The notes under the pieces were generated by a model. It was not told the origin of the DNA and searched no databases. It was given only the letters and a program-made list of their open reading frames with translations. Below, one piece after another: positions 1 to 47,403 of a stretch of DNA of 47,403 bases; positions within the stretch are counted from its first letter, which is position 1, and each line of letters begins with the position of its first letter. Where the stretch lies: IMG/VR virus record IMGVR_UViG_3300028840_003320, one strand, 5' to 3'. This DNA is from a virus. A program made the translations under genes and the position numbers.

Positions 1-144
1 AAGCAGGCGCTTTTCCAAGCGCTCACGCCCCTGGCGCACCAGGGTGGCAATGGATGCCTGGATCTTGGCGCTGCGTGCGTCTCTCAGATAGAACTTCGAG
101 CCGCCGATCGCACGCCCGTAGTGCTTGAAGTCGATCATGTGTCC
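1..144. repeat. Terminal overlap, copy 1 (identical to 47260-47403); indicates a circularly closed or permuted genome with 47,259 bp of unique sequence
   Basis: Read directly: all 144 nt at the window start recur exactly at the window end. The overlap lies inside one continuous ORF, the capsid gene. Confidence 0.95.
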
Positions 145-435
145 GATGGTCGTGCCGTGGATCGTGGTGATGTCGTCGATGTCCGTGATCTCGGGCATCT
201 CGCTGGCCGAGCCGCCCTGTTCATACTCCATCATCAGTTCTTCGGTCAGCCCAAAGCACCAACCCCAGTCAGTCACGATCTGTTGGTTGAAATCGCCCAC
301 GGCCAGGGCAACACGGTTGATCAGCTCGCCATAGGTGAGGCCATCGCGCAGCATCCACTCGGCAACGCGCGTGCCGTCTACACCTGTTGGCAGGGCCTTG
401 TTCAAAAGGGTTTGAGGTCCAATTACTTCTGCCAT
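1..435 (-). CDS. Major capsid protein, N-terminal 145 codons. The gene wraps across the junction and continues at 47259->46570, 374 aa in total
   Basis: ATG at 435 follows GGAG (CTAGGAGAAGATGAAACTATG). My translation MAEVIGPQTLLNKALPTGVDG...HGTTIGH runs in frame into MIDFKHYGRAIGG, the start of track ORF 46570..47397. It is absent from the ORF track because it is open at the window edge. It lies directly after the protease/scaffold and decoration genes. Confidence 0.8.
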   Translation of the reverse strand, partial: MAEVIGPQTLLNKALPTGVDGTRVAEWMLRDGLTYGELINRVALAVGDFNQQIVTDWGWCFGLTEELMMEYEQGGSASEMPEITDIDDITTIHGTTIGHMIDFKHYGRAIGGSKFYLRDARSAKIQASIATLVRQGRERLEKRLL

Positions 436-449
436 AGTTTCATCTTCTC

Positions 450-878
450 CTAGCTGCTCGACGGGTCGTTCTGCTGCGGGTGCAGCCAAAGCACGTTCTG
501 CCCGGCGATCTCAGCGCCCCAGCCAACGATGCGATCGTAGGTCGCTGCGGCATCGGCAACCGCACCAGCGGTGTCGGATACATAATAGTTGGCCCCCGGC
601 GTGATCGTAGCCAGTCCGGTCACAGGGCCGAACACACAGACGGTGCAGGCCGCACCATCGGCCACCGTGGTCTCGCCGTCGTAGCTTTCCACGACGATAC
701 CCTGTGCCCGCGCGGCTGCTGCGGTCGTGTTGGCATCTGCCGGATTCCAATCCCCATCGGAAGCGTGATAGACCAACTGTCCAACGGTCAAAGCTTCCCC
801 AGCTTGCGCTGGGATCGTGATGGCACCATGCTCACGCAAAGCGCGGACATTGGCTGCCGTTGCTGTCAAATCTGCCAT
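450..878 (-). CDS. Head decoration / capsid cement-like protein (DUF2190-like)
   Basis: 142 aa, Ala/Gly-rich, located between the scaffold/protease and capsid genes. The pattern (GQLVY..., AQGIVVES..., GANYYVSD) resembles DUF2190 proteins found at this position. Confidence 0.55.
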   Translation of the reverse strand: MADLTATAANVRALREHGAITIPAQAGEALTVGQLVYHASDGDWNPADANTTAAAARAQGIVVESYDGETTVADGAACTVCVFGPVTGLATITPGANYYVSDTAGAVADAAATYDRIVGWGAEIAGQNVLWLHPQQNDPSSS

Positions 879-889
879 GGTAGTTCCTC

Positions 890-2122
890 CTACAGTCCCA
901 TCTCAGCCCGAGCCCGCTTGCGCGCTTCGGGAGAGTCGTCGATCTTGTGACGATCGCGGACCTTGCCGCTCACGCGGGCAGGCGGCCCGGCCAGTGCATC
1001 GCGGATCATCTCGGCAAGTGGTTTGATGCCTTCCCATACCACCTTAGCGGCCTCTTCCAGCTTCTCAGCATCTCGCTCTTCGCCCAGCTCGCTCAAGATG
1101 TTCGTGCGCACCGTGCGGCGAAATGCTGCCACCTTGCCCTTGGCCTCGTCGCCCTCGACCTGCCAGTTGACCAGCTCAGCAACCTTGGCATCCAAAGATG
1201 CTTCAAATTCAGCCGCCTGCTTGGCCTTCAGCTGATCCTGCAGCGTGCCAATGATCGCGTCCTTGTCTGCGATCTGCTGCTTGAGTTCGGCAAGCTGCTT
1301 TTCAGCGGTCGCGCTCGCCTTCACTCCTTCAATAATCTGATCTCGCAGCGCTTCCGGGATGTCCTCAACCGTCAGCTCTGCAAGGACTTGCTCTTTCGTC
1401 AGAGACATAGTATCCTCCAAATCTGTTTCTTGTTGTTCCATCTGTGCCGTAATGGCAAATTGCCCGCCGAGTTTCAGCGCCGCGCGATCGGCAGGGGCCA
1501 AATCCAGCGATTCCAACCGCAATCCGCGAATGTGGTATGTGCCATCCGGCAACGTTTCTTTTTCCTCATAGGGGCCATAGATGCTCGTCGCCAGCTGGCC
1601 GCCGCGCGCTTTCAGCCGTCGAATGTACTCCCTGGCTGCGCCGGGAGGGATGTACCCTTTGCCCCACAAGATCCCCCCCTGGCGTGCTACACCAACCCAG
1701 TCCACATCCTCGATGGGAAAGGCTGTATCTCGCTCTTCGGTCTTGATATGCCCCATGATCCCACCGCGACCCACAACCTGCTCCTGGATCGCCTTGACCA
1801 GCGCATCATCGTAGTGCAAGCCGTTGCTGCTCACTTTGCCGACCTCCCCAACAGGGAGCGTGACAAAGAACGGCGCATCGTCACCAGACGTGAGCGCGCT
1901 CAAGTCTACCTTTGGATCAGGCGCGATTGTTGGATAGTTCCCACGGAACTCACCTACGATGTAATCCCGGACCATCTCGGATGCTTTGTGCCTCTCTTCC
2001 CACATCGAGTTGCACACCGCCACGGCTTGATCCTGACTCTCTGCCGTGCCGTCGTCCAGCACAATTGGAATGCAGCGCGAGATAAAATCGTCTCTCGATT
2101 CGCCCTCATTTGGTGTTGGCAT
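890..2122 (-). CDS. Prohead protease fused to a scaffolding (coiled-coil) domain
   Basis: 410 aa. The N-terminal ESRDDFISRCI...AVCNSMW motif is common in phage head proteins. There is a central protease-like core (GGIMGHIKTEE). The C-terminal half is charged and helical (QLAELKQQIADKDAIIGTLQDQLKAKQAAEFE). It lies upstream of the capsid gene. Confidence 0.6.
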   Translation of the reverse strand: MPTPNEGESRDDFISRCIPIVLDDGTAESQDQAVAVCNSMWEERHKASEMVRDYIVGEFRGNYPTIAPDPKVDLSALTSGDDAPFFVTLPVGEVGKVSSNGLHYDDALVKAIQEQVVGRGGIMGHIKTEERDTAFPIEDVDWVGVARQGGILWGKGYIPPGAAREYIRRLKARGGQLATSIYGPYEEKETLPDGTYHIRGLRLESLDLAPADRAALKLGGQFAITAQMEQQETDLEDTMSLTKEQVLAELTVEDIPEALRDQIIEGVKASATAEKQLAELKQQIADKDAIIGTLQDQLKAKQAAEFEASLDAKVAELVNWQVEGDEAKGKVAAFRRTVRTNILSELGEERDAEKLEEAAKVVWEGIKPLAEMIRDALAGPPARVSGKVRDRHKIDDSPEARKRARAEMGL

Positions 2123-2123
2123 A

Positions 2124-2885
2124 TCAGTTTCCTCGTTTCTCTATCGTGCCGTCTCTGAGCACCCACGGTGCATGAGCGCAGCCCGCGCCCCCATCGCCCA
2201 GCTCGGCAAGGAGGCGATAGTTCTCTTTGCATTCCGGCGTCTCTCGAATCCCTGGCGCAATCGGATGCGTTTGGTGGACGATGGTCACATCTGCTGTTAC
2301 ATCTACCACTGGAATGCCCAATTTGAGCGCCCGCGCAACAAGCCAATTGTCCCAGGCAGCGCGCCCTAAAGCGAATGGGGGGATCTCACCCCATACATTG
2401 CCCGCTGTGCAAAAGTAATCGATGCCCACGGGGGAATGCAAGACCCCATGCTCTTGGATGGCTGCCCATAAGTGCTTGCGCCAGTCCGTATCCAACTGTT
2501 TGCCTTGCAGGTCCAAGTCCGTGCGCTGTCCGATCATCAGAAAACGCTCAAAGCGGCTTGCACAGATTGCCGCCGCCCAGGCCAGCGGCCCTAGCACAAT
2601 GATGTCCGCATTGATGTAGCAGGTTAGACTAGATTGAACGTGCGCAAAAGCCGTCTCAAAGATGCTGGGCAAAAGCGGCGTGCCCTCGGCGTTCACCGCG
2701 ATCTCATAGGCCGGTAGGTCCATCTCGCGTGCCACGTCCGGCACATTGCTACCCAACTTGCCGGGTTCGTGTAGCAACATCACTTCGACGTCCATCTCTA
2801 GCCAACTCCTGATCGCATTGCGCTGGATGGTATCGTAAGGCCCTTCAAACGGCCTGGGTACAGAGAAGAGCGTCAGATCATACAT
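2124..2885 (-). CDS. Putative glycosyltransferase (GT-A-like, uncharacterised family)
   Basis: 253 aa. The N-terminus FSVPRPFEGPYDTIQRNAIRSW and the INADIIV acidic motif resemble a family usually annotated as glycosyltransferase. Its stop lies 1 nt before the protease/scaffold start codon. Confidence 0.45.
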   Translation of the reverse strand: MYDLTLFSVPRPFEGPYDTIQRNAIRSWLEMDVEVMLLHEPGKLGSNVPDVAREMDLPAYEIAVNAEGTPLLPSIFETAFAHVQSSLTCYINADIIVLGPLAWAAAICASRFERFLMIGQRTDLDLQGKQLDTDWRKHLWAAIQEHGVLHSPVGIDYFCTAGNVWGEIPPFALGRAAWDNWLVARALKLGIPVVDVTADVTIVHQTHPIAPGIRETPECKENYRLLAELGDGGAGCAHAPWVLRDGTIEKRGN

Positions 2886-4150
2886 TCTGGCCCCTTCCCA
2901 AAGCGCACGTAGCGATCACAAGTAAGCAGATCCGGATTGAAGAAACCCCACATGTCGACCACGCACTTGCCTGTCAGGTCCATTTCGTGTAATCCCTGGT
3001 ACTCTTTCCAGCAGGTCATCAGCACCAGCAAATCACACTCAGCTACAAACGTGCCCAGGTCTTTTTTGCACAGCACTGGATCATGTGCGTCAATGCTGCC
3101 CAGGTGGACCAGCGCATCAAAGAGCGCCTTGCCCTGGCTCTCTCCGCACGTCGCGCCCGGCTTGTAGGCCATCCCCAGGATGCCCACACGCGGATAATCG
3201 GCCATCAGCGTTTCGCACAAGTCGGCCAACCGCTGCAGCTCTCGACCCGCGGCCCGGCTGACCTGTTCGATGATCGGTGTAGCCATCCCGGCCCGGCGCC
3301 CAGCCGCCGCAAAAGCGCGCGTATCCCGTGGGAAGCAAGGCCCGCCCGGCCACGTCCCAGCACTGAAATAGCGCAATCCCACGCGCCCATCCGCACCGAT
3401 AGCTCCGAGCACATCGCACGCATCCGCGCCCGGTGTAGCCTGGCACAACCAGGCAATCTCATTGGCCAGTGCCATCTTTGCCACGACCACCGCATTGAGC
3501 CCGGTCTTGGTCAACTCTGCACTCTCCAGGCTCATGTGATAGATTACCGGATCGTTGTCCACCAGGCTCTCATAGTAGGATTGCACGACGATCCCCGCTT
3601 GTCGGTCGTGCTCTCCAATCACGATGTACTCTGGCCGCCGAAAATCATCAATAATCGAGCCCTGCCGGATGAACTCAGGAGAGTGGGTCAGCCCAAAGTC
3701 CACACCCAAACGCAGCCCTGAGACCTCTTCGATCAGTTTCCCAATCTTGCGCACCTCGCCAGGCATGACCGTCGAAACCACGTTGACCACGATGTAAGGC
3801 ATACCCAAGTGCATAGTATCTGCTAACCCTTGGGCCACGTCCACCGCCGCCGCCCGCACACATTGGCTAGAAAACTGTCCGGCCGGCGTGGAGGGCGTAG
3901 CTGTGATGATGCACACCAGGTCGGCCAGGTGCGTAGCCCACGCATTATCGGAGAGCAGCGTCAGGCGCTCTCGGTGCTTGCGCACCAGTCCATTGATCTG
4001 AGGCTCCGCACAGTCTACACACCCTTCCCGGATGGCCTCTAGCGCCGCCTCGTTGACGTCCGAAATGATGACCTCGTGCCCGCGCTCTGCACTCCATAGC
4101 GCAAAGGGAAGCCCCAACTTTCCCGCGCCGCCGATGTAGGCTACACGCAT
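2873..4150 (-). CDS. NAD-dependent nucleotide-sugar dehydrogenase (UDP-glucose/GDP-mannose dehydrogenase family)
   Basis: Rossmann N-terminus MRVAYIGGAGKLGLP, SPEFIRQGS motif and catalytic-Cys motif GGPCFPRD. The track ORF extends to 4177; the likely start is the MRVAYIGG Met at 4150. Confidence 0.88.
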   Translation of the reverse strand: MRVAYIGGAGKLGLPFALWSAERGHEVIISDVNEAALEAIREGCVDCAEPQINGLVRKHRERLTLLSDNAWATHLADLVCIITATPSTPAGQFSSQCVRAAAVDVAQGLADTMHLGMPYIVVNVVSTVMPGEVRKIGKLIEEVSGLRLGVDFGLTHSPEFIRQGSIIDDFRRPEYIVIGEHDRQAGIVVQSYYESLVDNDPVIYHMSLESAELTKTGLNAVVVAKMALANEIAWLCQATPGADACDVLGAIGADGRVGLRYFSAGTWPGGPCFPRDTRAFAAAGRRAGMATPIIEQVSRAAGRELQRLADLCETLMADYPRVGILGMAYKPGATCGESQGKALFDALVHLGSIDAHDPVLCKKDLGTFVAECDLLVLMTCWKEYQGLHEMDLTGKCVVDMWGFFNPDLLTCDRYVRFGKGPECMI

Positions 4151-5526
4151 TGTGCCGCCTCCACATGTCCAACCCACCCAGGATGCGGGCGAAAGTGCAG
4201 GCCAGAATGCTCCTCGAACATGTGCAGCTTGCAGAAATGATGATACAGCGGCAAGCGGAGCGGATCGAAGCCCATCAGGTGCGCTGCGAATACATCCACA
4301 GCAAGCAGATTCTCACCACCGATCAGCAGGCCAGCCAGGACCGGATCGGGCGCAAGTGGCCCGTTGCCTTCCCCGCCGATCACCCCATCGACGATCGAGA
4401 ACGTGCGCCCTTGGCATACACAGTCAAACGCCGCATAGAGATCAGCTACCATTCGCCATGTGGTATCATTCCCATACCAGTTGCCCGCGTCGAGGGCGCG
4501 CTTGTGTTCGTCCACCTTGAGCCCTAGCTTGCGTGTAGTGTGGTTATGCAGCCAATAGATAGCCTGGTGCAGCCAGTCCAGGACCGGCACCTGCCGCGCC
4601 AGAAGATGGTCATACATCCAACGCTCCAAGCCGATCAATGCCTGCTCGTGCGGTGCCCACAGCTTATCGGGGTACTGATCGCCGCCCTCACTTGGTGGTC
4701 CCAATGTGTAATGTGGCAGACAGTTCTTGTCTGTGCAGATACCCACTAGATTCTTGAGATTGAGCGTCACGCCTGCCTTTTTGTGCGTTTTCATCTTGGG
4801 CAGCGAGATCACCAAGTCGGCCTCGGGGACCGTGCGAGACAGGACATACCGATGCCGCTTGCCGCTGTGATACCCTGCCAAATCCCCACGCCAGTAGCAC
4901 GCGCCGACCATCCGATCAACCCGATCAACGTCCATCCCTGCAAAGAGGCTGTGATCCCCTAGATCGACCATCGTTGCCCCCTTCGGATCGCCGGGCAGCG
5001 GCTCCAATTGTGAGGCCAAATGCCGCCCTTTGGACCAGTAGGAGCGTAGATCAAGCAGGGTCATCATGCCGCCATAGAGGTCCGCTACTTGGGGCAACCC
5101 TGTGATGTCCATCAGCTTGGCCCAATCACAATCATACTGTGGCGCATCGGCTACGATGATCCGTCCCTCTCCCTGCAGCGCAATGTAGCAATAGTCGGCC
5201 ACTGCCCGGATCACAGACGGATGTGTGATCACCGCGTACAGATCGCCACCGCCTCGGTTTCTGTGCGCCACAAAGTTTGGCTTGAGCACGACCGTCATGC
5301 CCGGCTTGAGGAATTCCCCAAGCGGATTCCAAGCGGGCGTGTCAAAGCGGGCCTGATCGAGCCTAAGCTGATACAGCAGCCGCCGCACACCCGAATACAC
5401 GAAATTGAAGTCTAGCCCGAGCTGCCCTGGAAAGGGATACTCTGGGAAAGCCGCCAGCGGATGGTAAGGTGCTACGGTTGGATAGCCCGCCGGAATTACT
5501 CGGGTCATGACGATCTGCTCATTCAT
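4141..5526 (-). CDS. DUF362-domain protein (function unknown)
   Basis: 461 aa. The VVLKPNFV...ITHPSVIRAVADY...IIVADAP pattern is typical of DUF362. Start and stop overlap the neighbouring genes. Confidence 0.55.
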   Translation of the reverse strand: MNEQIVMTRVIPAGYPTVAPYHPLAAFPEYPFPGQLGLDFNFVYSGVRRLLYQLRLDQARFDTPAWNPLGEFLKPGMTVVLKPNFVAHRNRGGGDLYAVITHPSVIRAVADYCYIALQGEGRIIVADAPQYDCDWAKLMDITGLPQVADLYGGMMTLLDLRSYWSKGRHLASQLEPLPGDPKGATMVDLGDHSLFAGMDVDRVDRMVGACYWRGDLAGYHSGKRHRYVLSRTVPEADLVISLPKMKTHKKAGVTLNLKNLVGICTDKNCLPHYTLGPPSEGGDQYPDKLWAPHEQALIGLERWMYDHLLARQVPVLDWLHQAIYWLHNHTTRKLGLKVDEHKRALDAGNWYGNDTTWRMVADLYAAFDCVCQGRTFSIVDGVIGGEGNGPLAPDPVLAGLLIGGENLLAVDVFAAHLMGFDPLRLPLYHHFCKLHMFEEHSGLHFRPHPGWVGHVEAAQCV

Positions 5527-6781
5527 CGCGGATCACCAATCGCTGCTTGCCGCGCCGCGTGCGCCCGATGGCATCGACCTGCTCCAGTTCAAGATCAAAA
5601 CCGCTCAACTTGCGCATCAATCCCGCCCGCATTCGCACCTCGTCAGCTTGACCCACATAGAACACAGTCACCATGCCCGGTTGCATCTGCCAGAACTGGA
5701 CCGCCTGTACCCCGCGCAACGTGTCATCGTGAAAGTTGACAGCAGTCATGTAGACACGCCGGCCGTCTGCACTCTCAAGATATTCCTGTTCCCGCCCAAC
5801 AATGCGCCGCCAGACTTGCCCCTGCCGCCCACATGCCGAGCACCCCCAACCGGCAAACTCAGCCAGATCGCCGGTGCGGTAGCGGACCATCGGCGTAGCG
5901 TGCATGATGAACGACGTAGCGACAATCTCACCCACATGGCCGGGCACTGTGACAGGCTGACCGTTTTCATCGAGCAGCTCTGCATAGCCGTATTGTGGCA
6001 AAACGTGGTACGTATCGGCGCCTTCACAGTACCCGGCCAGCACCGCGCACTCATAGTGCCCGTAGTGATCGAACACCCGCCCGCCGAACACGCGCGCCAT
6101 AATCTCTTTCTGCCACGGGTACAGATTCTCCGATGCGCACAGAACGCCTTTGACCGGCAGCTCGTGCCCGGTTTCTGCCAGCCAGCAAGCAAAAGCATAG
6201 CCGGAAGAGGGATAACAGCGGATCCACTCTGGCTTGTACTCTAGCACCGCTTGATAATACCGCTCGATCCATCCCGGCGTGAGATGGTAGGAAGAGCAGC
6301 GCAGCTCGTTCAACTCGGGCACGTACTCCATGTGGTTGGGTGTGTCAATCACCAGCCCGCGCAAGGTTAGTTGCCGGTCTCCCTCTTTCCAGCCGATAGC
6401 ACGGTACAAGTGCGCCTTGCTGGCCAGCTCGCGGGCAAACGTCAGCGGATCGCGCCAGAAGCCAAATGGTTCCCCGGTTGAGCCACCTGTGGTGGTCCAG
6501 ACGCGCCCAGGGATCGGCACGGAAAAGCGCTCCACATCTGCGCGCATCGTCGCCTTATCCACCATCGGGAAGCGCCGTAGATCGTCGAGGTCGTGCAGAT
6601 CACTTGGAGAGATACCCGCCGCGTCATAGAGTTCCCGATACCCGCGCGTGTTCTCATAGGCCCAAGTGAGCGCCTTGATCACCTCAGCGCGCGCCAATGC
6701 CTCGGAATGATGGTACTCTGTCATCTCCAAGTATTGCCGCCAAGCCATATAGATTGGATTGTCGAGGTCTTTGTGTTTCAA
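5519..6781 (-). CDS. CapK / phenylacetate-CoA-ligase-like adenylate-forming enzyme
   Basis: 420 aa. It carries the AMP-binding P-loop-like motif TTGGSTGEPF, an RTGD motif (MVRYRTGDLAEF) and the PaaK/CapK/F390-synthetase family architecture. Confidence 0.75.
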   Translation of the reverse strand: MKHKDLDNPIYMAWRQYLEMTEYHHSEALARAEVIKALTWAYENTRGYRELYDAAGISPSDLHDLDDLRRFPMVDKATMRADVERFSVPIPGRVWTTTGGSTGEPFGFWRDPLTFARELASKAHLYRAIGWKEGDRQLTLRGLVIDTPNHMEYVPELNELRCSSYHLTPGWIERYYQAVLEYKPEWIRCYPSSGYAFACWLAETGHELPVKGVLCASENLYPWQKEIMARVFGGRVFDHYGHYECAVLAGYCEGADTYHVLPQYGYAELLDENGQPVTVPGHVGEIVATSFIMHATPMVRYRTGDLAEFAGWGCSACGRQGQVWRRIVGREQEYLESADGRRVYMTAVNFHDDTLRGVQAVQFWQMQPGMVTVFYVGQADEVRMRAGLMRKLSGFDLELEQVDAIGRTRRGKQRLVIRDE

Positions 6782-7365
6782 GGTATCCTCTCAAAATCCA
6801 GGTTCTCTTCTTGGTTCAGGCTCCAAGGTGTGGCACTGGTCAGACGAAAGCCGTTTCTTTCCAGATAGGTCACTGTCTCTGACTTGTCCGATGCCCCCAT
6901 GTAGGGAGAGCGCGCAATCTGTACCTCGAGGCGAATACGATCGACATCGGCGATCCGCTGGCCTAGAGAGTGTATCACGGCCAAGTCTGCCCCCTGCGCA
7001 TCAATTTTGAGGTATTCGACGTGCCCGATGCCCACCCAGTTGAGAAACGTATCCAACCGGATCGAAGGCACATAGCGTACATCGGTCACCCGGAGGCCGC
7101 TATTGTCCTTCCAGCCTGCTACCCCTGCCGCGTCAAGCGGTAGAATGCTGCTGCACGAGTCATTGACAGTCACATAGAACGGCACACATCCGTTGCACTC
7201 CGAGACAGCCATCGGCAAGACCACAAAGCGCGGATGCCTACCCACTGACTTGAGCGCAAGAGCCAGGTTCGGCTCAAAGGCATAGATGGTCAAGTCGTCG
7301 GCCATCATTGGCAGCGTTGTCTCTCCGTAATGCGCGCCCACGTCCAGCCAGATTCTCATCGCCAA
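6778..7365 (-). CDS. FkbM-family SAM-dependent methyltransferase
   Basis: LDVGAHYGETT (SAM-binding Gly motif) and VEYLKIDAQGADLAV are hallmark FkbM/Methyltransf_21 motifs. Confidence 0.75.
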   Translation of the reverse strand: MAMRIWLDVGAHYGETTLPMMADDLTIYAFEPNLALALKSVGRHPRFVVLPMAVSECNGCVPFYVTVNDSCSSILPLDAAGVAGWKDNSGLRVTDVRYVPSIRLDTFLNWVGIGHVEYLKIDAQGADLAVIHSLGQRIADVDRIRLEVQIARSPYMGASDKSETVTYLERNGFRLTSATPWSLNQEENLDFERIP

Positions 7366-8186
7366 TCGAATGCCTCTCTTGTCCGGTCACTTTCAAACAC
7401 ATAGGGCTCTTGATCGTCGAATCCCATCCGCTCGAAGAGGTCCGGCTTGAAATGCACGCCCTCACGCCCGATAGAAATGCCCCGGTTGACCGTCGTGCGG
7501 ACCCTGCACATCCCGGCTAGGTGGATGGCCATGTCCTTGCCGCCGTCTTGGGAGCTGGCGTAGTGCTTCCAACCGACTTCTTGAAAGAGCGCCTGCACCT
7601 TGCCATGTGGCAGTTGGGCATAATCGCAATCCTGGATCAGCTCATAGTAGCGCATAAAGTGCGGGCGAATGCGCGCCCAGCGGTCGGGCGTGAAGGCAAC
7701 CATCCACCAGTGCGGGCGGCCTACAGCAACCTGATCCAACCACTGATCGGTTTCCTCTTTCTTGCACCAACGTCGAAAGCCGGTTGTAAAGCCGAACACG
7801 TCCGGGCGGTGCTCGAGCTCGTCAAATAGGATCGGCAGTAAGCGTGCCCAGTAGGGCGATAGGATTACATCATCTTCCAGCATCACGATCCGCTCGTAGC
7901 ACGCACACATCCACTCGTAGGCTTTGAACTGGTTGATCCCCACGCCAAGGTTGGCCATGCGGATATGGACCTCTTTCACACCGGGCAGGTGGGCGCTGAA
8001 AAACACCTCGACCGCTTTCCGAATGCGCCCCGCATCGCCAACCTCCCGAGCGCTGAACAAGTTAATCGCATTGTCTTGGAACAGGTGCCAAGCCAGTTCC
8101 GGCGCGTCGACCTGTGCCTCCAAACTCTCCAAGAGCTGGGCCAAGTAGTCAGGACGGTCGAAAGAGACAATGCCGACGCCGATCAT
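7356..8186 (-). CDS. GT-A fold glycosyltransferase (family 2-like)
   Basis: N-terminal IGVGIVSFDRPDYLAQLLESL and a DXD-type motif (VMLEDDV). 276 aa. Confidence 0.6.
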   Translation of the reverse strand: MIGVGIVSFDRPDYLAQLLESLEAQVDAPELAWHLFQDNAINLFSAREVGDAGRIRKAVEVFFSAHLPGVKEVHIRMANLGVGINQFKAYEWMCACYERIVMLEDDVILSPYWARLLPILFDELEHRPDVFGFTTGFRRWCKKEETDQWLDQVAVGRPHWWMVAFTPDRWARIRPHFMRYYELIQDCDYAQLPHGKVQALFQEVGWKHYASSQDGGKDMAIHLAGMCRVRTTVNRGISIGREGVHFKPDLFERMGFDDQEPYVFESDRTREAFDWR

Positions 8187-8347
8187 TGCTTGCTGCTCCC
8201 TGTTGGCCTAGTGTTTTCTTCAAGTTGCAGCTTGATCGCACCCACAAGCACGCCCTTGTCTTGTATGCTCCATTTATGTACCTGGTTATCATAGAGCATC
8301 TTCACAATTCGACTAATCAGCCGGTCCCGTTCCTCTTGTGTTGCCAT
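8183..8347 (-). CDS. Small hypothetical protein (54 aa, below the ORF-track cutoff)
   Basis: My translation is MATQEERDRLISRIVKMLYDNQVHKWSIQDKGVLVGAIKLQLEENTRPTGSSKQ*. Its TGA overlaps the ATG of the GT2 gene (ATGA), and it fills an otherwise empty gap. Confidence 0.5.
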   Translation of the reverse strand: MATQEERDRLISRIVKMLYDNQVHKWSIQDKGVLVGAIKLQLEENTRPTGSSKQ

Positions 8348-8358
8348 TAAAATGCCCC

Positions 8359-10155
8359 CTAAAAGCTCCCTGTGATCTTTGTCGCTCGAATCAAATCAGA
8401 CAATTCTAGCTTACCGTAAGCGTCCAATGTAGGCAGAGCAAGCGGATCAGTGGCACTTTCTTCACAGACCGCAGCAAGATCAAAGTCCACTAATTTAGTC
8501 ACCCGCTCGCGGCTTTCCACTGGCACACGGTCAATCTGTGATGGCCTGCCACTTTTGGTGATCAGCAATTCCTTGTCTCCCAGTTCATCTAGGAGCCTTT
8601 GCAACTGATAGAAGTCAGCCTTGGCAATGTCACGTTCACTATACCCTGCCCGTTTCAAGAGCTGCCCCATAGCCTCGGCCATGTCCTCTTTGGCTTCTGC
8701 CCATAATTCCCCTTCCATCCGTCGCGCTGCACTGACAGAAAAAGCGCCTTGTCTGACTTGTATTTGCTCTTTCCCTACGACCATCCAGCCCGAATCCTGA
8801 GCCCCACGCATTTGAGCCACATAAGAACGGATACCTTCTTTGGTGTATTTGTTGTAGAGTTCTATACCCTCATCATGAAGCTGATCCGCCAATTGCTGCC
8901 ATTCAAAATCAGATGCTTGCTCTGGCCCAATTCCAAAAGCATCCCATAAAGCTTGATTCAATTCCCGCTCTTGGTTTAACTGCTGCTCTAGAGTATCAAT
9001 CACACTTTTGAGACCTGCCCCAGTTGGATCTCCTTCTTCGATCACTGCTTCCATAATTGGGCGCATCGAATCAATCTCTTGCTGCAGATCAGTCTCTCGT
9101 CTACTAGGCGATCTCACTATAGGCACTGGTCCTCTTTGCCATGCCCGCCGCGCTGCTCTGATCTCTTCCCGCGCCTGATCCAATATCGCGGCGCTGTCTT
9201 CTGTGATCACATTCTCCCAGTAGCACAGACAATGCGGATGCGCCGGCTGTGTTGGCAAATCGTCAAACTCATATTCCTTATCGGCGTAGCTGTCACAGAT
9301 GTCACAGCACGGATGCTGGGGCGATAGTTTCCAGCGCAACTTCTCCACAAACGGGTTGGCCTTAGCTGCCGCCTCGTGTGCCTGGGAGGCCGCGCGCGTG
9401 ATCTCTGTCCGTGCCAGCCGCATAGCATCATAAGACGCATCTGTGCCATAGGGTGTCTTGGTGCGTACCAGTTGCCGCCCTGGATGCAAGAACCGCTCCA
9501 GATCACGAGACAACTTGAGCGATCCCCGCCCGCGCGCGATCCCATCCTCCAAAAAGGCATCTATCTTGCGCCGCGTCTCGCTTGCCGTGCGCCAAATCCG
9601 GTCACTCAGCCGGTAACCATTCGGGTCAACCCACAAGTGCGGTGGGTCGTAGCCTGCCAGTGGGTTTGGTGCAAAGACCTCTCGCTGCCCCTGTGCATTT
9701 CTACGAACGCTCCAATAGTCCATCAGCGCATCAAGCGAAAAAGCCTCTTGCTCACGGGCAATGCCTGCCCGCATGGCTAGTTCAGCCTTAACCTCAGCTG
9801 GCAATAGGCGATTCATCATCGCTGCTTCCCGCTCGACCTCGATCCGCATGGCATCTGTAATCGAAGCCCACAGGATACGCATGTAGCTCGAAAGCGGCAT
9901 CACCGAGCCATCGGGCAAGACCTCGTAGGGAGCCAGCACCCCTGCCCGGTTGCGGCCGACGAACAATCTCACGATCCGCTCTCCGATGTCCCGTTGTAAG
10001 TCGTAGGTCGCGCTTCTTGGAATCTGCCCATCCGCATCCGCACTGCGCACGATCTGACTCGTGGCATAGCGCGCCAGGCCGGCAAAGAGCGCGGTCATCT
10101 GCTCTTCATTCCTGCGCATCACGCGCAAATGTTGGCTACGGTAACTAGTTGCCAC
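8359..10155 (-). CDS. Minor head / head morphogenesis protein (SPP1 gp7 / Mu F-like) with a long C-terminal extension
   Basis: Mu-F motif region ...ARTEITRAASQAHEAAAKANPFVEKLRWKLSPQHPCCDICDSYADKEYEFDDLPTQPAHPHCLCYWE. It lies in the head module downstream of the portal gene. Confidence 0.8.
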   Translation of the reverse strand: MATSYRSQHLRVMRRNEEQMTALFAGLARYATSQIVRSADADGQIPRSATYDLQRDIGERIVRLFVGRNRAGVLAPYEVLPDGSVMPLSSYMRILWASITDAMRIEVEREAAMMNRLLPAEVKAELAMRAGIAREQEAFSLDALMDYWSVRRNAQGQREVFAPNPLAGYDPPHLWVDPNGYRLSDRIWRTASETRRKIDAFLEDGIARGRGSLKLSRDLERFLHPGRQLVRTKTPYGTDASYDAMRLARTEITRAASQAHEAAAKANPFVEKLRWKLSPQHPCCDICDSYADKEYEFDDLPTQPAHPHCLCYWENVITEDSAAILDQAREEIRAARRAWQRGPVPIVRSPSRRETDLQQEIDSMRPIMEAVIEEGDPTGAGLKSVIDTLEQQLNQERELNQALWDAFGIGPEQASDFEWQQLADQLHDEGIELYNKYTKEGIRSYVAQMRGAQDSGWMVVGKEQIQVRQGAFSVSAARRMEGELWAEAKEDMAEAMGQLLKRAGYSERDIAKADFYQLQRLLDELGDKELLITKSGRPSQIDRVPVESRERVTKLVDFDLAAVCEESATDPLALPTLDAYGKLELSDLIRATKITGSF

Positions 10156-10157
10156 GC

Positions 10158-10940
10158 TCAGATTCCATACCGCGCTGCAAGGTAGGCTTCTACCGACTGT
10201 CTATTAGCCGCACTCAGTGCAGAATTGTAGACGATGATCTCTGCTATCCATCCTTCAAGGCCGAGGATAGCTGCCCCTGCATTAGAGCGCCCGGCAGTGA
10301 TGCACTCTTCGTTTGCCAGACTGGGCGTATTCGTAGGGCTTCCGGTACCCGTCTCTGCCATAGATATACCATTGTGCCAATATTCACCGCTGCCATAATC
10401 TGCCCCGGCTGCCCTGATCCATGCGCTGTAGCTCCAGCTTGCCCAGTCCGCACCACTAAATGCCTGGTTTCCGTTGTTGTAGCGGTAGCTGGCTCCGCCC
10501 TCTGGAGAAAGACCAACGACCTCTCCCGCTGCGCCATCATTCGCGCCCAGTTGAAAAAATCGCCCGGATGCACTGCCAGTTTCCGCGTCCTTTGCGACGA
10601 TAAAGACCGAGATCGCCGGATTGCCTGTAAAGCCGAGCGCATCGGCGCGCCCAAGATACTCTCCTTCGTTGGCAAGGTACACAGCAGGGAGAGAGTTGAT
10701 CTGATTCAGGTCCAACTCCGGCTTATTCGCGCCCGACTGGGTTAGATGGTTCCCATTGCCGCTCTGATCTTCCCAGCCGCCAACAGCATCCCCATCACCC
10801 GTTGCCGGCGTAGTCATGGCATCGTCTTGGTACGTCCCTGTATCGGACTTTACCCACAGCAGCAAACCGGCCAGATCATCCGGCGAAAACTCGCCACTAC
10901 TTACAGCGCTAGGCCCCGCGCCAACCATTGGCAGAGACAT
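10158..10940 (-). CDS. LamG / concanavalin-A-like lectin-domain protein
   Basis: WEDQSGNGNHLTQ...NKPEL...N..PAVYL pattern and the C-terminal ...NRQSVEAYLAARYGI are typical of Laminin-G_3 domain proteins. Confidence 0.6.
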   Translation of the reverse strand: MSLPMVGAGPSAVSSGEFSPDDLAGLLLWVKSDTGTYQDDAMTTPATGDGDAVGGWEDQSGNGNHLTQSGANKPELDLNQINSLPAVYLANEGEYLGRADALGFTGNPAISVFIVAKDAETGSASGRFFQLGANDGAAGEVVGLSPEGGASYRYNNGNQAFSGADWASWSYSAWIRAAGADYGSGEYWHNGISMAETGTGSPTNTPSLANEECITAGRSNAGAAILGLEGWIAEIIVYNSALSAANRQSVEAYLAARYGI

Positions 10941-10942
10941 TG

Positions 10943-11563
10943 CTACACGCTCACAATCGCATAAGTGATAATACCATCAACCGTGCAAGCCCCTGTATCG
11001 GCCTCAAGTGCTTTGTTGGTAGCAACCTTGATCCAAGGCATAGCAAAGTTGCCGCTCATAGGAAGCACCCAGCCGCCTTCATCTGAGACTGCCATCGTAC
11101 CCGAGAGAGCGGTATCATCCTCATCTTGGAGCGTCACCGTGCCCGCTGCTGTGTCGGCCATCATAAAAAGGCCATACACCCAGAGCTGCTTGTTGGCACC
11201 GGGCGCGGTAACGAGTACTTGGTTAGCAGTAGAGGCCGCGAGATTGACCACAGCGCTGGCAAAACTATCTATCGTCGGGTTACCTGGCCCCTGCACCGCA
11301 CCGGGCAGTGTGAGCACATCCACATCCCCGATGTTATTTGTCCCTGCCGGCAAAGCCGCGCCAACAGTCACAGATCCATCAACCGTCAGTGCCCCGCCCG
11401 CATCCGACACAGGCACCGGGTTGGCATTGGCAACATCCGCGTCACCCACCTGGATATTGGCATCGACCTTGCTCGTTGCGCCCGAAGCTACAGAGACCTG
11501 CCCCGGATTGCTGGCCGTGAAAAGCTCATTTTCGCTGCTATCGTTGATCACTACTCTAGGCAT
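10943..11563 (-). CDS. Hypothetical virion-associated protein
   Basis: 206 aa, Gly/Ala/Val-rich with beta-strand-like repeats (NPVPVSD, GTNNIGDVDV). It sits between the portal and LamG genes. No motif supports a functional assignment. Confidence 0.4.
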   Translation of the reverse strand: MPRVVINDSSENELFTASNPGQVSVASGATSKVDANIQVGDADVANANPVPVSDAGGALTVDGSVTVGAALPAGTNNIGDVDVLTLPGAVQGPGNPTIDSFASAVVNLAASTANQVLVTAPGANKQLWVYGLFMMADTAAGTVTLQDEDDTALSGTMAVSDEGGWVLPMSGNFAMPWIKVATNKALEADTGACTVDGIITYAIVSV

Positions 11564-13025
11564 TATCAGCCTCCTCTTGTTGCGCCGCGCTCATGTCGCG
11601 CTGAAAGTCAAAACTGGTCCCATCTGGGAAAAGAGCCTCTCGCCGCTCGTCTGCCTCTGCCTGCGCATCCTGCGCTTCCTGGTCCGGGTTGGGCACGATG
11701 TCCAAGAGTGTCAGCGCTGTGTGGTCGGTGATCAGGTTGCGATCCGCCGCAAAGGTCAGCTTATCGAGCAGCGTGCGCACGTCTTGGGGAATCACCTCAG
11801 GCCACTCGACCGTCAAAGCATCGACCACCAGCGGCTCAGTTAGCACCGTCGTCTGTAGCCAAACCTCAGTCACATCTCGCAGCCAGCCCGCATTCTCGAC
11901 CTGCCGCCCTTTGATGTCCCGCACCCATTGGTCCATCTGCGTCTCAGCAGTCGAGCGGGAACTGGTCAACTCGCCGCCCCAGATGAATTCAGGGATACCC
12001 GTATGATCCAAGAGCAGCAAAAAGAGCGATTTCAGCGCTGCTTTGGTGTCCTCGGTAAAGCCGACCGTCGGCCCGGCGAATTTGAAAGAGCCGCCCTTAC
12101 CCACGAGCATGACGCTGTTCTGGTCCAACGTCAATTGGGTATGCGTGATCTCGTTGCCGTCTTTGTCGTAGTACGTGTCATACTCTGCCGGCGCGTTTTG
12201 GTCGATGACCTGGCTGATATCCTCCATACCCTCGAACACGGGGATTGGGTTGCCCAGGAGCTTGGCACCGTCGAGCTGCTTGAAGATCAGATCATCGTAC
12301 TGGTCGTAGAGCGGTCTCAATTCCTCGTGGATCGGATGGCCATAGGTCTCATTGGCACTACGCATGTGTGGGACATGGACAACCGGCAAACGCCCGATCA
12401 GGTTCTCAAAGGTCATCTCTGAGACTACTTGCCCGCCCTCTCGGGTCGTAACCATGCGATCGAAAGCGGTGTAGCGGTCCTCAATCGTCTGAGTGTCCGT
12501 CTTGGTGGTCACGGTCACAACCACGAGCTGCCGATAATCCAGCGGATTCCACTCAGGTTCTACCGTGTCTGGGCTTGGGATGGATAGACTGCCATCCGCA
12601 TTGACGATGATCCACTGGTCTCCCAGGCCGAGCTTGTCCCTGAACACGTCGAGCAGCGTATCGGCATTCTGCTCTAGAAAATCGGCAATGGCCTGATCTG
12701 TCAGATTTCTCGGGTCGTTCTCGTTGCCCGGATCGCCCGACTCAGCCAGGGAGATCACCACGCCCTGGCCCAGCACCCAGGTAGCAAAGATGTTTTCGAT
12801 CCGCTCGCAGAAAAGGCCGCTGAGCGTGTAGCCCTTGGCCTTGCAGCGTCTAAGCTTGTCCCAAAACTCATAGTCAGGCCGCGTCTGATCGTAGGTCTTG
12901 ACGTAGGAGCGGCTCTTGTAGAGCGTCGTCTGTGCGCTGCCCAGGACATAGCGCCCGATCAGCTCAGAGACCGGAGCACGGCCAAATAGCCGTCCCAGAA
13001 AGCCGGGTTTAGTGTCTTGAGCCAT
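11556..13025 (-). CDS. Portal protein
   Basis: 489 aa, immediately downstream of the large terminase, with an acidic C-terminus. The call rests on size and position. Confidence 0.7.
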   Translation of the reverse strand: MAQDTKPGFLGRLFGRAPVSELIGRYVLGSAQTTLYKSRSYVKTYDQTRPDYEFWDKLRRCKAKGYTLSGLFCERIENIFATWVLGQGVVISLAESGDPGNENDPRNLTDQAIADFLEQNADTLLDVFRDKLGLGDQWIIVNADGSLSIPSPDTVEPEWNPLDYRQLVVVTVTTKTDTQTIEDRYTAFDRMVTTREGGQVVSEMTFENLIGRLPVVHVPHMRSANETYGHPIHEELRPLYDQYDDLIFKQLDGAKLLGNPIPVFEGMEDISQVIDQNAPAEYDTYYDKDGNEITHTQLTLDQNSVMLVGKGGSFKFAGPTVGFTEDTKAALKSLFLLLLDHTGIPEFIWGGELTSSRSTAETQMDQWVRDIKGRQVENAGWLRDVTEVWLQTTVLTEPLVVDALTVEWPEVIPQDVRTLLDKLTFAADRNLITDHTALTLLDIVPNPDQEAQDAQAEADERREALFPDGTSFDFQRDMSAAQQEEADNA

Positions 13026-14316
13026 AGAGTGTCCTTACTGGGTTTCTTTGCCGACCATGGCCATTTGCCCGACTGCCATAGAGATTGGCTGCGCTGCGCA
13101 CAATCTGAACGTTGGTAGGCCGGTTGGATGCTTCCCAAGCCAGCGCAAGCGAGATTACATAATCGTCGTGCATCCCTTCGGGAGCCGCGTAGCGCCACCG
13201 GCCAGAGGGAAGCCGCGTAGCCTCGAATGCCTGCAACTCGGTGATCAGCACGTCATCGTTAGGGATGCCGATCTCCTGTCGCTCAAAGGCCAATTGGAGC
13301 GCTACGATCACATCCTGCTTGCTCTGCGCGGTCGTGGTAAAGCCCTTGACCGGCAAGCCTTCGCTCTGAAGCTGCTCGATGTTCGGCCCGCCGATGCTGT
13401 TCTCTTCGGCCAGAATCTCACATACGTTCCACCGCTGAGCCAATGCGCGGAGCCGCCCACGCTGTACGTCCCAACCGATCTGATTGAAGCGGTCGATCTC
13501 GCACACGCGCCCAGTCTCACGCTCGATCACGGTCAGCACGGTAAAGTCATAGCTTTGCGCCCAGTCCACACCCATGACGTAGTGATGCCGGCCGGCCAGC
13601 TCAGACACTTCCTCAATCACACACTGCCGCACGTTGCGGAAAACGCTGCCCGCGTCGTCGACGATCTCGGCTAGGTATTCTTGATCGAAGAAGCGTGCCG
13701 GCGTGTGTTCTCTGATCTCGTCGATCGCTGCCCGGTCGATGAATGGGTTATCATAGGTCGTGGCATGAATCTGTAGCCAGCCATCGCGGCCGGCCGCTTG
13801 CCGCCACAGATTGGCCGCCCAGTTGTTGCCCTTGGGCACACCGCCAAAGGCTACCCAGCCGCCATAGTCCAGAAGTGTGGCCTCTAGGTACTCAGTCCAG
13901 ACAATCTCAGGCAGCAGGGAGAACTCGTCAACCACCGCACCCTTGATGCCCTCCCCGGCCAGAGAGCTTGGGTTATCGCCCGTCCTAAACCAGATTTCTC
14001 CCAGGCCGGGGATCTGCAGCTCGTTGCGGCTGCGATTGATGTGCTGGCGCGCGTCGAGGTCCACTGCGGTTAGCACCTGCCGGGCAATGCTGGAAACGCC
14101 GCGCCAGGCACGCTTGAGAGAGGCTGAGCGCCAGGAGAGGCCGACCCACCAGTAGAGGCCCGGATCGCGCTGCATCCAATAGAAGAGCCGCTGCACGTAT
14201 CCATCCGTTTTGCCATAGCGCCGCCCACAGAATGCCACCACATTGCCCTCATAGGTGATCATCTGCCTCTGCGTCAGGCTGTGCGGCTTGAGCATTGGGA
14301 TCTGTACTTGCGTCAT
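13009..14316 (-). CDS. terL: Terminase large subunit
   Basis: Walker A AFCGRRYGKTDG and Walker B-like GAVVDEF, with a C-terminal nuclease-like region. The true start may be a downstream Met (14295 or 14262), because the track ORF overlaps terS by 68 nt. Confidence 0.85.
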   Translation of the reverse strand: MTQVQIPMLKPHSLTQRQMITYEGNVVAFCGRRYGKTDGYVQRLFYWMQRDPGLYWWVGLSWRSASLKRAWRGVSSIARQVLTAVDLDARQHINRSRNELQIPGLGEIWFRTGDNPSSLAGEGIKGAVVDEFSLLPEIVWTEYLEATLLDYGGWVAFGGVPKGNNWAANLWRQAAGRDGWLQIHATTYDNPFIDRAAIDEIREHTPARFFDQEYLAEIVDDAGSVFRNVRQCVIEEVSELAGRHHYVMGVDWAQSYDFTVLTVIERETGRVCEIDRFNQIGWDVQRGRLRALAQRWNVCEILAEENSIGGPNIEQLQSEGLPVKGFTTTAQSKQDVIVALQLAFERQEIGIPNDDVLITELQAFEATRLPSGRWRYAAPEGMHDDYVISLALAWEASNRPTNVQIVRSAANLYGSRANGHGRQRNPVRTLYGSRH

Positions 14317-14698
14317 ACCATGTAAACTGAACCTTGACTGGTTCGCCCCCTGTCGTCACATCCACTTGACTTTGTGCTGGCAATCCTGCCCGATCGAGGA
14401 TGGCCCGCGCTGCTGTGACCGAAGTCTGCCCGCGCCCTTTTGCCGCCCGCTCGAGCGCATCCAGCGCCACCGGCACGAGACTTTCCAGCTTGGCTTTGGC
14501 CGCTTCGAGCGTATCGGCCAGCATCAGTGCCACAGCCTCTTCCAACTCGTCTAGGTTGTCCCACTTGTGCGGCGTCGTTCGGTGGAGCCCCAGCGCTTTA
14601 GCTGCTTGCGCCGGGCTCGGATGCACCAGGCGCGCTTTGATGTAGCGCTGTTGTGTCTCTGTTGCCCGATCTAGGATGTCCTGTACTCTCGAATCCAT
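14249..14698 (-). CDS. terS: Terminase small subunit (HTH-containing)
   Basis: 149 aa. It has an N-terminal HTH-like segment (SPAQAAKALGLHRTTPHKW) and lies directly upstream of terL. Confidence 0.65.
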   Translation of the reverse strand: MDSRVQDILDRATETQQRYIKARLVHPSPAQAAKALGLHRTTPHKWDNLDELEEAVALMLADTLEAAKAKLESLVPVALDALERAAKGRGQTSVTAARAILDRAGLPAQSQVDVTTGGEPVKVQFTWYDASTDPNAQAAQPDAEADDHL

Positions 14699-14710
14699 CG
14701 TCTCATCTCT

Positions 14711-14825
14711 GTTGTGGGCTCAGTAGGTAGGCACTAGCGCCTGGGGTGTCTAGGGGGGGATAGACACATCCAGGCACGAGGAAGGAGGCCCAACCTCTAC
14801 TAGTGCCCCCTACTCAGCCCACAAC
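14711..14825. repeat. Nested imperfect palindrome between the lysis cassette and terS
   Basis: The outer arms are 14711-14737 and 14800-14825: GTTGTGGGCTCAGTAGGTAGGCACTAG pairs with the reverse complement of CTAGTGCCCCCTACTCAGCCCACAAC. The inner hairpin is CCTGGGGTGTCTA-GGGGGGGA-TAGACACATCCAGG at 14740-14774. Confidence 0.85.
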
Positions 14826-15175
14826 AATCTCGTTCGTAGTTCGTTTGTGATGTTTCTCACCTGAACCGGCGCGCTCAGATCGCCGGCCAGCGCATCCGGC
14901 CATAGATGGCGCGGCACGTCAACTGCAATCGGCACACATCGGTCACCCCAGATTACGCAGTTGTCCCCAAACGTGCCAGCATCCAGCGCACGGGCGTAGA
15001 GCACATCCCCGCTGGCAAACTGGACGCGCACCAGGTCGCCACAGCGCCAGCTCTCGTCTTGAATCGGCAGCGCAACCCAGGGCTCGATCGTCTCTGCATA
15101 CACCCCACCACAGTAGAGCGGTTGGCCGATGTAAGGCCCGGCGTACCACGTAGCAACGATCGTGATGGCTACCAC
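14810..15175 (-). CDS. Putative endolysin: RlpA/3D-like double-psi beta-barrel (lytic transglycosylase-like)
   Basis: ATWYAGPYIGQPLYCGGVY...LVRVQF..GDVLYARALDAGTFG...IAVDV resembles RlpA/3D-domain proteins. It lies next to holin-like genes. Confidence 0.5.
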   Translation of the reverse strand: MVAITIVATWYAGPYIGQPLYCGGVYAETIEPWVALPIQDESWRCGDLVRVQFASGDVLYARALDAGTFGDNCVIWGDRCVPIAVDVPRHLWPDALAGDLSAPVQVRNITNELRTRLLWAE

Positions 15176-15849
15176 TGCTCGATCAGGCCCTTCAAATCCT
15201 CAAGCGTATTGGCAATGCGGTGGACGTCAAACGCAATCGCGGCCAGATCCTCTCCAGGCTCCGGTCCAGGTCCACCCTCACCTTCGCCGTACAATGTCGC
15301 CCGGTCCCAAAAGGCGCTTTCGTCCTTGCCCGCATAGAGGTTTTCGATGTGACAGAAGAGCGTCACATACGGGGCCTCTGGCTCCACATTCTCGACAGAG
15401 AGCACGCGGAGATTCTCTAAGCCGCCTTCCCAGTAGCCTGGCGATCCTGGCGGCGCGGTCTCTCCCTGCCAAGAGCCCCAAACGATTTCATCGCTCTGAA
15501 AGTCCGTCCCACCGTAGGGATCGATGCCTACCCGGAGAGCAACGCCCGCACCTTCACTCGTGAAGCAGGCCCGCACAACGAGGGTCAACAGATCGCCGAT
15601 GTCAACGGGCACGCGCTGATACACGCCGGCCTGTATCTGGCTGAACGTGCCAAAGACCTTTTGATACTGTTGATACCGCGTCCACTCCGGGCGGCGCTTG
15701 TCGCTGTTGTAATACGGCTGCCAGCCCTGGGCAACAGTGACCTCACCCACCGGAGCGCCGCCGTGCTCTGGATCGGGCCGCGCTGTGAAGGGCAGTGAAA
15801 AGTCAGGATTCAGGATCGGAAGCTCGGTCTTAGTCATAGCCCCAGCCAC
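15169..15849 (-). CDS. Hypothetical protein within the lysis region
   Basis: 226-aa ORF with start/stop overlaps to its neighbours. No diagnostic motif. Confidence 0.5.
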   Translation of the reverse strand: MAGAMTKTELPILNPDFSLPFTARPDPEHGGAPVGEVTVAQGWQPYYNSDKRRPEWTRYQQYQKVFGTFSQIQAGVYQRVPVDIGDLLTLVVRACFTSEGAGVALRVGIDPYGGTDFQSDEIVWGSWQGETAPPGSPGYWEGGLENLRVLSVENVEPEAPYVTLFCHIENLYAGKDESAFWDRATLYGEGEGGPGPEPGEDLAAIAFDVHRIANTLEDLKGLIEQW

Positions 15850-16061
15850 TTTCTGATCGCGGCGATCGCAATCGGAATAAAGATGGCCCCCATCAGACTA
15901 GCAGCCACGCCGACAGCCCAGGTCACACGCTCAACATTGTCCAAGCGCTTGTCCTGCTCGCCTGCTGTCTTGCATATCTGGTCGATCTTGTCCCGGATGT
16001 ACTTGAGATCGATGGCCAGTGTAGCGACTGTGATCCGGGTCTCTGTCGGCGTGTCCGGCAT
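15834..16061 (-). CDS. Holin-like protein with one C-terminal transmembrane helix
   Basis: 75 aa. It has a hydrophobic stretch (WAVGVAASLMGAIFIPIAIAAI) followed by a basic tail, and sits in the lysis cassette. Confidence 0.45.
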   Translation of the reverse strand: MPDTPTETRITVATLAIDLKYIRDKIDQICKTAGEQDKRLDNVERVTWAVGVAASLMGAIFIPIAIAAIRKWLGL

Positions 16062-16067
16062 AGGAGA

Positions 16068-16310
16068 CTACTCACGCCCCCTCGAGGCCAGCCGGATGGC
16101 CTGTTCAACGATCTTGCGATTCTCGACCTTCGCCCGCTCGACGGCAAAGTGTGCCACGAGGAAAGCCGCAAACGGCTGCAGGCCGGCGATCAGCCACTTG
16201 AGATCGGCAAAATCGCCCTCTCCCAAGTACTTGGCTCCAAAGTAGAGCGCAGCGGAAACGAACAAATCCCCAACCACCGTCCAAAACTCTTTCAGCTTCC
16301 AGATTGGCAT
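16068..16310 (-). CDS. Holin-like small membrane protein (2 predicted TM helices)
   Basis: The internal Met at 16310 is preceded by a strong SD (AAGGAGAGGGGAACAATG). Sequence MPIWKLKEFWTVVGDLFVSAALYFGAKY...LIAGLQPFAAFLVAHFAV. The track ORF extends to 16460 but would run through a terminator hairpin. Confidence 0.5.
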   Translation of the reverse strand: MPIWKLKEFWTVVGDLFVSAALYFGAKYLGEGDFADLKWLIAGLQPFAAFLVAHFAVERAKVENRKIVEQAIRLASRGRE

Positions 16311-16330
16311 TGTTCCCCTCTCCTTTTTTG

Positions 16331-16362
16331 GCAAGAAAAAAGTTGGGAGACACACGCCTCCC
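16331..16362 (-). terminator. Rho-independent terminator (minus strand) between the wHTH gene and the lysis cassette
   Basis: Minus strand reads GGGAGGCGTGTGTCTCCC (5-bp GC stem, 8-nt loop) followed by AACTTTTTTCTT. Confidence 0.6.
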
Positions 16363-16408
16363 AGGCTTAGGATACCACAGAGGATATGAGAATCTATCGA
16401 GTCAAATC

Positions 16409-16645
16409 CTAAAGACAAACACCAGCATAGGCTAGCTCTTTGAGCGCGCAGACTGACCACATGCCATCCTCATCACGGTAGATAGGCAAAACGCGAGAAA
16501 GCCGGTCCATCAATCGCCAAGCTCCCCCCCAAGTGAGACCAGTGATCTCGGCCACTTCGTTAGTGGTCATTCCTTCCCCATGCGCCAAGTGCCAGGCGAT
16601 AAGCGCGGCCTTCTCCTGTGCTGAGTAATCGCTTTCGCTGTTCAA
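16409..16645 (-). CDS. Small winged-helix/HTH DNA-binding protein
   Basis: 78 aa. MTTNEVAEITGLTWGGAWRLMDRLS looks like an HTH. Confidence 0.5.
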   Translation of the reverse strand: MNSESDYSAQEKAALIAWHLAHGEGMTTNEVAEITGLTWGGAWRLMDRLSRVLPIYRDEDGMWSVCALKELAYAGVCL

Positions 16646-16654
16646 ATGTCCTCC

Positions 16655-17140
16655 CTATTTTCCTCTTGCGCTGATCGGTGGTCCAATCATCAAATACGGA
16701 TATGTACGCCGGTTGCGATGGTAAACCACAATCACACTTGGAAAAGGCGCTGCACCCGCCGCACCTACAAATCTCAACCGCCCTTCAATAAATTGGATGA
16801 ATTGAGCCACTGGCTGCACAGAACGATGCCACCATTTGGTATCTGTTCGGCAAGGCAAGAGCATCACAATACGCTTTACCCGCTTGTATTTGATCTGCTG
16901 TGCAGCTCTATCTACCCAATCCCCGATCTCTCGACCGTAAGGAGGATTGACCCAGACAACACCTTCCCATTTGCGCTTAAGTCCATTATCCTCTTTGGTA
17001 TAATAATGCCAACATTTGGCATTCTCTCTTGTGGCGCAAGCATCCAAAGAGAAATGGTATTGATCATCCAACAGATCAAACAACCATTGGGGAGTCTCCC
17101 AGTCCATTCTATCAGACGAGAAAAGCGTATCACTGACCAT
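16655..17140 (-). CDS. DNA N6-adenine methyltransferase (phage Dam family)
   Basis: WETPQWLFDLLDDQYHFSLDACA...VWVNPPYGREIGDWV carries the NPPY catalytic motif and matches the typical phage N6_Mtase layout. Confidence 0.85.
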   Translation of the reverse strand: MVSDTLFSSDRMDWETPQWLFDLLDDQYHFSLDACATRENAKCWHYYTKEDNGLKRKWEGVVWVNPPYGREIGDWVDRAAQQIKYKRVKRIVMLLPCRTDTKWWHRSVQPVAQFIQFIEGRLRFVGAAGAAPFPSVIVVYHRNRRTYPYLMIGPPISARGK

Positions 17141-17189
17141 TCTCTAGCTCTTTCTACTCCCCCAACAGCCCACACCCGCCCAAGCGTTC

Positions 17190-17390
17190 TTATCGTGGAT
17201 CGCATAAAGGTTGGTCAAGAATTGGCTGCTCATAGGGCCTCCTATCTTTCCACTCTTGTTGTTTGCCTACATTCCACTGCTGCACCGGGCGCACGTAGCC
17301 AACGATGCGGCTGTAGACCTCACAGGGGATGCACAGCTCAACATGGCCCGCTGCATAGATGGGCTCACCGCCCCAGTAGTAGAGGATCAT
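17190..17390 (-). CDS. Stand-alone NrdD C-terminal (glycyl-radical) domain-like mini-protein
   Basis: In this 66-aa protein, CIPCEVYSRIVGYVRPVQQWNVGKQQEWKDRRPY parallels the class III RNR C-terminus (E. coli NrdD ...RRVCGYLGSPDARPFNAGKQEEVKRRVKH). Confidence 0.6.
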   Translation of the reverse strand: MILYYWGGEPIYAAGHVELCIPCEVYSRIVGYVRPVQQWNVGKQQEWKDRRPYEQPILDQPLCDPR

Positions 17391-17611
17391 AGCCCTTCCT
17401 TTTGCCCATGAACCAATGGGACCATAGGATTACTTGCCTCTCGCCTTGCCGCTTCCGGCACTGCATCAGAAGCAACCATCTCTTTGCACGCCGGGCACCA
17501 GTAGGCCGGATGCATGAGATAGGTCTGCTCTTTCCAAACCAGCTTGACCAGGGCGATATGCTCCGCACAGTAGAGCACACCATCCCGGTATTCGACGTGG
17601 GTGATCATCAC
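17387..17611 (-). CDS. Hypothetical protein (Cys-containing)
   Basis: 74-aa ORF, translationally coupled to its neighbours. Contains a YWCPAC motif. Confidence 0.45.
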   Translation of the reverse strand: MMITHVEYRDGVLYCAEHIALVKLVWKEQTYLMHPAYWCPACKEMVASDAVPEAARREASNPMVPLVHGQKEGL

Positions 17612-17883
17612 TCCTCTCCCTTGATCAGATCAAAGTCAATGCCACTGAAATCATCCTCTTCAAGTGGCAATGTCTCACCACAGAATGGGCAGTATTTGAT
17701 CGGCAGGCCATTGCCGCCCCAGGTCGTGATCGACCAGAAGGGAGCCGCCATAAACTCGGCCACGTTGCCTTCCCACACCTCTACACTGCCCGCCCGGTGC
17801 GGTGGGATCAAGTGCTCTTGCGCCTCGGGGCAACATCTGTGCAGATTAACCAGGTGCAACTCAATCGCTTGTTGGATCAGCAT
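17608..17883 (-). CDS. Hypothetical protein (possible zinc ribbon)
   Basis: 91-aa ORF. HRCCPE...YCPFCG suggests a Cys4 site. Confidence 0.45.
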   Translation of the reverse strand: MLIQQAIELHLVNLHRCCPEAQEHLIPPHRAGSVEVWEGNVAEFMAAPFWSITTWGGNGLPIKYCPFCGETLPLEEDDFSGIDFDLIKGEE

Positions 17884-17884
17884 T

Positions 17885-18037
17885 TCAATATCTCCTCTGT
17901 CTTGTTCGTTTTGTCAGCCGTTTCAAGCGCCGTTCCTGCTTGCGCCGCTTCCGTTCCTCTTTGCCAAACCGGCCTATTGTCCACCCCACACCGAGCCAGA
18001 AGAGGCAAGAGGCAAGTAAAATCTCATAGTCTCTCAT
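17885..18037 (-). CDS. Small membrane protein (50 aa, below the track cutoff)
   Basis: My translation is MRDYEILLASCLFWLGVGWTIGRFGKEERKRRKQERRLKRLTKRTRQRRY*. Its ATG overlaps the upstream TGA (ATGA). It has one TM helix and a highly basic tail. Confidence 0.45.
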   Translation of the reverse strand: MRDYEILLASCLFWLGVGWTIGRFGKEERKRRKQERRLKRLTKRTRQRRY

Positions 18038-18243
18038 TCTATCAACTCCTGCATCTCTGCCAGCGTCTTGCGCAGCGCTTCTAGGTGGAGATCGGCCAAC
18101 TCGAGGCGCGCACGCTCGACCAGCTTTCCGATCCGCTCTCTCTCCCTACAGATCTCGATCATCTGCTCTGGATGCAGAAAGAGCCATTGCCAACCACTGT
18201 GCTGATGCTTCTTCGCCTGTTGGGCAAGGGGGGAAAGATTCAT
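18034..18243 (-). CDS. Hypothetical helical protein
   Basis: The track ORF is 18034..18246; the first ATG is at 18243. The sequence looks coiled-coil-like (ERARLELADLHLEALRKTLAEMQELIE). Confidence 0.45.
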   Translation of the reverse strand: MNLSPLAQQAKKHQHSGWQWLFLHPEQMIEICRERERIGKLVERARLELADLHLEALRKTLAEMQELIE

Positions 18244-18258
18244 CAATCAATCTCTCTT

Positions 18259-18432
18259 TCACGTAAAGACATTCCGCGCCCTTTGTGAGAGAATCAGCCT
18301 CGTTGGCTCTGGCGTGTTGACAATCTGCACCGTCACAGCAATCAGCGGCTTGTCTGAGTAGAGCCAGAGGAACATCGTAGCCGACCAAAGCATCATCAAA
18401 GTACAACAGAGAATGAGCATAGATGTGATCAT
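18259..18432 (-). CDS. Small hydrophobic membrane protein (57 aa, below the track cutoff)
   Basis: My translation is MITSMLILCCTLMMLWSATMFLWLYSDKPLIAVTVQIVNTPEPTRLILSQRARNVFT*. It starts 2 nt after the upstream stop and tiles with its neighbours without long overlaps, unlike the alternative 103-aa track ORF. Confidence 0.4.
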   Translation of the reverse strand: MITSMLILCCTLMMLWSATMFLWLYSDKPLIAVTVQIVNTPEPTRLILSQRARNVFT

Positions 18433-18434
18433 GG

Positions 18435-19205
18435 TCACCCCTCCTGGACCATTCCAAGCCAGCGATCCACCGTCGACGAGCTAGGTGGGTTCAATTCCCG
18501 CTCTGCCAGAAGCACTCCCAGCCGTTCCCGGTCCAATGCGCCGGCACTGCCATTCAATTCTGCACGGATGGCCCGGAAATCCCCGATAGTGGCCGTGGGC
18601 CAGGACCAGCGCGCTTCCAATTGCGCAAGCCTGCTCTCCACTTCTGGCCCATTCTGCACCACTGCCAGACCATTGGCGCGCCGCCAGTCCTCACGCTCTG
18701 CCAGCCAAGTCTCATAGCGATCCTCATAGGAGCCAAACAAGCCGCCGAGCTCGATCATGTCGCCGCCAGTGTCCAGGGAAGCGAACGCACCCACGACGAT
18801 GCAGCCGTAGATGGTGGCGATTCTGGACCATTCCTCTGTCGCACCGAGCAGGGAGGCAAAGCCCATCACCATCCCCACGACAGTCGTCACGATCGAGACG
18901 ATCAAGCTGGTCCAATCCCAAGCCGTCGCCTGCTTCTTGTAAGACTTGCGAAAGACCTCGATCCCACTGCCGATAGACCCGAATGTGCTGCCAATCGCTA
19001 CGCCAAACGAGGCGATCAGGACCATCGGCTTGCGCACCTCGAGGCGAATATTGACGATCTCTGCAAACGCCAGACCAAGCGCAAAGAAGATGCAGGCCCC
19101 CAGCGCGCCAGCCAGGATCGGGAGCAACATGCTATAGGTTCGCCAGTCGCTCCACGGCTCTCTCGGTTCAGGTTTCCAAAACTGCTCTGTCAAATGTGCC
19201 TCCAT
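18435..19205 (-). CDS. Membrane protein (about 4 TM helices plus a soluble C-terminal domain)
   Basis: The internal Met at 19205 (MEAHLTEQFW) is preceded by AAGGGGGGA and follows the upstream stop at 19220. The 5' part of the track ORF (to 19679) overlaps the preceding gene and is probably not translated. Confidence 0.55.
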   Translation of the reverse strand: MEAHLTEQFWKPEPREPWSDWRTYSMLLPILAGALGACIFFALGLAFAEIVNIRLEVRKPMVLIASFGVAIGSTFGSIGSGIEVFRKSYKKQATAWDWTSLIVSIVTTVVGMVMGFASLLGATEEWSRIATIYGCIVVGAFASLDTGGDMIELGGLFGSYEDRYETWLAEREDWRRANGLAVVQNGPEVESRLAQLEARWSWPTATIGDFRAIRAELNGSAGALDRERLGVLLAERELNPPSSSTVDRWLGMVQEG

Positions 19206-19219
19206 TTTGTAATCCCCCC

Positions 19220-19924
19220 TTATGCTACGATTCCGAAAATGGCCCACGTAAACACCAAGTAGACTAGCATTAGTCGACGCTTCTGTAGCAATGGCAGGGC
19301 CATGAGTGCCAATGAGTATGCGCCGATGTAGGGGCTCAGCAGGCAGGATGCTGCTATCATGCCGACCTGGTTGGGATACAGCCAGGCTATAAGCAGCCCA
19401 AAGGGAATGGTCCAGGGCCACATCCGAGCGCCGTTCCACTCGCCGGCAAGAATGGTCCCTGTGTTCCTGGGCGGCCCTGTCAGCAAGGACAAGAGAGTGA
19501 TGGCGATCGCCAAGAGCGCTGGCAGCTTTCGCGGCCCAAAGAGCAAGGCCAAGCCGCCAAGGTGCAGCTTGGAGGTCAACAGCAGTTCCCGTGCCGGTGC
19601 AAATGCCAGGCCCGCCAAGATCATCCATTCCAGATTTCTTGCACCGAACATGCCGATCGTGAACGGACTGAGCATCCAAGCTGCTGTAGCTACGACGTCA
19701 TAGCGGCTGATCGTGAGAGCTGCCCAACTTCCAATCAAGACGGTCAGAGTCAGATAGGCCCAACCAGCTTTGTCCCACCAGAGAGGTAGGAGCATCCAGA
19801 TAGACCAGGGCGGGCAGTATAGCCCCTGATTCAGATAGGGGTTTTGCCCGGTCAGGACGTCGACGATCGCGGGATAGTAGTTGAGCGCCCAGTCCACTCT
19901 ATCAATCTCCTCTCGCAGTTGCAT
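19220..19924 (-). CDS. Polytopic integral membrane protein
   Basis: 234 aa with 6-7 hydrophobic segments. The N-terminal loop DWALNYYPAIVDVLTGQNPY...YCPPW only loosely recalls GT-C/DUF2029 enzymes, and the protein is too short for a confident call. Confidence 0.5.
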   Translation of the reverse strand: MQLREEIDRVDWALNYYPAIVDVLTGQNPYLNQGLYCPPWSIWMLLPLWWDKAGWAYLTLTVLIGSWAALTISRYDVVATAAWMLSPFTIGMFGARNLEWMILAGLAFAPARELLLTSKLHLGGLALLFGPRKLPALLAIAITLLSLLTGPPRNTGTILAGEWNGARMWPWTIPFGLLIAWLYPNQVGMIAASCLLSPYIGAYSLALMALPLLQKRRLMLVYLVFTWAIFGIVA

Positions 19925-20135
19925 TCCACCATGCTTTGATCAATGTGTGGACCTCTCGCCATTCACGCTGTTCCTGTTTTGCTTGCCAAAGTGGGCAGCT
20001 CGGATGATCCGCCGTCGCGCACTCTGGCAACGGGCAGTTCAGGCACGTCTCGATCTCGGCCTGCTGCCCCTCTGTTATGCTAGTTCTGTATCCCCATCCC
20101 CCTACAGATTCCTCACGGTCCCACTCTCCGCCCAT
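19902..20135 (-). CDS. Hypothetical Cys-containing protein
   Basis: 77-aa ORF with CLNCPLPEC...HPSCP. Confidence 0.4.
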   Translation of the reverse strand: MGGEWDREESVGGWGYRTSITEGQQAEIETCLNCPLPECATADHPSCPLWQAKQEQREWREVHTLIKAWWNATARGD

Positions 20136-21115
20136 TATCGTCCGTCCTGCGTCCGTCCGTCCCCCCGTGGGGCCTCTGGACGTGACCTCGACGCGGGGAA
20201 GTGGGGGAGGACTTGGGGGAGAGAATAGCTCGCTTCCTCCAATTCCAGCCCTGCGATCCGTGTGAAGGCTGCCCGGCCGCGATCGGTGATCTCGTATCCT
20301 TGGTGGGCCCCCTTGCTGGCCAGGAGGCGCGCACGGATCGCCGCCCGCCGCCAGGCTGTGAATTCGTCCTCTGTATAGCCATAGGACCGCGCACCGTTGC
20401 CATTCCGCCCGCCTTCGAGGCTCGGAAAGGCCACCCCGCGCACGAGCGCATCACAGAACGCCGCAAGCCCACCTGCATTGCTGGCCGGCGCTTTGAGCGT
20501 GATCCGGTCCTGCCGCCCGCCCCCGCGCTCTCGCTGCTCTGTGAAAGTTAGGTTGATGCTCGGTGGCTCCACGACCGGCGCTTGTGGCTCTGGCGCCCGC
20601 ACCATTTCCTGCACAGTGGTCAGCAGCTTGTCATCGTCGAGCAGGTCTTTGCTGCTGACAAACCAGCAAATGGTTGTTGCGCCAAACCAAATACCCACAC
20701 CAACGAACCATTGCCAGTCCAGTGCATAGCAAACGATTCCCCCTGCCACGCCAATGAGGGCTCCTGACAGCAGAGACCACGCCAGTGGTGGCCAAACGTC
20801 ATCGAGTGATCGGGCACGATAGGTCTTTGCTTCCCGATGCTCGCCAGGTGCCAAAGGCGCTTGGCTCAATGATTCTGAAATTTGCGGTAATGGTTCTTTG
20901 CGCGCCCACTTTGGTTCTGGCTGCAGCGCCACTGCCGGCGCAGTAGTCTCGAAATGGTGCCCCCTGGTTCCCATTTGGCGTTGTCTGACTCCCAATTGCC
21001 GTCTCTTGCCCCCTGCGTGCTGGACCATTGCCGCCACTTGTGGCCCCATTGGCTGGCCACAGGTCGGGCAAGGGACCAGCGCTACCGACTTTTGCCTCCT
21101 CTTTCTCTTTTGCAT
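20135..21115 (-). CDS. Membrane protein with an N-terminal zinc-ribbon-like motif and a C-terminal soluble domain
   Basis: 326 aa. It has CPTCGQPM near the N-terminus, central hydrophobic helices (LAWSLLSGALIGVAGGIVCYAL, WFVGVGIWFGATTICWFV), and a C-terminus of unknown function. Confidence 0.5.
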   Translation of the reverse strand: MQKRKRRQKSVALVPCPTCGQPMGPQVAAMVQHAGGKRRQLGVRQRQMGTRGHHFETTAPAVALQPEPKWARKEPLPQISESLSQAPLAPGEHREAKTYRARSLDDVWPPLAWSLLSGALIGVAGGIVCYALDWQWFVGVGIWFGATTICWFVSSKDLLDDDKLLTTVQEMVRAPEPQAPVVEPPSINLTFTEQRERGGGRQDRITLKAPASNAGGLAAFCDALVRGVAFPSLEGGRNGNGARSYGYTEDEFTAWRRAAIRARLLASKGAHQGYEITDRGRAAFTRIAGLELEEASYSLPQVLPHFPASRSRPEAPRGDGRTQDGR

Positions 21116-21124
21116 GTCCCCCTC

Positions 21125-21328
21125 CTAGTGCTCTGCCATCGTGCCGAGATAGGCAAACGCCAGAATGAGCGCCAGGCCAAACACCACAGCTGCCAGCGCC
21201 CAGCTACGGCCCGCGCATCCGCCCTGCCAGCTCTCGCGGATGATCAGAGCCACGCACACGAACACATAGAGGATCATCACCCCCGCTGCTACAAGTCCTA
21301 TAGTCACCGTTGCCTCCTTTCTACCCAA
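21125..21328 (-). CDS. Small 2-TM membrane protein
   Basis: 67-aa ORF. The start may instead be the GTG at 21307, which overlaps the upstream TGA (GTGA). Confidence 0.45.
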   Translation of the reverse strand: MGRKEATVTIGLVAAGVMILYVFVCVALIIRESWQGGCAGRSWALAAVVFGLALILAFAYLGTMAEH

Positions 21329-21588
21329 CTCGGAATTGCCACTTGCCCGCGCTCAATCTGTGGGATCGTCGCACCATCGCTGGGCTCGAGGTCCACAGCC
21401 AGGCCAACAACCAAGAGCGCTTGCAAGAACCCCGCCCGGTAGAACTGAATCGCATCCTGCTGTCGAATGCTTGCAGCTCCGACTTTCTCCAATAGGTTCA
21501 ATGCTGTGCCTGTTGCCCCCAAGTGAGTAGCCGCCGCCGCGTGCAGGATATTCCCAATATCCCGCCTGAAATAGACGTCCAAACCCAT
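21304..21588 (-). CDS. Hypothetical protein
   Basis: 94-aa ORF with SD AGGAGG upstream (GATAGGAGGCATTTATG). It is the first gene downstream of element E1. Confidence 0.5.
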   Translation of the reverse strand: MGLDVYFRRDIGNILHAAAATHLGATGTALNLLEKVGAASIRQQDAIQFYRAGFLQALLVVGLAVDLEPSDGATIPQIERGQVAIPSWVERRQR

Positions 21589-21655
21589 AAATGCCTCCTA
21601 TCTGTTGAAAAGTGTTGAATCTAGCCCCCAAACAGTTGAATCATGAAGAATGAAG

Positions 21656-21778
21656 TTGACTAGACAGATAGACAGAACTAGACAGTAATTCTCTATTGAA
21701 CCCTACATGAGCGCGTAACTGGTTAATGCGGGAATTACCGTCTTTTTCTGTCTAGTGTCTACTATCTGTCTAGTTGTC
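21656..21778. repeat. Element E1: 55-nt conserved core (21686-21740) flanked by 3x TAGACAG and 3x inverted CTGTCTA/GTGTCTA
   Basis: TAGACAG occurs at 21661, 21669 and 21679. CTGTCTA occurs at 21748 and 21766, and GTGTCTA at 21755. The core is 46/55 identical to 22225-22279. The region is noncoding. Confidence 0.85.
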
Positions 21779-21806
21779 ATGATATTTTGCTCTTCCGGGT
21801 AGTCAA
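21779..21806 (-). promoter_or_regulatory. Sigma70-like promoter candidate reading leftward into E1
   Basis: Minus strand reads TTGACT (21806-21801), a 16-nt spacer, then TATCAT (21784-21779). The -35 element lies inside an 18-mer repeated at 24612-24629. Confidence 0.4.
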
Positions 21807-22039
21807 CTTATCGGAACCCGCCCTGTGCCATTGCACTCATTGCAGCGCCCTGGATTATCTGCACAAAAGTCGCACAGTCCAGAGTCATCGCATTCTGAAC
21901 AGCCATCGCCCTCACAGTTCTGACAGTCACCCGTGCCATCGCACTCGGGGCACTCTCCTGTGCCGTCGCAGTTTGTGCATACCGCCATCGGAGCTGGACC
22001 GAGTCCAGTGTCATCAAACAATATCACGTTGCGTCCCAT
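21803..22039 (-). CDS. DnaJ-type zinc-finger protein (CxxCxGxG repeats only)
   Basis: The 78-aa protein contains CTNCDGTG, CPECDGTG, CQNCEGDG, CSECDDSG and CNECNGTG. This is the signature repeat of the DnaJ cysteine-rich domain. Confidence 0.75.
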   Translation of the reverse strand: MGRNVILFDDTGLGPAPMAVCTNCDGTGECPECDGTGDCQNCEGDGCSECDDSGLCDFCADNPGRCNECNGTGRVPIS

Positions 22040-22200
22040 TTTGTTTACCTCCGCGTATCCACAATATCAGAGTCAGGGTTCATGCCAATTTCACCCCATA
22101 CGCTCCACGGACCTGCCGCCCAAGACCATGATCATACTTGCGTTGTCCAGCATCGATCCCTTTCCGCTTCAGCTCCATACTGAGCGATCTCTTGTGCTAA

Positions 22201-22313
22201 GGTACCGGTACCAGAAGGTACCACTAATTCTCCATTAAACCCTACATGAACGCCAAACTGGTTAAAGTAGAAATTACCGGTACTTATCGGTACCGGTACC
22301 CTTATCGGTACCC
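22201..22313. repeat. Element E2: 55-nt conserved core (22225-22279) flanked by clustered GGTACC hexamers
   Basis: GGTACC occurs at 22201, 22207, 22217, 22289, 22295 and 22308, with GGTACT at 22279. The core is paralogous to E1. The element begins at the primase-helicase stop codon. Confidence 0.85.
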
Positions 22314-24580
22314 TAAAGCAATTTAATTCCAAAGCAACCTCGATGTTTGACGCCACCTACCTTGCGCTGCTGTCCGGCGTCCAACCCCTTGCGTTTCAAT
22401 TCCATTGTGAGACTGCGCTTGTGCTTTGGCGTGACGCCGTTCTCCTTACACCACTCCTGGTAGGAGAGGTAAAGCGCAGAGTTGGGCACAAAGTGGCTGC
22501 CAGTTTGCACAATCTCCACACACTCTTCCAACCACTGGCCTACATAGTCCAGCTCGAGGCGCTGTGCTTGTGTGGTCTCTTCGATGCTCTTGGGCACGCG
22601 CAACCCGGTGCCCTCCTGGTTGTACCATCGGATCGCGCCTTTCACCGCCCAGGCCAGGACCGCTTGCAGGCTCTCCCGCTGCTTGAGCTGCGCTTTCAGC
22701 GTCTTATCCTCTCGCCCTGCATAGCTGTTCGGAAATTGGATCACTTTGAGCCTGTACCAAATGGCGTCGTCATCCACGTCGGCATTCACCGGATAGTTGC
22801 TGCTCAGCCAGACTTTGAATTGCGGCCGATAAGTGAAGTGGTCTTTGCGCTTGAATGCGGCGCGAATCTCATTGCCACCCGTGATGGCTTTCACGCGCGC
22901 TGTGTTCAGACTCGTGTACTTGCTAGATTCGCTGGCAGCCACAAAGCGGCAAGGCTTCAAGCCTGCCAAGTCGAAGTTTTGCGAGTCGTGGCTGCGATCC
23001 ATCGTGAAGGAAGAGAAATCCACCTCGGTGCCCATCGGTTCTTTGCCGAGCATGTGCAGGATGGTCTCAGTGAAAGAGCCCTTGCCGCTCCGGGTTGGCC
23101 CGTAGAGGTAGAACAGGCATTCTTCGGACGTATGGCCCGTGAGTGTGTACCCTATGGCCATCTGTAGAAAATCCACGAGCTGAGGATCCCCGCCGACCCA
23201 CTCAAGAATCAGGGTCCTCCACTTTGAGTGATCCGCTTCTGGATCGTATTCGATCGGTAGGCAATACGTGAAGCGCTGGCCAGGAAGATGGTCTATGAGG
23301 TCGCCTGTTCTCAGGTTCAAGACGCCGTTCTTGCAGTTCAATAAGTCGGGGAAACTGTCAAAGTCGGCAGCACGGGCCGGGACCAAGCTCTCATAGAGGT
23401 ACTTGCAGTTGCGCACGTTGGTGGCGGTAGCACGGGTTACTTTGACGATGGCCTCTCGATCGGCTTTCACTGCCTCCAAGCGCCGGCGCTGCAGGACGTC
23501 GACCACTGCACGGTCCAGGCGGCTCTCCGCCAGTTCCCGCGCCCAATGCGTTTTGCCGTGGTGCATCCACCCAAACGCCTCGACGTGCAGGAACTGACCT
23601 GGGTAGAGCGCATCGACACAGCGGGCGTTTCCCTCATCGCTGGCATCGGCGCGGAGCAGGATGCTCTCTGTGCGCGGTGTGGGCGGCTCGATGGCCGGCA
23701 CATTGCCAGGTGGGTAACGCCCAACGCTCTCAGCGATCGCCTCGACCTCTGACGATTCTAGTGGCGGCTCGCAATGTCTCTGGTTGAATGCCTCCAGACT
23801 GGGCAGCATCGTGGCTGCATCCATCCCCCGCCGGCGCATAGAGCCCGCTAGGCTGGCCAGGCGCACATTGCGCTCGCCCTGGGTGATGTGCTCGGGCAGT
23901 TCGTTTCCGTTTTGCCCTGGCTGCTCTGCACTCTCCCAGGGGTCAGCTGCTTTGTGGTGCCCATTCATCTTGAGCAGGGCGGCCAACTCGGTTGGCAACA
24001 TACCCGGCGCCTGGTCCATCGGATGGCTGCTCGCTTCCCAAGTGTAAGAGCCTTTTTCAGTTCGGCTTGGGGCTACGACGATGTATCCCCCTTCGCCGCG
24101 CGTGTCGATGCCCGGAGCGATCTTGCTGGCAGTGCTCTTGATGCCGTCGTCTGTGCGCCAGATTTTGTGAATGCCGCCCGAGGGCGTCTGCTGTTCAAGA
24201 GCCTGGCTATCGTCGATGCCGAGATTGTCCCACTCTCCTGGCCCATCCGCGCCGTTTTTCACGTCGAGGTCGACCACAGCCAGCTTTGAGCGCCCGCAAT
24301 CTACCCCGATGTTGGCCAGTGGGTGTTTCTGCCACCAGGCGCGAATGGTGCCCGGATCGCGTGTACTGTCCTTGAAACCGTTCTTGGTCAGTGGGCGCTT
24401 TTCCCCCGGCACACAGGGGAACACGTACCAACCTAGCTTAGACAGTTGCAGCGCGCTCTCACATAAGAGCATTTGCCAGCCCTGTTCGGGTGTCATCTTT
24501 GCGATCTCATCATCCGTATGGCCAAGCTCCCCCAGCTGGCGTTTTGTCTCATTGGTCAGAAAGAGCGGGATAGATGGCAC
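22313..24580 (-). CDS. Bifunctional primase-polymerase / D5-type SF3 helicase (P4 alpha-like replicase)
   Basis: It has a prim-pol N-domain (GWYVFPCVPGEKRPLTKNGFKDST...AVVDLDV), a PriCT-like motif (GERNVRLASLAGSMRRRGM...PLESSEVEAIAESV) and Walker A YLYGPTRSGKGSF. The start codon is GTG. Confidence 0.9.
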   Translation of the reverse strand: MPSIPLFLTNETKRQLGELGHTDDEIAKMTPEQGWQMLLCESALQLSKLGWYVFPCVPGEKRPLTKNGFKDSTRDPGTIRAWWQKHPLANIGVDCGRSKLAVVDLDVKNGADGPGEWDNLGIDDSQALEQQTPSGGIHKIWRTDDGIKSTASKIAPGIDTRGEGGYIVVAPSRTEKGSYTWEASSHPMDQAPGMLPTELAALLKMNGHHKAADPWESAEQPGQNGNELPEHITQGERNVRLASLAGSMRRRGMDAATMLPSLEAFNQRHCEPPLESSEVEAIAESVGRYPPGNVPAIEPPTPRTESILLRADASDEGNARCVDALYPGQFLHVEAFGWMHHGKTHWARELAESRLDRAVVDVLQRRRLEAVKADREAIVKVTRATATNVRNCKYLYESLVPARAADFDSFPDLLNCKNGVLNLRTGDLIDHLPGQRFTYCLPIEYDPEADHSKWRTLILEWVGGDPQLVDFLQMAIGYTLTGHTSEECLFYLYGPTRSGKGSFTETILHMLGKEPMGTEVDFSSFTMDRSHDSQNFDLAGLKPCRFVAASESSKYTSLNTARVKAITGGNEIRAAFKRKDHFTYRPQFKVWLSSNYPVNADVDDDAIWYRLKVIQFPNSYAGREDKTLKAQLKQRESLQAVLAWAVKGAIRWYNQEGTGLRVPKSIEETTQAQRLELDYVGQWLEECVEIVQTGSHFVPNSALYLSYQEWCKENGVTPKHKRSLTMELKRKGLDAGQQRKVGGVKHRGCFGIKLL

Positions 24581-24633
24581 GTTGTATCTCTCTTGATTCT
24601 AGGATTGCTGAGTAGTCAACTTATCGGAAGTGC

Positions 24634-25407
24634 CTATTTGACACGACACATTAGGCACGGCTGCTCTTCTGGTTCATCGCTCAAAAATGACATCTGAGCC
24701 TCGCTGTGATGCTTTGACCACCAGCGCCGCTTGATCTCTGCTCGAATCAGATGGTTATCAATCAACTGGCGCATTGTGTACCCACGCACCCACGTATACC
24801 CCCCAGCGCCCCGGCGTTTCTTTTCATCCTCTACCCAAGCCATCCATTCGGCCATTTTAGGTTGTTCCTCGATCATTTTGACCTGTAGAAAATGTGTCTT
24901 GAACGGGCAACACCCGCACGACCAGAGGCCAGTAGGCGGCAATCCGATCCGTTTTGCCTCTGCTTCAATGTCGGCCCTGGTCACACCCATCTCACGCAGG
25001 ATGTAACGCGGTTCGATCTGTGTGCCAGAATCGCCAAGATACCCTTTGCGCTCTGCCTCGTCTGCGCGCAGGCCAATATAGCTCTCGATCTGCTGGCCTC
25101 TCACGTATGCCTCAAATGGCTTGATCTTGAACATAGCCGTACACCAGCGCGCCCTATGGAATGGCAAGAACCAACTATGTGCCTCTAGTGCCTGCTCCCA
25201 GGTCGGTCCACGCAAGCGAACGATCTCCTTGCCGGTCATCTGTTCTAGTGTATCCAGCATCGCGTATGTGTGTGGATGCTCCTTGCCCGGATCGGTAAAG
25301 ACTGGCGTCACATCATCTGCGCAAATACCGCCCTTCAGATAACCTGTCAGGAACAGGTACATTATGCTACTATCGAGGCCGCCGCTCAGAGAGGCTATGT
25401 GCTTCAT
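24634..25407 (-). CDS. PAPS-reductase / PP-loop ATPase family protein
   Basis: PP-loop SLSGGLDSS, RWCTAMFKIKP and IGLRADEAERKG are characteristic of the PAPS_reduct/DndC-like family. Confidence 0.75.
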   Translation of the reverse strand: MKHIASLSGGLDSSIMYLFLTGYLKGGICADDVTPVFTDPGKEHPHTYAMLDTLEQMTGKEIVRLRGPTWEQALEAHSWFLPFHRARWCTAMFKIKPFEAYVRGQQIESYIGLRADEAERKGYLGDSGTQIEPRYILREMGVTRADIEAEAKRIGLPPTGLWSCGCCPFKTHFLQVKMIEEQPKMAEWMAWVEDEKKRRGAGGYTWVRGYTMRQLIDNHLIRAEIKRRWWSKHHSEAQMSFLSDEPEEQPCLMCRVK

Positions 25408-25436
25408 TTCTCACCTCCTCGTATCCACATTCTCAG

Positions 25437-25509
25437 AGCCAGCGCCCGGAGTCGAACCGGGAACCGGGCCATTACAAATGGCCTGCGCTGCCTGTTGCGC
25501 TACGCTGGC
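25437..25509 (-). tRNA. tRNA-Thr (anticodon UGU), phage-encoded, no encoded CCA
   Basis: Manual cloverleaf on the minus strand: acceptor GCCAGCG/CGCTGGC, D stem GCGC/GCGC with loop AACAGGCA, anticodon stem GGCCA/TGGCC with loop TTTGTAA, variable loop CGGTT, T stem CCCGG/CCGGG with loop TTCGACT. 73 nt. Confidence 0.85.
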
Positions 25510-25517
25510 TACTCGGT

Positions 25518-26090
25518 TTATGCACTCGCTGTCAGCAACAATGTCACCTGCTCGGCCAGCAGGCCGGGCGCTTTACTCTGTGTAGCGATCCCGCCGCTCT
25601 CTGCGGCCAACTTGGCGAGAAAATCGCGCCCGCTCCAAACGCCGCCGTCCTCTGGCCCGATATACACCGTGTCGATGCGACTTTTGAACGACCTTGCGAC
25701 TTTGAGCGTCTTTTTCTCATCATCCGGCTGCCCATCGGAAATCAGAATGAAGCGGATCCCCAAACCGTCAGCGGGCCGCACAAAGTGCAAGGCTTTTGCC
25801 ATGTCCGTTCCACCACCGAAGCGGATCGGCACGCCGCTCGGGCAAAACTGGACCTCACTTGAGAATGCAATCACGGCCAACTTGCCGGGCAGTTGTTCTT
25901 GCAATCGCCTTAGTTCATTTTCGGCTGCATCCCACCTGGCCAGTCCTCCTGGTGCATCCTCAGCGGCCATAGACCCGCTCATGTCCACCAAGAGCACTGC
26001 GTCGACGTTCAGGAAGCTCTCGGCCAGAGAGAGGTTATCCCGCTGGCTGAGTGCGGATAGAGAGCCCTTCACAAGTGCCTTGCTCATCAT
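25518..26090 (-). CDS. von Willebrand factor A (vWA) domain protein
   Basis: MIDAS motifs LLVDMSGSM (DxSxS), GGGTDMAKAL and ILISDGQPDD. The likely start is ATG 26090 or 26087, after GAGGAGG. Confidence 0.8.
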   Translation of the reverse strand: MMSKALVKGSLSALSQRDNLSLAESFLNVDAVLLVDMSGSMAAEDAPGGLARWDAAENELRRLQEQLPGKLAVIAFSSEVQFCPSGVPIRFGGGTDMAKALHFVRPADGLGIRFILISDGQPDDEKKTLKVARSFKSRIDTVYIGPEDGGVWSGRDFLAKLAAESGGIATQSKAPGLLAEQVTLLLTASA

Positions 26091-26307
26091 TTGCCTCCTC
26101 TTCAAAAGATACTCCATAGTCAAAAACAAGCGCATCCTCGATTGATGCAGTCAGATTGATAATATCCTGCTGCTGCTGCACAAGCACTGTTCGCAAGTAG
26201 TCTGCATCATGATAGGTGGTCATCCCGACAGTTACCCGCTGTAGCACGTCTTGGAGAAAGACAGCATCTTCACGCCCTCGCAATATCGTCCATTCTTGGA
26301 GGTTCAT
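26035..26307 (-). CDS. Hypothetical protein
   Basis: 90-aa ORF whose 3' end overlaps the vWA gene start by about 55 nt. No motif. Confidence 0.4.
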   Translation of the reverse strand: MNLQEWTILRGREDAVFLQDVLQRVTVGMTTYHDADYLRTVLVQQQQDIINLTASIEDALVFDYGVSFEEEANDEQGTCEGLSIRTQPAG

Positions 26308-26310
26308 CTA

Positions 26311-27123
26311 CTATACCCACCTCTCGGTAAAGCTATCGTCTCCATACTGCCAACTGGTGACGAGGGTCTGGCCGCGACTGTTCACAATGTCCTCCCACTG
26401 GAGGATGCTTGAGACCACAAAGCGCCCCAGCTGCTCTACACCGTTACAGAGAATGTAGCCACAGCGGAGCGGGGGCCGCCAAACATTGCTTGCTTGGAAC
26501 ACCTGAGAATCTGTGAGACTTTGGTGCTTGCCCACGCTGGCCGCGAGCTGCAATCCTGCATCGTACTTGCGACGTTTCAGCGGGTCGGAGAGCACCTGGT
26601 ATGCCTCATTGATGCGCTTGAACTGCTCTTCGGCACCATCCTCTTTGCACACGTCCGGGTGCCACTGGCGTGCGCACTTGCGATAAGCACTCTTGAGATC
26701 GGCCACATTGGCACTCTGCTTGATGCCCAGGACCGCATAGAGCGTGGTCTGCTCTTCCGGCTTGTCTGGATCGATGGCAAACCACTCTTTCAAGACACTT
26801 TCAGGAAAGATGACGGTCCACCCACCATTACACCAGCCGCTTGCCGTCCTCTGCCCACCTGCACGCTCTTTTGCCGCGCCGATGTACTTGACCTGCAAAA
26901 GCTGTGTGGTATTGACGGCTATACTCTGGACTTGTGGCACCTGTGGCCGCTTGCCTAGATACTGCTCGGCAAGGTCGGCCAGAGTATTGGCATGCTGTGG
27001 GGCTACCATCCAGAGCTTCTGATCCCGGTCCCAACGCCGATCACTGTAGGGGATTGCCGTCTTGAGCGCAGCCACCAGACCAGCATCGTAGGGCGATTTA
27101 AAGCCGATCGTGCCATCTTTCAT
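26311..27123 (-). CDS. J-domain (DnaJ/Hsp40 co-chaperone-like) protein
   Basis: TLYAVLGIKQSANVADLKSAYRKCARQWHPDVCKEDGAEEQFKRINEAYQVLSDPLKRRKYD is a canonical J domain with the HPD motif. The start is ambiguous: ATG 27123, or GTG 27159/27171. Confidence 0.85.
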   Translation of the reverse strand: MKDGTIGFKSPYDAGLVAALKTAIPYSDRRWDRDQKLWMVAPQHANTLADLAEQYLGKRPQVPQVQSIAVNTTQLLQVKYIGAAKERAGGQRTASGWCNGGWTVIFPESVLKEWFAIDPDKPEEQTTLYAVLGIKQSANVADLKSAYRKCARQWHPDVCKEDGAEEQFKRINEAYQVLSDPLKRRKYDAGLQLAASVGKHQSLTDSQVFQASNVWRPPLRCGYILCNGVEQLGRFVVSSILQWEDIVNSRGQTLVTSWQYGDDSFTERWV

Positions 27124-27155
27124 CGGGATCAGGCGGCTGCTCTGTTGGTGAGAGA

Positions 27156-27365
27156 TCACATAGTAAGCCACTGGTGGATCCTCTCTGCAAGCGTCCGGGC
27201 GTGCTCTGCCACCTGCTCTGCTTGCGTCTTCCATCCGCGCCACTGTGCCAGCGCTTCGACGGTCATCTTTTCGCCCTGCTGTCTTTGCGCGCTTCGGAGA
27301 ATCTCGACCTGCCCCCGGTCAATCCTGACTTGGGTTGAATCGGAAAGGGTAATGTCTGTGGTCAT
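27156..27365 (-). CDS. Hypothetical protein
   Basis: 69-aa ORF tiled between neighbouring genes. Confidence 0.4.
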   Translation of the reverse strand: MTTDITLSDSTQVRIDRGQVEILRSAQRQQGEKMTVEALAQWRGWKTQAEQVAEHARTLAERIHQWLTM

Positions 27366-27724
27366 TTGGGATCTCCGTATGCTCTATCCCATAACCGGTT
27401 AGCTTTGGCTCTGGAATCTTTTTCATCCAGAAAATCAGTATCTTCGTCATTCATCAATCCAAGAGCATGATCAGATTGGTGCAGTTCCTGCCCACACTTC
27501 GGGCAAATTGCCATACAGCAATCATCAATCCAGTCCTGAACATCCTCGATTGTTTCAAATTCCTCACTGCATTCATCAGGTTCCAATGTCCAGTCAAAGC
27601 CTTGCTTCCAGTAGGGTGCTCCGATATAAAGACCGCATGACCAGGCAACCTTGACTCTCGCATTTTCAGGCACATTATTGATGCCTGCACTCGTCGGTGT
27701 ACGGCTTTCAGGGATTGTAGTCAT
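27362..27724 (-). CDS. Hypothetical acidic Cys-containing protein
   Basis: The Met at 27724 overlaps the upstream stop (ATGA). Contains CCMAICPKCG. Confidence 0.45.
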   Translation of the reverse strand: MTTIPESRTPTSAGINNVPENARVKVAWSCGLYIGAPYWKQGFDWTLEPDECSEEFETIEDVQDWIDDCCMAICPKCGQELHQSDHALGLMNDEDTDFLDEKDSRAKANRLWDRAYGDPK

Positions 27725-28503
27725 TCTGTCCCCCTGCACATCCCCCAATACTCACAATACTTGGGGCTGCACTTCCACGTCCCAGGGTTGGGCGGGAATA
27801 CTTCGGCCTCAATGCCTTTCCACACATCGGAGATCAGCCCAAAGAGCCAAAAGAGGTCTTGAATGGTCCGGGTGCTCTCCCAAATCTGCACCTTGGGCGT
27901 CTTGTTCTTGACAAAGACGTAGTGGCGAAAGTTCAGACCGGGCATCTCAAAGCTACTCTGATTCAACGCTGCCAGGTAGAAAGTCGGCTGCATCTCGCTG
28001 TCTGCCTGGCTCTGTGACCAGGAGCGTGCGCTTGTCTTGAAGTCGGCCGGCACGCCGTCCTGCTCAATCAGGTCGATGTACCCGATCACAGGGATAGGCA
28101 CCCCCGGCACAGTCAGGGTCACTTTGCGCTCGATCTGTACCTGGTCCTCGATGACAAGCGGCTCCAGACTATCCACCAGGGCTACAATGTCCTCATCAGA
28201 GAACATGCGCACACCCAGGTTGCACATCTCTTCGGGTGTGTCGCTATTCCATTCAATCCCGCATTCGGCGTTGCGCTCAAGTTGTGCGGTCCAATGATGT
28301 TGCCAAAAAGAGACAAGCGGACTTGCACAATCGTTCGGCTTTGCCATGAGTTCGACATACTCTTCAAGTGCATTGTGAAACGCGCTGCCAAAGACGAGCG
28401 CTGGGCTCGTGGGCGTCTGCACTTTGTCCAGGTAGTGAAAGCGCCAGGAGCGAGGGCACATGAGGTAAGTGCTGATGCTTGAATAGCTCAAGTGTTCAAT
28501 CAT
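27721..28503 (-). CDS. PD-(D/E)XK exonuclease, Cas4/RecB-like with a 4-Cys cluster
   Basis: SYSSISTYLMCPRSWRFHYL, GYIDLIE...DFKTS (D..ExK-type motif) and C-terminal CSPKYCEYWGMC. The likely start is MIEHLSY at 28503. Confidence 0.8.
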   Translation of the reverse strand: MIEHLSYSSISTYLMCPRSWRFHYLDKVQTPTSPALVFGSAFHNALEEYVELMAKPNDCASPLVSFWQHHWTAQLERNAECGIEWNSDTPEEMCNLGVRMFSDEDIVALVDSLEPLVIEDQVQIERKVTLTVPGVPIPVIGYIDLIEQDGVPADFKTSARSWSQSQADSEMQPTFYLAALNQSSFEMPGLNFRHYVFVKNKTPKVQIWESTRTIQDLFWLFGLISDVWKGIEAEVFPPNPGTWKCSPKYCEYWGMCRGTE

Positions 28504-28792
28504 CGCTCTCCCCCTTTGCCTGTGCGAGGGCGGCGCGGGCATCGCACAAAAGCTCGACCCAGTCGTGCAATCCTTTTGTGATGTCTCCTCGTGTTCCAAT
28601 TTGGATGAGGCGTTTGCATATATCCAGCAGCGCGGGAGCAGCGGCGATCAAGTACGCATCGGGCAGTTGGTGGTGATGGAAATCTCGCTCACCATAAGTG
28701 GATGCAATCTGCCCATCGTTGCTATGGATGTAACAGATGGGGGATGTTTGGCTGATGACAACTCTCCACGGTCCTGGTGTGTGTCTAGGCAT
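28496..28792 (-). CDS. Hypothetical phage protein
   Basis: 98 aa. GPWRV...DAYLIAAAPALLD is a motif I recognise from many uncharacterised phage proteins. Confidence 0.5.
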   Translation of the reverse strand: MPRHTPGPWRVVISQTSPICYIHSNDGQIASTYGERDFHHHQLPDAYLIAAAPALLDICKRLIQIGTRGDITKGLHDWVELLCDARAALAQAKGESDD

Positions 28793-29555
28793 CGGTCTCT
28801 CCTAGCTTCTCCGCAACCGCCAGACATTCCTCTTCCGATGCCGGAATTTTGCCGCCGTTTGCGTTCATGATCATGTCAGGGGTCCAGAGGGAGAGAAGCG
28901 CATCGACCGTGGTAAAGCTATTGGTGACTTGTGGCTCCTCTTTCGCTGTCGGTACAGGTGCCAACTCTGCCGGCGCAACATCCCAGGTCGTGTCAATGAT
29001 CGTGTCGCCCTCTTCGGTCAGGTCCGCGCCCAGTTCATCGGTGCGCTTCATGCCGCCGATCACGTCGGGAAAGACCACATCCGCACAAAAGCCCACGGCC
29101 CGCCAACGGAGCATGTTGGCCGGGTACTTTTCCCAACCACCATCCGGTTTGACAATCCCTGCCTGCTCGGCATCGGCCATCGTCCAGGTCAGAGTGTAGG
29201 AAAATCCGCTTGTGCGTTCCATCGTCACCGTGCAAGAGTCTGGACCATCGACAATCTCAACCTTGGCACAAAAGGGGCTCTGGTGAATCAGTGCCAACGC
29301 GCCTCGAGGAGAAAGCGCCGCTTGTGTTTTTCCTCCTGCTGTGATCGCATAAATGAATTCAAAACTGGCTGTGAGCGAAAGCCCCAACTCATAGCCTTTG
29401 AGCATAATTGCCATGGCCTGCTCAGGGCTTGAAACGCCAAACAACCGCGCCTTGTGCATTGCCGGCGCGATCGCCTCGATCATCTGCCACATCTGTGGCG
29501 TGAGCGGCTGTGCAACAGTCAGCGCTTTTGTTTTGTACTCTACTTTAGTCTCCAT
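28785..29555 (-). CDS. recT: RecT-family single-strand annealing protein
   Basis: AMAIMLKGYELGLSLTASFEFIYAI..GK, EKYPANMLRWRAVGF and an acidic C-terminus. It is paired with an exonuclease gene. Confidence 0.75.
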   Translation of the reverse strand: METKVEYKTKALTVAQPLTPQMWQMIEAIAPAMHKARLFGVSSPEQAMAIMLKGYELGLSLTASFEFIYAITAGGKTQAALSPRGALALIHQSPFCAKVEIVDGPDSCTVTMERTSGFSYTLTWTMADAEQAGIVKPDGGWEKYPANMLRWRAVGFCADVVFPDVIGGMKRTDELGADLTEEGDTIIDTTWDVAPAELAPVPTAKEEPQVTNSFTTVDALLSLWTPDMIMNANGGKIPASEEECLAVAEKLGETDA

Positions 29556-30336
29556 GCGAAGATACCTCCTTCAGATAGTCCATAGCGGCCTGGTCAGCCG
29601 CTGCAATGAATCCCCCGTTGGGTGTGTAAGAACTCTCTTGCGCTGTCCAGGGGAGCACTTTAAGCAGTTCCCCATTCAGCCCAAGCGCCGCCTTGACAGC
29701 CTGCTTGATCCCATCCGAGACGCCGGGCACCTGGCGCTTGTCCTCCAAGTTGGTCAGCCATTCGAGCACGCTGCCCACGTTGCCCAGCGCGTCGACCAGC
29801 GCCTTGATCCGCTCTGGCCCGATGCCGGGCAGGGCAGCCAGCGCCGCTTCGCCGTCTTTGAGCAGGTAGGTCTCTCTCGACGGCTTGACACGCACAATCC
29901 CCCGATCCCGGTTGCAGAGTTGGATCACAGCACACTCGAATTCATCATCTGAACCGCACGTCAAGACGCCGATCCCCATCTCCTGCGCAGTCAGCAGCGC
30001 GCCTTGAACATCCGCATAGCGCCAGCCTGTGTGCCCCTGGCCGCCGACAGTCACATGGCCATCACGGTCTCGGTAGAGCAGGCCGGTAATGACCAAATAG
30101 GACCAGGGGGTTGTTTCGAGCATCTTGGTCAGTTGAGGAAAGAGACGCCTATGGGCCAGTGTGCCCAGGAGATCGCTTGGCGTCTTGCGCTCGATCAGGA
30201 TCTGGCACGCATCGTCTGTAGCTGCGAGAACATCGCCAGCATCGAGGGCCAACGTTGCGACAGGCACGCCGCCAAACGTCAATGCCCTGCACCAGTCGGG
30301 CTCTCGGCTGTCAACGATGGCACTGAGAATAGACAT
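29545..30336 (-). CDS. ERCC4 (XPF/Mus81/Hef)-type structure-specific endonuclease with a C-terminal HhH
   Basis: VDSRE, GDVLAATDDACQILIERKTPSDL (the GDx(n)ERKxxxD signature) and LPGIGPERIKALVDALG. The start at 30336 is preceded by AAGGAGG. Confidence 0.8.
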   Translation of the reverse strand: MSILSAIVDSREPDWCRALTFGGVPVATLALDAGDVLAATDDACQILIERKTPSDLLGTLAHRRLFPQLTKMLETTPWSYLVITGLLYRDRDGHVTVGGQGHTGWRYADVQGALLTAQEMGIGVLTCGSDDEFECAVIQLCNRDRGIVRVKPSRETYLLKDGEAALAALPGIGPERIKALVDALGNVGSVLEWLTNLEDKRQVPGVSDGIKQAVKAALGLNGELLKVLPWTAQESSYTPNGGFIAAADQAAMDYLKEVSSHGD

Positions 30337-30596
30337 TCGACCTCCTTTTGCTCTACTTTGACCAGATTGCGGAATTCCTTGCATTCTGAGCAGACCCCCC
30401 ATCTGCTCTCTTTATTGCCGCATATCTGTTCAAGTTCTCTTGCTTCAAAACATTCTGGGCAAATCCAGTCATCCATCTCAGAGCACTTTCTTGCCGGATC
30501 GTGCTCCTCCATTCCTATGCCCCCACATCCGGGCTCGCACCGGAAACGGGCTATCATCCGTTGGCACTTGTCTGTGGGGCTAAAAGTGGGGGCCAT
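30279..30596 (-). CDS. Cys-rich zinc-ribbon protein
   Basis: 105 aa with CEPGCGG, CPEC and CSEC motifs. The 3' end overlaps the next gene by 58 nt. Confidence 0.45.
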   Translation of the reverse strand: MAPTFSPTDKCQRMIARFRCEPGCGGIGMEEHDPARKCSEMDDWICPECFEARELEQICGNKESRWGVCSECKEFRNLVKVEQKEVECLFSVPSLTAESPTGAGH

Positions 30597-30743
30597 TTTA
30601 CATCCGGCCCCCAGGATGTGGTCTGGGTTATCTTCTCCCCAGCCCTGCTATACTCTTGGTAATGTGTATGTGTGCCCCCTTTGCGGGTCTACCGCTTCCG
30701 GTTGTCCGGCTACCGCTACTCAGCGGTTTCGACACTCGACCGG

Positions 30744-30908
30744 CTATACCATCACAGGCAGATACTCATACTCTGCCCGGTTGGCCTCGTCAAAGGCGGC
30801 ATTGGCATGCTCGATCGCGTGGATGGGGTCGCTGGCCAGGAACTTGGCGAAAGCCGCCCGAATCCTACGCGCGCGCCGGTGGGTGATCCAGAGCTTGAAG
30901 ATGTTCAT
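30744..30908 (-). CDS. Small hypothetical protein (54 aa)
   Basis: The internal Met (MNIFKLWITHRRARR...) at 30908 overlaps the upstream stop by 1 nt. The longer track ORF (to 31037) overlaps the preceding gene. Confidence 0.4.
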   Translation of the reverse strand: MNIFKLWITHRRARRIRAAFAKFLASDPIHAIEHANAAFDEANRAEYEYLPVMV

Positions 30909-31612
30909 CAGGCCGCCACCCCTTCCGCAACCAGCGCCAGAACCTCGGCACTGTTCAGATCGAAAAAGCGGCTCGTGAGTGGGTTCCCGGCGATCAGCTG
31001 CCCGAGCTTGGTCACGTCGCCACCGGCCTGGCTCCACAGAGCGGGCAGGAACTTGGCTGCTACTTCGCGCTGCGCATCACTGCCATTGCTCTTGTCCTCT
31101 TCAGGCATCGGGTGTGAGCTGTTCAGATCGGCTTCGTCCTCGTCATCGGTAGCAGGCCCGCGCCCATAGTGCGCAGCTTCGGCGGCTCGGCAGGCTTCCT
31201 CAGAGTCAAAGAATTCGAGGAACTTGAACGTGGTCCCCTGCTTGGTCTCTCCGGTGTTGCGATCCGTCCAGGTGCGCCCGGTCTCGACCATCTCCCAAGA
31301 GGCCCACTTTTCGTTGAGATCTCGGGGATGGACACCGGCCACCTTGAGGCTAGGGAGGATGATCCCGGCCCAGTCGCGGAACTCTGCAATCACCTCGCGG
31401 CTGATCTCGTAGGTGCTGCCATTGGCCCGCGTACACTGGCCATCGATCTTGATGCAGGTCAGCTTGCGGTCTGCGTCGTGCTGGCTCTCATCAAAGACCA
31501 CCTTGCCGACGCCCTTCTCCAAGATACAGAAAAAGGCATCGGTAAACACTTGCCCAAAGTATACCTTGGGCGGTAGAGTTGCATCTGCTGCTTTATCCCA
31601 TACGTCTGTCAT
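30908..31612 (-). CDS. Hypothetical protein with an acidic linker
   Basis: The likely start MTDVWDK at 31612 overlaps the upstream TGA (ATGA). It has an acidic DDEDEADL segment. I cannot support a function; an SSB-like role is only speculation. Confidence 0.5.
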   Translation of the reverse strand: MTDVWDKAADATLPPKVYFGQVFTDAFFCILEKGVGKVVFDESQHDADRKLTCIKIDGQCTRANGSTYEISREVIAEFRDWAGIILPSLKVAGVHPRDLNEKWASWEMVETGRTWTDRNTGETKQGTTFKFLEFFDSEEACRAAEAAHYGRGPATDDEDEADLNSSHPMPEEDKSNGSDAQREVAAKFLPALWSQAGGDVTKLGQLIAGNPLTSRFFDLNSAEVLALVAEGVAA

Positions 31613-31824
31613 CTGCTTGTGCTCCTTCTTGCACTTGCTACATAGCTCTTCGCTATTGCAATCGCCACTACTAGGTCGTGATAAGCCCCCCGCAATGTCT
31701 CGATCAGTTCTTCCGTTGGCCTCCTTTCGCACAAAGTGCAAATACCTGCGTCTAGTCTTTGGAGTGCGGTTTCTGCGCGGGCGATAGCGGCTAGATCAGT
31801 TTCGATGAGCGCGATCTGCCGCAT
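31609..31824 (-). CDS. Small hypothetical protein (start uncertain)
   Basis: This is the 3' part of track ORF 31609..31947, starting at the Met at 31824 (MRQIALIETDL...). Its stop is coupled to the next gene by ATGA. Confidence 0.35.
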   Translation of the reverse strand: MRQIALIETDLAAIARAETALQRLDAGICTLCERRPTEELIETLRGAYHDLVVAIAIAKSYVASARRSTSR

Positions 31825-32134
31825 CTGCACCGTTCCCCCCAGAACGGCGGTGATCCGAAAACAGCACAGGAGCCGTTTCCTGTGGTACACTGGAGTTAAG
31901 CACGGCTGCATCCAAACGATCGAGAGCCTCAGCCTCTTCGAGCACAAAGAGCACTCGGAGCGCGCTGGCCAGGCCGATATTGCGAATGGCCATCAGCGGC
32001 TCAAGTGCGCGCTTGATGTTGGCCTGGTCCTCTTCCGGCAGGTCGTTGAATGCTTTCTGTAAGCACCGGCTCAACTCGCCTTCGGTCAACTTGGCAAAAC
32101 TTGGTCTCTGCTTGATTTCGTAGAAATATGGCAT
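31796..32134 (-). CDS. Hypothetical protein
   Basis: 112-aa ORF that starts immediately after the RHH gene stop. Confidence 0.45.
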   Translation of the reverse strand: MPYFYEIKQRPSFAKLTEGELSRCLQKAFNDLPEEDQANIKRALEPLMAIRNIGLASALRVLFVLEEAEALDRLDAAVLNSSVPQETAPVLFSDHRRSGGNGADAADRAHRN

Positions 32135-32323
32135 CTATACAGCCTCACATGTTGCGATAGGGGAGGGGGGAGTCTCTTTTTCTGCCCGATACCTGTCCCA
32201 CGCCTGATCGATCAGTAGGCGGATGAAATTGCTTGCGCTACGGCTGTCGGCTTTCGCCATCGTCCGCAAGCGCTCGTGCTGCTCGATGGACAGATACACT
32301 CCCGTGTTGACTTTTTCTCCCAA
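32135..32323 (-). CDS. Ribbon-helix-helix (Arc/CopG-like) DNA-binding protein
   Basis: VYLSIEQHERLRTMAKADSRSASNFIRLLIDQAW fits a beta-strand/helix/helix RHH layout. It is the second gene of the leftward early operon. Confidence 0.65.
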   Translation of the reverse strand: MGEKVNTGVYLSIEQHERLRTMAKADSRSASNFIRLLIDQAWDRYRAEKETPPSPIATCEAV

Positions 32324-32333
32324 AGGTTCCTCC

Positions 32334-32606
32334 CTACGCGGCGATTCGATCCACGATCTGATAATTGCCTATCTTGAACGCCCTCAGATCGTCCATATAG
32401 TGACTGTCGCACTCATTGATGTCCATATCGTCAGCACCCAACTTGTAGAGAAGAGTACTGTGTGGCGTGCGCTCGAAGATGCCAAAATGAGCAAAGATGC
32501 TCTGAGCAATAGAAGGCATCAAGTGCAGCTCGCCCCAGGTCTCAACCTGGAACTCTTCTTGGTCGTCTACTATAATGATCTCTTCTCGATAGATTTTTAC
32601 GCTCAC
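32334..32606 (-). CDS. Hypothetical protein, first gene of the leftward early operon (Cro position)
   Basis: The start is GTG at 32606 with SD AGGAGA, downstream of a consensus-like promoter. The protein is acidic, 90 aa, with no HTH that I can see. Confidence 0.5.
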   Translation of the reverse strand: MSVKIYREEIIIVDDQEEFQVETWGELHLMPSIAQSIFAHFGIFERTPHSTLLYKLGADDMDINECDSHYMDDLRAFKIGNYQIVDRIAA

Positions 32607-32643
32607 TGTTCAGTCTCCTTCTCAAGTGCTAAGTTCGCTTATC

Positions 32644-32672
32644 ATTCTACCAGATTCCACCAGAGTTGTCAA
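32644..32672 (-). promoter_or_regulatory. Early leftward promoter (sigma70 consensus-like)
   Basis: Minus strand reads TTGACA (32672-32667), a 17-nt spacer, then TAGAAT (32649-32644), followed by AGGAGA and the GTG start at 32606. Confidence 0.65.
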
Positions 32673-32828
32673 CCAAGTCATCGAAAAGACATAGCAGGAG
32701 AATACAGGACATTATGCAGTGTGTACAAGTCATCTGCTTCGTGTAGAAGTTGACTTTTCAAAATGAGAATGGGGCTTACTGCTAAGTGTACTATACTGCT
32801 ACTTAGACAAGAGGGGAGGGGTGGCATC

Positions 32829-33329
32829 TTGGAGACTTTTCAAGATTGGTTGAGAACAGAGCTACAAAGAAGCGGCATGAGTTATAGAGAGGTAGCCCGA
32901 AAAGGAGGCATTTCAGGACCACGGATTAGTCAGGTTCTGAACGGGGAAAATCCAGGTACAGACTTTTGCGTCGGGATTGCTCGTGGGCTTGGTTTACCTC
33001 CTGACGTAGTGCTCCAAAGAGCAGGTATCTTGCCGCTTCAACCTGAGCAGGTGCCTGAAGAGCAGCAAGCGCTCTCCCTCTTTCGCCGCCTGGAGGTCGA
33101 ATTTCGCCAGTCGATGATTGCGACGATGCAGAATTTGCTTGGCATTCGCACGCGGTCTGGATCAAACATCGCAGTCGATCCACAGCCACCAGAAAGGAAT
33201 CGACTTTCTCAGCGCCTGGCTGAAGAACTATCCACGATGCCACCAGAGGATCAGCAGCTTGTCTTTGATCTTATGCGCCGCCTGCGGGGAGGAGGGGGAG
33301 ATAGCGCGCCCGATGTGGCGACAGATTGA
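32829..33329 (+). CDS. XRE-family HTH repressor (CI-like)
   Basis: MSYREVARKGGISGPRISQVLNGENPGTDFCVGIARGLGLPPDVVL is an HTH_XRE domain. The likely start is TTG at 32829, after GGGGAGGGG; the track ORF starts at 32763. It is divergent from the early operon. Confidence 0.75.
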   Translation: METFQDWLRTELQRSGMSYREVARKGGISGPRISQVLNGENPGTDFCVGIARGLGLPPDVVLQRAGILPLQPEQVPEEQQALSLFRRLEVEFRQSMIATMQNLLGIRTRSGSNIAVDPQPPERNRLSQRLAEELSTMPPEDQQLVFDLMRRLRGGGGDSAPDVATD

Positions 33330-33462
33330 ACACTATCCAAAGCACTGCATCTGGATCGGGCTTTTATTCTGTAAGTTGCTCAAAGCGCGCCGCTGGCTAG
33401 TCCGAGCGTTCGGCAAAGTAGTAGATACTTGGGGGATATTGGGGCGGGAGAAAGTGCCAAAG

Positions 33463-33900
33463 ATGGCATCGAAAATGAGCACAGAGCGCCGCAAACGAAG
33501 GCCCTGGGAGCGGATTGTGATTTACGTAGGGATAGCTATGCTTGTTCTAATCGTGGCAACAGGCATTGGCTTGCTCATTGATCCCAATTCAACACACGGC
33601 CCCGGTGAGACTGTGATGTACGTTTGTGGCTATTCTCGTTGTCTGAACTCGGATGCATATGGGAAGATGATTCAACCTGTGATCATCGTATGGAATGCGC
33701 CCGACCCTGATCGAGGTGGCATACATCACAGAGCATCTCATGGTGAAATGGTAGTAATCATGGAAGAAAGACAAGTCAATCCCGATCCAAGTGGATTGTG
33801 GTATCATTTGCGTAGCGGTGGCTGGGCGAATGACATGGTACTCACGGAGGAACGGTGTACCCCACAGAATCTACACAAGTTTGCGATCTCTAAGTGTTGA
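33463..33900 (+). CDS. Membrane-anchored SH3-like domain protein (lysogeny-module moron)
   Basis: Start MASKMSTERRK follows GGGAGAAAG. It has one TM helix (IVIYVGIAMLVLIVATGIGLLI) and a C-terminal GEMVVIMEE...GLWYHLRSGGWANDMVL that resembles bacterial SH3. An alternative ATG lies at 33313. Confidence 0.5.
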   Translation: MASKMSTERRKRRPWERIVIYVGIAMLVLIVATGIGLLIDPNSTHGPGETVMYVCGYSRCLNSDAYGKMIQPVIIVWNAPDPDRGGIHHRASHGEMVVIMEERQVNPDPSGLWYHLRSGGWANDMVLTEERCTPQNLHKFAISKC

Positions 33901-33979
33901 ACATCCGGGTCCGAAACTGTATACCTCACAGTCACGCCCTACAGCAAACCGTGCGTGCAACAGAGCGCCGATCACTCTA

Positions 33980-34026
33980 TACGGTTCACATCCGTGAGGT
34001 CGTGGGTTCGAGTCCCTCCTCGCCCA
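33980..34026 (+). other. 3' portion of a tRNA gene (anticodon arm to discriminator; Val-CAC-like): probable attP core
   Basis: TACGG-TTCACAT-CCGTG (anticodon arm), AGGTC, GTGGG-TTCGAGT-CCCTC (T arm with one mismatch), then CTCGCCC-A. There is no complementary 5' acceptor strand upstream, so it is a fragment. It lies 108 nt upstream of the integrase gene. Confidence 0.65.
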
Positions 34027-34031
34027 TAGAA

Positions 34032-34090
34032 GCGCGCACGGTCTGTAGACTAGACCATCCGTGAGGGCTACAAACTGTGCGCGGTTTTTC
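34032..34090 (+). terminator. Putative rho-independent terminator downstream of the tRNA fragment
   Basis: GCGCGCACGGTCTGTAG, a 19-nt loop, then CTACAAACTGTGCGCGG, followed by TTTTT. Confidence 0.5.
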
Positions 34091-34134
34091 TGCCTGAACT
34101 GCTGCGCGCACGGCTCAGAAATTGGAGGTCAACG

Positions 34135-35118
34135 GTGCGCCTGTCAGCAGCCATCGACGGTTTCTTGCTCACCAAGCAAGTTGCAGGGCTCTCACCTAAC
34201 ACCTTGCGCAACTACACCCATAGTTTAGATCGCTTTGCCGGTTTCCTCGACGACGATCTCCAACTCGCAGAGATCACCAAAGCCGACCTGCAGCGGTTCA
34301 TGGTCTGGCTGATGACCGCTCAATTTCCCTCCCAAAAGTTCGGCACACGAGGGCCACAAACGCTCTCAGCCAAGACAGTGCGCAACGTCCACACTTGCTT
34401 GTGCTCTCTCTGGACCTGGGCGATCAAGGAAGGCTACACAACAGAGCACATCCCCAAACAGGTAGAAGCCCCACGACCAGAGCCGCCCGAGATCGTACCA
34501 TTCACCAAGGAACAGATCAGAGACCTTCTGGAAGCCGCACGCTTTAGCCGCCCCTGGGCAGGCCGCCGCTTCACACAAACAGAGCTGCCCAAAGAGCAGT
34601 ACTTGAGAGATAAGGCGATCATTCTCTTCCTGCTAGACACTGGCGTGCGTGCAAGCGAACTGTGCCAACTCGTGGTCGGCGATCTCGACCTACAAACAGG
34701 TACAGCGACAGTCCAGAGCAAAGGCCGCCGAAACGCCGGCCAGGGGAAACGGCGAACCGTTCACTTTGAGACACGCACCAAGAAAGCGCTCTGGCAGTAT
34801 TTAGCGCATCGGGCAGTCTTGGGCCAGGATATAGAGCCGCTCTTTTGCACGCGCGCTGGTGATCCGATGACCCGTGAGAACCTGCGCGGGCACCTGCACA
34901 AAATCGGCAAGCGGGCCAATGTTAATGGCGTCTATCCACATAGATTCCGCCATACCTTTGCCATCCAGTACTTGAGGAATGGGGGGGATCTGTTCACACT
35001 TCAAAGGCTCTTGGGACACTCGGCTATAGAATCGACCCGCCGCTATCTGCACATCGCACAAGCAGATCTCGAGATCGCACATCAGCGAGCCAGCCCGGTA
35101 GACAATTGGCGGCTGTGA
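34135..35118 (+). CDS. int: Tyrosine recombinase / phage integrase (XerC/D-like)
   Basis: It has an N-terminal SAM-like core-binding domain. The catalytic residues fit R...HxxR...Y (TGVRASEL; HRFRHTFAIQYL; LLGHSAIESTRRYLH). The start is GTG after GGAGG. Confidence 0.93.
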   Translation: MRLSAAIDGFLLTKQVAGLSPNTLRNYTHSLDRFAGFLDDDLQLAEITKADLQRFMVWLMTAQFPSQKFGTRGPQTLSAKTVRNVHTCLCSLWTWAIKEGYTTEHIPKQVEAPRPEPPEIVPFTKEQIRDLLEAARFSRPWAGRRFTQTELPKEQYLRDKAIILFLLDTGVRASELCQLVVGDLDLQTGTATVQSKGRRNAGQGKRRTVHFETRTKKALWQYLAHRAVLGQDIEPLFCTRAGDPMTRENLRGHLHKIGKRANVNGVYPHRFRHTFAIQYLRNGGDLFTLQRLLGHSAIESTRRYLHIAQADLEIAHQRASPVDNWRL

Positions 35119-35119
35119 T

Positions 35120-36361
35120 TCAGCCCATATCCAACCCAGCTTCAAAGCCGAGTACAGTCATTCCATCGTTGCGGCAGATCATCGTAACAACGTCCACATC
35201 GCCTGCACCCGATGACAATGTAGGAGCCGTCGCGCTGGGCCAATCCACAGCAGCGGGCCAGGTCACTGTGCGGCTTCCGGTGCCATCCTGAATCAGAACC
35301 AATGTAACCGCCCGACCTGCGCTCTCGTTGGCAAAGGTAAAGGTTGGGCTATCGGTCAGCGTCAACTCAAATACCGTGCCCGCCGACCAGTCGATTTCGT
35401 AGGCCGCGCCGGTGTTGGCCACAACCATCTGGTGGCTGTAATCACGCAGCTCGTGCCCGGCCAGGTCCATGTTGCCCGAGTCGTCGATCGTCGGATAGCT
35501 GTCTTGGAGGAGGACGCCGGTCGTGCCGTCCCAGCGCGCAATGGCATTGTCTGTGCTCGATGCTGGCCCGGCCACATCTGCGCCGCTGCCCGAGGCGCTC
35601 GATTCGCCCGCCCACAGGCGAAGGTCCATAACGATGTCACGCGGGAAAATCTGCGTCTGCCCATTGTAGAGCCGGATCGCACAGATCGGGAAATGTTCAG
35701 AGCGAATGCCCGACGTTGCCAGAACCGTGCTCGCGCTGGGGATAGCCCGGCTGCCGCCCGAAACATCAGCACCGTCGATCACATCAAGAGAGTTGTCGGA
35801 ACGATCCAGGGCCAGAATGACATAGTGCGTTATATTCGTGCCGGAAGGCCGGTAGGCAGATAAGCTGTCCGAGGTCGTGCGTTCAAAGACTTTGTATGTG
35901 CCCTGCCAGCGGTAAAAGCACTGCTCGACCACGACCGTTAGATCGGGGGGGCTACTTGGATAAGCTGCCAGGGGAAGAAACGCCAGGCCGGTGATGTAGA
36001 GCGGATCAGAGCCATAGCGCCCGTGCGTCCAGTTGTGCGGGGCCACGTCGATCAGCGTGCCGTCACTCCACTCCACAGCGCGGTTTGTGTCCGTGCGGAT
36101 CACAGTCAGCACGCCGTCCCGGTCGGCCACGATCACCGGCAGATTGAGCGTCTGGGGTACAGCTACACAGCGGACCACCATCTCGACAGGGGCAGTCCCC
36201 GCGCCCACGCGCGCCCAAACGCGATCTTTGTGATGCGTGCCTGCATCGTCGACGTAAAAGAGCGTACTACCATCCGCTTTGCCCAGAAGAGCGGGCACGC
36301 CTTCGTTCAGAACAGTATTGAGCACCGCGCGCCTGAACAATCGTGAGAGATCACTACTCAT
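35120..36361 (-). CDS. Tail fibre / receptor-binding protein
   Basis: 413 aa, the last gene of the tail module. The motif STDNAIARWDGTTGVLLQDS...IDDSGNMDLAG recurs in many phage tail fibre proteins. Confidence 0.6.
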   Translation of the reverse strand: MSSDLSRLFRRAVLNTVLNEGVPALLGKADGSTLFYVDDAGTHHKDRVWARVGAGTAPVEMVVRCVAVPQTLNLPVIVADRDGVLTVIRTDTNRAVEWSDGTLIDVAPHNWTHGRYGSDPLYITGLAFLPLAAYPSSPPDLTVVVEQCFYRWQGTYKVFERTTSDSLSAYRPSGTNITHYVILALDRSDNSLDVIDGADVSGGSRAIPSASTVLATSGIRSEHFPICAIRLYNGQTQIFPRDIVMDLRLWAGESSASGSGADVAGPASSTDNAIARWDGTTGVLLQDSYPTIDDSGNMDLAGHELRDYSHQMVVANTGAAYEIDWSAGTVFELTLTDSPTFTFANESAGRAVTLVLIQDGTGSRTVTWPAAVDWPSATAPTLSSGAGDVDVVTMICRNDGMTVLGFEAGLDMG

Positions 36362-36367
36362 TGAATG

Positions 36368-39346
36368 CTACTCACTGAATGCCCCGCCTTCCCAACCAAT
36401 GCACCGGCCATGTGCCGAGCCCGCAAGGACACTTTGCAAGTTCCCAGTTACAAGCGTGTTCGTTCCATCGTCGCTTGAATGGATCACGTCGGCGCCGGTT
36501 GGCCCGGTGTTTTTGCGCCCGACCGTGATAAAGTAGCCGAATTTGTTGTTAGTTGACCATCCAACACAGCGCCCATCCTGTGCCTCTGGCGATCCGATCG
36601 CAGCGTCAAACCACGTCGGCATAGGGGTAGAGTAGGTGGTATGCACCTGGATGTCACTTGAACCCTCGCGGTACTGACCAGCTGCCTTGGTACGCACGAG
36701 ATAGGGCATGGCCACACCCACACCATCACCCCGGCAGTGACCGGCACAGACGTTATTGGCCTGGTCGGAGCTGTACGCCCACGAGGTCAGGCCATCCTCT
36801 GATAGATACCAGTACCCAGTACTCGCACCGACCAGCACAATGTTCGCATCGCTGGGGGTAACTGCAATGTGCCTGAAGCTTTGGAACGATCCAATATCTG
36901 CATAGGTAGGCCAGGTCGCGCCGCCATCCGTGCTCTTGTAGAGCCTGCCGCCAAATGTGTGATAGCTGGCACCGGCATAAAGCGTCTCTTCTATATCATC
37001 GTGGACCACCTTCAGGTCCAGACCGTACACAAACGAGCTGCCCGTCCCCGAGCCGATGCGATAGAGTGTATAGGTGCTCCACGAGTTGGCCGTTTTTGCA
37101 CAGTAGGGAATCCACTTGCTCCCATTGTAAGCATGCACGAGCATCCAGAATTTATCTGGGTCAAGCCAGGACGCCTGCAGCCCGGCAAACTGGCAATCAG
37201 AGCCCCACCCAAGCGCAGAGTAGATAGAGGCAAACGTAACGACCGTAGACCAAGAGCTGCTGCCCGAGAAGGGGAGAGCCGTGCTGTAGAGCCCATCTGT
37301 AGTAATCGCATAGGCAAGATTGCTCTCCTGCTTGATCATGATTTCCTGCACGTCTTTGGAAGAGAGCCCACACGCCGTCCAGGTGGGCACGGTGCCCACG
37401 ATGATCGTATCCGTGTCACAGTAGGCCGCGCCTACATCTGTCCCTACAATGAACTGATCGTAGAGCGAGTACCCTTCCGGCTCTGGCACCGGATCGTAGC
37501 CTAAATCTGGCGGATCCCACTCAGCGCCCGGCAGACTATCCGCCGGCAGAGTCACCGTCACTGCCGACGATGTGCTGCTCGTCTCGCGCTCCCAGAGCAG
37601 CTCCACTTGCTTGACCAGCCCGGTGCGCGTGTGATCGTAGCGGATATTGATCTCACGGACCAAGCCGCGCTCGTTGGAAAGTGTGAGCCCACGCTGTGCG
37701 GCAGTGGAGGCAGAAATGTTCAGTCGTACCCACGTCATATCAGCAGGTTCGATTCCCTGATCGGCGCCCTCAGACAGCACGATAGAGAAATAGCGCTCTG
37801 GCGCATTGTAGCGCGCGTAACGGTGGCCCTCACACGTATTGAGTGTGGCTTGAGAAACAGCAAGCTGCTCGCCCTGGTTGTTTGCCGTTTCACCTTGCCC
37901 TGGCGTCTCACCGGGCACGATGCAGAAAACCGCAGAGATAGCCGAGTTGCTGGCCACGATCGCTTCGCCGCGCAGCCAATGCGCCCGAGGTGGGCGCTCG
38001 TGCGTGTAGCGAATAGAGGACCAGTCGGCCTCTTGGAGCGTAGCCTGTATGGTTGCCGTCCGTGAGCCTGTGGCCTGGAGCATCGGATCGACGATCGTTT
38101 GCAGCTGGCCCAGCGTGTTGCAGCCCAGAATGTAGTCTGGCACCAGTGCGCGCGCCCTTCGCATAGCCTGATCCCAAAGGCTTTCCGCAGCATTGCCCAG
38201 GACCACAAACGGGTATGTAGTCGTCGTCCCGGTCCAGGACCAGTCAGCAACCTCCAGAGCGGTGCTATGCCAATACAGCAAATAGTGCAGGTACTTATCC
38301 ATGTTGGGACTGGTCATCTGCGTCCAAGAAGAAGGAGAAGCGGCAACCTCAACCGAGCCAGAGAATCCAGGCAGCGTATCCAACCGCCCGGCCACGTCGA
38401 GCAGTTCCAGGATCGTATCACGCACGATCCCCGTACGCTCGGAGGCAATGGTTGTGGGATCGGATTGGTGCCAGCCGGTAAAGAGCATGTGTGATCGGTC
38501 TGCGCCGTCGCTAGGCTCATCTTCCCAGAGCATCACCAACGTACCGTCTGGGTAGGTGCTCTCTGCAATATCCTCCAGGATACGCACAGAAAGCCGCTGA
38601 CCTTCCGGTGTAATGCGGTGGCTGTCGATGGTGAACGCGCCGATGCTCGTGTCACTGGACACATCTCGAGCATAGATAGGCACCCGCGCCGTGTGTGTTT
38701 CGGCATTGGAATCTGTCACCACCAACTTGACCCAGTAGAAGCCCGGATCACAATCGACCTCGATCTGTGAATCGGTCAGGTTGTACCCTGCTACCAGCGC
38801 CACCCCGCTAGGCAATGTCCAGGCATAGGAGGAAATCGAACCTGAGACGGCAAAGGAAGTATTGGCCTCGTGGGGCAGAGTGACACGCAACAAGCTTGTG
38901 CCACTGTCCACAGTGCCCGCCATCGCCGCGCCTGCATTGGCTACAGGTGGCGGATTGGTCGTGTACGTGCCTACTGCAATGTCGTGGTCCTTGTAGATCA
39001 CGCCGCTGCTGTCGATGTAGGGAATCTTGGACCAAACGCGGTAGTCATTCAGGACTGTGATGTGCGCGTTATCTACCAAGTCTACTTCGCCGTCCCTTGT
39101 GCCCTCAGAAGAGCGGCCAAAATAGAGGATGCTGCTCGTTGCGGCTTTGCGGATCCGCTGACGTCCATAATCGTCCCCGCCGGCCGTCGAGCCAAAGAGC
39201 ACGGTCATGCCCGCTTCGATGTCTCCATAGGCCCCTGTGCCCACGGTGTCAAAGGCGACCTGGGCAATCGGGTACGTGAAGCTGGCCTGGTTGACACGGG
39301 CGGCAAAGATGGTGGTAGGTTGGGCAAGGAAGAGACGGATGGTCAT
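36368..39346 (-). CDS. Large tail tip / baseplate hub protein with a C-terminal BNR (Asp-box) beta-propeller-like domain
   Basis: 992 aa, downstream of the tape measure gene. Asp-boxes are STDGGATW (36911-36934) and SEDGLTSW (36779-36802), with degenerate SSDDGTNT. Confidence 0.7.
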   Translation of the reverse strand: MTIRLFLAQPTTIFAARVNQASFTYPIAQVAFDTVGTGAYGDIEAGMTVLFGSTAGGDDYGRQRIRKAATSSILYFGRSSEGTRDGEVDLVDNAHITVLNDYRVWSKIPYIDSSGVIYKDHDIAVGTYTTNPPPVANAGAAMAGTVDSGTSLLRVTLPHEANTSFAVSGSISSYAWTLPSGVALVAGYNLTDSQIEVDCDPGFYWVKLVVTDSNAETHTARVPIYARDVSSDTSIGAFTIDSHRITPEGQRLSVRILEDIAESTYPDGTLVMLWEDEPSDGADRSHMLFTGWHQSDPTTIASERTGIVRDTILELLDVAGRLDTLPGFSGSVEVAASPSSWTQMTSPNMDKYLHYLLYWHSTALEVADWSWTGTTTTYPFVVLGNAAESLWDQAMRRARALVPDYILGCNTLGQLQTIVDPMLQATGSRTATIQATLQEADWSSIRYTHERPPRAHWLRGEAIVASNSAISAVFCIVPGETPGQGETANNQGEQLAVSQATLNTCEGHRYARYNAPERYFSIVLSEGADQGIEPADMTWVRLNISASTAAQRGLTLSNERGLVREINIRYDHTRTGLVKQVELLWERETSSTSSAVTVTLPADSLPGAEWDPPDLGYDPVPEPEGYSLYDQFIVGTDVGAAYCDTDTIIVGTVPTWTACGLSSKDVQEIMIKQESNLAYAITTDGLYSTALPFSGSSSWSTVVTFASIYSALGWGSDCQFAGLQASWLDPDKFWMLVHAYNGSKWIPYCAKTANSWSTYTLYRIGSGTGSSFVYGLDLKVVHDDIEETLYAGASYHTFGGRLYKSTDGGATWPTYADIGSFQSFRHIAVTPSDANIVLVGASTGYWYLSEDGLTSWAYSSDQANNVCAGHCRGDGVGVAMPYLVRTKAAGQYREGSSDIQVHTTYSTPMPTWFDAAIGSPEAQDGRCVGWSTNNKFGYFITVGRKNTGPTGADVIHSSDDGTNTLVTGNLQSVLAGSAHGRCIGWEGGAFSE

Positions 39347-39544
39347 CTATTGATGGCTCTCTGCGGCTGTCGATTCGGCATCTGGTGCCCAAGTTGGATT
39401 AGGATAGTTTGGATCGGGAATAGGTTCAAGCACGGTTACAATGCGTGATGACCTATTGCTCAAAGTTTCTGGCTGCAACCTTTCCAATAACTCGATGATT
39501 TTATCCAACTTTGCGCAGATTTTATGAAACTGATATTCAGTCAT
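39347..39544 (-). CDS. Small hypothetical protein
   Basis: 65-aa ORF that abuts the next gene. Confidence 0.4.
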   Translation of the reverse strand: MTEYQFHKICAKLDKIIELLERLQPETLSNRSSRIVTVLEPIPDPNYPNPTWAPDAESTAAESHQ

Positions 39545-39559
39545 CTATATGCCTCCTAT

Positions 39560-39943
39560 TTATGATGCAGCACTCAGATCGCGCACCAAGATCACTACAT
39601 TACGGGGAAAAAAGTTGTTCCAACGCACGTCCGCGCCCGGCTCTGGACGGATGGCAAGCCCGTTCTTGCGCACCCAGGCAAAGGTTTCATCTCGCACATA
39701 GACTGTCACTTCATTGGAGAGCGCACTTTGCACCCCAAAGTCACTCAAGATACTCTGATACTCAGTGGCCGTGCTGACCATCGAATAGAGCAGCTCCACA
39801 TACGTGCCTTCGTCGTAGGGCGTGCCGTCGCCGCCGAACGTGCGCCGGGTTGGTTTGATGCCCTCAGAACGTGGTTGTGGGTCCAACACGTTGAGCGAAT
39901 CCAGGGCAATGTCGTGCCCATCGGCTACGCGGTAGGTGGTCAC
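39560..39943 (-). CDS. Hypothetical tail protein (distal-tail position)
   Basis: 127 aa, overlapping the tape measure stop. The assignment rests on position only. Confidence 0.35.
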   Translation of the reverse strand: MTTYRVADGHDIALDSLNVLDPQPRSEGIKPTRRTFGGDGTPYDEGTYVELLYSMVSTATEYQSILSDFGVQSALSNEVTVYVRDETFAWVRKNGLAIRPEPGADVRWNNFFPRNVVILVRDLSAAS

Positions 39944-42663
39944 TCTGTCAACCTCCTAAAGAAATTGGTCAGCGTCTGCTCGACCTGGCGCGCAATGTCT
40001 GTAGGGCTCTGGCCCGGAGCGGCATAGATAGGCATAGAGAACGCGCCCGATTGGATCGTCACAGAGCGCCCGCCACCCGCCACCGCGCCTACAAGCTGAC
40101 CTTGGGTAAAGCTGCCCCCAAGAGCGCCGCGCAAGAGAGAGGTCGTTTCAGCACTCAGCACGTACTCAGGCCGCGAACGGCTGCCGTGGAGCATCGCCGC
40201 CCCGGTGCCGTAGACCGGCCCACCGGCCTGCCGCGTGAGCATCGGTGTGCCTGTCCCTGTAGCCGTCTCTGTTGTTGACAGTGTTGACATTCTGGCATTC
40301 CAGGCATCCCAGTACTGATCGAAGAGCGCCAGGGATTCATTCTGCCGCCGCTCTTGTAGCGTGGTCCATGCCTGGTTGTAGACGCCCATATCATCCAGAC
40401 GCTTGAGCAAGCCTTGCCAGGCCGTTCTTCGTTCCTCAAGCGCGCCGCGCCTAATCTGCTCCAGACGCTCTCGTTGCGCATCTGCCATCTCATCCAACTG
40501 CGCTTTGTGGTCCTCTTGCATCCGCTTCAGGCGAATCGCGCGATCTTCGTCCTCGAGTTCTTGCTGCTCGGCAAGCGCCTCTTGCATGTCCTGGATACGC
40601 TGGGCATCGGCGGCCCGTGCGGCCTGCACCCGTTCCCGGTGCGCTGCGCGCTCCTGGTCAATGCGCTCTTGGAGGTTCTCACGCTCGGCTTCAACCCTGC
40701 GCTGCAGGTCCGTCTCAGCTTCGCTAATCTGGCCCTGAAAACGCCGCTGTTCCTCTGCCACTGCGCGCGCGTCTAGCATAGCCGCGGCTTCCATAAGCCG
40801 GACCTGGTGATCCCTGCGCATCCGCTCTAGATTGCGCTGGCCCTCTTCCTCGATCTCTGCAATGCGCCTGTTGCCCTCGGCACGGATGTCTGCGATCCGG
40901 GCGTTAAGGTCTCGCTGCCACTGCCGTTCACGCTCGGCGGCGCTCTCTCGAATCTCGGCAATACTCGCGGCCAATTGCGCCGCCTGCCGCGCGCGCTGGC
41001 GTGCAAAGTCCTCGGCCTCACGGGCAATGGTCTGCTCATAGGAGCGGATTATGTCAGCACGCTGCTGCTCATATTGCGCGGTGGTCGACAATCGCTGCTC
41101 GTTGGCACTGCGCTCGATCTCCTGGACCTGCTCGGCCCAGTCTGCAATGGCTTCTTCCTGCTCGCTCGTGAAGCGTCCTCCTCTGGCCGCTGCTTGCCCA
41201 GCATCGCGCGCGCCGGCTACCAAATCCTGCGCGGCCTGAGGCAAGACGCCCAGGAAACGCCCTAGACCCATGAGAAACTCGGCGCGTTTCTGATCGATGC
41301 CCTCGGCACTGTTGGCCAGCGTATCGGCCAACTTACGCGCGCCGTCTGCACTTTGCTGTGCCGCTTCGCTCCATTCGCGCATCTGTCCAAGCGCGCCGAT
41401 GTCCGGCCCTGGGATCAGATCGAGGATCCGCTGCACGAACATAGCCAGCGCATCGGCCACGTTGGCAAAGCCGTTGAGCAGCCACGCCGCTCCCTGAGCC
41501 AACACCTTGGCCATCTCCGCACCGAACTTGGAAAGCGCGCTTTGGACGATAAAGATCAATTGGCGAAAGGCCATCCACGCATCGCGGATCGTCGCATTGG
41601 CCAGCTGCTCATTGCCCGTTGCACGCCCGATGCCACGAGCTACACCGACGCCAATACGGGCACCTGTGAATGCTGCACCACCTAAAACAGCAGCGCCACC
41701 CAACATCGGCCCTAATGTCGCATACGCTTTCAGCTTTTGTATTCTGATCAGTGATGTGATGATCTGATTCAGAAACAATAATGTGGGTGCACCTACAGCT
41801 GCAATACTAGCCAGCGCGGCTCCAATGGTTGCTACGCCTGGGGCTTCCTCACGCAACCGAGAAAGCCAAGTTGCAGTCCTTTGGAGGAGAGGCGTCAAGA
41901 TGTCCAGGATCGGTTCAAAGCCTTCGGCCAAGAGCTGCACCGCCGCGTCTTTGGCCGCTCGGAAGGAAGCGTTAAACGTGCGGCCCATCTCCTCAGCAGT
42001 TTTCTGCGTGATGCCCATCCGGGTCAACACCATATCCAGCGCTGCTGCAAAGTCGCCGCCAGTCTGCTCTAACGCCTCTCGCAGTTGCACACGGGAGATA
42101 TTGAAGCGCTCGGTCAAGGAGATCAGGTCAGTGCCCCCAGAGGTCAGCGCTTCATTGATCGCAAACGCCGCCCCGGTGATGCCTTCTTGCTGATTGAGCA
42201 CCGCCACGCGCCGGGTGAGATCGAGCCACTTTCCAAGCTCCTCAGTGTTGCCCTCCATCGTGGGCAAGAGCTGCTTTGACGCCGCTAGGAGATCGGCAAA
42301 GGGCAGTCCGGCCTCTCCTGCTCGCTCTCGCAACTCCTCAGAGAGCTTGGTTGCCGCTTCCAGGCTGCCCGTCATGCCCACAAGTTGGACCTGCGCCTCT
42401 TCGAACGATGCCGCGGCCCGGATGCCCATCGCAGAGATGATGCCGCCGACCACGCCCAGCGCGGTCAACTCCTGGTTGACTTTTTTGATTTCCTCACGAA
42501 ACGTTTTGGTATTTCTCTCCAGGTTGTCAAAAGAGCGCTTAATTGTCTGCCCAACACGGCGCATCGTCAGTTGGGCGCGTTCCGCTCCGCTGGTATCAAT
42601 TGTGATCGAGCCGTGGGCATTGCCAAGACGCTGCCCACCAAAGAGCCCTCCAAAGAGAGGCAT
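39940..42663 (-). CDS. Tape measure protein
   Basis: 907 aa, with Ala/Gly-rich hydrophobic segments and long Arg/Glu/Gln coiled coils. It lies downstream of the chaperone pair. Confidence 0.88.
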   Translation of the reverse strand: MPLFGGLFGGQRLGNAHGSITIDTSGAERAQLTMRRVGQTIKRSFDNLERNTKTFREEIKKVNQELTALGVVGGIISAMGIRAAASFEEAQVQLVGMTGSLEAATKLSEELRERAGEAGLPFADLLAASKQLLPTMEGNTEELGKWLDLTRRVAVLNQQEGITGAAFAINEALTSGGTDLISLTERFNISRVQLREALEQTGGDFAAALDMVLTRMGITQKTAEEMGRTFNASFRAAKDAAVQLLAEGFEPILDILTPLLQRTATWLSRLREEAPGVATIGAALASIAAVGAPTLLFLNQIITSLIRIQKLKAYATLGPMLGGAAVLGGAAFTGARIGVGVARGIGRATGNEQLANATIRDAWMAFRQLIFIVQSALSKFGAEMAKVLAQGAAWLLNGFANVADALAMFVQRILDLIPGPDIGALGQMREWSEAAQQSADGARKLADTLANSAEGIDQKRAEFLMGLGRFLGVLPQAAQDLVAGARDAGQAAARGGRFTSEQEEAIADWAEQVQEIERSANEQRLSTTAQYEQQRADIIRSYEQTIAREAEDFARQRARQAAQLAASIAEIRESAAERERQWQRDLNARIADIRAEGNRRIAEIEEEGQRNLERMRRDHQVRLMEAAAMLDARAVAEEQRRFQGQISEAETDLQRRVEAERENLQERIDQERAAHRERVQAARAADAQRIQDMQEALAEQQELEDEDRAIRLKRMQEDHKAQLDEMADAQRERLEQIRRGALEERRTAWQGLLKRLDDMGVYNQAWTTLQERRQNESLALFDQYWDAWNARMSTLSTTETATGTGTPMLTRQAGGPVYGTGAAMLHGSRSRPEYVLSAETTSLLRGALGGSFTQGQLVGAVAGGGRSVTIQSGAFSMPIYAAPGQSPTDIARQVEQTLTNFFRRLTE

Positions 42664-42664
42664 T

Positions 42665-43021
42665 TTATTCTACCTTGTGAAGTTTCACCCCGCGCACACT
42701 GCCCGCAAGCGCCTTGAGCGCGCCCAACCCATCCTCTTGCTTTTGTGCTTCTGAAAGAGGCAAACGAAAGTCAGCATCCAACAACTGGTCCATCGTGTAC
42801 TTTGGCTCCAGGCGCCGATCTTTGTCCGATCCGATCCACTCCGTCTCTTGCACGGCGGCCTCGATTGTGTTGCCGAGAAAGACTACAGCGCTATCGAACT
42901 GGTATGCTGCCCAGGAGTCAGCTATCTGGACTAGGTTGCTCGGTCTCTGCCCCATCGCCGTCGCCGTCCGGTACAGGCTCCACACTTGCCGCTTGTCGTT
43001 CAAGAAATCGGCGCAGTTCAT
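42665..43021 (-). CDS. Tail assembly chaperone, downstream frame (probably expressed as a frameshift extension of 42918..43412)
   Basis: It overlaps the upstream ORF by 104 nt in the +1 frame. There is no SD before its ATG, and a T6 run lies in the overlap. Confidence 0.55.
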   Translation of the reverse strand: MNCADFLNDKRQVWSLYRTATAMGQRPSNLVQIADSWAAYQFDSAVVFLGNTIEAAVQETEWIGSDKDRRLEPKYTMDQLLDADFRLPLSEAQKQEDGLGALKALAGSVRGVKLHKVE

Positions 43022-43412
43022 TCGCTGGCAACACTGCCAACGAAAAAACTGTACCCCGATCTGCCAACTCGACGTCGGCTATGGAGATTTCATCGTCTGC
43101 TTGTGGCTCGGCTACGATGCGCGGCTCAAGAAACGCCGCCGTCACCACCGCATCAATGAGTACCAGCATCTCGGTAGATTGCTCGGTAAGCTTTTCAGCA
43201 CTAAGCAAACTGTCCAGCTCGTCTGTATCCACGCCCTGATAGACCATCTTGGCTACAAACGGCGTCAAGAGGTCCGGGATCTCTCCCTGGCGCAAGAGCA
43301 CATCGAGTGCCACCGGGCGGATGCGCACCACGTTCCCAGAGGGGAGGTCAAGCAAAAATCCCTCCTCTCTGGGTTTGCGCCAGTCAGTCCCTTTGGTCGG
43401 TTGATCGGCCAT
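42918..43412 (-). CDS. Tail assembly chaperone (G-like)
   Basis: 164 aa, acidic, located between the major tail and tape measure genes. Confidence 0.65.
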   Translation of the reverse strand: MADQPTKGTDWRKPREEGFLLDLPSGNVVRIRPVALDVLLRQGEIPDLLTPFVAKMVYQGVDTDELDSLLSAEKLTEQSTEMLVLIDAVVTAAFLEPRIVAEPQADDEISIADVELADRGTVFSLAVLPANELRRFLERQAASVEPVPDGDGDGAETEQPSPDS

Positions 43413-43966
43413 TAGGTGATGTTGGTCGGCGGGATCGCCACATCCGCAGCGGTCGCGTGCTCGATCACGTTGATCAGCCCATAGGTTGCGTCGTCGACGA
43501 TCTGAATCGTTGCCTCGGGGATGGCAAACTGCCCATACTCAAGTTGCGCGATCGTCAGGTTACCCATCAGCTTGCACTTGGGGATAAAGACGTGTGTATC
43601 CCCAGACCCTTCCTCAGCCAGCGCCTTGCCACAGATGCCGATGTAGGGCATGTTGTCGCCACCGCTCACCTTGAAGTGATCTTGTGCGCTGCCGCTTGCG
43701 GTCGAGGTGTTGCCCAGGATGATTTCAAGCGCGGCGATCGAGATCGAGCCAAAGCGCACGCGCACCTCACCGCCAACCGCACGCGAGGCTGAGGCCGTGA
43801 TCGAGTCGTCACCTTCCAACTGCGCGCTGACGGTTGCCAGCGTGGTGCCCATAAGCTGCACGCTGGGGATGTCTACTTCGGTGCCATACGTATCGGTAGC
43901 AGTCCAGGTGGCTACCTTCACATCGTTGAGGCCAAATTGTGGCGCACCATAACTATCGAATGCCAT
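43412..43966 (-). CDS. Major tail (tube) protein
   Basis: 184 aa. The call rests on its position upstream of the chaperones and on size and composition. Confidence 0.6.
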   Translation of the reverse strand: MAFDSYGAPQFGLNDVKVATWTATDTYGTEVDIPSVQLMGTTLATVSAQLEGDDSITASASRAVGGEVRVRFGSISIAALEIILGNTSTASGSAQDHFKVSGGDNMPYIGICGKALAEEGSGDTHVFIPKCKLMGNLTIAQLEYGQFAIPEATIQIVDDATYGLINVIEHATAADVAIPPTNIT

Positions 43967-43990
43967 TTGTCTAACTCCTCTAGTTCTTTT

Positions 43991-44464
43991 TTATGCTGAT
44001 TTCTTGGTCACGACCTGATATACCGAGCGCTCTACGCTGGCATCCAGATCGGTATCACGAGCCTGGCGCACGTCGCCAGCCCAGAGGCACATGAACGTGC
44101 CTGACAATTGAACGGCGTGCAGCAACACCCAAACACGATCACGCATGATCTCGATATTGCTGTAGCCGTCATCCTCATAAAACCACGCTTCGAGCATCTC
44201 TGTAGTGCTCTGGTAGCGCGCGCCTTCATCCACGAGAGATTGATCCGGTTCTGAGCTGCGCGACTTGAGCAGCACACACGGCTTGATGATCTCGTTGCTG
44301 TCAAACGCGGCCGATGTCGTGGTGCGATTGATACCCAGGTGCCCGGTTTCGTCATAGTCCCAAACACCGCCCGTTGCCGTCGCCAGCAAGGTAGCATCTG
44401 CTTCCAAAAGCGCTTTAGCTGCTGATAGCGCACTCAACTGAGCATCCTCACAATCTCGCTCCAC
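43991..44464 (-). CDS. Tail terminator / tail completion protein (DUF3168-like position)
   Basis: 157 aa, between the gp10-like and major tail genes. Confidence 0.45.
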   Translation of the reverse strand: MERDCEDAQLSALSAAKALLEADATLLATATGGVWDYDETGHLGINRTTTSAAFDSNEIIKPCVLLKSRSSEPDQSLVDEGARYQSTTEMLEAWFYEDDGYSNIEIMRDRVWVLLHAVQLSGTFMCLWAGDVRQARDTDLDASVERSVYQVVTKKSA

Positions 44465-44796
44465 AAGAGCGGCGCGAAATGGTCCAGCGCTGGATCGATG
44501 ATCGCATAGCGCCCGGCGTTGTTCAGTTCCAGATACACGCCATACTCTACACCGTGAGAGAGCACCAATTCGACCATACTCTGTACCACCTGGTTGACCT
44601 CTGTGTAGAGCGATTGCCGCGCATTGGCTGTGCGATCTGTCCAGGGCGCATTGGCTTTCATCCAGTTTTCGATCTCAGGTGCATAGCGCTGTACGATCCG
44701 ATGCACACCCCGATGGATGGCCGCCACGTATGCCTCGGTCAATTCGCTTAGTGCCTGCTCTGGTGGGCGCTCCCAGCGGAAGCCAGTTTGCGGCAT
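44434..44796 (-). CDS. HK97 gp10-like neck/tail component
   Basis: MKANAPWTDRTANARQSLYTEV...HGVEYGVYLELNN resembles the HK97-gp10 family. Confidence 0.55.
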   Translation of the reverse strand: MPQTGFRWERPPEQALSELTEAYVAAIHRGVHRIVQRYAPEIENWMKANAPWTDRTANARQSLYTEVNQVVQSMVELVLSHGVEYGVYLELNNAGRYAIIDPALDHFAPLLWSEIVRMLS

Positions 44797-45170
44797 TAGC
44801 TGCGCACCTTGGCAAATGCCTGGAGGCTGTCTGTCAATCCAGGCAAAAGCCCCACGACCTCATAGCCCACACCAGAGACGGCAAAGCGATCACCAGTTTG
44901 GAGACTGGTGTCTGTGATCGTCGGATGGCCCTTGTAGCCCAGGATCAACGTATCTGCGATCGCGGTTTGCCCGCCTTCGGTCTGTACCTCTCGCGGCCGG
45001 CCCATGTCCTCGATGCGCACCGTTTGCGCGCTTTGCGCCACGCCAGAGCGGATCACCGTGATCGAGGTGCTCTTGTCGGCGATCAGCCGCGCAGTATCCA
45101 CGCCACGATCCACATCGATCCAGTCTGAAAGCGCAAAGCTGTTGCCCGTCCAGGAGTCGATCTTAGGCAT
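44796..45170 (-). CDS. Head-closure / head-tail joining protein
   Basis: The likely start MPKIDSW (45170) overlaps the upstream stop; the track ORF extends to 45215. Small beta-rich protein at the canonical position. Confidence 0.5.
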   Translation of the reverse strand: MPKIDSWTGNSFALSDWIDVDRGVDTARLIADKSTSITVIRSGVAQSAQTVRIEDMGRPREVQTEGGQTAIADTLILGYKGHPTITDTSLQTGDRFAVSGVGYEVVGLLPGLTDSLQAFAKVRS

Positions 45171-45504
45171 CGGGCGCATCCTTGTTGCGCGGCGGCACTT
45201 CGAGCAGGCCGACAATCTGTACCTGGTTGGTGGCTACGCGCGCCTCGTCTTTCCAGAAGCTCACCATATCCTTGATGTGATCAAAGACTTGGCTCTTTTC
45301 CTCTCGCGTCTGCCCGGCTGTGTAGTTGTTGAACTTGGCTGCATCGGCCATGAGTTGCCGCCAGCCCAGATAAACCGCGCCGTTGTAGTCCGAGTCTGCG
45401 CGCGCATAGAGCCGATCTAGTTCGTCGTTGGTGAAAACGGCCTCATCTGAACCGATGCCCAGGTCGCCTTGTATGTCTGTCCGTTGTGTGGAGGTCAGAG
45501 CCAT
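45163..45504 (-). CDS. Head-tail adaptor/connector protein
   Basis: 113 aa and helical. It is the first non-GT gene after the capsid gene. Confidence 0.45.
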   Translation of the reverse strand: MALTSTQRTDIQGDLGIGSDEAVFTNDELDRLYARADSDYNGAVYLGWRQLMADAAKFNNYTAGQTREEKSQVFDHIKDMVSFWKDEARVATNQVQIVGLLEVPPRNKDAPDA

Positions 45505-45505
45505 C

Positions 45506-46534
45506 TTAGCCCCACTTTCCTATCAGGTCGAGCAGCGCCCGCGTGCTATGCTCCCAAGTTTGGTTGGCGCGCAGCCACTGGGCACCCTGCACCGCCTTGA
45601 TTTGGGCCTCTCTTGGATGATCGTAGCACCAGCGCATGGCCTCTGCCACGGCGCTCACATCCACCTGTGCCCACTTGCCTTGAACGTGTTCGGCGTAGCC
45701 CTTTGGAATCTCAGCCAGCTCCCAATCATCCAGGACGATGGTTGCCCAATCGTCTGTATGGCCATCGTCGAGGCCGCTGTAGCGCGTGACGATCGTTGGA
45801 ATGCCCATCATGGTCGCTTCCCGGTGCGGCATCCCCCAACCTTCACTCTTGGAGGGAATGGCGAAACAGTCTACTTGGCTGTACACGTCGGCCATCGTAT
45901 CGGCATTGTCCATCCAGAACGAAATGCGGGGATCCCGATTAGACGCGCCACTGATCATCTCGATCAGGCTGTTCGTATGTGGGCGCGTCTTGATCACGAG
46001 CCGCACATTGTCCACACCCTGGAAAGCGGCGAAAAAGGCTTGCCAAACTTCCACCCATCCCTTGCGCGCCCCACGGTCGGCAAGAGCCAGAAATGTATAC
46101 GGGTTCGACGGCGGTGATGTAAGCAGGGGAAACTCGACCGGGCACGTCCCACCTGGCATGATGTGAATGGGCACCTTGACGCCGCTCTTTTCAAATGCCT
46201 CGGCATTGTGCTCGCACGGTACGATGATACGCTCGCAGCGCTCATTGCACGCATCGGCCCAGCCATCGGGTAGCTTGGTGCCCTCTGTCATCGTGATGCC
46301 CCACTGCCGCCCCGGCAGCGCCGGGAACATGTAGGGGGGCATACAGGATAGAGTCAAGTGTCCCCAGTCGAGACCCGCCAACCGCTGCATCCAACCTGGC
46401 AGCCAATGGATCTGTTGTAGGATCATAGGCTGCACCCTCACGCCAAAGTAACCAAGCCAGCGCGTGAGAGCTTGCCCATAGCGCCCGTATCCATCGTACT
46501 TGTCAAACGAGTAGGCTGCCAAGTTGAGATGCAT
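45506..46534 (-). CDS. GT-B fold glycosyltransferase (family 1/4-like)
   Basis: The EX7E-type motif IPSKSEGWGMPHREATMMGIPTIV is typical of GT4 retaining glycosyltransferases. 342 aa, wedged between the capsid and connector genes. Confidence 0.75.
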   Translation of the reverse strand: MHLNLAAYSFDKYDGYGRYGQALTRWLGYFGVRVQPMILQQIHWLPGWMQRLAGLDWGHLTLSCMPPYMFPALPGRQWGITMTEGTKLPDGWADACNERCERIIVPCEHNAEAFEKSGVKVPIHIMPGGTCPVEFPLLTSPPSNPYTFLALADRGARKGWVEVWQAFFAAFQGVDNVRLVIKTRPHTNSLIEMISGASNRDPRISFWMDNADTMADVYSQVDCFAIPSKSEGWGMPHREATMMGIPTIVTRYSGLDDGHTDDWATIVLDDWELAEIPKGYAEHVQGKWAQVDVSAVAEAMRWCYDHPREAQIKAVQGAQWLRANQTWEHSTRALLDLIGKWG

Positions 46535-46569
46535 TGTTGTCAGATTCCTGTAAGGTGATTGTCAGTTTA

Positions 46570-47403
46570 CTAGCTGATGGTCGGGTTGGTCCAGGAGCCA
46601 CTAGCATCCAGGAAAGCCGCTACACCATTGGTGCGGTCCATCCCGACGCCGACGCCAAACTCGATCACGACGTCGAGCTTCTTGATCGGGTAGTCATCAT
46701 CCAGCGTGGTCTCGGGCAGGATGTACGCACCAAAACCGACGTCAGGATGCACGCGCACGGCAAGGCCATTTCGTGTATCCAACTGCCCATAGCTCTTGGT
46801 CAGACCCGCGTAATACTGCGGGATCCGGTTGGAAAAGCGCACTTCGACCAATCCATACTGGCCCTGGTAGTAACCCAGGAGGCCGAAAGGCCGCTGGCCC
46901 ACGGCGAAGAACTGGTTGCCACTGGTCGCGCCGGCGCGATCGATCATGTTGATCACTGGATCGACCACCTCGACGAAATCGGTCAGGGCCATGTAGTTGC
47001 TGATATTGGTCTTGCTCACCAGCGCGGTGTAGGGGGCCATGTGCCCGTGCTCGGATAGCGTTTCGGCCATCTGGTCTAGCACATCCCCATAGCCGTAGGT
47101 GTCCGAGTCGACGCCCAGGTAGTGGTCGTGGCTCGTGGTGAACGATTCGCCGTCGTAGGCAACTGGTGCATAGTCCACATTGCCGCCCGTGCCACGGACA
47201 AACGGTACATCATAGCCGCCACTGCCGATGCTGTTCTCGGTGTTAGTAAACCATCGGGTAAGCAGGCGCTTTTCCAAGCGCTCACGCCCCTGGCGCACCA
47301 GGGTGGCAATGGATGCCTGGATCTTGGCGCTGCGTGCGTCTCTCAGATAGAACTTCGAGCCGCCGATCGCACGCCCGTAGTGCTTGAAGTCGATCATGTG
47401 TCC
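46570..47403 (-). CDS. Major capsid protein, C-terminal part (continues from 1..435 across the circular junction)
   Basis: The track ORF 46570..47397 begins at an internal Met. The reading frame remains open to the window end, and 47260-47403 duplicates 1-144. Confidence 0.8.
   Translation of the reverse strand, partial: GHMIDFKHYGRAIGGSKFYLRDARSAKIQASIATLVRQGRERLEKRLLTRWFTNTENSIGSGGYDVPFVRGTGGNVDYAPVAYDGESFTTSHDHYLGVDSDTYGYGDVLDQMAETLSEHGHMAPYTALVSKTNISNYMALTDFVEVVDPVINMIDRAGATSGNQFFAVGQRPFGLLGYYQGQYGLVEVRFSNRIPQYYAGLTKSYGQLDTRNGLAVRVHPDVGFGAYILPETTLDDDYPIKKLDVVIEFGVGVGMDRTNGVAAFLDASGSWTNPTIS
47260..47403. repeat. Terminal overlap, copy 2 (identical to 1-144)
   Basis: Read directly: exact 144-nt identity. 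Confidence 0.95.

Follow-up and report, generated by a model that had tools for sequence, protein, structure and literature searches.

The window, a stretch of 47,403 nt, is the complete circular genome of a temperate phage that is uncultured and known from metagenomes only. Its bases 47260-47403 duplicate bases 1-144, and the circular join was reconstructed. At 2124-8186 on the minus strand, six tightly chained enzyme genes (hereafter, the cassette) separate the gene of a MuF-like minor head protein from a probable scaffold gene. The six minus-strand open reading frames (ORFs) claimed in the first-pass annotation were all found at the positions listed here with their neighbours.

8359-10155, minus strand: MuF-like minor head protein, 598 aa, upstream boundary of the island (PF04233, phrog_1657)
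8183-8347, minus strand: conserved 54-aa ORF (sequence read directly; gene-called in the source contigs)
7356-8186, minus strand: GT-A fold glycosyltransferase, 276 aa, GnT-I/POMGnT1-like, with an EDD motif (AlphaFold2 and Foldseek)
6778-7365, minus strand: FkbM-family methyltransferase, 195 aa (PF05050, TIGR01444)
5519-6781, minus strand: PaaK/CapK-like adenylate-forming ligase, 420 aa (PDB match, P-loop motif, bacterial orthologues)
4141-5526, minus strand: DUF362 protein, 461 aa (PF04015)
2873-4177, minus strand: NDP-sugar 6-dehydrogenase, 434 aa as the longest ORF (TIGR03026, Pfam, PHROG, PDB, motifs)
2124-2885, minus strand: second GT-A fold glycosyltransferase, 253 aa (AlphaFold2 and Foldseek)
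890-2122, minus strand: probable scaffold, 410 aa, downstream boundary of the island (position, coiled-coil C-terminus)
450-878, minus strand: head decoration/cement-like protein, 142 aa (weak PF22758, position)
1-435 (N-terminal part) and 46570-47259 (C-terminal part), minus strand: major capsid protein, across the window ends (phrog_3990)
45506-46534, minus strand: GT4 (GT-B) glycosyltransferase, 342 aa (phrog_2170, EX7E)
43412-43966, minus strand: major tail (tube) protein (phrog_4971 major tail protein, 8.9e-17)

The overlapping or abutting junctions claimed for this region were seen in the sequence from the MuF gene through the scaffold gene, and the embedding of the cassette in the late operon was borne out by stop and start codons that overlap or abut those of the neighbours. 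The 54-aa ORF (8347-8183), whose product is 81% identical to its counterpart in the related contig L040, connects the MuF gene to the first enzyme gene, with an ATGA overlap of stop and start codons. An array of about 16.4 kb starts with the small terminase gene and ends with the GT4 gene, its largest gap being 35 bp. Promoter-like and terminator-like sites, scanned with a sigma-70 consensus that may not suit the host of this phage, were no commoner in the cassette than in shuffled sequence, in agreement with the earlier claim that internal promoters and terminators are lacking. The GC content of the cassette is 58.6%, as compared with 57.1% in the remaining genome. No clear membrane-spanning segment was found in any cassette protein, and the genes that were scanned yielded no priming phosphoglycosyltransferase, flippase or polymerase.

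All six enzyme assignments stand: the FkbM, DUF362, dehydrogenase and ligase proteins were identified by profile searches, and the two putative glycosyltransferases, neither of which has a Pfam match, both adopt GT-A folds in high-confidence AlphaFold2 models. For the 276-aa protein (pLDDT 94; Foldseek probability 1.0), the top Foldseek match was 1foa (E 9e-10), followed by 5ggi and 5vcm, and many giant-virus GT-A proteins were also matched. Its earlier designation as GT2-like is loose, the nearest folds being GT13 and GT16 enzymes. The residues E104 and D106 are invariant across 32 homologues, and all of its database relatives (34 of 34) are unnamed metagenomic proteins. From the IMG/VR viral-contig collection, 35 loci with this protein were retrieved; in those inspected, its gene adjoins GT4 and methyltransferase genes, downstream of the capsid genes. 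For the 253-aa protein (pLDDT 94.8; Foldseek probability 1.0), the top match was the WrtF fucosyltransferase 9omh (5e-7), and then other GT-A enzymes. The FkbM protein matched PF05050 at 66 bits (cutoff 22.7; 5.6e-18) and TIGR01444 at 56 bits (cutoff 37.7); gene callers place its start at 7359 (193 aa), which is the probable start.

The ligase was related to the PDB entry of PaaK, 2y4o (E 2.9e-18), and carries the P-loop TTGGSTGEP. Its matches to the NCBIfam families PaaK, FlxY and DVU1553 are all below the family cutoffs, and its bacterial orthologues (52-56% identity) bear PF27533 CapK_C. The DUF362 protein matched PF04015 at 101 bits (cutoff 24) and has more than 4,000 homologues; its gene was always partnered by a CapK-like ligase gene. 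No relative of it was found among PDB sequences, the profile search included. The dehydrogenase matched TIGR03026 at 226 bits (cutoff 190), PF03721 and PF00984 above their cutoffs, PF03720 at 28.5 against a cutoff of 30, phrog_9148 at 9e-57 and PDB 3vtf at 4e-43, and both the Rossmann motif GAGKLG and the catalytic-cysteine motif GGPCFPRD are present. Its true start may lie further downstream than that of the longest ORF.

The genes of these three proteins form a conserved trio, in constant order, in bacterial surface-polysaccharide loci (Caldilineaceae and Chloroflexota metagenome-assembled genomes, plus two large contigs), and this trio is a bacterial module that predates the phage cassette. 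Homologues of the 253-aa glycosyltransferase adjoin the trio in two contigs, L078 and L080, and another lies in a bacterial Wzm/Wzt locus (L042). L078 is an unrelated phage whose portal is of Mu type and whose trypsin-like protease contains an intein; downstream of the genes for these two proteins, within the head module, it carries the trio and the 253-aa homologue in the same order. This occurrence in an unrelated lineage was counted for a virion target. Among 50,697 GenBank phage records, one weak match to DUF362 and seven to the CapK-like ligase were found, mostly in unverified fecal contigs.

As for the flanking genes, the MuF-like protein matched PF04233 at 34.6 bits (cutoff 29.6) and phrog_1657 at 1.5e-38. 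It has a C-terminal extension of about 250 aa that is missing from some relatives, and the contigs L005-L009 match its residues 1-347 only. The 410-aa protein, called a protease/scaffold before, does flank the island, and its gene in relatives is invariably just ahead of the decoration-like and capsid genes. Its matches are unnamed PHROGs, with none in the PDB; its position and coiled-coil C-terminus make it a probable scaffold, possibly fused to a protease. The 142-aa protein matched PF22758 (Phage_cement) weakly and below the cutoff (1.5e-4); the position of its gene ahead of the capsid gene is conserved, and its C-terminus is QQNDPSSS. The capsid gene, with its start codon at 435, encodes a protein matching the major head protein family phrog_3990 (2.3e-20).

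The GT4 gene begins 35 bp past the capsid gene; its product matched the glycosyltransferase family phrog_2170 (4.3e-23) and has the EX7E motif at residues 231-239. A GT4 gene directly follows the capsid gene in 19 of 19 IMG/VR relatives, and likewise in every metagenome relative whose contig continues for more than 250 bp beyond the capsid gene. It is the seventh enzyme and the conserved core of the system. Thus, the limits 2124-8186 hold for the island but not for the system, since the GT4 gene at 46534-45506 also belongs to it.

A clear diversity was found in the contents of the interval between the MuF and scaffold genes among the relatives. In L056, L057 and L064 the slot is nearly empty, the distance from the MuF to the scaffold gene being just 0.46-0.6 kb; the near-adjacency of these genes, predicted to be restored in other phages, was therefore seen. 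The slot holds two GT2 genes in L054, a sulfotransferase gene in L055, and methyltransferase, GT4 and GT-A/epimerase genes in L047. In L049 and L084 it carries two GT2 genes, a weak sulfotransferase-like match, a hexapeptide acyltransferase and a DegT aminotransferase, and in L052, which is related to them, it includes a short-chain dehydrogenase. A cassette of the present type occurs in L040, and in L006 together with an extra GT4, a methyltransferase and a GT2. The MuF-to-scaffold gap is a hypervariable hot spot of glycan genes, and the present cassette is one allele of it. The variable slot and the GT4 gene fixed by the capsid gene were together counted for a virion target.

Between the window and L040, the cassette genes gave dN/dS values of 0.09-0.18 with dS of 1.1-2.1, the same range as for the structural genes. 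These values, together with same-order orthologues in other contigs, indicate that the ORFs are real and not chance ones; by this sequence comparison, the cassette genes are under purifying selection and long resident. The notion that the cassette is inert cargo, a recently captured bacterial fragment functionless in the phage, is effectively refuted by this analysis: its nearest non-phage homologues are indeed bacterial, but relatives with near-saturated synonymous sites have same-order cassettes, the catalytic motifs are intact, and the GC content is like that of the rest of the genome.

From the gene positions and the comparative data, virion proteins are suggested as the acceptor, and the capsid and tail tube proteins are the likeliest candidates. 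Of the 419 open frames in the genome that are 60 aa or longer, these two alone have the ending P[TS]N?I[STG] (...SGSWTNPTIS in the capsid protein and ...IPPTNIT in the tail tube protein). The tail tube C-terminus, IPP[TS]NI[ST], is kept in most relatives of the GT4-carrying clade, and the capsid motif was found throughout the capsid family. The latter includes L133 and L124, whose head genes have no detected glycosyltransferase gene nearby, so the motif may be structural rather than an acceptor signal. L054 has three glycosyltransferase genes, yet its capsid motif has decayed to NPIIA.

On balance, we favour a phage-encoded system for virion glycosylation, of which the cassette is the variable part and whose product would be a methylated uronic-acid glycan modified at its carboxylate. 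The 16.4-kb array would be expressed late as one co-transcribed unit, so that the enzymes would be produced alongside the head and tail proteins. The dehydrogenase would convert a host NDP-hexose to an NDP-hexuronic acid, whose carboxylate the CapK-like ligase would adenylate and couple to an amine, by analogy with VpsH. The DUF362 protein, as the constant partner of the ligase, would carry out an accompanying step; since DUF362 and the N-terminal domain of the racemase/epimerase LarA belong to one Pfam clan (PMC11770544), a stereochemical change near the carboxylate is possible. The modified sugar would then be transferred by the 253-aa glycosyltransferase, the companion of the trio in other contigs. 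The clade-conserved GT4 beside the capsid gene probably primes the protein acceptor, the GnT-I-like enzyme would lengthen the chain, and FkbM would O-methylate it. Since solubility is predicted for each of the seven enzymes, the glycan would be assembled in the cytoplasm directly on virion proteins.

An experimental precedent was obtained for the suggestion that the ligase derivatises the carboxylate of a uronic acid, so far as the analogy holds: VpsH, a PaaK/CapK-like protein of Vibrio cholerae VPS, is needed for the glycine on a uronic-acid carboxylate (PMC13463779). The VPS uronic acid arises via a sugar dehydrogenase, and a separate protein was proposed as the C5 epimerase (PMC13463779), a logic that parallels the phage dehydrogenase, DUF362 protein and ligase, VpsH being compared by description and not by sequence. 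Two differences exist: the substrate of VpsH is a lipid-linked disaccharide (PMC13463779), and the proposed epimerase, VpsJ, reportedly resembles GlcNAc 2-epimerases, DUF362 being absent from that report. In the bacterial trio loci, the three genes are in the identical order, with 51-56% identity for the ligase and DUF362 proteins, and FkbM, Methyltransf_24, GT2 and GT4 genes are often nearby. However, their dehydrogenases are merely 34-35% identical to that of the phage, and they include Wzx, Wzy, Wzz, Wzm/Wzt, priming transferase or exosortase genes, which indicates that those loci act on lipid-linked, exported polymers.

Cytoplasmic synthesis of capsid glycans by virus-encoded nucleotide-sugar enzymes and glycosyltransferases occurs in chloroviruses and mimiviruses, which differ from this phage in their eukaryotic hosts, their unrelated capsids and the location of the genes outside a head-operon slot. 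Among phages, virion glycosylation has been described for the mycobacteriophages Che8, Corndog and Myrna (Freeman et al. 2023, Cell Host Microbe 31:1216; PMC12619734, PMC12363180, PMC10877033), in which, according to papers citing that study, glycosyltransferases modify the C-termini of capsid and tail tube subunits (PMC12619734, PMC12363180). Phage-encoded glycosyltransferases are common to those systems and the one predicted here, related actinobacteriophages also having methyltransferases, and in both the genes lie among structural genes. The short Pro/Thr/Ser C-terminal tail shared by the capsid and tail tube proteins here recalls the acceptor sites reported for those phages. In contrast to the mycobacteriophage systems, the predicted one adds nucleotide-sugar chemistry (dehydrogenase, CapK-like ligase and DUF362) and fills the hypervariable slot. 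No relationship in sequence was detected between the GT4 and the mycobacteriophage glycosyltransferases; its only phage matches, in Arthrobacter, Streptomyces, Rhodococcus and Microcystis phages, are 22-30% identical. The best database match, gp29 of Arthrobacter phage Kitkat (23% identity over 95% of the length), is likewise a single GT4-type gene among head and tail genes, an actinobacteriophage example in the structural module. It is, however, a lone gene between the tail terminator and tail genes, in a phage with neither a sugar-precursor pathway nor a variable island, and the Kitkat capsid and tail proteins have no common C-terminal motif.

The cassette might instead change the surface polysaccharide of the host, perhaps attaching a modified uronic acid to it, so that the serotype is altered or superinfection is blocked and the virion is not the target. 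Such lysogenic conversion stays alive because the phage is temperate, encoding a tyrosine integrase (34135-35118) and an HTH regulator; the location of the trio and 253-aa homologues in bacterial Wzx/Wzy, Wzm/Wzt and exosortase loci, and variable glycan sets that recall O-antigen diversity, are also consistent with it. We nevertheless regard it as unlikely, for the cassette lies amid the operon of late structural genes, with the integrase some 14 kb away; its stop and start codons overlap, and it has no promoter-like site beyond the shuffled background. Moreover, the enzymes look soluble and neither a membrane protein nor a priming transferase, flippase or polymerase was found with them, the GT4 is fixed beside the capsid gene clade-wide, and an unrelated phage also has the module among its head genes. 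Soluble, cytoplasmic enzymes would equally suit a non-virion target during lytic growth (host proteins, defence components or a secreted glycan), aiding replication or release, and the capsid and tail tube proteins are candidate acceptors for which the C-terminal motif argument is weak. This explanation, which leaves the embedding among head and capsid genes in two unrelated phage lineages unexplained, seems rather improbable, and we know of no system of that kind that employs such gene sets.

A decoration of modified DNA bases by the glycosyltransferases and the uronic-acid pathway, evading restriction, would be in line with the dehydrogenase homologues in phages such as SP-15, whose DNA is hypermodified. 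The cassette, however, belongs to the head operon and is separate from the replication genes at 15-32 kb, and polysaccharide tailoring is the typical role of FkbM and CapK-like enzymes. Hypermodification of DNA by phage glycosyltransferases is known (Pyle et al., bioRxiv 10.1101/2023.12.21.572611), but a scan of the large early ORFs, which left out many small ones, gave no hydroxymethylase, TET/5mYOX enzyme or DNA methyltransferase, and this explanation is very improbable.

Returning to virion glycosylation, the occurrence of differing sugar gene sets in one slot among the relatives suggests that the phage probably glycosylates its own particle, coating it with a custom sugar.

The first 144 bases of the window are identical to its last 144 (1-144 and 47260-47403, an exact direct repeat), so the contig is complete, whether circular or circularly permuted, and its actual length is 47,259 bp. 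Its JGI counterpart is contig Ga0180437_10001104. The window ends fall inside the major capsid gene, which occupies 435-1 and 47259-46570. The genome is that of a temperate phage of the siphovirus type, arranged as follows.

34135-35118, + strand: tyrosine integrase, a lysogeny gene
+ strand: HTH regulator, a lysogeny gene
about 31.7 to 15.2 kb, - strand: early genes (primase-polymerase/D5 helicase, RecT-like protein, PD-(D/E)XK nuclease, ERCC4 nuclease)
14698-14249, - strand: small terminase, the first gene of the late array
minus strand: large terminase, then portal, then two proteins with no assigned function; late array, after the small terminase
10155-8359, - strand: MuF-like protein; late array, before the enzyme cassette
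8186-2124, - strand: the cassette of six enzyme genes
2122-890, - strand: 410-aa probable scaffold; late array, after the cassette
878-450, - strand: 142-aa decoration-like protein, after the scaffold and before the capsid
46534-45506, - strand: GT4 glycosyltransferase, 35 bp after the capsid gene
minus strand: connector proteins, between GT4 and the major tail protein
43966-43412, - strand: major tail protein, late array
minus strand: tail assembly chaperone, then tape measure protein, then two distal tail proteins; end of the late array

From the small terminase to GT4, the intergenic gaps are all 35 bp or shorter. The cassette is joined to the flanking late genes by junctions of 1-11 bp, and a conserved 54-aa ORF lies between the MuF gene and the first enzyme gene, whose start overlaps the ORF's stop in an ATGA. 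A sequence check recovered the six ORFs where the first-pass annotation had placed them, with overlapping or abutting stops and starts. That annotation had found no internal promoter or terminator. Here, nothing promoter-like occurs on the coding strand at 2124-8347, as judged by a sigma-70 consensus that may not fit the host, and terminator-like hairpins are not commoner than in shuffled sequence. The junctions and the promoter scan also bear out its view that the cassette is no self-contained moron. The cassette does not look like an autonomous unit of the moron or lysogenic-conversion type: it is closely joined to its neighbors, shows no sigma-70-type site of its own and has a GC content of 58.6%, where the remainder of the genome has 57.1%. 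Of the label "protease/scaffold" given earlier to the 410-aa protein, the scaffold part stands as probable, while profile searches failed to confirm a protease.

A megablast search with window positions 1-12000 gave no match among the GenBank phages, and on this basis the phage has no cultured relative. A genome scan for the host found one prophage in a MAG and one distant match in a Saccharibacteria MAG. One close-relative fragment was binned into an Anaerolineae MAG, the only taxon given by the cluster names, and this bin is a weak pointer to the host.

Several other features of the genome were recorded. At its C-terminus, the MuF protein carries an extension of about 250 aa (residues ~330-598) that is mostly helical. 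This extension is also present in the related contig L040 and missing from the MuF proteins of about 346 aa in the loci L005-L009; in other phages, variable MuF C-terminal domains often act as cargo or effectors. Two genes, for proteins of 206 and 260 aa, separate the portal gene from the MuF gene (10158-11563, - strand). The 260-aa protein matches a PHROG of the "virion structural protein" category, and the L040 gene at its position carries a Laminin_G_3 (lectin-like) domain; this region is likewise variable among relatives. The early region at 24634-27243 (- strand) encodes a PAPS-reductase-like protein, a DnaJ-domain protein and a weak, below-cutoff match to a VWA domain, and contains a tRNA-Thr(TGT) at 25436-25509. 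The PAPS-reductase-like family is linked in other phages to DNA or nucleotide modification.

All six enzyme identities proposed in the first-pass annotation hold, four through profiles and two through predicted structures. The FkbM protein scored 66.1 bits against PF05050 (threshold, 22.7) and 56.3 against TIGR01444 (37.7). The 420-aa ligase is clearly PaaK/CapK-like by sequence, with PaaK matches in the PDB at 3e-18 to 5e-12 and an intact P-loop (TTGGSTGEP). It was rejected as a true PaaK (phenylacetate-CoA ligase), as all the NCBIfam and Pfam scores are under the equivalog cutoffs; its bacterial orthologues carry PF27533 (CapK_C). The DUF362 protein scored 101 bits against PF04015 (Pfam gathering threshold, 24), and sequence and profile searches of the PDB sequences found no relative of it. 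The dehydrogenase scored 226 bits against TIGR03026 (curated cutoff, 190), with PF03721 and PF00984 above their cutoffs and PF03720 just under (28.5 vs 30), and it has the Rossmann motif GAGKLG and the catalytic-Cys motif GGPCFPRD; its substrate would be found among the candidates UDP-Glc, GDP-Man and UDP-ManNAc.

For the two unannotated ORFs (276 and 253 aa), no match was found in the Pfam, NCBIfam, PHROGs and PDB sequence searches. We collected and aligned their homologues and predicted both structures, from which their GT-A identity solely came. The 276-aa model (pLDDT 94.0) has a GT-A fold, and its top 13 PDB matches are GnT-I, POMGnT1 and GnT-II (E-values of 1e-9 to 1e-7; query-normalized TM-scores of 0.47-0.60). 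In its EDD motif, E104 and D106 are invariant in the homologue alignment. The relatives are all metagenomic proteins, one distant homologue carrying PF00535, and the model would be compatible with GT13, GT16 and GT2 as candidate CAZy families. The 253-aa model (pLDDT 94.8) also has a GT-A fold, with the WrtF fucosyltransferase, a Leptospira glycosyltransferase and the K4 chondroitin polymerase (K4CP) as best structure matches; at the expected motif position it has N-A-D rather than the classical DxD, N92 and D94 being invariant. With the GT4 enzyme (phrog_2170 at 4e-23; EX7E motif present), the genome thus encodes three glycosyltransferases, one GT4 and two of GT-A fold. No convincing transmembrane segment was found in any of the seven enzymes.

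The cassette genes appear, from sequence comparison, to be functional residents of the phage. In L040 (JABAHP010002732.1, a 47,016-bp contig), they occur in the window order with 63-80% amino acid identity. The dS values between the two are 1.1-2.1 for cassette and structural genes alike, and the cassette genes have dN/dS ratios of 0.09-0.18, the structural genes of 0.06-0.13. Both sets of ratios are approximate because dS is near saturation. This selection analysis excludes inert cargo.

To place the locus among its relatives, a capsid-protein profile search was used, which yielded 27 IMG/VR loci and 68 metagenome loci (the sets partly overlap). Two contrasting parts were found. One is the GT4 gene, which directly follows the capsid gene in 19 of 19 IMG/VR loci of the clade with >50% capsid identity, and likewise in every metagenome contig of this clade that extends more than about 250 bp past the capsid gene. 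This linkage marks GT4 as a conserved core, lying outside the region first annotated as the cassette. Another is the MuF-to-scaffold interval, which is hypervariable, as listed below.

Contents of the MuF-to-scaffold interval in the window and related loci
L056, L057, L064: 0.46-0.6 kb, with one small ORF at most
L073 (MAG prophage): scaffold gene directly after the portal gene
L054: two GT2 genes
L062, L111, L101: weak GT2-like gene and hexapeptide acyltransferase
L060: hexapeptide acyltransferase, 279-aa ORF with no known function, phage metallopeptidase
L055: sulfotransferase and weak GT2-like gene
L049, L084: GT2, GT2, weak sulfotransferase-like match, hexapeptide acyltransferase, DegT aminotransferase
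L052 (related; the contig starts inside the island): short-chain dehydrogenase and hexapeptide acyltransferase
L047: Methyltransf_24, GT4-like gene, 253-aa GT-A homologue joined to an NAD-dependent epimerase/dehydratase
L094: GT2 and a GT-A/epimerase gene of the L047 type
window, L040: the six-gene set
L006: window-type set with additional GT4, Methyltransf_24 and GT2; FkbM in a different position

Thus, the MuF-scaffold adjacency, for which a synteny check had been suggested, is essentially restored in some relatives, and most of the inserted genes in the relatives with annotated inserts are glycan-related. The variability of this island resembles the diversity of bacterial O-antigen loci. 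In a separate observation, the 43.5-kb contig JAEHJW020008213.1 (L137, L138) carries two distant capsid-gene homologues about 30 kb apart, which suggests tandem prophages or an assembly chimera.

The information on the origin of the ligase, DUF362 and dehydrogenase genes (the trio) comes from their bacterial counterparts. Bacterial homologues of the DUF362 protein number in the thousands, at ~50-55% identity, those named being from Chloroflexota, Acidobacteriota and Deltaproteobacteria MAGs. We inspected four bacterial contexts (L044, L045, L149 and L150: a Caldilineaceae MAG, a Chloroflexota MAG, and contigs of 1.1 Mb and 4.5 Mb). In all four, the order CapK_C ligase, DUF362, sugar dehydrogenase is the same as in the phage, and the genes around the trio are those of a surface-polysaccharide locus (Wzx, Wzy, Wzz, Wzm/Wzt, a priming transferase or exosortase genes, with GT2, GT4, GT11 and FkbM genes as well). 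The order is strict across distant bacterial groups. Identity to the bacterial versions is 51-56% for the phage ligase and the phage DUF362 protein, and only 34-35% for the dehydrogenase.

The trio seems, by these sequence searches, to be essentially absent from the GenBank phage records, where DUF362 had one match and the ligase seven weak matches, mostly in unverified fecal contigs. The lone DUF362 match, in the unverified fecal contig MT835502 with an adjoining CapK-like gene, was set aside because it is doubtful that this contig is viral. Scanning IMG/VR with a DUF362 profile added three contigs. L078, one of the three, comes from an unrelated phage whose portal is of the Mu type and whose trypsin-like protease carries an intein; downstream of these genes are two sulfotransferases and an epimerase, followed by the trio and a homologue of the 253-aa GT-A protein in the window order. 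In L080, the trio is likewise paired with this homologue. These arrangements indicate that a four-gene unit moves between phage head modules, and they make the 253-aa enzyme the best candidate transferase for the sugar of the trio. The head protease gene of L078 (3483-5381) is interrupted by the intein, which has a LAGLIDADG homing-endonuclease domain.

As for the chemistry, the dehydrogenase would supply an NDP-hexuronic acid, most likely UDP-GlcA, with GDP-ManA or an N-acetylated uronic acid as possible alternatives. O-methylation of sugars is common among FkbM-family enzymes. Genetic evidence from Vibrio cholerae shows that placing glycine on the carboxylate of L-GulNAcA requires the PaaK/CapK-like protein VpsH; the pathway to this uronic acid includes a dehydrogenase and, as a distinct protein, a proposed C5 epimerase (PMC13463779). 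By analogy, this precedent would support the carboxylate derivatization suggested in the first-pass annotation, and, together with the constant adjacency of the ligase gene to a sugar dehydrogenase gene, it suggests that the ligase may form a uronic-acid amide. Our literature search found no paper assigning a function to DUF362. As DUF362 and the N-terminal domain of LarA belong to a common Pfam clan, CL0471 (PMC11770544), a stereochemical change beside the carboxylate may be put forward as its role, only as a guess.

Where such a glycan would be attached is the next question, and the virion is, in our judgment, the rather likely target. The cassette lies among head genes in two unrelated lineages, GT4 is fixed beside the capsid gene, the enzymes are predicted to be soluble, and the phage shows no lipid-carrier or export machinery; by position and comparison, these features point to the particle. 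In the cassette and 29 other large ORFs scanned, no priming phosphoglycosyltransferase, flippase/polymerase or ABC exporter was found, and a Wzx/Wzy- or ABC-dependent surface polysaccharide pathway was rejected on this ground. Lysogenic conversion, in which the cassette alters the host polysaccharide, is possible in that the phage is temperate and the trio derives from bacterial polysaccharide loci. The location in mid-operon, the lack of membrane steps and the linkage of GT4 to the capsid gene are not easily reconciled with it. It is also possible that a non-virion protein is glycosylated. Glycosylation of DNA is unlikely considering the location of the cassette and the lack of any recognizable base-hydroxymethylating enzyme among the ORFs scanned.

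Within the virion, the capsid protein ends with WTNPTIS and the tail tube protein with IPPTNIT, and a screen of 419 open frames with 60 aa or more found a C-terminus of the form P[TS]N?I[STG] in these two alone. Most GT4-carrying relatives keep both tails. The capsid motif occurs throughout the capsid family, even at 28% identity. It is present in L133 and L124, where the connector genes directly follow the capsid gene and a tblastn panel found no glycosyltransferase near the head genes, and it has degenerated in L054 despite three glycosyltransferase genes; the tail tube motif was seen only in the GT4-carrying clade. Because the shared motif does not cleanly track glycosyltransferase presence across the capsid family, it is regarded as consistent with these tails being acceptor sites and no longer as evidence for it. 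The C-terminal tails of the capsid and tail tube proteins are plausible acceptors. The decoration-like protein (450-878) ends with QQNDPSSS. Most relatives with a capsid identity of >50% share a tail of the [QE]QN[DA]P[SA]S type, which the distant clade lacks; this protein could serve as a third acceptor.

To our knowledge, a few mycobacteriophages are the only phages whose own enzymes have been shown to glycosylate the virion, a modification that shields the particles from antibodies. According to Freeman et al. (2023), as cited in PMC12619734, PMC12363180 and PMC10877033, the mycobacteriophage glycosyltransferases act on the C-termini of capsid and tail tube subunits. In its proposed working, the present system would resemble these actinobacteriophage systems. 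No sequence homology to the mycobacteriophage capsid glycosyltransferases (the Che8 gp110/Corndog gp38 cluster) was found: as the sole tblastn query against 50,697 phage records, GT4 gave 48 matches, none of them in Mycobacterium phages; the best are in Arthrobacter and Streptomyces phages at 22-30% identity. In the Arthrobacter phage Kitkat, no comparable C-terminal tail is shared by the capsid and tail proteins. What is distinctive here is the combination of a fixed core and a variable island in the head operon, as well as a uronic-acid tailoring module essentially absent from the GenBank phage records.

Taken together, and more tentatively than for the target itself, we propose that an uncultured temperate siphovirus lineage may keep an O-antigen-like "virion serotype" locus, in which the fixed GT4 and a swappable MuF-scaffold island set the capsid/tail glycan; here, this might be an amide-modified, O-methylated uronic-acid glycan made through the bacterial-derived trio. 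If this holds, virion glycosylation here would be unlinked by sequence to the actinobacteriophage systems, and the locus would be a compact setting for learning the function of DUF362. The locus draws attention to three genes (CapK-like ligase, DUF362 and sugar dehydrogenase) that form a widespread module in bacterial polysaccharide loci. The seven-gene soluble phage system would offer a tractable route to reconstituting this module, and soluble enzymes building defined glycans on self-assembling capsids could serve the making of glycoconjugates. The locus also suggests that virion glycosylation is wider and chemically richer than in the mycobacteriophages. The interchangeable gene sets at one head-operon position cover uronic-acid, amino-sugar, acetyl, sulfate and methyl chemistry, which implies strong diversifying selection on the particle surface; host defenses, adsorption to polysaccharide matrices and grazers are possible causes. 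If the proposal is right, the surface glycans of phage particles would be subject to the diversifying selection that also acts on those of their hosts.

Follow-up and report, generated by a model that had tools for sequence, protein, structure and literature searches.

Known and putative origins beside primase-helicase genes

The alpha protein of P4 is a single chain that comprises a primase, an SF3 helicase and, at its C-terminus, a winged-helix domain for origin binding, and the P4 origin contains repeated short binding sites. The primase domain of P4 alpha is DnaG-like, and one iteron type is found in two separated, cooperating cis elements, i.e., ori and crr. The origins of SV40, polyoma and papilloma viruses, whose initiators are also SF3 proteins, are built from inverted short words around a melted centre, where two hexamers load. 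In the SaPI islands, the origin lies immediately past rep and combines an AT-rich centre with 6-12 iterons, each a penta- or hexanucleotide (PMC9371898). At least two of these iterons stand on each side of the centre, in opposite directions, and they are read by the C-terminal winged helix of Rep (PMC9371898). PriRep5 is a fused primase-helicase, and the iterons differ between islands (PMC9371898). The origin of pRN1 is a stem-loop of about 100 bp, with a 21-nt stem and a 58-nt loop, downstream of a gene for a Prim-Pol/SF3/winged-helix protein, and its authors pointed to similar structures past the corresponding gene of a bacteriophage (PMC4234260, PMC2777425). The function of the pRN1 origin was established by direct genetic proof (PMC4234260, PMC2777425), whereas the origins described below are putative and read from sequence. 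The winged-helix domain of P4 alpha is cited in the same literature (PMC2777425).

The window analysed here is the whole 47,403-nt stretch of viral DNA. Its annotation includes a terminase, a portal, a head morphogenesis protein, a tape measure, a tail fibre and an integrase, which identifies a temperate tailed phage; RecT, an exonuclease and a Dam-like methylase are encoded as well (Pfam/PHROGs annotation). Two noncoding elements, designated E1 and E2, follow the primase-helicase gene of this phage on the minus strand, which is the coding strand for every gene around them. Because their layout is documented for the SaPI Rep origins and resembles the pRN1 stem-loop, an origin is the best reading, and we consider it likely that replication starts at elements such as E1 and E2, i.e., that both are origins of a known kind, used by self-loading primase-helicases in which a Prim-Pol or primase domain, an SF3 helicase and a C-terminal winged helix are combined.

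The likeness to the SaPI origins extends to the site after the helicase gene, the short iterons on both sides, the AT-rich centre and the C-terminal winged helix. As far as the sequence can be read, the origin features of the SaPI Rep type all appear to be present, namely the position 3' of the helicase gene, 6-12 iterons of 5-7 nt and the AT-rich centre. However, the SaPIs are satellites, whereas the present genome is that of a 47-kb temperate tailed phage known from metagenomes, and its primase domain is a Prim-Pol. The core is, in addition, conserved in sequence among close relatives, beyond mere AT-richness, and one genome carries two modules of different specificity, one of them with a dead binding domain. 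With pRN1 ORF904, the phage protein shares the domain order and the inverted-repeat element downstream of the replication gene. The geometry is nearly the same, with a 21-nt stem and a 58-nt loop in pRN1 compared with arms of about 25-34 nt and a core of about 56-62 nt here, and in both cases the sequence is poorly conserved while the architecture is kept. Iterons were not recognised in pRN1, whereas the arms of E1 and E2 are arrays of one short word. P4 also has the primase, SF3 helicase and C-terminal winged helix in one protein and short repeats in its origin, but the iterons of E1 and E2 differ, the relatives need only one element, and a Prim-Pol takes the place of the DnaG-like domain. 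The P4 ori/crr pair is the looser match because E1 and E2 share no iteron. The SV40, polyoma and papilloma initiators differ further in having unrelated origin-binding domains and eukaryotic hosts.

Layout of E1 and E2

The features of the locus are collected in Table 1. In gene sense, the primase-helicase gene is followed by E2, a truncated copy of the primase 3' end, a Cys-rich gene, a promoter-like site, E1, a TTCAAC repeat block and a 94-aa gene.

Table 1. Features at and around E1 and E2, in gene-sense order (minus strand, high to low coordinates), followed by the integrase gene
Feature	Position	Strand	Description
Primase-helicase gene, 755 aa	22313-24580	-	Prim-Pol, PriCT_1, D5_N, DUF5906 (SF3 helicase), Pox_D5 C-terminal region (Pfam/PHROGs)
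Live tail, last 36 codons + stop	22313-22423	-	Predicted recognition helix HKRSLTMELKRKG and beta-hairpin wing LDAGQQRKVGGVKHRGCFGIKLL
E2	22201-22312	-	GGTACC x3 + GGTACT (22279-22312), core 22223-22278, GGTACC x3 (22201-22222), gene sense
Leftover second primase-helicase 3' end, 38 codons + stop (117 nt)	22080-22196	-	Translation HKRSLSMELKRKGIDAGQRKYDHGLGRQVRGAYGVKLA, then stop; 71% nt identity to 22371-22425
Cys-rich gene, 78 aa	21803-22039	-	CxxCxGxG-like repeats; between leftover tail and E1; from ORF list
Promoter-like TTGACT-16-TATCAT	21779-21806	-	Reads into E1 and downstream genes; 10/12 consensus matches, consensus scan only
E1	21661-21772	-	TAGACAG, TAGACAC, TAGACAG (21748-21772), AT-rich core 21686-21747, CTGTCTA x3 (21661-21685), gene sense
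TTCAAC repeats + G-run	21590-21655	-	Between E1 and next gene; conserved in L003 and L008
94-aa gene (MGLDVYFRRD...)	21304-21588	-	First gene past the origin region; conserved in close relatives
Integrase gene	34135-35118		12 kb from E1/E2

In both elements, a core of about 60 nt, rich in A and T, stands between three short repeats on one side and three to four inverted copies of the repeat on the other, with iteron counts of 3 + 3 in E1 (TAGACAG/CTGTCTA) and 4 + 3 in E2 (GGTAC(C/T)). The outermost E2 repeat (22307-22312) directly adjoins the primase stop codon (22313-22315). The preliminary description had reported these TAGACAG and GGTACC arrays, and the counts bear it out: five of the seven TAGACAG matches in the window fall inside E1 (plus strand at 21661, 21669 and 21679, minus strand at 21748 and 21766), and six of the seven GGTACC matches fall inside E2 (at 22201, 22207, 22217, 22289, 22295 and 22307). 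GTGTCTA at 21756 is a further E1 repeat, and GGTACT at 22279 is an additional one in E2. In relatives of the E2 type whose word is non-palindromic, GGTAAC stands on one side of the core and GTTACC on the other.

The cores had also been described as similar and in the same orientation, which holds as well. When aligned (21683-21740 and 22222-22279), they are direct repeats with 83% identity, 539 nt apart. Their central 28-mer pattern occurs at these two places only in the window, even when three mismatches are allowed, and none of 100 shuffled sequences contained any match. The G+C content is 40% in the E1 core and 36% in the E2 core, compared with 57% for the window, an AT-richness that the preliminary description had passed over. 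A scan of the whole window (47.4 kb) for the layout, defined as at least two direct copies, a gap of 25-90 nt and at least two inverted copies, returned E1 and E2 as the sole matches.

By coordinates, the elements do bracket the gene that had been called a zinc-finger gene, just past the primase-helicase gene. This 78-aa Cys-rich gene has no Pfam or PHROG match and is absent from the corresponding place in the relatives; it is an insertion and lies outside the origin. The 94-aa protein encoded downstream likewise has no family match in Pfam or PHROGs. The promoter-like site of the preliminary description exists and lies on the minus strand, whereas the 74-aa open reading frame over E2 gained no support. 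The GC skew is negative throughout and follows transcription, with no switch at 21-22 kb, and such a uniformly negative skew is uninformative on the position of an origin.

Predicted winged helix of the primase-helicase

A metagenome protein search returned 431 homologues of the primase-helicase at E ≤ 1e-30. In the AlphaFold2 model of its last 135 aa (pLDDT 88), the topology is helix-helix-hairpin, i.e., a winged helix ending in a beta-hairpin, and the protein adjacent to the elements is accordingly modelled as an SF3 helicase with a C-terminal winged-helix domain. For this C-terminal model, Foldseek ranks the DNA-binding domains of RFX proteins first (TM 0.72-0.74 on the target, with weak E-values of 2e-3), ahead of the C-terminal part of the ASFV PrimPol primase-helicase and of archaeal Orc1/Cdc6; the origin-binding domain of P4 alpha is absent among the listed matches. 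When the C-terminal 84 aa were compared with PDB entries by sequence, chance matches only were returned. In the RFX domain, the recognition helix and the wing both touch DNA (PMC2777425), and DNA contacts that include the wing would fit a specificity that varies with the wing.

Conservation of the element in the family

Loci were fetched for 8 close relatives (53-86% identity) and for 80 further ones (45-68% identity over the C-terminal 330 aa). Each of the close relatives has one element with the layout of E1 and E2, directly past the primase stop codon or past a PAPS-reductase gene, which is interposed between stop codon and element in L005 and L008. The word itself differs from locus to locus, being GGTACC in L008 and L009, GGTAAC/GTTACC in L003, L005 and L006, GGTTAC/GTAACC in L012, CATGACA/TGTCATG in L010 and TAGACA(C/G) in L013. 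Among 73 non-redundant relatives, 49 have an element of this layout in the interval from -30 to +270 nt relative to the stop codon of the primase-helicase gene, compared with 4 of 348 control stretches of 300 nt inside the gene; with exact 6-mers, no array was found in about one third of the relatives. The layout is thus a family trait of this Prim-Pol/SF3 primase-helicase.

Across the family, at least 20 different repeat words are used, most of them of the form xxACx, with 2-4 iterons per side in opposite orientation. The argument of the preliminary description that arms which are replaced while their symmetry is kept point to selection on architecture was right, and these words extend it beyond the two elements of the window. 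The family cores measure 59.6 ± 8 nt, have 36% G+C compared with 51% for the loci, and are T-rich on the gene-sense strand; E1 and E2 conform to this pattern. Nearly all relatives have a single element, the exceptions being L083 and L078, in which a second element is paired with a truncated primase copy.

An oriented core motif, CAT[AG]..[AG]G[GA], was considered as a conserved feature, but it occurred 13 times forward and 11 times in reverse among 50 cores and is unsupported family-wide. The sequence CTCATG(T)AGG is common to the cores of the close relatives.

Covariation of wing and iterons

Among the close relatives, the helix before the wing (HKRSLTMELKRKG) is nearly invariant, and the repeat word varies with the final ~28 residues of the protein, which form the wing of the predicted winged-helix domain. 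Tails of the form ..GQNQKG[VI]xG[IV]RMI accompany GGTAAC in L003, L005 and L006, tails of the form ..K.RGCFG[IV].. accompany GGTACC in the window, L008 and L009, and the tail ..GKQIRGVYGVEML accompanies TAGACA in L013. The live tail of the window ends in ..RGCFGIKLL and is by comparison of the type that goes with GGTACC repeats; as a whole (..RKVGGVKHRGCFGIKLL) it resembles the tails of L008 and L009, both GGTACC-type.

Over 45 non-redundant loci, the iteron distance correlates with the distance of the last 28 residues (Mantel r = 0.33). The partial correlation, controlling for the ~50-90 residues just upstream, is 0.31 (0 of 5000 permutations), and the reverse partial correlation, i.e., that of the body given the tail, is -0.04; wing and iterons lie less than 150 nt apart, so linked co-inheritance could yield part of this covariation, and the control sequence is only about 100 nt further away. 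Two classes of tail illustrate the pairing, G.N.[KR]G tails going with GTAAC (6/0/2/36, p = 4e-6) and [KR]Q.R[GA] tails with GAC[AG] (9/2/6/27, p = 3e-4), where both p-values are descriptive only because the motifs were picked after data inspection and the loci are phylogenetically related. From these comparisons, iteron specificity appears to reside mainly in the beta-hairpin wing, within the last ~20 residues, and wing and iterons appear to change together.

A leftover tail and two tandem modules

Between E2 and the Cys-rich gene lie 117 nt that went unmentioned in the preliminary description; they are a truncated copy of the primase 3' end. This leftover starts 4 nt past E2 and encodes a second recognition helix and wing, without the upstream part of the gene. 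Its best match among all tails of the family is that of L013, which is TAGACA-type (67.5% over 40 aa, E 3e-16), and its end (..GRQVRGAYGVKLA) resembles that of the L013 tail. It belongs to the GAC[AG] class and lies upstream of E1 with its TAGACAG repeats, so the live and the leftover module both fit the wing-iteron rule. The duplicated unit spans ~227 nt (22199-22425), bounded by the His codon of the helix at one end and by the last E2 repeat at the other. No further intact winged-helix gene of the TAGACA type, and no second intact tail, was found in the window.

Because the GGTACC-type live tail adjoins E2 and the TAGACA-type dead tail precedes E1, E2 would be the cognate element and E1 the orphan. 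E2 is thus probably the working origin of the present enzyme. For E1, the evidence leans, with some reserve, toward the origin of a specificity module that has been replaced. The most likely history is a recombination event in which a cassette of ~227 nt comprising helix, wing and origin (22199-22425) was swapped or added, an order of events that we infer from the arrangement of the remnants. E2 is 82% identical to the single element of L008 over 114 nt. The DNA alignments agree with such a history, since the one between the window and L008 reaches the end of the primase gene, whereas that with L003 or L013 breaks off ~60-70 nt ahead of the stop codon. In the E1 core, however, the central 35 nt are 97% identical to the L008 core and thus closer to it than the E2 core is, so that a simple history in which E2 came from an L008-like donor is insufficient. 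The repeat word of E1 is that of the single element of L013, which adjoins the primase stop codon there.

Two soil relatives carry comparable arrangements. L083 has a truncated C-terminus with its own putative origin and a different iteron, the copy being a 188-aa open reading frame with 52% identity to residues 622-808 of its own primase, and L078 has a comparable truncated primase copy, also followed by its own putative origin with a different iteron. These second modules indicate that the tandem arrangement recurs.

Proposed mechanism

If the enzyme works like SaPI Rep and pRN1 ORF904, its C-terminal winged helix would bind the 6-7-nt iterons, which flank the AT-rich core of ~60 bp in opposite directions on its two sides. 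Two helicase assemblies would in this way be placed either side of the core, which would then be melted and primed. The genome would carry two wing-plus-origin modules in tandem, with the live GGTACC-type wing followed by E2, and the 38-codon dead TAGACA-type helix and wing followed by the Cys-rich gene and E1. E1 would then be an orphan origin, without an intact cognate binding domain in the genome.

No decay is seen in E1, however, all six of its iterons being intact, and E1 may still be used. A more far-reaching proposal, which we regard as rather unlikely, is that a readable protein-DNA code pairs the wing with the variable bases that surround an invariant AC of the iteron, that swaps of ~230-nt cassettes give new specificities, and that E1 is kept rather than a fossil. 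A retained E1 could be a site of foreign specificity that is replicated by, or soaks up, the replicase of co-infecting TAGACA-type relatives, which the intact iterons of E1 and the recurring open-reading second modules of L083 and L078 make possible. Origin-decoy resistance is known from cloned phage origins, and a retained E1 would resemble a built-in version of it.

Alternative explanations

A structured leader or a small RNA was one of three hypotheses in the preliminary description, and a processing site or a terminator may be added to it, each being formed by a long hairpin with the core at its apex. The elements lie within the minus-strand transcription unit, the promoter-like site reads into E1, and whole E1 and E2 have much stronger predicted folds than shuffled sequences, whichever strand is taken (z -3.4 to -7.0). 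However, this hairpin potential follows from arms that are made of repeated protein-site-like units, whereas the cores alone fold no better than shuffles (z -1.8, +0.45, -0.8 and +0.56). A helix could do without repetition, yet each stem repeats a single short word 2-4 times, and this word tracks the protein tail. AT-richness and strand asymmetry, not base pairing, characterise the core, the sole terminator-like match rests on the GGTACC palindrome and is lost in GGTAAC-type relatives, and the Rfam covariance models gave no match over the whole window at the gathering threshold, so that an RNA is very improbable. Another of the hypotheses was a promoter or antitermination (nut/put-like) element in two copies, gated by two different repeat-binding proteins. 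In a wider form of such transcriptional control, operator arrays with a dedicated repressor for each would surround a promoter or an antitermination site of the downstream operon (parC- or nut/put-like). The position of E1 just upstream of the next gene block, the adjoining promoter-like site and the conserved TTCAAC repeat block past E1 would suit such a role. Across ~75 relatives, however, the element stays with the 3' end of the primase-helicase gene and not with a particular downstream operon, and the second copies in L083 and L078 follow truncated primase copies. A conserved -35/-10 pair is not visible in the cores, no regulator that might bind the repeats changes along with them, and the 94-aa protein encoded downstream matches no DNA-binding family and is too divergent for an informative comparison. 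We therefore regard a control region as improbable.

The remaining hypothesis of the preliminary description, a bipartite replication element of the adjacent P4-alpha-like replicase, stands in part: a replication element of this replicase is favoured, whereas the bipartite ori/crr form is not, given the different repeats and the mostly single elements. In that form, E1 and E2 would jointly serve one replicase as origin and cis-replication region, as the likeness of their cores, which are equally oriented, separated by 539 nt and close to a P4-alpha-like gene, might suggest. But nearly all relatives manage with one element, the iteron type of E1 matches the dead tail fragment and not the live protein, and the differing repeats imply that different proteins would read E1 and E2, while a second intact winged-helix tail is absent from the window; a two-part origin thus has a slim chance of being correct. 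The direct repeats with 83% identity also bracket a small gene that is missing at the same place in relatives, and genes for RecT, an exonuclease and an integrase are present in the phage, as would be expected if the repeats were boundaries of a mobile or recombining cassette or an attachment site. This explanation is extremely unlikely: the element is present in relatives that lack the Cys-rich gene and follows the primase gene in them, the integrase gene is far from it (Table 1), and part of the primase gene belongs to the repeated unit, an arrangement that fits duplication or replacement of a module rather than a transposed cassette.

Implications

The reading of E1 and E2 as replication origins assigns a probable origin to a large group of uncultivated temperate phages, whose replication module was previously a gene list only, and it extends the SaPI/pRN1 origin layout over many metagenomic primase-helicase genes. 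The kind of element is already known; the natural wing-iteron covariation series and the tandem module pair are useful additions, though they will not surprise a specialist. With at least 20 iteron words and the wing sequences that go with them, the family offers a data set on how a winged helix reads DNA, which may be used to predict the phages and satellites that are able to use each other's origins, and the live and dead modules in tandem would represent a snapshot of the replacement of origin specificity.

DNA relatives in sequence collections

A blastn search with 21300-24600 against 50,697 phage records gave no match, and the exact core pattern likewise had no match in IMG/VR, where the primase search retrieved two distant loci only. 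Matches in the genome collection, taken as a possible guide to the host, came from four metagenome bins belonging to four different groups, i.e., Gammaproteobacteria, Anaerolineales, Saccharibacteria and Chloroflexia.

Accessory genes and repeats of the replication module

The PAPS-reductase-like gene is movable within the replication module: in the window it is located upstream of the primase-helicase gene, but in L005 and L008 it separates that gene from the origin.

A block of 4 or 5 TTCAAC copies flanking a TTT(T)GGGGG run is kept by close relatives regardless of the type of iteron, i.e., the short repeat word in the arms of the origin element. This block may serve as an operator or leader of the genes downstream.

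Two soil relatives, L083 and L078, carry truncated C-terminal copies of the primase-helicase (about 190–205 aa each), which are nearly identical to one another except for the tail. Each copy has an origin-type element of its own behind it, and the iteron of this element (GACAGA in L083, GTGAGAGGAG in L078) differs from that of the first element. In the soil clade, the stem of the terminator-like hairpin is formed by an inverted pair of that locus's own iteron and is followed by a T-run, and a conserved box, AACC(S)GCTTGTGAAGCC, adjoins this hairpin.

Features of the replication module in the window and in metagenomic loci with related primase-helicase genes (L numbers)
Feature	Location (strand)	Remark
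Truncated second primase-helicase C-terminus	L083 6938-7695; L078 about 5350-6140	open reading frame kept
TTCAAC repeat block	window 21590-21655; L003 8420-8480; L008 5625-5690	between origin element and next gene
Terminator-like hairpin	L076 4490-4540; L083 7515-7560; L089 4510-4550	between primase stop codon and origin
PAPS-reductase-like gene	window 24634-25407 (-); L005 8292-9014; L008 4759-5478	
Promoter-like TTGGCA-16-TATTGT, upstream TG	window 22061-22088 (-)	consensus match only
Cys-rich gene, 78 aa	window 21803-22039 (-)	CxxCxGxG-like units

The Cys-rich gene

The Cys-rich gene is missing from this position in every relative examined, and its 78-aa product gave no match in Pfam or PHROG. 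A second promoter-like site was observed directly upstream of it, inside the dead primase tail, a leftover copy of the 3′ end of the primase-helicase gene. The repeated Cys units make up nearly the whole protein, which recalls the DnaJ zinc-finger region; a gene for a DnaJ-domain protein is located in the same window at 26311-27243.
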